Shown here: positions 1 to 32,000 of the stretch, one piece after another
Layout: every line of letters begins with the position of its first letter
Position numbering within the stretch: the first letter of the stretch is position 1
Assembly: GCF_000020025.1 (NCBI RefSeq)
Contig: NC_010628.1
Span: forward strand, 780,001-812,000
Source of the DNA: Nostoc punctiforme PCC 73102
GTDB taxonomy: Bacteria > Cyanobacteriota > Cyanobacteriia > Cyanobacteriales > Nostocaceae
DNA: 32,000 nucleotides
Reading direction: 5' to 3'
The notes under the pieces: model-generated
Database searches by the model: none
What the model saw: the letters and a program-made list of their open reading frames with translations, nothing else
Told to the model about the DNA's origin: nothing
Program-made: the position numbers and the translations under genes

Positions 1-962
1 TGGGATTCATGATATGTACGCATGAGCAATTCTGCCAAAAGGCCGAAGCAAAATAACTGCACCCCAGTTACTAGCAGGAGAACAGCTAAACTTAGCAAGG
101 GGCGATTGCCAATCATCTCACCTAAAGCTAATTTGACAAAAGTCAAGTAGATTCCGATCGCTGTGCCTGAAACCATTGAAATCAAGCCCAACAGCCCAAA
201 AACGTGCATCGGCCGGGTGAGGAATTTTTTCATAAATAGAATGGTTAGCAAATCCATCAACACCCGAAATGTCCGCCAGATCCCATACTTACTACGACCA
301 AAACGACGGGCGTGATGACGCACGGGTATTTCAGTAATTCTAGCTCCTTCGATGTACGCCAAAGCGGGTAAAAATCGGTGTAATTCACCGTAGAGGTTCA
401 TATCTGCCAACAGTTCTGCACGATAAGCTTTCAGCGAACAGCCATAATCATGAATATTCACGCTAGTGGTGCGACGAATTAGCCAGTTAGCAATTTTGGA
501 AGGAAGTAACCGATTTACAGCACCATCTTGGCGTTTTTGCCGCCAACCACTTACCAAATCGTAACCCTCATCCAGCTTTGCTAATAACATAGGGATATCA
601 GCCGGATCGTTCTGGAGATCGGCATCTAAAGTAACGATCGCTTTCCCGACAGCATAATGAAACCCAGCAGCCATCGCCGCAGTTTGTCCGTAGTTGCGAC
701 GCAAAATCACCGCCTTTAAATCAGTGCGGTTTTGTGCCTCTTTCTTGAGAAAATCCCCGGAACCATCTGTAGAACCATCATCCACACAAATGATTTCATA
801 ATTTATCTGGCTAGAGGATAAAGTAAATGCGATCGCTTCTAGTAAAAGCGGCAAACTTTCCACCTCATCATGTATCGGCACCACCACCGAAACATCTGGG
901 ACAATAGCCGAAATCGTCCCATTCTCTTCACTCAACTCTTGATAAACCTTCCCACTCCTCAT
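1..962 (-). CDS. Family 2 glycosyltransferase (polyprenol-phosphate sugar transferase-like); C-terminal end runs off the window
   Basis: Own translation of the minus strand from ATG at 960-962: MRSGKVYQELSEENGTISAIVPDVSVVVPIHDEVESLPLLLEAI...EIICVDDGSTDGS...VTLDADLQNDP...HHARRFGRSKYG, followed by two hydrophobic helices. The frame stays open to position 1, so it is absent from the ORF track. A 14-nt gap separates it from the stop of the upstream same-strand gene. Confidence 0.85.
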   Translation of the reverse strand, partial: MRSGKVYQELSEENGTISAIVPDVSVVVPIHDEVESLPLLLEAIAFTLSSSQINYEIICVDDGSTDGSGDFLKKEAQNRTDLKAVILRRNYGQTAAMAAGFHYAVGKAIVTLDADLQNDPADIPMLLAKLDEGYDLVSGWRQKRQDGAVNRLLPSKIANWLIRRTTSVNIHDYGCSLKAYRAELLADMNLYGELHRFLPALAYIEGARITEIPVRHHARRFGRSKYGIWRTFRVLMDLLTILFMKKFLTRPMHVFGLLGLISMVSGTAIGIYLTFVKLALGEMIGNRPLLSLAVLLLVTGVQLFCFGLLAELLMRTYHES

Positions 963-976
963 ATACCCCTGCGTCC

Positions 977-1705
977 TCAGCGTCTCTGTGGTTCGTAACT
1001 CTTAAAAACTCTACCAGCACCTCGCAGCTGCTGATAATACGACAGACTAACAGCATCTCCCTGTTCCGAGAGAATATCAATCCCAATTCCATCCCGTCCC
1101 TGATCTTTCCCAGAACTATGGATGTAATAACCATCTGCCAAATAAAGTCCGACATGGGTTGCTTTTTGGCTAGTTCCAAAAAATACCAGATCCCCAGCTA
1201 CTAATTCTGCAATAGTAATTGGTTGGGTGAATCCTTCCTGTTGATAGGCATCTCTAGGTAGCCAAATACCCACCGAAGCAAACGCCGCCTGCATCAACCC
1301 AGAACAGTCATAATTTGGCCCAACCGTACCACCCCAAAGGTAATAATTTGATTGTTGCATTGCTTTTTGGGTAAAGGCGATGACCTCTGCGAGGAGTTTC
1401 TTAATTTCAGATTCAGAAAATGTTGCAGCCTGATAAGGTACAGTAGCAGGTTGTAATGAATCAAAATCTGAAAGAGATAACCATCCCGGATAGTCATCTT
1501 CACACAAATACACCTCGACCGCTAAATTTTGATGATTTGATGTTACCCACAAATGCCTCCCAGATGCAGATTGAGTTGCTAAACGTGTACATTCAGGAGA
1601 ATCAAATAAATTTAGGTCAGCTAAACACTGATACTCCCCTAATTTTGGATTTTGGACTTCGGCTTCGCTCAGTCGAACCATTTTGGATTTTAGATTAAAG
1701 GACAT
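977..1705 (-). CDS. NlpC/P60 (C40) cell-wall peptidase with N-terminal SH3-like region
   Basis: ORF track 977..1741. NlpC/P60 signature NYYLWGG..NYDCSGLMQ (Cys nucleophile) and THVGLYLADGYYIHSSG (His). The track start at 1741 is TTG and would overlap the divergent gene. The first ATG is 1703-1705 (MSFNLKSK...) and another ATG lies at 1679-1681, so the exact start is uncertain. Confidence 0.85.
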   Translation of the reverse strand: MSFNLKSKMVRLSEAEVQNPKLGEYQCLADLNLFDSPECTRLATQSASGRHLWVTSNHQNLAVEVYLCEDDYPGWLSLSDFDSLQPATVPYQAATFSESEIKKLLAEVIAFTQKAMQQSNYYLWGGTVGPNYDCSGLMQAAFASVGIWLPRDAYQQEGFTQPITIAELVAGDLVFFGTSQKATHVGLYLADGYYIHSSGKDQGRDGIGIDILSEQGDAVSLSYYQQLRGAGRVFKSYEPQRR

Positions 1706-1714
1706 TATTAGAGA

Positions 1715-2647
1715 ATGATTTTTTTTAATAAAGACGAACAACTCGAAAATATTGGTAATGGCATTTTAGATGCAACTTGGGCAGCATTTCCGACTTTAGC
1801 CCGGAATCAAATTGCGCTGACTTGGGTTGTTTACGATCCACCAGTGCGAGTCAATACTGGTGGGGCGCTGACTCCCAACGCTTTTTGGGATCATCCAGTC
1901 CGTGGTTTTACTTATCGCGGTGTTGAACGGATTTATCCCGCCAGTGTAGTCAAGCTATTTTACCTGGTGGCGGTAAATGAATGGCTAGAAAAAGGCATGA
2001 GTCAAACTTCCAAGGAGTTGGAACGCGCCTTGCGGGATATGATTGTCGATTCTAGTAACGATGCTACCAGCTTGGTTGTGGATATTTTAAGTGGTACTAC
2101 ATCTGGGCCAGAATTACCAACCGGGCCCTTTGAAACCTGGAAATATCAGCGTAATATCGTTAACCGCTATTATCAATCTTTGGGTTGGGAAGAAATGGAG
2201 ACGATTAACGTCTGTCAAAAAACTTGGGGTGATGGGCCTTATGGACGGGAACGGGCATTTGCGGGAGAGTTACTAGAAAATCGCAATATGTTGACAACAA
2301 ATGCGATCGCTAGGTTATTGCATAGTATTGTAGGTGGCGTGGCGGTTTCAAGTGCGCGATCGCAAGCAATGATGGCTTTACTCAAACGTCCTCTCAACGA
2401 TTTACCCACTGACACTGAGGAAAATCAAGTAACAGGTTTCTTAGGCGGCGGATTACCTCAAAATGCTCAAATTTGGTCAAAAGCAGGCTGGACAAGCCAA
2501 GTTCGCCATGATGCAGCGTATATTGAGTTACCAGAACAGCGCCCTTACCTCTTAGTGGTATTTACTGAAGGTAAAGCCCAGGCTAAGAGTCAGGCTATTT
2601 TACCCTTTGTTTCTCAGCAAGTTGCCGATGCAATTAGCAGCTTATAA
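1715..2647 (+). CDS. Serine hydrolase, class A beta-lactamase / PBP-like
   Basis: 310-aa ORF with S-x-x-K (ASVVKL), S-x-N (DSSNDA) and K-x-G (SKAGWT) in the order and spacing of class A beta-lactamase-fold enzymes. Confidence 0.8.
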   Translation: MIFFNKDEQLENIGNGILDATWAAFPTLARNQIALTWVVYDPPVRVNTGGALTPNAFWDHPVRGFTYRGVERIYPASVVKLFYLVAVNEWLEKGMSQTSKELERALRDMIVDSSNDATSLVVDILSGTTSGPELPTGPFETWKYQRNIVNRYYQSLGWEEMETINVCQKTWGDGPYGRERAFAGELLENRNMLTTNAIARLLHSIVGGVAVSSARSQAMMALLKRPLNDLPTDTEENQVTGFLGGGLPQNAQIWSKAGWTSQVRHDAAYIELPEQRPYLLVVFTEGKAQAKSQAILPFVSQQVADAISSL

Positions 2648-2680
2648 TCCAATAGCATGGATTAATAACTTCTTTCTTCT

Positions 2681-2782
2681 CTCTGTGTTCTCTGCGCGGC
2701 AGTCGCTCATGGGGGAAACCCCCTTGGCGTTAGCCTCTCCCTTTGGGAGAAGACCGCGCTGCCTTGCCTCTGCGGTTCGTTA
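2681..2782. repeat. GC-rich structured intergenic element, probably a Nostocales dispersed repeat (MITE-like)
   Basis: ctctgtgttctctgcgcggcagtcgctcatgggggaaacccccttggcgttagcctctccctttgggagaagaccgcgctgccttgcctctgcggttcgtt contains two short perfect hairpins (ggggg-aaa-ccccc; tctccc-ttt-gggaga). It ends in the cctctgcggttcgtt-type motif I associate with Nostoc intergenic repeats. Copy number cannot be judged from one window. Confidence 0.4.
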
Positions 2783-2803
2783 AAAAATTGACTTTAATAA
2801 AAA

Positions 2804-2836
2804 AGCTCTCCGACTTATCGAATAAGTTGGGGAGCT
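2804..2836. terminator. Hairpin between convergent genes (candidate bidirectional terminator)
   Basis: agctctccgactta-tcgaa-taagttggggagct gives a 14-bp stem with two G-U/mismatch positions. A-run upstream and AT-rich flank downstream. It sits between the stops at 2647 (+) and 2858 (-). Confidence 0.55.
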
Positions 2837-2857
2837 AAATCCGCCAATTTTTACAAA

Positions 2858-4708
2858 TCAAATAGGATTGCTATATTTCAACTGAAATTCGTCAAACTTC
2901 ACTACTTCCGAATCAGGCTTGCGAGTATCAAAGCGATAACTACTTATCGTCCCTGCCCCTGTATCAAAAATACTAAAAACCGTAATATTATTACTCGAAA
3001 TATAAGGCATCGGCTTACCATCTTCACCCAAAAAAGGGGCAATTGTCGGCACTATTGGTTCTAAACCATTGGGATCGCCAACCTTAACATAATCCTCTTG
3101 ATATCCAATTGGCACTTCTCGCTTTCTGTCACCCCAAGCAGCGCCGTAAGTATTGCCAACATTAGATGTTTCTAGAAAATGCATTCCACTGGGACTAACA
3201 AAGCGATTCCACAAATGAGAATGCCCATAGAATACCAATTGCACATTAGCAACTTCTAATAAAGGTACAACATCGCGGATAATATAATCTGCATCTTTGG
3301 GGTATTCGTAACGCACAGCTTTAATATTATTACCATCTCGTTCAATTATTTGAACAGGTTCTGTATAAGCAGGAACTATATTATCACCCAGAGTATGGGG
3401 AGGATGATGGAACATCACAACTTTGTATTTTGCTTGTTTAAATTCAGGGCTGTTGAGTTCTGCTTCTAGCCAATTATACTGCTTGCTACCTTTAGCAATT
3501 GGCTCATAAATTAGCTGCCCATAACCCCAATTTTCAGGATTATTTAAATCCTTTTCAGCTTCCTGATATCGACCTCTGCGCTTTTTATCTAAGCTAGGAG
3601 TCCGCCACATATTCGTAGCGAAAAGTACCACCAAACGTACATCACCAAAGCTAACTGCATAATATCTTTTTCCACCCTCTTTACTTTTTGGTAAAGAGAA
3701 AATCTCTTCGTAGGTATTAGTATTAAAAGAATTATCTATTAAAGATTTATCTTGATAAATTTTTTGAGTAGCGACGCGGGGAATCGTATCATCAAATTCA
3801 TCATTTAAACTTCCCATCCTGGCAAATCGCCCCATCACCTCATGATTACCAATGCAAGTAAACATGGGTGCGTGTTGAATTATTTGTCCACCAGTATAGG
3901 TTGTCTTAATGTCGTTGTCCGTCATTTCATAAGTAGCACGACCTTGTAAGCCGGGAAACAACGCACCACCACTATTATCATCAAACCATTCTGAGGCGCG
4001 ATCGCTAATATTCACTAAATCACCAGCAAACCACACCCCATCAACTCGTCCAACTGTTTCTACCACCTTTTGCAAATTTGCTGCTGTCATCGGCTTTAAT
4101 TGATGATCTGAGGTAAGTAAAATTTTTAGTGGTGTATCTGGTTTGGGACTAGCTGCAAGGGTAAAAACATCACTGTTAATAGTCTCGCTGTCTTCTCGCA
4201 CACTTGTAACCCGATAGTTTAACCGCACCCCAGGAGTTAACCCACCTACCTCAGCTTCATGTCGCCAAATGTTGCGCTGAACTGGTTTTTGATAAACTTC
4301 GCCGTCTTTAGTTTGGTTTCCAACTCTTGATTGCTGGTCTTCACGAGTGCGGCTGAGTTTGGTAGTATTTGCCTTAGCAGTTAGTTTAAGATTTTCACCA
4401 TAAGTTACTGTGTGATTAACACCAGCAAACTCAGTAAACCAAACTACTTGCACTGAGGTTTCAGTTGGTAATTGTAAAAATGGATCGGTGAGCAGTTGGG
4501 GTGCTGATGTCATAATTGTTTGCCCAAATGAACGCACGCTTACCAGAGTAAGGCATATCACAAGCGCCAGCATAGCCACTAAGGAAATTTTACGGCTGTG
4601 TAAGCGTCTGAGAATGAGTAACATCCCAAACAAATTTTTTAGGGTATTCACCGACTGAACGCAAGCTTCGCTCGTTTTGATAAAAAGCCGTCGAGAAATC
4701 GAAGTCAT
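2858..4708 (-). CDS. Secreted calcineurin-like metallophosphoesterase (purple-acid-phosphatase-like N-domain)
   Basis: Metallophosphoesterase motifs in canonical order: LLTSDHQ, GDLVN, GNHE, MFHHPPH, GHSHLW. The N-terminus reads SRRLFIK (twin-arginine-like). An alternative ATG at 4622-4624 gives a cleaner signal peptide (MLLILRRLHSRKISLVAMLALVICLTLVSVRSFG), so the start is uncertain. Confidence 0.8.
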   Translation of the reverse strand: MTSISRRLFIKTSEACVQSVNTLKNLFGMLLILRRLHSRKISLVAMLALVICLTLVSVRSFGQTIMTSAPQLLTDPFLQLPTETSVQVVWFTEFAGVNHTVTYGENLKLTAKANTTKLSRTREDQQSRVGNQTKDGEVYQKPVQRNIWRHEAEVGGLTPGVRLNYRVTSVREDSETINSDVFTLAASPKPDTPLKILLTSDHQLKPMTAANLQKVVETVGRVDGVWFAGDLVNISDRASEWFDDNSGGALFPGLQGRATYEMTDNDIKTTYTGGQIIQHAPMFTCIGNHEVMGRFARMGSLNDEFDDTIPRVATQKIYQDKSLIDNSFNTNTYEEIFSLPKSKEGGKRYYAVSFGDVRLVVLFATNMWRTPSLDKKRRGRYQEAEKDLNNPENWGYGQLIYEPIAKGSKQYNWLEAELNSPEFKQAKYKVVMFHHPPHTLGDNIVPAYTEPVQIIERDGNNIKAVRYEYPKDADYIIRDVVPLLEVANVQLVFYGHSHLWNRFVSPSGMHFLETSNVGNTYGAAWGDRKREVPIGYQEDYVKVGDPNGLEPIVPTIAPFLGEDGKPMPYISSNNITVFSIFDTGAGTISSYRFDTRKPDSEVVKFDEFQLKYSNPI

Positions 4709-4735
4709 TAGTCATTGGTACTAATGACTAATGAC
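4704..4735 (-). repeat. 13-bp perfect inverted repeat built from STRR-like heptamers, spanning a stop codon and a start codon
   Basis: gtcattagtcatt-ggtact-aatgactaatgac (arms 4704-4716 and 4723-4735). In mRNA sense, the TAG of the upstream ORF (4728-4730) lies in the 5' arm and the ATG at 4706-4708 lies in the 3' arm. Confidence 0.7.
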
Positions 4736-5999
4736 TAAACGGTTTCCAACCCGCTAGTAAATTTGGGTAAGCCGTTGATGTGGGGAAAATATTCTGGAAG
4801 CCAGTTTGACGCTCTTGTGGCTTTTCTTTGCTCATATTCCAGAGGGATTCATAGAAAAAGAAAGAGACTCCAGCAAAATTGCGATCGCGGATTTTTTGCA
4901 CTTGTGTCTGAATCTGTTGCATCGGCACATCTCGGTTCTTCAACCCAGCCAAAATTCCCACACTGACTGGAATATGGCTCTTTGCCGCTTTCACTTCTGG
5001 ATATTCTAATTCGTTAATAAAAACATTCAAATCATCACGATATATCTGCAAAACTAAGTCTTCAATGATTCCTAGGCGTTCCCACTTTTACTTTTGCCAG
5101 TCCGCTAAAAAGAACTCGTAAGAAAAACGTTGAGGATTAGGTGCAATGGAAACTAGGCAATCTTTTTTAGTAGCTTTGATGGTTTTGAATACCCGTTTCA
5201 TAAACTCGGTGATTTTGTTAGCTCTCCAGCGCACCCATTCTGGATCTCTAAAATTTTTGGAGGGAGCTTTACCACGGTGTTCTTTTTTGTAAAGTGCCAC
5301 TGTGTAAGCATCGTAACCTAATTCTGATGGTAAGCCAAAATGGTCATCTAATTGAATGCCGTCAATATTGTAGTTTCTAACAATTTCAACGATTAAATCT
5401 TGAATAAATTGTTGTACTTCTGGGCGAAAGGGATTTAGCCAAACACGGTTATGCGTGCCTTCTTTGACAATTCGAGTCCCATCGCTGCGGCTAGTGAGCC
5501 ATTGGGGACGATTTTTAGCTAAGAGAGAGTCGGCTGGTGCCATGAAGCCAAATTCAAACCAGGGAATCACTGTTAGCCCTTTTTGATGTCCTACATCGAC
5601 AATTTCTTTGAGGATATCTCGCCCTTGCAATCCTGGTGTAGGATCGAGCGATCGCCCAATTACTTTTTGGGCAACTTTGCTGGGATACAATGTATATCCC
5701 CAATTCCAAACCGCCGGATATATGGTGTTAAAATTGAGTTCATCAAGGCGTTGCAAAGATCCCTTGAGGCGATCGCGCTCAAATAACACATCACTATCAA
5801 TATTTGTTAACCACACCCCCCTTAGCTCCGATGCTAGTTTTGGCGGCAGATTAATTTGAGCGTTCAATGGGAACGATAGCATCACCGTAGCTACCACACT
5901 CAAGGTAACGATAACGGCAAATAACCCTGACTTTCTGCTTTGGCGAATATTCCACCAAGAATGAAACTCAACACACCACTTTACAAACCTTTTCATCAT
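4728..5999 (-). pseudogene. Glycoside hydrolase-like family 10 (GHL10/DUF187, YngK-type) gene interrupted by one in-frame TAA
   Basis: ORFs 5088..5999 and 4728..5051 are in the same frame (both upper coordinates are 2 mod 3). Reading through gives ...FFLADWQK*KWERLGIIEDLVLQIYRDD..., with 12 sense codons between the TAA (5088-5090) and the TTG counted as a start by the track. The 5' part has the GHL10-like core (GVWLTN..., VIPWFEFGF, NRVWLNPF, IDGIQLDDHFGLP) plus a signal anchor. Confidence 0.7.
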
Positions 6000-6103
6000 T
6001 TGGTTACAGACACGATCAAATTATGAACAATCAGCATGAATAGCGATCGTTTCGATTGTAAGCGCTAAAACAATCGCTATTTCCCATTGCTGAGATTTAT
6101 CAT

Positions 6104-7246
6104 TTATTGGGCGCTGGCTACGAGTTGATTCCAGGCTTTGACTGCTGCTTGTAAATTCGTTGGCAGGTTATTTTGAGAAATATCATTGTACTGAACCGTA
6201 CCCTTTTGGCTGGTAAGAGTGTAGGTGATATAATCAGCAGCACCACTAGGGGCTGGGTAACTTAGATTTTGGAATTTACTAAAATTAGAGCGTTCCAAAT
6301 ATCTCTGAAATTGTTGCACCTGTTGCACAGAAACGCTGCGAACACTGCGTTCCGAATCATTGGCATCACCAATCCGCACGCGAATCAATCGCCCATCTTT
6401 GAGTAAGACAGTTTGGTAGGTTCTGCCAGCAAAACCGCCACTGGAAATTTGCCGAAATACTATATCTCGATCTAACGGTGGTGGTAACTCGCTGGCTGGA
6501 ATTTGCACAGGGGCAAGTGTACCTTCGTTAGCTTTTTGATTCAGTCTGACTGCGGAACCTGTTTGATTAGTATGATAAACCAAGGTTTGGTCAACCGCAC
6601 CAACAACTACTCGCCAGCCTGATACCAAAGCTTGGGTACAGAATTCATCAGTATTAGCTAATTCTAAACAGCTATTTCTCCAAGTTTGCGATTGAGCTTG
6701 AATGATGCTTAGTTGAGAAATTGGCTGTTGCAAACGTCTGGATGCAACTTGCAAAACAGCATTTTTTACAGACGCAGGTAATTTACCTGGCAGATTGTCT
6801 GAGGGAGTATTTGCCGAAGCTAAACGTAGCGATCGCCCGTTGTTATTGGTATGATAAACCCAATTTTGTTTGCCATTAGACACCACAATCCGCCAACCAG
6901 GAACTAACGCTTGGGTGCAGATTTCATCCGATTGAGGCAGTTCCAAGCAACCATTGCGCCAAGTCTGTTGGCTATAATCAATAATTTGCAGTTGGCTAGT
7001 AAAAATTCCCTGTTTGCGGGCTAAATCTCGCAGTACCGCCTTAGCTACTGGACGTGGCAAGCGATTTGGTTTAATATTATCTTTGAGGACTTCATTGTTT
7101 GTTTCTAACGAAAAGTTAGCAGAAGCGCCCGTCGCATCTTTGATAAGCGTTAAACTGCTAGTTACAGACAAAATTCCAGTCAAAATCAAAGCAGTAAAAA
7201 TTCGTGCTTGATTAGTGTTAAGGTATTTTTTCAGCATGGTTCTCAT
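6104..7246 (-). CDS. Secreted hypothetical protein with tandem Cys-pair modules and a GGFAG C-terminal domain
   Basis: 380-aa ORF with an N-terminal signal peptide (ALILTGILSVTSSLTLIKDATGA). It has two homologous ~95-aa modules: QQTWRNGCLELPQSDEICTQALVPGWRIVVSNGKQNWVYHTNNNGRSLRL and SQTWRNSCLELANTDEFCTQALVSGWRVVVGAVDQTLVYHTNQTGSAVRL. No family name recognised with confidence. Confidence 0.7.
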   Translation of the reverse strand: MRTMLKKYLNTNQARIFTALILTGILSVTSSLTLIKDATGASANFSLETNNEVLKDNIKPNRLPRPVAKAVLRDLARKQGIFTSQLQIIDYSQQTWRNGCLELPQSDEICTQALVPGWRIVVSNGKQNWVYHTNNNGRSLRLASANTPSDNLPGKLPASVKNAVLQVASRRLQQPISQLSIIQAQSQTWRNSCLELANTDEFCTQALVSGWRVVVGAVDQTLVYHTNQTGSAVRLNQKANEGTLAPVQIPASELPPPLDRDIVFRQISSGGFAGRTYQTVLLKDGRLIRVRIGDANDSERSVRSVSVQQVQQFQRYLERSNFSKFQNLSYPAPSGAADYITYTLTSQKGTVQYNDISQNNLPTNLQAAVKAWNQLVASAQ

Positions 7247-7917
7247 CGTAATATAGCGATGTTACTCAAGAGTTATAGAACTGGGAAATAGTATCCAACC
7301 ACGTATAGACAATAAAATATATAATTCCAGTACTTCACCAGTTGGAATTAATTTAGTATATTTGTCCTGAAACAGATATAAATACAGACGCTGATGTACT
7401 AATTGTTTGTTCCTTATACAAATTCTGGATGAAAATTGCACTCAATCAAAACGCCATATATCCCAATACGCTTGGGTTAAGCGCTATTTGTACAAAATCG
7501 TGGGTTTTGAGACGCGATAAATCGCCGTCTCTACAAGTGTTTTGGTCTTATCTGAACTGTATTGCCCTATATTTTACGGCAATCTAGGAATAACTCAGAA
7601 GCTTAGTTTTCATTAGATAAAAAAACTTTGTTGTGGATTCTCTTCCACGTCCCTGTCTGGGAAAATAGCTTGTTTCGTTCCGATGTAGAGGATGAGAACG
7701 AGGAAAAGCTTATGAAGCTAGATTTTTAGGGCTTATGTGTACACTATATTCTCGTATCACAGAAAAATGGAAGCAAGGTTTTCCATATTCCATGAGAAGT
7801 TAGGGTAAGCGAAGGTTAAATAAAAGTAATTTTATAAATAATTAAACAGAACCGTAGTTTAGATTTTGCTCGGCTCAACCTACGCATCTACAAATATTTG
7901 AGTAATCTCAGCCAATA

Positions 7918-8421
7918 TTAGGCGCTAATGGCTCGTTGTTCAGATCCAACTAACTGATTGTGAGATACATCAAATCTAATAGTGCTTGCTGCCCAATCTT
8001 TGAAATCTGGTGCTAACCAGACTAGCTTGCGTAGAATTTCATCATTAACCCACAACACCAAGGGAAACCGAAACTGTTTCCGAAACTCATTTCGCATGAT
8101 GTTGGTACTGATGATTAGTTGGTTAATTTCTACTACGGATTCTAAACCCCGTACCATCAAAGCTTCGGGTTGAGTAGCACCAATTGCACTTGTAATTGCT
8201 GTATATAATGTGTCAGCCGCAGGTGAGAGCAAGATTTTGTGGATATCTGTTGATGAAAATTCTGTTAACAGATTCAGCACTTGCTGCTGTCTTTCAATAC
8301 TGTTACAACAAGCCAATATCAGTGAGAACTCCCCACCAGAAACCATCATCGCCCTTGCCAGCCTCTTAGTGGATGCTGTGCTGCTAACTGTGTCGTTTTC
8401 TGAATTATTTAAGCCGATCAT
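7918..8421 (-). CDS. Orphan 167-aa hypothetical protein, possibly the N-terminal stump of a larger STAND/TPR-type gene
   Basis: ATG-initiated ORF isolated between two ~600-nt non-coding A+T-rich stretches. The sequence FSLILACCNSIERQQQ...FRFPLVLWVNDEILRKLVWLAPDFKDWA resembles (from memory only) the N-terminal module of large cyanobacterial NTPase/TPR/CHAT proteins. Confidence 0.45.
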   Translation of the reverse strand: MIGLNNSENDTVSSTASTKRLARAMMVSGGEFSLILACCNSIERQQQVLNLLTEFSSTDIHKILLSPAADTLYTAITSAIGATQPEALMVRGLESVVEINQLIISTNIMRNEFRKQFRFPLVLWVNDEILRKLVWLAPDFKDWAASTIRFDVSHNQLVGSEQRAISA

Positions 8422-9023
8422 TAAAAAATCCTGCTTTTAATTTTAAAAATATCTGAGCAATATTCAGTTATTCTACCCTATTAATTTTTATGCAAAAGTG
8501 TTAAGCGGGTAATTTATGATAAGTTTTTCTCTGAAACCGACTATATTACTACGGATTGCCTAACAAAAGAGGATATTCTCTATTATCCCATAATTATACT
8601 TAAGGAATAATGTAAAGGTAGTATTAAAATCACGTAAGCAAAAGATAACGCAAGTAAAAGGAAGTTAGGGAAAAATTAACAATTTAATTACACTGTATTT
8701 TTATAGATTTTGGCATCTACCATTGGTTAAGTAATTAATTCTTATATTAAGTTAAAAAAATATTCAGTATTAGTTTAACAACAAATATTGACAACTGGGA
8801 AAAAGCTCAATTCATCCTTTTGATAGAACTGTGGCTCAAAGATTTCTCGTTATTCAGAGAATACGGAATTTTTAGCTTTATTAAGATTGGTTAAGAATAC
8901 CTGAAATATAACTATTCATGAATTCAGATAAATTTGAAAGGGAAATACAACACGCTGAGTTTATTACGCATTATCAACAACAGACTATCGCACACCCTTG
9001 AGATGAATAAGACTGAGAATCTT

Positions 9024-10622
9024 CTACCCGCCAAATAAACGTCCCCAAAAACCCTTCTTCTCATTCTTCTCATTTCTATAAATCTCTAAGTTGTTACGAA
9101 TCACAGTGTTGTTAGGGTTAAGGCGAACAGCTATTTCCAGTTCGGCGATCGCTTCTTCCAACTTCCCTTGACCTTTTAGCGCAATCCCCAGGTTACAGTG
9201 AGCATCTGCATCGTTCGGGTCAATTAGCAAAGCTCTTTGGTAGGCGGCGATCGCTTCTGACAACTTCCCTTGATCGTGTAGCGCAATCCCCAAGTTACAA
9301 TGAGTGTCTGCATCGTTTGGGTCGAGGCGCAAAGCTCTTTGGTAGGCGGCGATCGCTTCTGACAACTTCCCTTGATGGTATAGCGTAACCCCCAGGTTAC
9401 AGTGAGCGCTTGCATAGTTTGGGTCGACGCGCAAAGCTCTTTGGTAGGCGGCCATCGCTTCTGACAACTTCCCTTGAGTGTGCAGCGCTTTCCCCAGGTT
9501 ACAGTGAGCGTTTACATAGTTTGGGTCGATTTGCAAAGCTTTTTGGTAGGCGGCGATCGCTTCTGACAACTTCCCTTGATGGTATAGCGTAACCCCCAGG
9601 TTACAGTGAGCGCTTGCATAGTTTGGGTCGACGCGCAAAGCTCTTTGGTAGGCGGCCATCGCTTCTGACAACTTCCCTTGAGTGTGCAGCGCTTTCCCCA
9701 GGTTACAGTGAGCGTTTACATAGTTTGGGTCGATTTGCAAAGCTTTTTGGTAGGCGGCGATCGCTTCTGACAACTTCCCTTGATCGTGTAGCGCAATCCC
9801 CAAGTTACAATGAGTGTCTGCATCGTTTGGGTCGAGGCGCAAAGCTCTTTGGTAGGCGGCCATCGCTTCTGACAACTTCCCTTGAGTGTGCAGCGCTTTC
9901 CCCAGGTTACAGTGAGCGTTTACATAGTTTGGGTCGATTTGCAAAGCTTTTTGGTAGGCGGCGATCGCTTCTGACAACTTCCCTTGCGTGTGCAGCACAA
10001 CCCCTAGTGCATTGTGAGCATATACAGAGTTTGGGTCAAGGCTGAGGGCTGCTTTGTATTTGACGACTGCTTCCTCTAACTTTTTAGCTTCGCGCAAACG
10101 ATCTGCTTCATTGATCAGGCTTGTGACTTGATATTCAAGTTCTTTTGTTCTTTGTTTTGGAGGTGAGGAATTGGAGTTTTCAACTAATCGCACTGCCTCC
10201 CGAATTCCCTTAACAACTTCTAAGAATGCCTCATCTCGGTCATTCCAGCTTTTGATAGGTTTGCGATTACTAGGTAGTGGCGACAGTTGATCGATGGGAG
10301 GAGTTTCCCAATCTGCATAACGTAGCAACACTGGGATCACACGAGCTTTTTTCGCTGTATTCTGCTCTAACGCTCGTGTCACTTCAACTGTCCAGTGATA
10401 ATCAGAATCTATAAAATCAGGGCTGATTAGCAATAATATCAGCCCAGCCTGGTTTAAATGCTCATCTATTTCGCCTTTGATTTCTTGTCCAGGGATAATT
10501 TTGCGATCGTTCCAACTTGTAATAATGTTTTCCCGACGCAAAGACGCTAAATGCTTCTCTAACTCTTGGCGTAGCGTCTCATCTTCCTGGTGGTAAGAAA
10601 TAAAAACTTCAATAGATTTCAT
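9024..10622 (-). CDS. TIR domain protein with ~10 C-terminal TPR repeats
   Basis: N-terminal ~135 aa is a TIR (TIR_2-like): EVFISYHQEDE, LILLLISPDFIDSDYHWTVEV (conserved Glu), ARVIPVLL. About ten 34-aa TPR units follow (AHCNLG.ALH.QGKLSEAIAAYQ.AL..DPN). Confidence 0.85.
   Translation of the reverse strand: MKSIEVFISYHQEDETLRQELEKHLASLRRENIITSWNDRKIIPGQEIKGEIDEHLNQAGLILLLISPDFIDSDYHWTVEVTRALEQNTAKKARVIPVLLRYADWETPPIDQLSPLPSNRKPIKSWNDRDEAFLEVVKGIREAVRLVENSNSSPPKQRTKELEYQVTSLINEADRLREAKKLEEAVVKYKAALSLDPNSVYAHNALGVVLHTQGKLSEAIAAYQKALQIDPNYVNAHCNLGKALHTQGKLSEAMAAYQRALRLDPNDADTHCNLGIALHDQGKLSEAIAAYQKALQIDPNYVNAHCNLGKALHTQGKLSEAMAAYQRALRVDPNYASAHCNLGVTLYHQGKLSEAIAAYQKALQIDPNYVNAHCNLGKALHTQGKLSEAMAAYQRALRVDPNYASAHCNLGVTLYHQGKLSEAIAAYQRALRLDPNDADTHCNLGIALHDQGKLSEAIAAYQRALLIDPNDADAHCNLGIALKGQGKLEEAIAELEIAVRLNPNNTVIRNNLEIYRNEKNEKKGFWGRLFGG
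9224..10010. repeat. Near-identical 102-bp / 204-bp tandem repeats encoding the TPR array
   Basis: The antisense shadow ORFs at 9410 and 9614 begin with the same 57 residues, so about 170 nt are identical at a 204-nt offset. The sense protein carries AHCNLGKALHTQGKLSEAMAAYQRALRVDPNYASAHCNLGVTLYHQGKLSEAIAAYQ twice in succession. Each unit contains GGCGATCGC or GGCCATCGC. Confidence 0.9.
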
Positions 10623-10657
10623 AGAGGATATGGCAGGCTGGCTGCTTTAAAAGACAA

Positions 10658-11401
10658 CTACAATAGTTTTTGCTCGATTTCCTCAAGCTGTCGATCTAAT
10701 CTATTTTGTTCTGTTTGGGTATCCTGAATTTGCACTTCTAGCTTCAGCTTTGTAGATACATCCGTTTCAATGGCGTATGCTTTACCCAGCAGTCCCAATT
10801 TTTTGCTCACGAGGTCATACTGTTCTTGCACTGAATCCCGTTCTTGCTCCCATCGCCGACGCTGGCGCTCAGTTAATACCCCACTTGTTGCAGAAGGGCT
10901 GGAAGTTGCAGGTGTAGTATTTTTAGCAGGAGTTGAGGAAGAAGTGTTTGATTTCGCCATTTCTTCAACTACTCTGCGAATCCCTTGAGCGACATTTAAA
11001 AAAGCCTCATCTTGGTCTTGCCAGGTTGTGACAGGTTTAGCATTTTTAGGGAGTGCTTGCAGTTTACCAAAAGGTGCGCCATTCCAGTCCGCCGGCTTCA
11101 GAATAATCGGAATGACACGAGCTTCCCGCGTTTCATGTCGCTCCATTGCCCGTGTCATTTCTTTGTCGTAGCAGTAATCTGAAGCCAGAAAGTTAGCACT
11201 CACTAGCAGTAGAATGATATCTGCAATATCAAGATTATCATCTATCTCATTAGCCCATTCTCTACCAGCACTGATTTCGCGATCGTGCCAAGCTTCAATA
11301 ACTCCCTGACGTTTCATCATGCTCAGATGAGTTGCCAACTCGTCTCGCAACGCTTCATCTTTGTGGGAGTAGGAAAAGAATACTTTAACTGCATTAGACA
11401 T
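10658..11401 (-). CDS. TIR domain protein with Ser/Thr-rich linker and C-terminal coiled coil
   Basis: VKVFFSYSHKDE, IILLLVSANFLASDYCYDKEM (Glu81), ARVIPIIL define the TIR. Residues ~150-175 are S/T/P-rich. Residues ~176-247 are a heptad-like charged coiled coil. A 35-nt gap separates it from the downstream TIR-TPR gene on the same strand. Confidence 0.85.
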   Translation of the reverse strand: MSNAVKVFFSYSHKDEALRDELATHLSMMKRQGVIEAWHDREISAGREWANEIDDNLDIADIILLLVSANFLASDYCYDKEMTRAMERHETREARVIPIILKPADWNGAPFGKLQALPKNAKPVTTWQDQDEAFLNVAQGIRRVVEEMAKSNTSSSTPAKNTTPATSSPSATSGVLTERQRRRWEQERDSVQEQYDLVSKKLGLLGKAYAIETDVSTKLKLEVQIQDTQTEQNRLDRQLEEIEQKLL

Positions 11402-11429
11402 AATTCTTGGTTCAATATCATCACATTAC

Positions 11430-11445
11430 TGTACATGAATATACA
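11430..11445. promoter_or_regulatory. Perfect TGTA-N8-TACA palindrome (NtcA-consensus-like)
   Basis: tgtacatgaatataca at 11430-11445, 29-44 nt upstream of the TIR gene ATG (11399-11401). No canonical TAN3T box at the ~22-nt spacing on either strand. About 0.5 such sites are expected by chance in 32 kb. Confidence 0.3.
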
Positions 11446-11512
11446 GTTGAACTTTTCAACGATAAAAGCCCAAACAAAGAATTATGATTAATACCGTGTA
11501 ATTAAATTCACA

Positions 11513-11543
11513 GAACCTCGACTTTTTTGAAAAGTCGGGGTTC
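11513..11543 (-). terminator. 14-bp hairpin downstream of glk
   Basis: gaacctcgactttt-ttg-aaaagtcggggttc has one G-U position and lies 123 nt past the glk stop. No clean U-tract follows on the minus strand, so it may be a stabiliser or dispersed hairpin rather than a strict intrinsic terminator. Confidence 0.5.
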
Positions 11544-11665
11544 TTATCTCTCACGAATGATTAAGTAGGGCCGATCAAAGCAAATAATTTTGCGATCGCT
11601 ATTCGCCAATTCTTAAAGCAAATAAAGCGATCGCCAAGCTATATGTATAACTGAGATTACACGAT

Positions 11666-12568
11666 CTAAAATCTCGAATAGTGTTGCAATGCCAACCTTG
11701 CTGCACCCACCATCCCAGCAAAATTGCCTAACTCTGCTGGTAAAATCTGTAAACCATCTCGTGATAAAGGCTGCACTCGCTTCTCAATTTCTGCCTTGGC
11801 TGCTGGTAAGAAAAACTCAAAGCTGCCACTTATACCGCCACCAATGACGATCGCTTGCGGTGTGAGTACATAAATCAAACTCGTCAAGCCAATTCCCAAA
11901 TTTCTACCATATTCTTGCCAAAAAGTTAATGCTCCGGGATCTCCTTGTTGGGCGAGAAAACCCAATTCGACGGGTTCCTTGAGAGTGCGGCGGCGAATGG
12001 CAGTAGCAGAGGCATGTTGTTCTAAAGAGCCTTGATTGCCACTATTACAAATTGGCCCATCAGGATTCAATGAAATTAAACCTAATTCCCCGGCGGCTCC
12101 TAGATGTCCAACAAATAGTTTGCCATCTAGGATAATTGCGCCACCAACCCCAGTTCCTAAAGTTAGGAGAATCAGATTTTGAAATTGGCGACCGGCTCCC
12201 AGCCAAGCTTCTCCCAAAAGAGCGCAGTTAGCATCATTAGCGATCGCAGTAGGTTTGCCAGTTTTAGCTTCTAACCAGTCTGCTAAAGGCACATCGATCC
12301 ATCCAGGTAAGTTAATGGCGATTTTAGCGATGCGTCCTGCTGCATCGGAGGGGCCAGGAGTCCCAACACCAATAGCAAAAGTTTCATTATTTGGATCAAT
12401 TTGCGCGATCGCATCTACCAGCACCGCCAGCACGGCCTCTGGTGTTGTCGGCTGGGGAGCCGCCATAGTCAAAGATTGCAGACAAATTCCATCGGCTGTA
12501 AACCGCCCCAGCTTAATTGCTGTTCCCCCCACATCAATGCCAATTACTTGAATTTTGTCATTTGTCAT
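11666..12568 (-). CDS. glk: ROK-family glucokinase
   Basis: 300-aa ORF with IGIDVGGTAIKLG (ATP-binding N-terminus), ANDANCALLGE and LTLGTGVGGAII motifs typical of ROK sugar kinases. Confidence 0.8.
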   Translation of the reverse strand: MTNDKIQVIGIDVGGTAIKLGRFTADGICLQSLTMAAPQPTTPEAVLAVLVDAIAQIDPNNETFAIGVGTPGPSDAAGRIAKIAINLPGWIDVPLADWLEAKTGKPTAIANDANCALLGEAWLGAGRQFQNLILLTLGTGVGGAIILDGKLFVGHLGAAGELGLISLNPDGPICNSGNQGSLEQHASATAIRRRTLKEPVELGFLAQQGDPGALTFWQEYGRNLGIGLTSLIYVLTPQAIVIGGGISGSFEFFLPAAKAEIEKRVQPLSRDGLQILPAELGNFAGMVGAARLALQHYSRF

Positions 12569-12588
12569 TTGTCATTTGTCATTGGTGA
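12554..12588. repeat. STRR-like heptamer array (TTTGTCA x4 plus one degenerate unit) overlapping the glk start
   Basis: Plus strand: tttgtca at 12554, 12561, 12568 and 12575, then ttggtga. On the coding strand this is ATGACAA x4, and the ORF starts at the third ATG. Confidence 0.9.
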
Positions 12589-12620
12589 ACAGCTATTGCC
12601 TATTCTCCAGTTTATTTTTT

Positions 12621-12848
12621 TCATCCCCGATCTGTTGTAGTGTCTCCGCTTGGAAGAAGACGCGAAGCTTTCAACTCCGATTTCTGTAAATTAGCAAAAG
12701 TCGTGGTGCGGAAACTCGATTGCTCTTGCCAAGCTGTAACTGGCGCACCTCTTAAGATGCCAGCCAGGGCAACAGAAAGGATAAACCCACCAGTAGCGGC
12801 GGCAATTAATGTCAGATTATCTTTCACACAAATCTCTCCAGTTATCAA
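12621..12848 (-). CDS. Small hypothetical membrane protein (75 aa)
   Basis: It fills the gap between the ABC permease and glk on the same strand, with one hydrophobic helix (LTLIAAATGGFILSVALAGIL). A plus-strand ORF of similar size overlaps it, so coding status is unproven. Confidence 0.35.
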   Translation of the reverse strand: MITGEICVKDNLTLIAAATGGFILSVALAGILRGAPVTAWQEQSSFRTTTFANLQKSELKASRLLPSGDTTTDRG

Positions 12849-12902
12849 TTACTAGTTATTAATGATTAGCCCGTTGACTGATAAGTGTCCACTGTTTACT
12901 AA

Positions 12903-13799
12903 CTATTTTCGGATTCTATTTTCTCTCCGTAATCGGGGATTGACAAATTCGTTTAACCCCTCACCAAGTAGTGATAACCCTACCACCATGAATGTCATGG
13001 TCAAACCAGGAAAAAGCGTAGTCCACCAAATGCCAGTAGGTAGAGCTTCTAGGGCTTGTTTTAAATCATGTCCCCATTCTGGCACTTCTTCGGGAAGTCC
13101 TAGCCCCAAAAAGCCCAAACCGCCCAACACCAAAATTGCATCAGCAGCGTTGAGTGTAAAGAGGACGGGTACGCTTTGAATAACGTTAAAAAATAAATAA
13201 CGAGAAAGCACAACCCAAGTTGAAGCACCCATTGCTTGAGCAGCTTCGATGAAGACTTCAGTTTTCACACTAACAGTGTGGTTGCGAACAACGCGGTAAT
13301 ATTGGGGGATGTAGGCAATGCTAATAGCGATCGCTGCATTTAATATCCCACGCCCCACCACAAACGCCAGTGTCACAGACAGCAGTAGCCCTGGTAGAGT
13401 GTAGATGCTATCCATCAAAAACAGCAACACTTTATCCAATTTACCGCCGAGATAACCACTCAGCATCCCCAGAGGCACACCGATAATCATACTCAGTGCT
13501 GTTGCCAAGATCACCACCTGCAAAGCAGCTTGAGCGCCGAATAATGTCCGGGAGAAGACATCATAACCCAGGCGACTAGTGCCAAACCAATGTTTAGTTG
13601 AGGGTGGCTCGTGAATTGGATTAGAGAGAAAATCTTTCGGGTTTTGCAGCCATCCCCAAGCCTGGAATAGGGGAGTGAAGAATGCCAGGAAGATGAAAAA
13701 TAGGGTAATGGCTAACCCGATGAGCATGAGTTTTTGGGAAAGATTGAGACTTTTGCCAAACTGTAAAAATGTCGGTAGCCGCCGTTTTGTAATGGCCAT
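12903..13799 (-). CDS. ABC transporter permease, DppC/OppC (peptide/nickel) type
   Basis: 298-aa ORF with multiple TM helices and the EAA loop (EAAQAMGASTWVVLSRYLFFNV) typical of binding-protein-dependent transport permeases. Confidence 0.85.
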   Translation of the reverse strand: MAITKRRLPTFLQFGKSLNLSQKLMLIGLAITLFFIFLAFFTPLFQAWGWLQNPKDFLSNPIHEPPSTKHWFGTSRLGYDVFSRTLFGAQAALQVVILATALSMIIGVPLGMLSGYLGGKLDKVLLFLMDSIYTLPGLLLSVTLAFVVGRGILNAAIAISIAYIPQYYRVVRNHTVSVKTEVFIEAAQAMGASTWVVLSRYLFFNVIQSVPVLFTLNAADAILVLGGLGFLGLGLPEEVPEWGHDLKQALEALPTGIWWTTLFPGLTMTFMVVGLSLLGEGLNEFVNPRLRRENRIRK

Positions 13800-14015
13800 G
13801 TGCGATCGCCTGGATCAAAGCTTGATACGCTGACCATTTTACATATCAGATAGGGTATTGCGTAAATATCCTGGATAAAAGTCCAACTTTTGAGTGGTGG
13901 TTACAGAGCTAGACTGAGTAGTAGGCGAGATTATGCCTAGAGATAAATTACCAGCTAGTGTCACCACAGAGGTTAATCATTTGCAGTCGATAAATACCAA
14001 GTTAATGGAGGAATT

Positions 14016-14255
14016 ATGAACGCTTATAAAAAATACATCACCATTACAGATCCCAGTCAATTAATATTATCTGATTTACCTTTTCAGGTAGGACAGAGGG
14101 TAGAAATAATCATATTAGCGGAGGATAATCCAAGAGCAGAAATCAGTAAGAAATTGAGAGATTTATTTGATAAAACACAGTTATTACCAGGAGTAAAAGA
14201 TATTACAGAAGCAGAAATTGAAGCAGAAATTGAAGCTTACCAACGCGGAGAATGA
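14016..14255 (+). CDS. Putative antitoxin of a PIN toxin-antitoxin pair
   Basis: 79-aa ORF preceded by ggagg. Its stop overlaps the start of the PIN gene (ATGA at 14252-14255). Acidic C-terminus (EAEIEAEIEAYQRGE). Confidence 0.6.
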   Translation: MNAYKKYITITDPSQLILSDLPFQVGQRVEIIILAEDNPRAEISKKLRDLFDKTQLLPGVKDITEAEIEAEIEAYQRGE

Positions 14256-14665
14256 AAGTTGTTATTGATACTAATGTTTTAGTTTCTGCTGTCCTTAAGG
14301 GTAGAGTACCAAGAGAAGTTATTCAGTTTATTTTTGATAATCCTGATTGGCAATGGATAGCCTCTGAAGAAATTATTGTGGAATATAAAGAAATCTTAAG
14401 TCGAAGCAAATTTAAATTGACAGATGAGGTAAGAGGTGAATGGTTTGAAATTATCGATACATTTCTAACGCTAATTGATGTCAATTTTGAAGTTGATTTT
14501 CCCAGAGATAGAAAAGATGCAAAGTTTTTAGCTTGTGCTATGGCAGCAGAAGCAGATTTTTTGATTACGGGTGATTCTGATTTTAATCAGGCACAAACTT
14601 TGCTAAATACAACAATTATTTCTGTTTCTTTATTTAGCAGATTAGTTTGTGATGTAGGGGGGTGA
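14252..14665 (+). CDS. PIN-domain toxin (PIN_3 / TIGR00305-like)
   Basis: MKVVIDTNVLVSAVL N-terminus, with acidic residues in DRKDAKFLACA and ITGDSDF at positions expected for the PIN active site. 4-nt overlap with the upstream small ORF. Confidence 0.8.
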   Translation: MKVVIDTNVLVSAVLKGRVPREVIQFIFDNPDWQWIASEEIIVEYKEILSRSKFKLTDEVRGEWFEIIDTFLTLIDVNFEVDFPRDRKDAKFLACAMAAEADFLITGDSDFNQAQTLLNTTIISVSLFSRLVCDVGG

Positions 14666-14711
14666 GTATTGGGCATTAGTAACCGTCCTCCATTCCCCAC
14701 TCCCCATTCTC

Positions 14712-16100
14712 TTACAGATTACTCTCAATTAACTGACGATATTCAGTTTTTTGCTTCACGCCTTTAACTTCCTTCACCAGTTCCTTGTTTTTGAACAATT
14801 GAACCGTTGGCGTTCCTGTCACACCAGCATTTTCAGCAATATCTCGGTCTTTGTCGATGTCAATTTCTACAAAATGAATTTTGCTGTCAAATTCATCCAC
14901 CACTTTATTTAAAATTGGCTTCAGGGTATGACAAGGGCCGCAACCAGGAGAGACGTATTTAACCAGGAGTAAGCGATCGCTTTCATGGAACAATTTCCGT
15001 AAAGCATATCCTCCCTGATGGCGTGTCTCATCCAAGTTAAATCCAGCTTCTTCTTCAGCTTCAGTCTTTTTGGCTGGCTGATGTTCTAATTCATTGTCTG
15101 CTATTTCTGGCTGTTGATGGAATTCTTGAATTAAACCACTGGCTGACAACCAGCGTTCCGCCAACATCGCCGCCATACAACCAGTACCCGCAGCCGTAAT
15201 TGCTTGCCGAAACTCATGATCTTGCACATCGCCAGCAGCAAAAACACCTTCTAAACTGGTTTCTACAGAACCTGGCTTGGTGACAACGTAACCAACCTCA
15301 TCCAGTTCTAATTGCCCCTTAAATAAAGAGGTATTGGGAGTGTGACCGACGGCATAGAATAAACCCTTAGCGTGCAGTTTGCTCTCTTCACCAGTTTTAG
15401 TATTACGGACTTTCACCCCTTCCATGTGACCATTACCGTAGATATCCACGGCTTCTGTGTTCCAATGCACCTGGATTTTTGGGTTACTCAAAACCCTATC
15501 TTGCATGGCTTTAGAAGCCCGCATTTTATCGGTGCGTACCAACATATTTACCTTAGAACCGTATTTGGTAAGATAAATAGACTCTTCCGCCGCCGAGTCG
15601 CCAGCACCAATTACAGCCAATTCTGCGCCGTGAAAAATCGGTGTTGCACCATCGCAAATTGCACAAGCGGAAATACCCCGACTCCAAAATTCATGTTCGT
15701 TGGGTAAACCCAAACGCTTTGCTGTCGCACCCGTAGCAATGACGATGCTGTTGGTTTTAATTTCCCTTTCTTGCGATCGCACTGTAAATGGACGCTGACT
15801 CAAGTCAACTGATATAACATCTTCAGTATATAGTTCCGCTCCCCAGCGCTCCGCCTGCGCCTTCATCTGATCCATCAGTTCCGGCCCAGTAATCCCTTGG
15901 GGAAACCCAGGAAAGTTCTCGACTTCCGTTGTTGTCATTAGTTGTCCACCAGGTAAACCCCCGGCTTGGAAACCTTCAAATACAACGGGTTTCAGGTTAG
16001 CACGTCCGGCATAGATAGCTGCTGTGTACCCTGCTGGTCCAGAACCGATAATTACTAAGTTTTCTACTGTGGGGTTAGTCATGACCATATACAAACTCAT
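14712..16100 (-). CDS. ntrC: NADPH-dependent thioredoxin reductase C (TrxR-thioredoxin fusion)
   Basis: GSGPAGY (FAD), CAICDG redox pair and GAGDSAAEE (NADPH), then a C-terminal thioredoxin module with CGPC. The sequence closely matches what I recall of Anabaena NTRC. Alternative in-frame ATGs at 16088 and 16082 (MTNPTVENL...). Confidence 0.9.
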
Positions 16101-16345
16101 AACGACTACGTTTAATATAACATAACAAACTGTGATTGGCTATGTCAGATGGTAAGCGATGTCTGCGACGGGCTACGCCTACGCAAAATGTCTACCGCAA
16201 CGTTTGGCAAGTATTGAGCGCATAGAATTCAAATGTAGTTAAAGCCACAGGGTAGTTCACCTCCGTAGAAAACAGAAAAATCAAAGGTTTTTAACCCAGA
16301 TAAGTGGGTTAAGTCTCGTGTAGCGGTGACTTCTAGTCGCCAAGA

Positions 16346-16561
16346 CTAGTAATAAATTAGACTTTTAAAACATCGTTTTAAGCGCTCAGACTGTTCTTGC
16401 AGATATTTTTTGATAGTTTCAACATCTAGTTCTAGCAATTCTGCTATTTCTTGAATACTTATACCTCTCTCAGTAAGTTTTGAGACTTTACTTTTCCTGT
16501 AGTGTACCCACTTAAAAATACTGTAGATATTCTGATATAAATCGCCATAAGTTGGGAATAC
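16346..16561 (-). pseudogene. Start-less helix-turn-helix-like ORF remnant
   Basis: Own translation: VFPTYGDLYQNIYSIFKWVHYRKSKVSKLTERGISIQEIAELLELDVETIKKYLQEQSERLKRCFKSLIYY*. It is bounded upstream by TGA with no ATG, GTG or TTG in frame. The ...LTERGISIQEIAELLELDVETIKKYL segment looks like a transposase/recombinase-type HTH. Confidence 0.3.
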
Positions 16562-16722
16562 TCAAGGTTGGGTGTGCCGCTAGCTTGGGCAGCATGAAAT
16601 ATGTCTACATGTGTGCCAAAACTCATAAATGAGTTTGTGTAGCGGTGAAATCTACCAAGGCAAAGTTAGTATCAGGAGCAATTTACATGACCAGTCCAGC
16701 ATCTGATTTACTAGATAAAATT
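16527..16722. repeat. Copy 1 of a ~200-bp duplicated segment (5' flank plus first codons of the methyltransferase gene)
   Basis: atattctgatataaatcgccataagttgggaatactcaaggttgggtgtgccgctagcttgggcagcat ... caaggcaaagttagtatcaggagcaatttacATGaccagtccagcatctgatttactagataaa aligns with 18139..18340. The ends are highly similar and the middle is roughly 70% similar by eye. Confidence 0.8.
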
Positions 16723-18012
16723 CGTCAGCAATTTGATACTTCTCCTTATCCTAGAGTTCCTCTTGATAAATCTCCTAAAGATAATCCTAATTTACTTTAC
16801 ATTCATAGCTTAGTTACACCTTACTATTTAAGGAACCAAAAAGTTATCGATACCAAAGAGAAAGTAATTTTGGATGCTGGATGTGGTACTGGCTATAAAT
16901 CATTAGTCTTAGCAGAAGCTAATCCAGGTGCAAAAATTGTTGGTATTGACATATCAGAAGAATCAATTAAATTAGCACAGCAACGCTTAGAACATCACGG
17001 ATTTGACAATGCAGAATTTCATGTATTGCCAATTCAAGAATTGCCAAAACTAAATTACCAATTTGACTATATTAATTGTGATGAGCTTCTATATCTTTTT
17101 CCTGATTTAGCTGCTGCCTTACAAGGAATGATATCTGTTTTAAAGCCTAATGGGATTATTCGCAGCAATCTGCATAGTTCAATCCAGAGATTCCCTTATT
17201 TCCGTGCTCAGAAAGTCTTTACAATGATGGGTTTGATGGACGAAAATCCACAAGACTTAGAAATGGAAATTGTAGTAGAAACGATGAAAGCTTTGAAAGA
17301 TAATGTCGAACTCAAAGCTAGAACTTGGAATCCTAATAAGTATGAAGGAGAGAATGGAAAAGAAGGAATTTTAATGAATTACTTATTTCAAGGAGATAAA
17401 GGTTACACGATTTCTGATATGTTTACGGCTTTGAAAGCGGCCGATATAGAATTTATCAGCATGGTTAACTGGCGACAGTGGGACTTAATAAACTTGTTTA
17501 AAGATCCAGATAATTTGCCTGTTTTTCTGGACATGAGTTTACCAGAAATTTCTATAGAAGAGCGGCTACAGTTATTTGAACTAATAAATCCTATTCATCG
17601 GTTAATTGACTTTTGGTGCGGTCATTCTAATCAAGTACAGGCTTTTATACCAGTTTCACAATGGGCTGACTCTGATTGGCGACTGGCAAAGGTCAGTCTG
17701 CATCCTCAGTTAAAAACTCGCAATTTCCAAGAAGACCTCATAGCCTGTATTACAGAATTCAAAATCTTTCCTATCAGTGACTATTTATCGCTAGTTGAGG
17801 AATTTGTCGGGATAGATAGCTCATTAGCACTTTGCTTAATACCTTTATTAGAACAATCCCAGCCGATGAAGTTCCTGGTAGAGCATTGGAAACAATTTAG
17901 ACCTTTAGATCCTATAACCTTAAAGCCTACAGATGAAGAACAAGCCTTTCAAATGGTGCAACAGCTGTTACTAAAGTTAGAGAGTCTTGGTTACATAATG
18001 TTAGAACTTTAA
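16687..18012 (+). CDS. Class I SAM-dependent methyltransferase with long C-terminal extension
   Basis: VILDAGCGTGYKSLVLAE (motif I), IVGIDISEE and LKPNGII, followed by ~270 aa with no motif I recognise. The track start (16645) is GTG. I prefer the ATG at 16687 because aggag lies 8 nt upstream. Confidence 0.8.
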   Translation: MTSPASDLLDKIRQQFDTSPYPRVPLDKSPKDNPNLLYIHSLVTPYYLRNQKVIDTKEKVILDAGCGTGYKSLVLAEANPGAKIVGIDISEESIKLAQQRLEHHGFDNAEFHVLPIQELPKLNYQFDYINCDELLYLFPDLAAALQGMISVLKPNGIIRSNLHSSIQRFPYFRAQKVFTMMGLMDENPQDLEMEIVVETMKALKDNVELKARTWNPNKYEGENGKEGILMNYLFQGDKGYTISDMFTALKAADIEFISMVNWRQWDLINLFKDPDNLPVFLDMSLPEISIEERLQLFELINPIHRLIDFWCGHSNQVQAFIPVSQWADSDWRLAKVSLHPQLKTRNFQEDLIACITEFKIFPISDYLSLVEEFVGIDSSLALCLIPLLEQSQPMKFLVEHWKQFRPLDPITLKPTDEEQAFQMVQQLLLKLESLGYIMLEL

Positions 18013-18138
18013 TCTAACCTGAAGTTATACATACTCAACCTGCAACTTTAACCTCGATATAATCCTGACGAGTAGAAGGATTTTGACCACCAGAGGGACT
18101 GGTGACTGTCTCACTGAGTATTTCTAATTGACTCTTAA

Positions 18139-18340
18139 ATATTGTGATAGAAATTGCCAGAATTTGGGAATACTCAAGGTTGAGTGTGCTACTCGCTAGC
18201 TTGGACAGCATAGCAAATGTTTGATGGTATGTCTTAGCTCTAGACAAGAGTTGGCATAACGATGAGAAGCATCAAAGCAAAGTTAGTATGAGGAGCAATT
18301 TAAATGCCCAGTCTAACATCTGATTTTCTAGAAAAAAATA
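18139..18340. repeat. Copy 2 of the duplicated segment, carrying a decayed methyltransferase 5' end
   Basis: atattgtgatagaaattgccagaatttgggaatactcaaggttgagtgtgctactcgctagcttggacagcat ... caaagcaaagttagtatgaggagcaatttaaATGcccagtctaacatctgattttctagaaaaa. The ATG at 18303 opens only MPSLTSDFLEKNSFS*, compared with MTSPASDLLDKIRQQ... in copy 1. Confidence 0.8.
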
Positions 18341-18494
18341 GCTTTTCTTAATCAAATTAGCTAGATCATACCCCCCTTCTCGCTTACTGAGGTTGGGGGC
18401 GGGTAACTTGAGTACTTCACTCAAGTGAAAACCACTATAATGCTTGACCAATAATAGGTAAAAAAAACGATACGGAGTAGTAAAATACAAAAAA

Positions 18495-19037
18495 ATGAAA
18501 GAGATTAAACTTCATATTGGTGGAGAAAAAAAACATCCAAATTGGAAAATATTTGATATTGAACCTCGCCCAGAAGTAGATTATATTGGCAACGCATCTG
18601 ATTTAAGCCAATTTGAAAATAATTCAATTTCTGCAATTTATGCCAGTCATGTTCTAGAACATTTTTATCATAGAATAGATAATGAGTTAATGAATACATT
18701 AACAGAATGGTATCGTGTTCTAAAACCAGGCGGGCAACTTTTTATTAGTGTCCCCGACTTAAAAAAATTATGTTGGTTTTATCTGCATCCAGAATTTACA
18801 GTAGTTGAACGTCTGCATCTAATGCGGATTATCTTTGGCGGACAAACTAATATATATGATGTTCATAAGGTAGGATTTGATTTTGAAATATTGTCTATAT
18901 GTTTAGAAGAAGTTGGGTTTACACAATACGAGCAAGTAGAGACGTTTGATATGTTTGATGATTGTAGTACAATCCGTATTTTAAATACACTAATCAGCCT
19001 CAACGTCATTGCTCAAAAGTCAACATCTTCAGAGTAA
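18495..19037 (+). CDS. Small SAM-dependent methyltransferase (Methyltransf_11-like)
   Basis: 180-aa ORF. ISAIYASHVLEHF and WYRVLKPGGQLFISVPD resemble the post-motif-I region of type 11 methyltransferases common in polysaccharide loci. Motif I itself is atypical (LHIGGEKKHPNW). Confidence 0.6.
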   Translation: MKEIKLHIGGEKKHPNWKIFDIEPRPEVDYIGNASDLSQFENNSISAIYASHVLEHFYHRIDNELMNTLTEWYRVLKPGGQLFISVPDLKKLCWFYLHPEFTVVERLHLMRIIFGGQTNIYDVHKVGFDFEILSICLEEVGFTQYEQVETFDMFDDCSTIRILNTLISLNVIAQKSTSSE

Positions 19038-19232
19038 AGCTAACCTCATATTTGATACCTAACAAGTGAGCATAAGTCTAATAATTTTCATTTAATATAA
19101 GACTTCTCTTTGATTTATGAAAAAACCCAGTATAGCTCAAAAAGGCTGATTTCCTACTGCCTACCTACGCAAAGAAGTATGGCTACACCACGCTGCGCGA
19201 ACAGAAATCAAAGCGGATTCCTATACCTATTA

Positions 19233-19250
19233 TTTGTGAAGCTTCACAAA
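19233..19250. promoter_or_regulatory. 18-bp perfect palindrome upstream of the pilin gene
   Basis: tttgtgaag|cttcacaaa, about 440 nt upstream of the pilin ATG. The half-sites resemble TGTGA/TCACA but are spaced by 4 nt rather than the 6 nt of CRP-type sites. Confidence 0.3.
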
Positions 19251-19691
19251 ATCAGGCTTGGCTAGACTTGGGGCTTGAGCAAATTGTTCTATGCAACTTA
19301 ACAGGTAATCGGTATAAGCATTTTTAACTCGAAATCAGATTTAGGGTAAGGTAGATTCGCTCGTCTCAACTGTCTCATAGAGTCTTGGTAAGTTGGAAAA
19401 AGGGTTCAATGATCTTTAAGAACCCGTAACCAGTATCAATCTATATCTCTCCAGATGGCCTCAATATATAGCTTTTTTAAGCCGAACAACACCGAGATTA
19501 GAGAGTATGAAATTGAGAAAACCCTTTATATATAAGGAAAATAGCCTATTAATTTAACGCGATCGCGATATAAACCAAAACACAGTTGAACAGTTCAAAA
19601 GAATTTTTAGGTGGGGTGATATGAAACCAAATACGAGTGGGTAAGTTACATCTAGAACACACAAGCGCTTCCTACCCCAGGAAAAACACTT

Positions 19692-20258
19692 ATGAAAACT
19701 GAATTGAAAGCAAAGTTTCTCCAACACCTCCTCGGCAAAAAGAAGGAAAATGAGGGTTTTACACTCATTGAATTATTAGTAGTAATTATCATCATTGGTA
19801 TTTTGTCTGCGATCGCTTTGCCTTCTTTCTTGAACCAAGCTAACAAAGGTAAGCAGTCAGAAGCTAAACAGTATACTGGTTCGATGAACCGCGCTCAACA
19901 AGCATACCTTTTAGAAAATGGTGATTTCACCAGTACAATGGATAAGCTAGGTCTTGGTATTAGAACCCAAACTGAGAATTATGCATACGCTATTAATGGC
20001 GGTACTACTCTGGTTGCCAACAATGGTATATCTCTGAAGGGGACGCTCAAATCCTACAAGGGTGTTGTTGTTAAATCAATAGTATTATCCACCAGTGAAG
20101 CAACTACTCTAGCCGTATTATGCCAGTCTGATACTGTTGGTGATCGGAGTGCTGAAGTAGCAAGCTATGGCACAGCTGGAACCACAGTGGCTGCAACAGG
20201 AACCACCCCATTGCAACCTGGTTGTAGCACAGGCTTTTCAGAGTTGACTTCTAAGTAA
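19692..20258 (+). CDS. Type IV pilin-like protein (prepilin with N-terminal cleavage/methylation motif)
   Basis: The leader MKTELKAKFLQHLLGKKKENEG is followed by FTLIELLVVIIIIGILSAIALPSF (Gly -1, Phe +1, Glu +5). It has two Cys near the C-terminus (LCQSD...PGCSTG, a D-region-like pair) and a Thr/Ala/Gly-rich tail (YGTAGTTVAATGTTPLQ). Confidence 0.85.
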   Translation: MKTELKAKFLQHLLGKKKENEGFTLIELLVVIIIIGILSAIALPSFLNQANKGKQSEAKQYTGSMNRAQQAYLLENGDFTSTMDKLGLGIRTQTENYAYAINGGTTLVANNGISLKGTLKSYKGVVVKSIVLSTSEATTLAVLCQSDTVGDRSAEVASYGTAGTTVAATGTTPLQPGCSTGFSELTSK

Positions 20259-20295
20259 CAACTTGAGTTCTATATCTAATTGCAAGCTTTACAAC

Positions 20296-20330
20296 AGTGG
20301 GTAGTCTAGGCTACCCACTTTAATTTTGTT
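20296..20330 (+). terminator. Intrinsic terminator after the pilin gene
   Basis: agtgggtag-tctagg-ctacccact is a 9-bp perfect stem, followed by ttaattttgtt. Confidence 0.7.
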
Positions 20331-20376
20331 CTAAATTTTGGGAATAGTACTAGTACTATCCTGAAAATTCTTGACT

Positions 20377-22587
20377 ATGACTTCTGTCCAAATTCCTAAT
20401 GACATCTCTCCATTAGAGCAGCAAGCCCAGCAATATTTTACCAAAGGTAACTATACTAAAGCTGCTAACTGCTATGAACAAGCTATCGAAATAGAACCAG
20501 AAGTGAAATCTCACTACTGGAACTTAGGATTAATGTTGCTATTGCAAGGGCAAGAAGCAGAAGCGCAAATAACTTGGCTGCTGGGTATGGAGGAGGGAGA
20601 AGCCCAACAAGTTGAGCAATGGACTGTGGAATTGATACAGGTTTTGCAAACTGAAGCCGAACGCAGAGAGACACTGGCAGATTATTCAGTTGCTTGGGCA
20701 ATTCGCCAACATATACGGGAAATCTCTCCTCAATATGTGAATAATCTTCTGTATTTGATTGAGTTATCTATTAAGCTAGAAAATTTTACTGGTGATGAAT
20801 TAGCTTCCCTAGAAGTAATTGAGTTAATTCAGTCAGAAGCAATTATAGATATTGAGTTATTATTGCAAGTATTAAACAGTATCATCAATGATGACCCTTT
20901 ACATCCTTCTGTCCTAAAGTTTGCACAGTGTTGTCTAGCCCATGTAATTCAACCTCAAGCTTTTATTAATATTTTGCTGCCAGCCGCAGTCAAAATCGCC
21001 CATTCTATGCGGCAAAATAAAGTAGCAGTATTAATAATTGAGCTATGTTTGCACCTTGAACCTGAAAATATAGAACTTCTGCGCCATCTCGCTGCTTTTT
21101 ATCTAAGAGATAATAATTATTCTCAAGGAATAGAAGTAGCTAAGTTATGCTACTCACTATCAAAGACTGTAACTGACCAAGTTTTTGCTAAACACCTAAT
21201 CCAGCGAGGATTAATGGAAGCTCCTGCTTATTGGAACGAAGCTTATACAGTTTGCCTAGAGCAGGAATATTTACTAAACTGTTTAATAGAACAACAACCT
21301 ATAAATTTGGAATCAGCTAGGGTATTACGTCTCTTCAATGCTAATTCTTATGCATCGTACTTACAAGATAACCCTGTAAAAAATAGACAAATTCAGAATA
21401 AAGTGGCACAACTTTGCCAGCTTAACGTACAAGAATATGCTAATGAAATAGTTCAGCGATATAAACAACGTAGTTTATATAAGGCAAATAAGCAAATAAA
21501 GATTGGCTACTTATGCCATTGTTTTTCTCAGCATTCAGTTGGTTGGTTGGCTAGGTGGCTAATTCAACACCAGAACCGGGAAAGATTTGATATTTATGGC
21601 TATTTTATAAATTATAAGCAAATAGACGATCCATTGCAAGAATGGTATGTTCAACAATTCACTCAAGCTTATCAAGGTGGAATTTATAGTGACGACATTG
21701 CTGAAAAAATTTATGAAGATAAGATTGATATTCTAATCGATTTGGATAGCATTACCTTAGATATTACTTGTGAAATTATGGCGCTTAAACCTGCGCCTGT
21801 ACAAGCAACATGGTTAGGTTGGGATGCTTCAGGAATACCAGCAGTTGATTACTTTATTGCCGATCCTTATGTTTTACCAGAATCTGCTCAGGAATACTAT
21901 ACAGAAAAAATCTGGAGATTACCCCAAACCTATATAGCAGTGGATGGTTTTGAAGTAGGTGTGCCAACTTTACGGCGAGACTCTCTTGATATTCCTAGTG
22001 ATGCTGTAGTTTATCTCAGCGCTCAAAGAGGATTTAAGCGCCACCCAAATACAGCACAACTCCAAATGAGAATTATTAAGGAAGTGCCTAATAGCTATTT
22101 TTTGATTAAAGGGTTAGCGGACTCTGAAGCTGTGCAGAAATTTTTTATGCAGTTAGCAGAGCAAGAGGGTGTAGAGTGTTCGCGTTTACGATTTTTACAG
22201 TTAGATCCTTCTGAGTCTGTTCACAGAGCAAATTTAGCCATTGCTGATGTTATATTAGATACTTACCCTTACAACGGTGCAACAACAACCTTAGAAACAC
22301 TCTGGATGGGTATTCCTTTAGTAACCAGAGTTGGACAGCAATTTGCCGCCCGAAATAGCTACACCATGATGATGAATGCTGGGATCGCAGAAGGTATTGC
22401 CTGGACTGATGAAGAGTATGTAGAGTGGGGTGTGCGCTTAGGCAAAGATGAGGCTTTACGACAGCAGGTGGCTTTGAAGTTGAAAGCATCTCGACAAACA
22501 GCACCATTGTGGAATGCAAAACAATTTACCTGTGAGATGGAGAAGGCTTACGAGCAAATGTGGCAAAGGTATATTGAGAAAAAATAA
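20377..22587 (+). CDS. TPR protein with C-terminal GT41 (O-GlcNAc transferase / SPINDLY-like) glycosyltransferase domain
   Basis: N-terminal TPR (FTKGNYTKAANCYEQAIEIEPE...). C-terminal ~370 aa carries IKIGYLCHCFSQHSVGWL, ATWLGWDASGIPAVDYFIADPYVLPESAQEYYTEKIWRLPQTY and LDTYPYNGATTTLETLWMGIPLVT, which I recognise as bacterial OGT/SPINDLY-family motifs. The track start at 20371 is TTG; the ATG is at 20377. Confidence 0.8.
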   Translation: MTSVQIPNDISPLEQQAQQYFTKGNYTKAANCYEQAIEIEPEVKSHYWNLGLMLLLQGQEAEAQITWLLGMEEGEAQQVEQWTVELIQVLQTEAERRETLADYSVAWAIRQHIREISPQYVNNLLYLIELSIKLENFTGDELASLEVIELIQSEAIIDIELLLQVLNSIINDDPLHPSVLKFAQCCLAHVIQPQAFINILLPAAVKIAHSMRQNKVAVLIIELCLHLEPENIELLRHLAAFYLRDNNYSQGIEVAKLCYSLSKTVTDQVFAKHLIQRGLMEAPAYWNEAYTVCLEQEYLLNCLIEQQPINLESARVLRLFNANSYASYLQDNPVKNRQIQNKVAQLCQLNVQEYANEIVQRYKQRSLYKANKQIKIGYLCHCFSQHSVGWLARWLIQHQNRERFDIYGYFINYKQIDDPLQEWYVQQFTQAYQGGIYSDDIAEKIYEDKIDILIDLDSITLDITCEIMALKPAPVQATWLGWDASGIPAVDYFIADPYVLPESAQEYYTEKIWRLPQTYIAVDGFEVGVPTLRRDSLDIPSDAVVYLSAQRGFKRHPNTAQLQMRIIKEVPNSYFLIKGLADSEAVQKFFMQLAEQEGVECSRLRFLQLDPSESVHRANLAIADVILDTYPYNGATTTLETLWMGIPLVTRVGQQFAARNSYTMMMNAGIAEGIAWTDEEYVEWGVRLGKDEALRQQVALKLKASRQTAPLWNAKQFTCEMEKAYEQMWQRYIEKK

Positions 22588-22592
22588 GTTAG

Positions 22593-22616
22593 TTGTGAGG
22601 GCTTCAGCCCTCACAA
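22593..22616. terminator. 10-bp perfect hairpin between convergent genes
   Basis: ttgtgagggc-ttca-gccctcacaa, 6 nt after the stop at 22587. A weaker aggac-taaa-gtcct hairpin at 22679-22692 lies just past the stop of the giant minus-strand gene. Confidence 0.6.
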
Positions 22617-22721
22617 TAGTCTCTAAGCTCGACTTTACTCAAGCTTATTTACTACAAACAATTGAAAAGTTCGTAGTAAGGACTAAAGTCCTCCTCTTCT
22701 GTAATTACAAATTTAAGCATT

Positions 22722-25700
22722 TCAGTGCTTACTACAAACTTCTTTATAAAAGGCTTCTAAACCTGTAACACAAGCTTTATCATCAAAAAGGCGATCGTGG
22801 TTTTGGCTCATTCTTTCTGCAATGTTGCGTCGCCAAGCCTGGTCTAGTCCTAATTTGACAGCAATTTCGATATATTCGGCTTCATTTTGAGCGATGGTAT
22901 CCGTCACTCCTAGCATTTTTAAGAAGCTGTCAGAGTGACGACCCCGCATAAATTCCCCTGGACAGGTGACAATGGGGAGATTACAAGCGATCGCTTCTAG
23001 AGTAGTATTACCACCAGACCAAGTAAATGTATCTAAATAAACGTCTGAAAGTAAGTTAATCATTAAATAGTCTAGTCGCTCTGGAATACTGAGAAATACA
23101 CAGTAATCCTCACTGTTAAGTCCAACAGCAGCAAAAGCACGCTTTAGGCGTGGCTCAAGTAAAGTACCACGCAAAAACACAAACTTAGCTTGAGGAAGGC
23201 GGCAAGCAATTTCTGCAAAAATGAAATCATATTGGGGTAGATATTTAAAAGGAGCTTGGCAGCATAAATAGATAACTGCATCATCTTCTAGCCTAAAATC
23301 GGAACGGGTTTTGATAACAGGAGGAATATATGGCTTAGGGTAAGAAACCCCAATATTGGGTAAGCGGATTAATTTTTCTGAGTAATGTTCTTGGGCATTT
23401 TCGGGCTCCATTAACTCGCTAGATAAAAAGTAATCAATTGTGGGTAAGCCAGTTGTCACAGGATGTCCCCAAGCCACACATTGCAAAGGTGCAAGCCGCA
23501 AACCCGCCATTTGCATGGTTTTAGCATCCATACCTATCTCTGGAAAGACTAAAATATGCAGTTTATCAGCAATTATCTGTTCACAAGCTGCTGGTAAGTT
23601 ATGAGGAATATGGTGAAAAACATCGCTGTAACTTTGGAACTGTTGGGTAATAGGATCTGGCTCGTTTCCCGTGTAGTAACAGTAAATTTCAAAATTTTTG
23701 CGATCGCAGTAACGTAACCAGCCAGTTAACCAAAGTGTGCCACTATAAGAATGCAGGTAATGTGAAGCGTAACCAATACGAATTTTGTTATTAGGCTGAA
23801 GCTTAGGCATAGATAAAGGAACTATCCATTGTGGATAGTTAGCTGCCATGATTTCATGTACTAACTTTCCATACTGGCGTTGCAAATCAATATCATTTTG
23901 TGCCTGATATGATAGGTAAAAATTTGTGAGGCGGCCTATACCTGCTAAAGCACTTTGTTGTTCTTTTGTAGTTTTCAGATATGTTTGCTGAATTAAATCT
24001 TGCAGTCCTTGAGTAAAGCGCTGGCGATAGAAATTAATTTCCTCTTGATTTTCGTATATTGATGGAACTGTTAAATATTTTAGAATTTGAAAAGTGTAAT
24101 CATTAGGTAAGCATATATGAGCCTTTTCTGCACTTGATATTGCTTCTTGAATAAGTCCATTACGCCGCAAGTCTATGATTAATGAAAAATGTAATCTTCC
24201 TTCCGTAGGATAAAGTTCAATTCCTTGCTGGAGGGTGTGAAAATACTCGTCTAATAGGTTTAACTGTCTATAGCAATAACTTAAATTACAATAAATATCT
24301 GCATTTACAGATTGGATTTCTAAAAGTTTTTCATATTGGGCGATCGCTTCTGTCCATCTGCCCTCTTGAAATAATCTAGTACTTAAATCAAAAACTAACT
24401 GTCCTATATGTATATTGTTAAAGCTTTCTATTTCATAAGCTGGAATATTCTCTATTAAAAATAATGCTAAACCCTCCAGGTTTTCATCTTGTAAAATAAT
24501 TCGACCGTGGAGGAAAGGAACTATAGCTCTTAGTTCAATTTCATCTAAATTCCCTAGCAAAGAAATTTCACATTCTACAGTAATATCAAAATTCTCTGCT
24601 AGTAGTAGATTCATCGCCACAGTAGATAAAACTAGATTAGCATCATCTTCAGAAATACCATTAGTATTTATAAGTAACGTTATCTGGCTACTATCAGAAT
24701 GATTGATTACCGTTTTAATTGCTTGTTCTAATTCTAGAAGAAGTAACTCTTCCGATTGCGACCAATCAGGAAAAATTATAATATTGATATTTCCATCTTT
24801 CACCGCTAAGGTGTCTATAATAGATACTTTCCCTCTGTTAGTTAAGTTATTTTTTTCTCTTTTAAATAAAATATTTAGTTGATTGCTTAAATTATCTATT
24901 TGGCAACAATGGATTTTACCTACTGCCACTTGTGCTAAAGCTTGTTTATCCTCATGTTCTAAAATAATTCTTGCATTGATGCGAGTTAGCAAAGCTTTCC
25001 ACTGAATATCAGTTAATTTACCCAATAAAGAAATTTCTAATTCTTCGGTAACATCTAAATCTTCCTCTATCAAAAGATTCATAACTACACTAGATAAAAA
25101 CAGTTCAGCATCCTCACCAGCAATGTTAGTAATATCGATAAGTAGCGTTGTATTTTTATTATTGGGATGAGTGGCAATCGCCCGGATAACTTGTTGTAAG
25201 TTTAAACCAAGAGACTCTTCTGATTGCGACCAATCAGGGAAAATAATTAAATTAATTTTATTGAGATTTAAAGAAATCAATGTAGCATTAATTAATACAG
25301 AACTAACAGTTTGCGCCATTTTTATCCAAGAAAACTGTTGCACCTGTACTAAACCTGCGGTAATTAATGAGTGACGAATACTAGGTTTTTGCACTTCAAA
25401 AAGTGAATTTGCCATTTCATGTACATCATTATCATTAACATATATTGCAGCTTCACCTGCAACTTCTGGAATTGAAGCATTAGGACAAGTAATCACAGGA
25501 CAACCACAAGCCATTGCTTCGAGTATGGGCAATCCAAAACCTTCATACTTAGAAGGATAAACTAATGCTACAGCACCAGAGTAAGCTATTGCTAACTCTT
25601 CATCACTGAGATGTAGCAGGTGAACGATACTACCTGATGTATAAGCTCTGAATTCTGGTGACAATACACCGTCACTTCCTGTTACGACAATATCAAATCC

Positions 25701-28700
25701 ATAGCTACTTGGAAGCTGTGAAAAAGCTTTGAAAAACAAAATACTATTTTTATAAACATTACCAAGCCGAACTAATAGGAAGTAGGGCTTAGTAATACCG
25801 TATTTTATTTTAAATTGATGAATATTTTCCTGAGTAGCTACTAAAAACGTTGTATGGTCAACCCCATTCTCAGCAATTGTTACAGACTCTAAGGCGATTT
25901 GTGGAAAGTAGGTTACTAAATCCCGTGCTGTATTTTTTGAAACCGCAATAAAGGCAGATGCGTGTTTAATTGCATAATGTTTTTCTTGCCAGATGATATG
26001 ATTTAAGTTTGAACCTATTAGTTCTGCTATCATGTCATGTGCCATGAATACAGAAGGTGTAGTAATTGGTGTTGTATGATAAGAAGAAATAAATAAATCT
26101 GCGCCTTCTTCATCGCACACTTGCTGTAGCATTGAGCGATCAGATTCAATATTATCGTAATCATGATATGAGATTGTGCGATATCTAATACCAGGAATTA
26201 TGGGTGCAGTACCATCACGGTCAAGGAGAATAATATGTTTAGCAAATCCATTTTTTGCCCATTGTTCTAACAATGATTGCCAGACACGAGCAATGCCAGT
26301 TTGATAAAGTTGAAAGAAAACACCATCAACTATAATTAGTGGTGTTGGTTTTTCAACTTGTGCAATTTGCTGCTGTATTTCATCTGGTTGTAAGAACTGC
26401 CAATTATTGCTGCTGAGTTCTTTTTGTGCAATTGGTACTATACCCAATTTTTCAGCAGTATCAACCCTAGTTTCATCTCTTACCCATGATAAGTATTCAC
26501 GCAGAAGAACTGGAAACTTAGTTATTTCCTGTAAAGCCTGCCACTGATAAACAGCATTACTGTAACCATAGTATTGCTCTTTAAATTGCAATTGTTGTGC
26601 TGTTACATAGGCAAAATGTTGGAAAATTAAACCAAGCCTTTCAGTTTCTTCATGTAAAAAAGGATTAACTGCCGCAACATTTTTATATTCACCATCTAAT
26701 GAGGTTTCTACTAATACGGGAGGTTCATGTGCTGCCCAAAATGCTCCTGGTTTAAATCTCCAAGTTCTTAGCCACTCTAGTTGAGGATTTTGTGTATAAC
26801 AGTTACGAGTACTGATAATTAATTTTTCTCCTACAAAATACCAGCACCAATAGAAAGCAGCTGTTTTCTCAGGGTTGCTAATGAACATTTCTCTAGCATC
26901 ACAAATCTGCTCTAATGTCCACAATTCATCTACATCAACCTGCCACAACAAACACTCCTCTTGAATGTTGACAATTGGTGCATTGACCATTTCTCGTTTT
27001 CCGTCCCAAAAAATACCCTCTGGTTTTCGGTATATTGTGACTTGGGTCGGGTAAAGTTGCGCTACTTCATCTAGATATTCTGTAGTCCCATCGTAACTAC
27101 GACCATTTTTATGGATTTCATCACTGATATTTCCACCTAGTTTCACACTCCAACTTGTGTCGTGTTTTAAGTCTGCTACACCTTCAACAATATGCCAATG
27201 CCATTTAAAAGGAAGATGTTTAAATACTTCAATGTGATACTTAATAAACGGTTGCCCATTTAGGACTATTGTAAAAAAATGAATTGGCAATTCTGGCATT
27301 GAGTTATTAACAGCATTCAAGACTTCTAATTCTTGACGAATAACCAGCTTAGGCAGTTCAGTTTTACAAATATTATCATTATTAAAAACGGATTCAAATA
27401 AGTATTGAGCAGCTTGATTTTCTGGTATTTTTCTGACTTCTTGTAGAATTTCTCTTAATGCACTCTTTCTAAGTATTCCAAATGACAACGCACTAAGCGG
27501 AATGTTGAGTAGTGGAAGTATTTCTAATGCTTGTGGATATGTAATGTTTCCCTGGCGGAATACAAGTTTTTGTTGCTGATTGAATACCCCAGAGATAAAT
27601 ACGCCATCCTCTATTCTGTTTTCTACAGTTGATAGCCAACCTCCGGTAAAAACTCCATTTATATCTTGAGAATCTGTAGATGTTAGGATATCAATGGCTG
27701 AGGATATAAATGATTCATCATACTGAGTATAGTTGTTAGCGATAAGTATATAATCTGCTACTATATTTTCTGTTAAAGATAAAATAGAGTCTATGATAGT
27801 TTGATAATTGCTTAATTCGCAATCATTAATTTCATATATCACTATGTTTTTATATCGAGATTTATGCAAATAATCAGGGAAAATTTGACTTTCAATCGGT
27901 GATAAAGTATTGTATTTTAGATATATAATAGCTACTAAAAAAATATCTGGAACTAAATTATTATGATAATTTAAACTCTGTTCTTTTATGAGAATTTTAT
28001 GATTTTCTATTTCTTGCAATTCTTGCTTGTAAAAATCTTCTTCTTGTTCTGGCAATCGATTATCCAAATCGTTACTAGGTAAATTATCGAGGGAAGAACC
28101 TAGCATAATTCTGTTACAAACTTTATCTAAGGTTGGATCATTACCTGGCTGCAAATCATCTAAACTTTCAAATCTCAATTCGTGGGAATAAAAATTCTTT
28201 ATACCAATTGAGCGAAATTTATGAGAAAATTTAAAGAAGTAAGCATTCGTAAAGCGATAAAGTCTCTTTAAATCTTCTGATGTTAGTTTAGATGAATCTT
28301 TCAATAGGTTATCAACGAGTTGATTTAGATGTTCAATACTAGTGTCTTGAATAGTGTATCGTGAGGCTTTTTCATAGGATGAAGTTGCTAATGTTGCTGT
28401 TGGTACACCTCTAGCGATCGCTTCAATTGCCACTGTGCTAAAAAAAGCGATCGCTGCATCTGTATGCCAAAGCAATGCATAAGAAGTTAACTGTTCAGAA
28501 GGCATTACAACGCGGACATTTTCTGGTATAGAAAATACCTGTTGATAAGCTTTTGATAAAAAATCGCTTTCTATTGGTGTATCTTTATTACCTCCTATAT
28601 AAGGATGATGACGAATTACTAAGTATTCATTTCTATTTTTAAATATCTCTATTAAATTTTTAATAATATCAAATTGCGTGGTAATTTTTACCTTCCCTTC

Positions 28701-29591
28701 TAGCGCCGCTAGTTCATCTTCGCTTGACGTAAATACAGCGAATATTTTTGCGTCTAACGGTATCCTAAGTTGATGATGGATATTTACAGGACTTGTTTGA
28801 AAGTTATAAAAAGCAGGCCAGTTTATATCTATACCATATTCACGCTTTATAAAATAATTTTTAGTCTGTACTAATTCTTCATTATTCAGTGTTATTTCTT
28901 CCCAAGCTTTTACACAATCTAAGGGTGGTTGGCAACTCCATGTAGGATGGTTATCAAAGAAAGCAAAGCTATCATCAATCGAACCTCTTTCGTGAGTAAT
29001 TACGTCAATTTTCATCTGATGTGCTACCTCAAATGCTATACGATAGGGAGCAAATCGACCATTAAACAGAAACACATTAGTCGGTTGATATTTATTAAAT
29101 AATCTAATTAACGCATTGTAAGTCACTAAACCATCTATTAAATATTTTCTATGGATATTCTGGACATAATTGCTAGATAGCCCTGCATCAGCTATTCTAA
29201 AGTGAGTATGAATGGTTGAAGTTACCCATTTACCAATTGGTAAACTATCATATTTAGCATTTTTATAGTCTTGAGGAAGGACTGTTTTCACCCATTGATT
29301 AGCAATAATATAATCGTCGTTTTCAATAAAATTACGTAGTTGCATATATGGAAGTCCAAATAAATCTTCAAAGAAGTTTTTGCCGACCTTAGCACAGTTT
29401 TCACATAATAATTCTTTGTTATTATTTAACCTTGTAATAGCGCAGTCATTGTAAACTCCGTCACAGCCTATAACCAAAACTTCACAACTGCGAAGTTGTA
29501 GACCAGTAGCTACAACAGCATCGAGTTGGTTATGAATTAACCAAAAGCCATACGGAGAAAAGAACAGAACCTTATTTTTTTTAGACATCAT
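22722..29591 (-). CDS. 2,289-aa multidomain glycosyltransferase: KpsS/KpsC-like, degenerate GT2-like, GT-A (DxD), GT4, 2x unknown module, TPR and GT41
   Basis: Single uninterrupted ORF. Approximate map (aa / nt):
- 1-450 / 29591-28240: Capsule_synth-like ([32 protein letters not shown]).
- 560-740: GT2-like with ANNY in place of DxD.
- 765-1060 / 27300-26410: GT-A-like ([18 protein letters not shown]).
- 1085-1440 / 26340-25270: GT4 ([19 protein letters not shown]).
- 1446-1760 / 25257-24430: duplicated [11 protein letters not shown] modules.
- 1770-1900: TPR.
- 1930-2289 / 23800-22725: GT41 ([56 protein letters not shown]). Confidence 0.8.
24430..25260. repeat. Internal tandem duplication (two ~115-aa modules, 468 nt apart) inside the giant ORF
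   Basis: [81 protein letters not shown] versus [81 protein letters not shown]. The Trp codons are at 25230 and 24762. Confidence 0.85.
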
Positions 29592-29768
29592 GTTGATTTA
29601 GTTGCTAATAAAAAAACAAATTGTTTGTGCAATATTTTTAAATAAAACTGCTGATTATAATCAAAATTATAAGCTCACTTTAATATAACTTTTTTACTGA
29701 TAGTAGTTATAGTTGCAATAATTTATAATACCCAATACTTGCAAAAATATTTCATTCAAATTATAAAA

Positions 29769-30746
29769 CTAAATTATCGACTTGCACAATTGAGCTACTC
29801 GTAAATCTGCATTATGCTGCTGCTTAAAAAATGTCTTATCTATTTCTCTATGGGTTGAATTCAAAAATTCCTGTACCTTTTTTTGCGATTTTAAAGGGAC
29901 AGTAACTCCCCATTTATTGGTCATCAGTGTATCATTCACACCCATAAGCAAACTGCCTGCTGGTATCCCCATTAAAACCGCTTCAATGAGAATGATGGAA
30001 GTAATTCCCAAAACAATATCCTGTTGTTGCAGGGTGTCTAGTATGTCGGTACTTTCGTCAATTGCAAACGGTAAGCCTGATTTTGCCAGCAAATCAAGGG
30101 AATCACGACACTTACCTTGGCGTGGATGAAACCGGATCAGCAATTTTTTCAAAGGTTTATAGTCAGTTAACACCTTAATTAAGATGTGAAGAATTTCAAT
30201 CTCGTTAGCATTGGGTTGAGAAGCAAATAAAATATTTTGTACTACTTCTAGAGTATTTTTTCTAGATTTTTTTCTAGCAACCAACCAAGCAAAATAAGGC
30301 TGTCCTACAATGCAAATTCGATTTTTTGGTAATCCATCGGTAAGCATTCCTGTCGCACACACTTCATCTATGGCTGTGATAATATTTGGAAAAATTGCTT
30401 CTGCATCAGGATTGTTGAATGGTTGAAAACGCTGACGATAATTTGCCCAATAGTCTATAACAGCAACACTAGGAATACCCTCTTGCCTTGCCCAAAAAAT
30501 AGCATCGCGTTCAAACTCATCATTTTGAGATGTTCCTGTTAGCAGAATATCTCCTTTTAATCTCACAAAAAGAATTTGGTGTTCTTCAGAAATTGGCGTA
30601 CAAGCAACTGCAAGACGTTGAAATTGACGGATGGCTGGGCCTTTAGCATACGCTTCTACCTCTGTACCTGCTGCCCGCAAGGCTGCAACCGTTGCAGCCA
30701 CAGCATTAGCACCGCCTGGATCGTGAGCGATCGCAATAATCTTCAT
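29769..30746 (-). CDS. Hypothetical protein (Rossmann / GT-B-like by appearance), translationally coupled to the DegT gene
   Basis: 325-aa ORF starting MKIIAIAHDPGGANAVAATVAAL. Its ATG (30744-30746) overlaps the TGA (30743-30745) of the upstream aminotransferase. No family recognised with confidence. Confidence 0.65.
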   Translation of the reverse strand: MKIIAIAHDPGGANAVAATVAALRAAGTEVEAYAKGPAIRQFQRLAVACTPISEEHQILFVRLKGDILLTGTSQNDEFERDAIFWARQEGIPSVAVIDYWANYRQRFQPFNNPDAEAIFPNIITAIDEVCATGMLTDGLPKNRICIVGQPYFAWLVARKKSRKNTLEVVQNILFASQPNANEIEILHILIKVLTDYKPLKKLLIRFHPRQGKCRDSLDLLAKSGLPFAIDESTDILDTLQQQDIVLGITSIILIEAVLMGIPAGSLLMGVNDTLMTNKWGVTVPLKSQKKVQEFLNSTHREIDKTFFKQQHNADLRVAQLCKSII

Positions 30747-32000
30747 TTATCTTTTCCTCGACTTAACTCTTCAGCATGAGCCAGGACTTTAGCAACAGAA
30801 GCTACGAAACGATCAACTAAGTCAATACCCCCAGGTATTTGGATGAGAGTTGTAGATAAAAGTGTCTCGTTATATGTCTTTTCAGCTATGGGACAGACAC
30901 CAGTAGGATGACTGACAATTGTCTTGCCTTCTTGTTGCAGCTTTTGGAAAAGAGGTAGTCTGTATAAAGGACGCACATAACGCCCCGTTAAAGGACATCC
31001 TTCTGCTTGAAGTGCCTCCACAAATCTGTCCCGCGACAATCCAGCTTGTTGTGGATCGATCCAGATGGGATATGTATAGTAAACATGGCGATCGCCACTG
31101 CCAACTTTAGCCGTCCGCAATGCTTTAAACTTAGACAAGCCTTGGTCTAAAGCTTCAGCAATTTTTAGCCGTGGCTGTGTCAATTCTTCCAAACGTTGGA
31201 GTTGAACCTGAGCGATCGCCCCTTGAAGTTCAGTTAAACGGTAATTGTAACCAACAATATCAGCATCTTCATACCAGTTTTCCGCTTCTATTGCGTTCTC
31301 TCCATGATTACGCACCAGTGCTACTCGCCGCGCCAAGTAATCATCATTAGTGACTACAATCCCCCCTTCACCACACTGAATCGTTTTGTGACAATTGAGG
31401 CTGAAAACTCCCAAATGCGCAATTGTCCCCAACCAACGGCCCTGATGCTGACCTCCTGGTGCTTGGGCATTGTCCTCAATTAGAATCAAACCATGTCGAT
31501 CTGCTAATTTACGTAAGCGCACCAGTTGGGCTGGGCCCCCAAACAAATTGACTGCGATAATTGCTTTTGTGCGTGTGCTAATAGCACCTTCAACAGCTTC
31601 TGGATCAATGCAGCAACTAGCCTCCTCATGATCGACAAAAACAGGAGTACCATTTGCCATAACCACTGCTGTTGCCGTTGCTGACATCGTTTGCGGTGGC
31701 ACAATTACCTCATCACCAAAACTAACACCAGCTGCAATCACAGCGGCATGTAAACCACTAGTAGCAGAGTTAACACTCAAAGCGTGACGAACATTAAAGT
31801 AGTTAGCCCATTGTTCTTCTAATGTGCGAACTTGTTTCCCACCCATAAAGTACAGCCCAGCAGCACCGATATAGTCAGATAAAATACCGCTTTTCAATAC
31901 TTGAATCGCGGCCTCTGTCTCCTGAAAACTAGTACTGATATACCTTGGTAATGGCTCTGGAAAAACCTTGGAACCTCCGAGTAAAGCCGGTTTTTCTCTA
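30743..32000 (-). CDS. DegT/DnrJ/EryC1/StrS-family PLP-dependent sugar aminotransferase; N-terminus runs off the window
   Basis: SATSGLHAAVIAAG, DEVIVPPQTMSATA and FSLNCHKTIQCGEGGIVVTND (PLP lysine). The track start at 31897 is TTG. My translation stays open upstream to position 32000 (...EKPALLGGSKVFPEPLPRYISTSFQETEAAIQVLKSG...), matching the usual DegT N-terminus, so the true start is outside the window. Confidence 0.85.
   Translation of the reverse strand, partial: REKPALLGGSKVFPEPLPRYISTSFQETEAAIQVLKSGILSDYIGAAGLYFMGGKQVRTLEEQWANYFNVRHALSVNSATSGLHAAVIAAGVSFGDEVIVPPQTMSATATAVVMANGTPVFVDHEEASCCIDPEAVEGAISTRTKAIIAVNLFGGPAQLVRLRKLADRHGLILIEDNAQAPGGQHQGRWLGTIAHLGVFSLNCHKTIQCGEGGIVVTNDDYLARRVALVRNHGENAIEAENWYEDADIVGYNYRLTELQGAIAQVQLQRLEELTQPRLKIAEALDQGLSKFKALRTAKVGSGDRHVYYTYPIWIDPQQAGLSRDRFVEALQAEGCPLTGRYVRPLYRLPLFQKLQQEGKTIVSHPTGVCPIAEKTYNETLLSTTLIQIPGGIDLVDRFVASVAKVLAHAEELSRGKDK

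Follow-up and report, generated by a model that had tools for sequence, protein, structure and literature searches.

The EAD9-iSTAND/MoxR/vWA arrangement was predicted as a "ternary conflict system" by Kaur et al. 2020 (PMC7159879), according to whom EAD9 primarily recruits signalling components. MoxR-vWA ternary systems together with the "EAD principle" represent large families predicted in multicellular bacteria. These are computational predictions, and no published experiment on the EAD docking principle or on ternary systems was found in the literature. In Bacillus cereus, the BcTir/Tpr operon begins with a TIR gene, and its second gene joins an N-terminal TIR-superfamily N-glycosidase, with a catalytic Glu, to C-terminal TPRs. 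Anti-phage activity depends on both genes and involves NAD+ depletion and generation of a cADPR isomer (bioRxiv 10.1101/2023.05.26.542521, preprint). The same preprint refers to the BcTpr N-domain as MilB-like.

Here, we analyzed a 32-kb stretch of Nostoc DNA, referred to as the window, which harbors two consecutive minus-strand genes that both begin with a TIR domain (Table 1). The first encodes a TIR domain followed by the adaptor domain EAD9 (TIR-EAD9), and the second a TIR domain joined to a TPR array (TIR-TPR). The pair is a conserved two-gene operon of Nostocales, and we lean towards the view that it serves as the detached sensing and signalling arm of an EAD9-iSTAND/MoxR/vWA "ternary" conflict network. 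The arrangement as a tandem on one strand, as reported in the first-pass annotation, was recovered from the open reading frames and the Pfam TIR_2 matches, and several further statements of that annotation were sustained, namely the catalytic Glu in both proteins, the S/T/P-rich linker of the first, the approximately ten TPRs of the second and the lack of a ThsA, STING, NTPase or nuclease gene, none of which was found in the window flanks.

Table 1. Features of the TIR-EAD9/TIR-TPR locus, with positions numbered from the first nucleotide of the window.
Feature	Position	Strand	Description
orf167	7918..8421	-	conserved 167-aa gene, 600 nt downstream of the pair; orthologue clusters, profile search
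TIR-TPR gene	9024..10622	-	532 aa; Pfam TIR_2 and TPR families
TPR array of TIR-TPR	9087..10130	-	about 10 repeats; recent DNA tandem duplication at 9143-10004
TIR domain of TIR-TPR	10173..10622	-	aa 1-150; Glu E80 codon 10383-10385
Intergenic spacer	10623..10657	-	35 nt
TIR-EAD9 gene	10658..11401	-	247 aa; catalytic-type TIR, disordered linker and EAD9 helical hairpin; Pfam TIR_2, AF2
EAD9 adaptor domain of TIR-EAD9	10661..10876	-	aa ~176-247; two-helix hairpin, invariant ETD turn
TIR domain of TIR-EAD9	10940..11401	-	aa 1-154; catalytic Glu E81 codon 11159-11161
Hairpin 3' of the ROK stop codon	11516..11540	-	CCCCGACTTTTcaaAAAAGTCGAGG

The two genes, 2.4 kb in all, are probably co-transcribed, and no terminator-like site was found in the spacer between them. 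The gene upstream of the pair had been annotated as glk, and it indeed encodes a sugar kinase, yet one of the ROK family that scores below the NCBIfam cut-off for glucokinase. It is followed by a hairpin that is probably its terminator, and thus the pair would have a promoter of its own. A scan for promoters and terminators was uninformative, with sites rarer than in shuffled sequence, and the window contains no Rfam or tRNA features.

Both TIR domains are recognized by Pfam TIR_2 (E=1.5e-17 for TIR-EAD9 and 1.6e-15 for TIR-TPR) and also by Pfam TIR, and they are paralogous, sharing 43-50% identity with each other. Taking as catalytic the Glu in the conserved helix after strand beta-C, E81 of TIR-EAD9 is invariant among 16 orthologues and coincides with this Glu in alignments to Cat1 and AtTIR. 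Its counterpart in TIR-TPR, E80, lies in a WTVEV motif, matches the equivalent Glu in both Cat1 and flax L6, and is kept in the window protein and in 15 of 15 pair-linked orthologues, with a Q at this position in an extra paralogue (L013b). The best Foldseek matches of the AF2 model of TIR-EAD9 (pLDDT 80) are TIR domains, of RPPT, RUN1, L6, MAL and SPARTA. On the basis of these alignments, both proteins are likely NAD-cleaving TIR enzymes.

Several tandem TIR genes are common in Thoeris, and both proteins strongly match the PADLOC model of the ThsB1 TIR, PDLC00420 (4.8e-69 for TIR-EAD9 and 4.7e-50 for TIR-TPR), hinting at a pair of ThsB-type sensors that signal to a distant ThsA-like effector. 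Thoeris is however defined by adjacency of ThsA and ThsB, whereas Pfam and PADLOC searches of the flanking genes detected no SIR2, SLOG or Macro gene in the window, and no third gene is conserved across the loci compared below. We therefore regard a Thoeris-like function as very improbable.

Downstream of its TIR domain, the AF2 model of TIR-EAD9 shows a disordered linker (residues 154-174) and a two-helix hairpin (178-246, pLDDT ~89), the latter formerly viewed as a coiled coil. Judged by its homologues, this C-terminal part is Effector-Associated Domain 9 (EAD9, PF19962). The window copy remains below the Pfam threshold (17.7 bits, cut-off 25), while orthologues pass it, and some are labeled 'TIR domain/Effector-associated domain 9' by JGI. 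When the last 72 residues of TIR-EAD9 proteins were used to build an HMM, it matched residues ~5-70 in 120 of 120 iSTAND homologues, and in BLASTP the window EAD9 is 48% identical over 60 residues to an iSTAND of Nostoc KVJ3 (E=8e-14) and 45% identical to that of Tildeniella (E=9e-12). Hence, EAD9 of the first gene and the iSTAND N-terminus are homologous and form the same small helical hairpin, and through this identity of 45-48% the gene is linked to the MoxR-vWA-iSTAND ternary systems that Kaur et al. 2020 described. We also considered co-evolution between EAD9 partners of the same genome, and rejected it: the iSTAND EAD9 of the same genome ranks only 8th to 43rd of approximately 110 as a match to that of the TIR protein, and thus gives no such signal.

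The TIR-TPR protein displays ten DPN/NPN motifs with an exact spacing of 34 residues and three repeat types, indicating about 9-10 TPRs, and Pfam TPR families were matched as well. At the DNA level, TRF resolves the array into a 102-nt unit present 8.5 times (85% matches) and a 204-nt unit present 4.1 times (93% matches). Variation among the repeats is concentrated at canonical positions 2, 9, 10, 12 and 13, and the repeat number varies among orthologues, the length of which ranges from 356 to at least 687 residues. Variable TPR copy number is typical of sensor arrays, and the array probably acts as a sensor. Only ~20 residues separate it from the TIR domain, and neither protein of the pair has a Pfam match to an NTPase domain (NACHT, NB-ARC or nSTAND). 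An EAD9 within TIR-TPR was also considered and rejected, as only spurious matches of 19-22 bits within TPR helices were obtained; the link of this protein to the iSTAND network is thus through adjacency only.

The two genes are conserved as neighbors, a point that the first-pass annotation had put forward for checking. In 14 of 18 Nostocales genome loci, the next gene downstream of TIR-EAD9 is TIR-TPR, TIR-EAD9 lies upstream of TIR-TPR in 7 of 8 informative loci of the reciprocal scan, and the gap between the genes measures 20-50 nt in 14 other loci. The pair resides in at least four different flanking contexts, and no universally conserved third gene was found around it across 19 loci (the window and the 18 genome loci), with Uma2 and orf167 each linked to the pair in only a subset.

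The gene orf167, previously described as a truncated-looking orphan, is intact and conserved, with orthologues of 163-167 residues in more than 100 clusters in Nostocales. Its profile recovers 1085 representative proteins, many of 900-2060 residues that are matched at the N-terminus, and in seven long ones that were scanned we detected nSTAND1 (5 of 7) and WD40 (4 of 7). From these profile matches, orf167 is the N-terminal domain of nSTAND1-WD40 proteins encoded as a gene of its own. Only 4 loci have it downstream of the pair, and its membership of the module is uncertain. The idea that it represents a degenerate iSTAND was rejected, since Pfam was empty, BLASTP was not significant and HHalign against an iSTAND alignment yielded 0.3% probability, and the structure gave this interpretation no help either, with a low-confidence AF2 model (pLDDT 61) and no significant Foldseek match.

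The distribution of TIR-EAD9 leads to another question, namely whether the pair serves immunity at all. Identity amounts to 85-94% within Nostoc and drops to 74-79% in the remaining Nostocales and to 57-62% outside this order, thus roughly following taxonomy, a pattern that suggests prolonged vertical inheritance and not the patchy spread of an island. In addition, no full-length match was found on PLSDB plasmids, and in one Nostoc lineage the pair is placed directly downstream of a pncB/nadD-like/nrtR/nadE NAD operon. Such traits would be congruent with a role in the signalling or development of filamentous cyanobacteria, in which the pair would control NAD+ turnover or produce an ADPR signal for differentiation, stress responses or programmed cell death. 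The NAD-operon context is however limited to this single lineage, the TPR copy number varies as in sensor arrays, and a function in conflict systems is predicted for the families of the TIR cassette, EAD9, iSTAND and the neighboring nSTAND1-type domain alike (PMC7159879). We consequently find a non-immune role unlikely.

Further evidence on the putative partner comes from cyanobacteria outside Nostocales, where an orthologue of TIR-EAD9 is the first gene of an EAD9-iSTAND/MoxR/vWA operon, with the order TIR-EAD9, EAD9-iSTAND, MoxR AAA+ and vWA in loci L025 and L026. In Nostocales, TIR-TPR occupies the downstream position that is held by the EAD9-iSTAND core in these relatives. No EAD9-iSTAND, MoxR or vWA gene is present within the window. 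In Nostoc KVJ3, the pair is located at ~2.87 Mb, and iSTAND/MoxR/vWA loci are found both at ~3.88 Mb of this contig and on another one, while in strain DSM 114159, which likewise carries the pair, a caspase-EAD9 gene forms part of a core locus. The cores of L089 and L090 are without TIR-EAD9 in cis, and candidate effector genes beside related Nostoc cores encode a GH25 lysozyme, a caspase-EAD9 and an FGE-sulfatase-domain protein. Accordingly, the earlier statement that the locus has no recognizable partner does not hold, as EAD9 points to iSTAND/MoxR/vWA, adjacent in other cyanobacteria and elsewhere in the genome in related Nostoc. The proposal of a two-component TIR module persists as regards the pair and its co-conservation, but not as a system devoid of partners.

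In the favored interpretation as a detached arm of the ternary network, the TPR array would bind its trigger, which is probably a protein or peptide, stimulating TIR-TIR hetero-assembly of TIR-TPR with TIR-EAD9. The assembled TIR domains would then cleave NAD+, resulting in an ADP-ribose-derived signal or NAD+ depletion, while EAD9 may dock the assembly onto the EAD9-iSTAND hub via homotypic contact, with the MoxR/vWA pair of the hub subsequently releasing effectors.

The main rival, essentially the model of the first-pass annotation, is a self-sufficient two-gene abortive-infection module, in which TIR-TPR senses, the TIR domains co-assemble, NAD+ depletion is the effector and EAD9 only self-oligomerizes. 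That the pair stays a unit in differing genomic contexts is congruent with this alternative, as is the retention of the catalytic Glu in both TIR domains, and BcTir/Tpr provides a tested analogue (10.1101/2023.05.26.542521). The likeness to BcTir and BcTpr is however one of architecture rather than of sequence comparison, and the upstream TIR keeps here the Glu that is lost in BcTir. Moreover, the clear homology of EAD9 to the iSTAND N-terminal domain and the fact that in other cyanobacteria the orthologue shares an operon with iSTAND, MoxR and vWA genes both argue against self-sufficiency, and we judge this alternative possible but rather doubtful.

Loci L009 and L017 contain an LRR repeat-receptor TIR beside TIR-EAD9, and LRR-(Roc-COR)-TIR proteins occur in loci without TIR-TPR. 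By analogy to TLR/MyD88, it is conceivable that Nostocales employ a two-tier TIR pathway, from a receptor TIR via TIR-EAD9 to one or more iSTAND/MoxR/vWA hubs in trans, although we put this forward only tentatively. The trigger would then be detected by the repeat-receptor TIR (TIR-TPR here, LRR-(Roc-COR)-TIR elsewhere), which may recruit the adaptor-like TIR-EAD9 through TIR-TIR contact, and the EAD9 hairpin would plug the signal into one or several hubs. If so, one sensor operon could serve several effector complexes genome-wide, representing a networked rather than operon-contained immune pathway.

With a single EAD9 enzyme, a single putative sensor, two mutable catalytic residues and candidate docking partners that can be identified in sequenced Nostoc strains, the operon offers a tractable entry point to EAD systems. 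Should coupling in trans apply, some bacterial immune pathways would be wired genome-wide via adaptor domains, like animal death-domain pathways, and would systematically escape PADLOC, DefenseFinder and other tools that rely on operons. Should the pair instead work alone, it would add a cyanobacterial relative to the little-studied TIR/TPR NADase modules.

How does the locus then relate to known systems? Thoeris shares the ThsB-type TIR domains, which in Nostoc are extended by EAD9 and TPRs and have no ThsA at the locus. In TIR-STAND and NLR-like proteins (TIR-nSTAND1, TIR-NACHT and TIR-AAA_35) of many phyla, the same TIR cassette recurs as an end module at 61-76% identity, fused to AAA_35, AAA_16, NACHT or nSTAND1 NTPase domains, some of them also with WD40 repeats, whereas the Nostoc proteins lack an NTPase domain and have the sensor repeats joined directly to TIR. 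Animal TLR/MyD88 resembles the pair by analogy only, in that a repeat-receptor TIR neighbors a second TIR protein bearing a small homotypic adaptor domain, with no homology beyond the TIR domain; since the Nostoc TIR domains keep the catalytic Glu, they probably act as enzymes and not solely as scaffolds. Compared by architecture alone, BcTir/Tpr has the same outline of a TIR gene followed by a TIR-like-TPR gene, but BcTir has lost the catalytic Glu, with K37 instead, and is without an EAD, while the upstream TIR of Nostoc retains the former and carries EAD9. Finally, TIR-EAD9 has exactly the architecture of a "signalling enzyme fused to an EAD" of the EAD-coupled iSTAND-MoxR-vWA systems (PMC7159879; eLife 2021, PMC8195603), and a keyword search of the main text of both papers did not find a TIR-EAD9 and TIR-TPR pairing. 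EAD9 is homologous to the iSTAND N-terminal EAD9 of such systems, and the L025 and L026 orthologues lie inside such an operon; in the Nostoc pair, by contrast, TIR-EAD9 is detached from the core and fixed beside TIR-TPR, with the core, if present, provided in trans.

The two TIR genes of the window are separated by a 35-nt spacer in which no terminator-like site was seen, and probably constitute one operon (table below). Congruent with the tandem same-strand arrangement proposed in the first-pass annotation, both products match Pfam TIR_2 (1.5e-17 for TIR-EAD9 and 1.6e-15 for TIR-TPR). The top hits, in Nostoc sp. C057, show 94% identity. The glutamate noted at the catalytic position of each TIR is indeed maintained: Glu81 of TIR-EAD9 shows no variation in 16 orthologues and shares an alignment column with the Glu in Cat1 and in Arabidopsis TIR protein 3jrn; Glu80 of TIR-TPR, which likewise aligns with the Glu in both Cat1 and flax L6, is kept in the window protein and in 15/15 pair-linked orthologues. 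Judged from sequence, both window proteins are catalytic-type TIRs. The TIR of TIR-EAD9 is a widespread cassette, with 61-76%-identical copies in Cyanobacteria, Acidobacteria, Chloroflexi, Sorangium and other groups, fused to the NTPase domains AAA_35, AAA_16, NACHT and nSTAND1, some also with WD40 repeats. The TIR of TIR-TPR belongs to a more divergent clade (43-50% identity to that of TIR-EAD9), close relatives of which were found only in Nostocales-type loci. The roughly ten TPRs previously assigned to the second protein are borne out by ten DPN/NPN motifs at a spacing of exactly 34 residues. Its gene displays a recent tandem duplication (204-nt unit x 4.1 at 93% identity), and its orthologues vary in length between 356 aa and at least 687 aa. 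Variation between repeats falls mostly at canonical TPR positions 2, 9, 10, 12 and 13, which in TPR proteins are situated on the ligand-binding face.

Features of the window and of loci in other genomes or metagenome contigs (L-handles, each with its own coordinates)
Locus	Coordinates	Strand	Feature
Window	10658..11401	-	TIR-EAD9, 247 aa
Window	10661-10876	-	EAD9 domain, with E-T-D motif at aa 212-214
Window	9024..10622	-	TIR-TPR, 532 aa
Window	8422-9023		Between TIR-TPR and orf167, 600 nt, GC 0.28
Window	7918..8421	-	orf167, 167 aa, without Pfam family
Window	4728-5999	-	GHL10 glycosyl-hydrolase-like gene, split (ORFs 5088-5999 and 4728-5051)
Window	14016-14665	+	Overlapping small gene pair, 79-aa protein and PIN_3 protein
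Window	16645-31897		A+T-rich region (GC 0.32-0.40)
L007	6710-7237		Uma2 upstream of pair
L012	6783-7343		Uma2 upstream of pair
L093	4138-4698		Uma2 upstream of pair
L100	231-800		Uma2 upstream of pair
L018	10080-10643		Uma2 downstream of pair
L019	10459-11022		Uma2 downstream of pair
L021	10919-11482		Uma2 downstream of pair
L023	3016-3579		Uma2 downstream of pair
L008	1-415	-	LRR gene, interrupted by contig end
L009	8832-10676 and 11316-12803	-	LRR-TIR plus COR-TIR ORF (Pfam)
L015	10925-13927	-	LRR-family, recognised only by similar N-terminal sequence
L017	1736-5116	-	LRR-Roc-COR-TIR (Pfam)
L009	3028-7739		NAD-salvage/regulation operon
L020	4731-4910		60-aa EAD9 remnant just upstream of second TIR-TPR
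L025			Oscillatoriales MAG; TIR-EAD9 orthologue, then N-terminal-EAD9 gene
L026			Tildeniella nuda; TIR-EAD9 orthologue, then N-terminal-EAD9 gene
L027			Floridaenema; TIR-EAD9 orthologue, then N-terminal-EAD9 gene
L043	7986-10304		772-aa TIR-EAD9-X protein, Leptolyngbya
L087	16329-17198		CHAT-EAD9, weak
L090	15587-16639		Caspase-EAD9 adjoining iSTAND core

The tail of the first protein, initially described as a coiled coil, is instead Effector-Associated Domain 9 (EAD9, PF19962). This family is present in TIR-EAD9 orthologues, some so named by JGI; the window copy is sub-threshold, at 17.7 bits against a Pfam cut-off of 25. An HMM made only from the 72 C-terminal residues of TIR-EAD9 proteins matched residues ~5-70 in 120/120 retrieved iSTAND homologues (best E 6e-22), and the window tail matches the N-terminus of the Nostoc KVJ3 iSTAND (48% over 60 aa, E=8e-14) as well as the Tildeniella iSTAND (45%, E=9e-12). 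In the AF2 model of TIR-EAD9 (pLDDT 80), the TIR domain (1-154) and a disordered linker (154-174) precede a two-helix hairpin (178-211 and 215-246) representing EAD9; Foldseek with this model returned TIR domains as top matches. The E-T-D motif is invariant at the predicted hairpin turn, and is common to TIR-EAD9 and iSTAND N-termini. On the basis of sequence similarity, the adaptor domain of TIR-EAD9 is common to iSTAND proteins.

Neighbour co-conservation, suggested earlier as a check, was found in both data sets. In 14 of 18 Nostocales genome loci, TIR-EAD9 is immediately followed by TIR-TPR in the same orientation, the genera with the pair being Nostoc, Calothrix, Brasilonema, Scytonema and Tolypothrix, and a reciprocal metagenome scan with the TIR of TIR-TPR as query, in which some contigs duplicate genome loci already counted, placed TIR-EAD9 directly upstream in 7/8 informative close TIR-TPR orthologues. 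Gaps between the genes span 20-50 nt across loci. The flanks vary by locus group (the sugar-kinase-family gene ROK; arginase with Uma2; an NAD-salvage operon; unrelated genes elsewhere), and clustering of all flank ORFs recovered no third gene conserved at all loci; thus, the TIR genes stay adjacent while their surroundings change. TIR-TPR is located upstream in L020, next to an EAD9 remnant, and is absent from L008, L009 and L017, where an LRR gene adjoins TIR-EAD9 in all three. LRR-family genes may represent an alternative receptor-type partner of TIR-EAD9. Orthologous Uma2-family genes (PF05685, PD-(D/E)xK 'putative restriction endonuclease', 54-94% identity) adjoin the pair on either side at eight loci from four genera, and none is present in the window; in some genomes Uma2 may contribute a nuclease as a third component, or its position may simply be old synteny. 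In L009, TIR-EAD9 is immediately preceded, in the same orientation, by the operon pncB, nadD-like, nrtR and nadE, and this context recurs in L011, L014 and L015, all of one Nostoc lineage and mostly metagenome-assembled genomes. As a neighbour of putative NAD-cleaving enzymes it is suggestive, and represents a single evolutionary event.

No recognisable partner effector had been reported for the pair and, within the 32-kb window, no second EAD9, iSTAND, MoxR or vWA gene was found; such genes do, however, lie directly 3' of orthologues elsewhere. In a neighbourhood scan that took one genome per species, three non-Nostocales cyanobacteria have an N-terminal-EAD9 gene directly after the TIR-EAD9 orthologue (57-60% identity). 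In L025 and L026 this gene is an EAD9-iSTAND (PF19995 plus PF19962), followed by a MoxR-type AAA+ and then a CoxE-type vWA gene; together these form the ternary iSTAND system that Kaur et al. 2020 predicted. According to these authors, EAD9 "primarily recruit[s] the signaling components", and EAD-bearing genes may reside in the same operon or at another genome site (PMC7159879; PMC8195603). Cores of this kind are present in related Nostoc genomes that have the TIR pair. In Nostoc KVJ3 the pair maps to about 2.87 Mb, preceded by the ROK gene that also precedes it in the window. An EAD9-iSTAND/MoxR/vWA locus is situated at about 3.88 Mb of this contig, and a different contig bears another, with a GH25 gene after it; Nostoc DSM 114159 has a syntenic core, then CHASE2 and caspase-EAD9. 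The cores of two loci, L089 and L090, have no TIR-EAD9 in cis, and EAD9s of TIR-EAD9 and iSTAND from one genome are not reciprocal best matches.

We lean, by a modest degree, towards the pair being catalytic TIRs that dock via EAD9 on an iSTAND/MoxR/vWA hub. The TPR array would bind the trigger, the TIRs of both proteins would co-assemble and cleave NAD+, EAD9 would dock this assembly onto the iSTAND hub, and the MoxR/vWA pair would release effectors. Counting against this reading are the mismatch between EAD9s of one genome and the outcome of literature searches, which retrieved no experimental test of the EAD/ternary-system framework. The main rival, a self-sufficient two-gene NADase module, draws support from the Bacillus cereus system BcTir/Tpr, where a TIR gene and a TIR-like NADase-TPR gene are jointly needed for anti-phage activity (bioRxiv 10.1101/2023.05.26.542521), but the orthologues in cis with the core in L025 and L026 argue against it, and we consider it rather unlikely. 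A non-immune role for the pair appears more doubtful still.

Downstream of the pair, orf167 had been perceived as a truncated-looking orphan. It is intact: more than 100 Nostocales clusters preserve it at a length of 163-167 aa, and a profile search matched the N-terminus (~160 aa) of 1085 representative proteins, many 900-2060 aa long; among seven of these that were scanned, nSTAND1 was detected in five and WD40 in four. Accordingly, orf167 is not truncated but is a stand-alone version of a so far uncharacterised domain with which NLR-like proteins begin. This domain may have an adaptor or effector role that has not been described before, and may also occur as a solo gene. Since orf167 follows the TIR pair in four loci only, its membership of the TIR module is uncertain. 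The region separating it from TIR-TPR holds no ORF, Rfam match or tRNA. Elsewhere in the window, the split GHL10 gene, unbroken in L018 and L023 (451 aa), probably reflects a frameshift, pseudogene or sequencing error, and the small gene pair is likely a toxin-antitoxin module. The A+T-rich region resembles a glycosylation and pilin island, with methyltransferases, a type IV pilin-like G/H protein, a DegT aminotransferase, a 738-aa TPR-GT41 protein and a 2289-aa protein with GT4 and GT41 domains.

As to known systems, the PADLOC ThsB1 TIR model PDLC00420 strongly matches both window TIRs (4.8e-69 for TIR-EAD9 and 4.7e-50 for TIR-TPR), whereas the ThsA of Thoeris is absent here, so PADLOC would call no system at the locus; a Thoeris-like system with ThsA at a distance is the least credible reading, and a very improbable one. 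TIR-EAD9 is an architecture already predicted within the ternary systems of Kaur et al., and the locus will not surprise readers of Aravind-group papers. Keyword searches of the main text of both Kaur et al. papers found no fixed TIR-EAD9/TIR-TPR dyad detached from the core, and no description of the dyad was found in the other literature searched. The locus is a variant of a class known by computation only, and offers a compact experimental handle on systems known by prediction.

Follow-up and report, generated by a model that had tools for sequence, protein, structure and literature searches.

In cyanobacteria, pilin glycosylation is known only through Ogt, an enzyme required for PilA glycosylation; of 201 cyanobacterial genomes, 38% have its gene beside pilA. 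In 2017, Khayatan and co-workers reportedly interpreted OgtA as controlling PilA accumulation, with glycosylation of PilA left unproven. The modification proposed for cyanobacterial Ogt is thought to be cytoplasmic and to precede export, like the flagellin route of FlmG, a soluble TPR and GT-B transferase that attaches Pse/Leg to flagellin in the cytoplasm. In other bacteria, membrane oligosaccharyltransferases glycosylate type IV pilins once these have been translocated. Among KpsS-like enzymes, KpsS1 (GT118) is a proven Pse transferase. Here, we analyzed Npun_R0678 (ACC79430.1, WP_012407455.1, UniProt B2J9D1) of Nostoc punctiforme PCC 73102, a giant protein encoded next to ogtA and pilA in a 32,000-nt stretch of the genome, hereafter the window (table 1).

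Domain Architecture of Npun_R0678

The remaining five frames across the gene carry 126–250 stops each, and at its base composition a run of 2,289 codons would be stop-free with a probability of ~1e-75. The mass of the product is estimated from its length at ~260 kDa. No transmembrane segment was found in it: the 19-residue Kyte-Doolittle mean peaks at 1.71, within a folded beta strand. Profiles by themselves support two glycosyltransferase domains, Pfam thresholds being passed solely by the GT4 and TPR-GT41 parts, an outcome that the original prediction had listed as counting against it; AlphaFold2 (AF2) models (pLDDT 93–96) and Foldseek reveal N1, N2, and N3 as additional glycosyltransferase folds. 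Counting these three by predicted fold, Npun_R0678 is one chain with five glycosyltransferase-type domains, which on these models belong to at least four families and just two folds, GT-A and GT-B.

Table 1. Features of Npun_R0678 and its neighbors (positions in the window)
Feature	Residues or motif	Position	Strand	Basis or remark
Npun_R0678 ORF	2,289 codons + stop	22722..29591	-	ATG start; single open frame
N1, GT-B-fold domain	1-512	28056..29591	-	AF2 model, Foldseek; proposed CMP-nonulosonate transferase
Cys cluster of N1	C43, C50, C63, C66	29394..29465	-	Conservation in alignment A2; probable metal site
HP motif of N1	R327-H328-H329-P330	28602..28613	-	R327, H329, P330 in 75/75
Linker helix N1-N2	513-545	27957..28055	-	DSSP on model: helix 514-545
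N2, GT-A-like domain	546-764	27300..27956	-	SpsA TMt 0.50 over 250 columns (Foldseek)
N3, GT-A-fold domain	765-1083	26343..27299	-	AF2 pLDDT 95.8, Foldseek
DxD-type motif of N3	V885-D886-V887-D888-E889	26925..26939	-	Alignment
GT4 domain, GT-B retaining type	1084-1435	25287..26342	-	Pfam PF13439, PF00534, PF13692 over cut-offs
E-x7-E motif of GT4	E1350-x7-E1358 (EGFGLPILE)	25518..25544	-	Sequence motif
M1 module	1445-1570	24882..25259	-	C-terminal module of gene A in split strains
Fusion junction	1578-1584, REK/NN/LT	24840..24860	-	blastn
M2 module	1601-1726	24414..24791	-	N-terminal module of gene B in split strains
TPR region	1727-1905	23877..24413	-	TPR_11 30.7 bits vs 26.8 cut-off
GT41 catalytic region	1906-2289	22725..23876	-	Pfam and PDB matches
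ogtA (Npun_F0677)		20377..22587	+	TPR-GT41, convergent neighbor
pilA (Npun_F0676)		19692..20258	+	Major type IV pilin, Ser/Thr-rich C-terminus
Npun_R0679	325 aa	29769..30746	-	Second HP-motif GT-B-like protein, directly upstream; hhalign to N1 HP region
Npun_R0680		30743..32000	-	DegT/PseC-like aminotransferase; runs off window; first visible gene of R0680-R0690 cluster

The N1 model (pLDDT 93.3) matches GT-B enzymes with Foldseek E-values of 5e-8 to 1e-5. GT1 enzymes outrank KpsC by E-value, whereas the best match per target length is KpsC (6mgc/8fuw; E 1e-5, TMt 0.55, ~345 columns), and by that measure KpsC-N, a beta-Kdo transferase, is the closest solved relative of the predicted structure. 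The N1 sequence scores 15.5 bits (E 0.013) against Pfam Capsule_synth (PF05159), under the cut-off of 20, and the match of the N1 profile to the PDB KpsC sequence is not significant (E 0.19). The family, which counts 2,884 representatives, has an HP motif as typically found in CMP-sugar (sialyl/Kdo/Pse) transferases and carried by Pse/Leg transferases (PMC5420450). E293, within SSEDE, is likewise invariant in the 75-sequence alignment; judged from conservation, E293, H200, and E201 are candidate equivalents of the KpsC nucleophile Asp (D160) and general-base Glu. C43, C63, and C66 are also invariant and C50 is present in 74 of 75 sequences, forming a probable metal site.

In most homologues, N2 is coupled to N1 in a ~730-aa cassette; the others, a minority, have N1 by itself. 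N2 has no conserved DxD, positions 619–621 (the ANNY region) varying across the alignment, and Y-D-E-S at 624–627 is ~70% conserved. N2 is probably non-catalytic; its company with N1 in most homologues argues that it keeps some role. Elsewhere, four further loci have N1N2 genes beside NeuB, CTP_transf_3, or both, one short contig being uninformative. From this linkage, the fold, and the HP motif, we propose that N1 is a CMP-nonulosonate (NulO) transferase. Outside Nostoc, no pilin gene is adjacent to N1N2 homologues in the loci examined, so the acceptor is apparently not set by the cassette itself.

The Foldseek matches of N3 are GT2 enzymes (CgT, SunS/ThuS, TarS, GtrB, and SpsA; E 4e-6 to 1e-4), and N3 has neither a Pfam match to the GT2 profile (PF00535) at E<=10 nor a PDB sequence match. 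Its relatives form a widespread stand-alone family of ~300 aa without a Pfam model, with 418 homologues, which are 52–77% identical among the 120 matches listed; D886, D888, and E889 are invariant among 78 sequences. Over residues 546–1083, no glycosyltransferase-family Pfam match was obtained even at E<=10. Residues 520–764 give one sub-threshold, unrelated Pfam match and residues 765–1083 give zero.

Both Rossmann halves of GT4, Glyco_transf_4 at 1099–1246 and Glycos_transf_1 at 1267–1397, exceed the Pfam cut-offs (PF00534/PF13439; 71.8 vs 26.4 and 40 vs 28.5). TPRs pass the Pfam cut-off within 1735–1800 (TPR_11 at 1740–1770), N-terminal to the GT41 catalytic region. The latter scores 109 bits against PF13844 (cut-off 25) and matches the PDB structures of Thermobaculum terrenum OGT (E 4e-31), human OGT (E 2e-30), SPINDLY (E 4e-25), XcOGT, and HMW1C-like enzymes. 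In the alignment, K2116 (QAPFKYLP) falls on Lys842, the catalytic lysine of human OGT (QLYKIDP), whose Synechococcus elongatus counterpart is K445, and T2195-T2196 fall on the TT phosphate-binding pair. The region is 28% identical (E 3e-36) to the C-terminal half of OgtA. Testable catalytic residues can be named for four domains.

The original prediction, made by reading the translation, had recognized the uninterrupted frame, the VDVDE GT-A-like domain, GT4 with its E-x7-E motif, two copies of an uncharacterized module, the TPRs, a GT41 end paralogous to the C-terminus of the convergent gene, and a chain free of membrane segments, all of which stand; its view of the ANNY region as probably inactive agrees with the missing DxD. 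The KpsS/KpsC-like domain that it described holds at the level of the fold and fails at the profile threshold. The cysteine cluster lies inside the N1 GT-B domain instead of preceding the capsule-like domain, the spacing given as C-x7-C is C36-x6-C43, and the four or five different glycosyltransferase folds are two folds in five domains.

Locus, Expression, and Candidate Acceptors

The locus reads DegT, CTP_transf_3, PseG-like GT28, methyltransferase, WbqC, NeuB, acetyltransferase, a second CTP_transf_3, oxidoreductase, and a last DegT, then Npun_R0679 and Npun_R0678, followed on the opposite strand by ogtA and pilA. The genes Npun_R0690 to R0680 form an upstream cluster for NulO synthesis and CMP-activation, the sugar being presumably of pseudaminic/legionaminic type; this pathway had been missed in the original prediction. 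Npun_R0679 weakly matches NF046086, the BFO_1060 family. The island is low in GC and strain-variable; it varies in concert with pilA-ogtA within a single chromosomal slot, which in Nostoc 210A holds a different NulO cluster and a different giant starting with N1N2. Synteny of pilA, ogtA, gene B, gene A (the two genes joined in Npun_R0678, see below), and the NulO cluster is constant across all Nostoc loci examined.

According to published RNA-seq data, Npun_R0678 expression at 0, 1, 6, 12, and 18 h of hormogonium induction is 4, 90, 161, 95, and 86 in the wild type, and 4, 13, 33, 50, and 69 in a sigJ deletion. Npun_R0679 to R0691, ogtA, and pilA are likewise induced early, the whole cluster being on within 1 h. 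pilA is strictly sigF-dependent, and the island is sigJ-dependent and sigF-independent.

Adjacency to ogtA and pilA, co-induction, and the NulO cluster together suggest that Npun_R0678 most likely decorates the pilus protein. We therefore favor, with a probability of roughly 0.5, the reading that it is a soluble polyfunctional glycosyltransferase of the hormogonium-induced island, with PilA as the most likely acceptor, or else some other surface protein of hormogonia, and N1 adding NulO. The original prediction had proposed a protein acceptor from the TPR-GT41 end; the ogtA/pilA adjacency and the hormogonium co-induction make this plausible. In the proposed scheme, the R0690-R0680 cluster would supply a CMP-activated pseudaminic/legionaminic-type sugar, probably to the KpsC/KpsS-like, HP-motif domain N1, which would act as NulO transferase with N2 as non-catalytic partner. 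N3, GT4, and GT41 would each attach a distinct nucleotide-sugar-derived residue. The TPR region would pick the protein acceptor, most likely PilA with its Ser/Thr-rich C-terminus, alongside or following OgtA, and glycosylation would occur on the cytoplasmic side, prior to export. The paired M modules may serve docking or assembly, joining two separate polypeptides in sister strains and standing in tandem here via the fusion. The post-translocation glycosylation of pilins elsewhere, the sigF/sigJ split, and the weak N1 profile scores count against this reading, as do the better Foldseek E-values of GT1 enzymes, the lack of neighboring pilin genes at N1N2 loci outside Nostoc, the polysaccharide or LPS clusters in which stand-alone N3 homologues and GT4 enzymes are usually found, and the reported regulatory role of OgtA. 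The locus is a complete co-regulated candidate pathway, comprising sugar synthesis, activation, and transfer, beside pilA in a genetically tractable model of motility and plant symbiosis.

A rather doubtful alternative is that Npun_R0678 builds a lipid-carrier glycan or directly extends a polysaccharide at the cytoplasmic membrane face, the product being hormogonium polysaccharide, O-antigen, or a polymer resembling a capsule, with later export or en bloc transfer by enzymes encoded elsewhere; the pilA adjacency would then reflect motility co-regulation. Capsule, LPS, or exopolysaccharide clusters are indeed the typical setting of KpsC/KpsS relatives, of GT4 enzymes, and of N3 homologues that stand alone; multi-transferase chains have their closest precedent in capsule polymerases such as KrkA, WbbB, and KpsC; and hormogonia export a dedicated polysaccharide via the pilus system. 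However, Pfam families of an initiating phosphoglycosyltransferase, a flippase, a polymerase, an ABC exporter, or a Wzy_C-type oligosaccharyltransferase are absent from the 27-kb locus, and the window has no Pfam family of an initiating phosphoglycosyltransferase, a flippase, or an O-oligosaccharyltransferase (PilO/PglL-type route) either. The hps genes are located elsewhere, and GT4 scores only 23.5 and 25.2 bits against the NCBIfam HpsO/HpsP equivalogs (cut-offs 575 and 550). Moreover, the TPR-GT41 enzymes with a solved structure or known function modify proteins, and the island co-varies with pilA-ogtA between strains.

It is unlikely that the enzyme glycosylates proteins in the cytoplasm with an acceptor other than PilA, be it minor pilins, other hormogonium proteins, or several OGT-type regulatory targets. 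GT41 enzymes are often multi-substrate, OgtA, adjoining pilA, could itself be the pilin-specific enzyme, and the sigma-factor dependence of the island differs from that of pilA; against this, the order from pilA to the NulO genes is the same in every Nostoc locus examined, and a strain-variable, low-GC island is expected for a surface-exposed glycan, not for an intracellular regulatory mark.

Origin by Gene Fusion

Npun_R0678 arose recently, in one lineage, when a deletion joined in frame two genes that sister Nostoc strains keep apart. M1 and M2, 46% identical (E 6e-32), belong to a cyanobacterial family without a Pfam model, and in split strains each polypeptide has exactly one M module. By blastn, the junction flanks match positions 14621–14743 (gene A) and 17589–17766 (gene B) of locus L001. 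The deletion, of ~2.85 kb, removed one FkbM methyltransferase domain and an entire 533-aa gene. The fused form is full length in four genomes (88–93% identity), and 59 blocks of a public assembly collection contain the identical protein (25 of those contigs were read), which indicates that the fusion is genuine. The original prediction had raised both the possibility of fused or split equivalents in other cyanobacteria and the unusual nature of the chain: both forms exist in Nostoc, and since comparable giants of 2,167–2,183 aa, ordered N1N2-GT4-GT2-GT41-M, are present in other Nostoc strains, the architecture is unusual yet not unique. The split and fused forms of sister strains offer a natural experiment on the assembly of multi-enzyme glycosylation machines.

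That the fusion is an evolutionary accident leaving part of the chain inactive, for example with one gene half working and N2 and M as relics, is quite improbable: the deletion did cost a domain and a gene, and N2 does have no conserved catalytic motif, but the 6.9-kb frame stays open in four genomes differing by 7–12% in protein, the N1, N3, GT4, and GT41 catalytic motifs are intact, the gene is transcribed along with the cluster, and N2 is retained beside N1 in most homologues.

Returning to the reading of Npun_R0678 as a pilin-directed enzyme, a more specific form of it is possible, if tentative. In Nostoc, a NulO-capped, strain-specific oligosaccharide might be assembled directly on the pilin or prepilin, no lipid carrier being involved, by a soluble five-domain line joined by fusion or by an undescribed ~125-aa cyanobacterial M docking module; N1-N2 would then found a new family of nonulosonic-acid transferases and N3 a new GT-A family of unusual conservation. 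Three families without a profile model are flagged here: N1-N2, which has thousands of members and is linked to nonulosonic-acid clusters, N3, whose high conservation spans phyla, and the M module. Few nonulosonic-acid transferases have been characterized, so that glycobiology and glycoengineering would gain from a large new candidate family.

Comparison with Described Systems

Npun_R0678 shares with the Ogt/OgtA-PilA systems (S. elongatus Synpcc7942_0051; Npun_F0677) the TPR and GT41 regions, the lack of a secretion signal, adjacency to pilA, hormogonium induction, and the conserved catalytic Lys. However, OgtA has 736 aa and one catalytic domain, and the giant adds four transferase-fold domains and two M modules. 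Like the FlmG/Maf flagellin NulO islands, the locus combines a soluble TPR transferase and a nearby Pse/Leg pathway with a filament subunit as probable target and presumed pre-export action. Here, the target gene encodes a type IV pilin, not a flagellin, and no Maf (DUF115-type) domain is among the Pfam matches of the whole protein or its segments. Unlike in FlmG, the putative KpsC-like NulO transferase is separate from TPR-GT41, and the presence of several more transferase domains implies that an oligosaccharide is made instead of a single sugar.

Next to the retaining ulosonic-acid transferases KpsC/KpsS (GT107), WbbB (GT99), KpsS1 (GT118), and KrkA (GT140), N1 has a predicted GT-B-like fold in common with KpsC-N, as well as the HP motif, and it is genetically linked to a CMP-sugar synthetase. 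N1 differs by its score below the Capsule_synth threshold, its four-Cys cluster, and its GT-A-like partner, and those enzymes use lipid or polysaccharide acceptors. HP and acidic motifs are also shared with Tannerella forsythia Tanf_01245/BFO_1060, which add NulO as the terminal sugar of a protein-bound O-glycan; these are single-domain enzymes of a general O-glycosylation system based on a lipid carrier, and no similarity between them and N1 itself was found. Finally, multi-module KpsC, WbbB, KrkA, and the K4CP chondroitin polymerase likewise carry several catalytic modules of different families on a single polypeptide, either soluble or peripheral. They have two to three modules and make polysaccharide, whereas the giant has five predicted transferase-fold domains with TPRs in a protein-glycosylation setting.

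A single long chain and its origin

The original prediction that Npun_R0678 is one uninterrupted ORF is borne out by its frame, by stop-codon statistics, and by its recurrence in assemblies. The frame runs unbroken from an ATG start through 2,289 codons to the stop. The base composition of the gene predicts one stop per about 14 codons and puts the probability of a run of 2,289 codons free of stops at about 1e-75; the other five frames contain 126–250 stops over the same stretch. The protein of N. punctiforme PCC 73102 (ACC79430.1, WP_012407455.1, UniProt B2J9D1) is annotated "glycosyl transferase, group 1", and its locus tag was taken from a published expression table. The exact protein occurs in 59 blocks of a public assembly collection (25 contigs read), and full-length orthologs of 2,288–2,290 aa with 88–93% identity are present in three further Nostoc genomes. 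These occurrences rule out a frameshift or a chimeric assembly. Promoter and terminator scans at both ends of the gene gave nothing above chance.

Three consecutive genes occupy this locus in other Nostoc strains; Nostoc sp. DSM 114161 is one with split proteins. Gene A (1,574–1,867 aa) matches residues 2–1575 of Npun_R0678 with 77–92% identity and, in some strains, has a C-terminal FkbM methyltransferase domain. It is followed by a separate FkbM-family gene (533 aa) and by gene B (712–715 aa), which matches residues 1579–2289 with about 90% identity. The DNA junction is exact: codons 1540–1580 align with gene A and codons 1582–1640 with gene B, starting near its fourth codon. The single chain of Npun_R0678 is a recent fusion that arose when the intervening ~2.85 kb was deleted in frame. 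The survey for equivalents recovered split genes A and B as well as related giant proteins. As sister strains carry the latter, this kind of architecture recurs within Nostoc and is not a unique oddity.

The two copies of an uncharacterized module noticed earlier are real: M1 (1445–1570) and M2 (1601–1726) are 46% identical (E = 6e-32). A profile built from 13 M modules retrieved 171 proteins, cyanobacterial wherever named. They include fragments with which GT1/GT4, GT41, FkbM, Methyltransf_24, or DUF5672 proteins end, as well as stand-alone proteins of 130–150 aa. Neither a model in Pfam nor a relative in the PDB was found for this family. In the split strains, the products of genes A and B have a single M module each, C-terminal in the transferase part of A and N-terminal in B; no M module is present in the FkbM protein or OgtA. 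This distribution of one M per separate polypeptide suggests a putative docking module.

Folds and families of the domains

Profile searches identified a GT4 domain (Glyco_transf_4 at 1099–1246, Glycos_transf_1 at 1267–1397) with the motif E1350-x7-E1358, TPRs at 1735–1800, and a GT41 domain scoring 109 bits for a cut-off of 25. When the GT41 domain is aligned with human O-GlcNAc transferase, the catalytic Lys842 corresponds to K2116, and the TT pair is kept. Its proposed paralogy to the C-terminus of the convergent gene ogtA holds, with 28% identity to the catalytic half (E = 3e-36). These parts of the multi-transferase list passed profile thresholds, whereas the N-terminal 1,083 residues, searched whole and in segments, had no match over threshold in Pfam or NCBIfam. 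The sole signal there was a sub-threshold Capsule_synth/DUF6716 match at 306–407. At E ≤ 10, residues 520–764 gave one sub-threshold, unrelated match and residues 765–1083 none, with no glycosyltransferase family matched over 546–1083. Membership of Hps was rejected by NCBIfam profile search. Three homolog alignments used as profiles against PDB sequences returned no match or non-significant matches only. Literally, profiles support only one or two glycosyltransferase domains; the predicted structures alter this picture.

Residues 1–764 form a cassette of two domains, N1 and N2, with 2,884 homologous representatives at E ≤ 1e-3. Most span both domains, many being stand-alone proteins of ~720–750 aa, and a minority have N1 only. 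Foldseek against the PDB resolves the AlphaFold2 model (pLDDT 93.3, pTM 0.93) into a predicted GT-B fold for N1 (about 1–512) and a predicted SpsA-like GT-A fold for N2 (546–764, TMt 0.50). The best E-values of N1 (5e-8 to 1e-5) were obtained with GT1 natural-product transferases, UDP-GlcNAc 2-epimerases, and MurG; its top TM-score per target (0.55, ~345 columns) was with the N-terminal beta-Kdo transferase module of KpsC (6mgc, 8fuw). In an alignment of 75 of the representatives, C43, C63, and C66 are found in all sequences and C50 in 74, and this four-cysteine cluster is a probable metal site. Also strongly conserved are E293 in SSEDE and R327-x-H329-P330, the latter being the "HP" motif typical of CMP-sugar transferases (PMC5420450). 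N2 has zero invariant residues in this alignment. The expected DxD position (619–621, NNY in Npun_R0678) is variable, and only Y-D-E-S at 624–627 is better kept (about 70%). The earlier guess that N2 is inactive is, judging from these sequences, reasonable.

By Pfam's own threshold N1 falls outside Capsule_synth; it is probably a distant relative with a similar working mode. The KpsC-like fold of the model, the invariant HP motif, and the precedent of the KpsS homolog KpsS1 (GT118), a proven pseudaminyltransferase, support the proposal that N1 transfers nonulosonic acid (NulO). We examined five further loci with unrelated N1N2 genes. In four, NeuB and/or CTP_transf_3 cytidylyltransferase genes adjoin, including one complete Pse-type cluster and one Leg-type cluster; the contig of the fifth (L013) is too short to judge its neighbors. 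In one of the four, a metagenomic locus (L010, 24103..24572 onward), the neighboring 1,867-aa protein combines about four GT2 domains with GT41, a further case of a very large multi-transferase chain near an N1N2 gene.

The third domain, N3, has 418 matches, mostly stand-alone ~300-aa proteins without a Pfam domain. Neither a Pfam model of this family nor, by PDB sequence search, a solved relative was found. Its model (pLDDT 95.8) matches GT2-type GT-A structures (CgT, SunS/ThuS, TarS, GtrB, ArnC, and SpsA; E = 4e-6 to 1e-4) at 10–16% identity; SunS/ThuS are glycocin S-glycosyltransferases. In the VDVDE motif, D886, D888, and E889 are invariant in 78 sequences. Stand-alone homologs in three loci (L007–L009) lie in polysaccharide/LPS-type clusters with GT4, GT2, GT9, and sugar-nucleotide enzymes, which fits a genuine transferase. 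Among the 120 matches listed, from Polynucleobacter, Acidobacteria, Bdellovibrionales, and others, identity is 52–77%, an unusually high conservation across distant phyla for a glycosyltransferase.

Npun_R0678 thus has five domains of transferase fold, three of them GT-B and two GT-A, alongside TPRs and the pair of M modules. The "four or five different glycosyltransferase folds" of the original prediction reduce to two, in at least four families, with probably four active sites. As claimed, no transmembrane segment is predicted, and a membrane-protein reading is rejected on this ground.

A probable nonulosonic acid island next to pilA

From the established Pse and Leg pathways, we take the cluster upstream of Npun_R0678 (table) to be a gene set making and CMP-activating a pseudaminic/legionaminic-type NulO. 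On the other side lies the convergent ogtA (Npun_F0677), preceded by the pilin gene pilA (Npun_F0676), whose published transcription-start sequence matches window position 19687. Loss of ogtA in N. punctiforme abolishes PilA accumulation and motility. In published RNA-seq data, Npun_R0691 to R0678 are near-silent in vegetative filaments and switched on within 1 h of hormogonium induction (Npun_R0678 values over the course: 4, 90, 161, 95, 86). Loss of sigJ weakens and delays the induction of this block; loss of sigC or sigF leaves it unchanged or raises it.

Features in the window
Feature	Position	Strand	Description
GHL10 glycosyl-hydrolase-like gene	4728..5051, 5088..5999	-	Seemingly split in two ORFs (profile positions 1-246 and 258-304); could be frameshift, pseudogene, or sequencing error
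TIR-domain genes	9024..10622, 10658..11401	-	Adjacent, one fused to nine TPR repeats; may be a defense or signaling pair
PIN-domain toxin gene	14252..14665	+	Beside a 79-aa gene, called in the 27-kb locus, probably the antitoxin
Npun_F0673, Npun_F0675	16645..18012, 18495..19037	+	SAM-dependent methyltransferases just upstream of pilA
Npun_R0678	22722..29591	-	2,289 aa, estimated at about 260 kDa
N3	26343..27299	-	Residues 765-1083 of Npun_R0678
Npun_R0679	29769..30746	-	325 aa, no Pfam match
Upstream cluster, part 1 (cluster partly past window)		-	CapD-type dehydratase, DegT, CTP_transf_3, PseG-like GT28, methyltransferase, WbqC
Upstream cluster, part 2, in order		-	NeuB (Npun_R0684), acetyltransferase, second CTP_transf_3, oxidoreductase, second DegT, Npun_R0679

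The GC content of the island is 32–37% vs 41–46% elsewhere in the window, with the low stretch at 24000..30000 and a GC3 of 24.5% for Npun_R0678. In Nostoc sp. 210A, the same slot has flanks identical in kind (thioredoxin-reductase, permease, ROK) and keeps pilA and ogtA, but holds a different NulO cluster, whose genes include formyltransferase and aldo-keto reductase, and a different giant (2,183 aa, N1N2-GT4-GT2-GT41-M). Accordingly, the locus has the behavior of a hypervariable island for surface glycans, possibly one exchanged horizontally. Between its giant gene and ogtA, 210A also has XisH/XisI genes (L014, 16549..17291), a hint of recombination activity in this slot.

Npun_R0679 can be aligned to the part of N1 around the HP motif (LLIRFHPRQG vs [12 protein letters not shown]), weakly matches the BFO_1060 family, home of a Tannerella Pse/Leg transferase, and is absent from sister strains. 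Since N. punctiforme has two CTP_transf_3 genes, it may have two CMP-sugars and two such transferases. Npun_F0673 and Npun_F0675 are co-induced with pilA at 1 h in a sigJ-dependent manner. PilA ends in ...ELTSK and, according to a review, the C-terminal lysine of Synechocystis PilA1 is trimethylated; Npun_F0673 and Npun_F0675 are candidate pilin methyltransferases.

Proposed pathway and comparison with known systems

From the observed architecture, motifs, fusion, context, and co-expression, we infer the central functions of Npun_R0678. The island would produce CMP-NulO, and Npun_R0678, Npun_R0679, and OgtA would build a short hetero-oligosaccharide. GT41 with its TPRs would recognize and prime a protein acceptor, N3 and GT4 would extend the glycan, and N1(-N2) would add NulO. 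The acceptor would most likely be PilA, whose C-terminal 35 residues are Ser/Thr-rich. The reaction would be cytoplasmic, because the three proteins have no membrane or secretion signal and because no phosphoglycosyltransferase, flippase, or O-oligosaccharyltransferase was found in the 27-kb N. punctiforme locus. A lipid-carrier or polysaccharide route is possible via genes located elsewhere in the genome. Cytoplasmic modification of PilA has precedents in FlmG, a TPR and GT-B enzyme that uses CMP-Pse/Leg to glycosylate a filament subunit in the cytoplasm, and in the Ogt-dependent glycosylation of PilA in cyanobacteria. Against it, pilins of other bacteria are glycosylated after translocation, and the sigma-factor dependence of pilA differs from that of the island.

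Searches of the accessible literature returned no functional description of Npun_R0678 or its cluster, nor of NulO or pseudaminic acid in cyanobacterial pili or Nostoc hormogonia. For work on NulO transferases and on the glycosylation of cyanobacterial pilins, Npun_R0678 offers a clearly delimited lead that can be tested. The kinds of components are already known: GT41/Ogt by pilA, NulO islands, KpsC-like ulosonic-acid transferases, and multi-module capsule transferases. New are their combination in one pilin-linked, development-induced island, the five transferase-fold domains on a single soluble chain, and the three families N1N2, N3, and M, none of which has a profile model.
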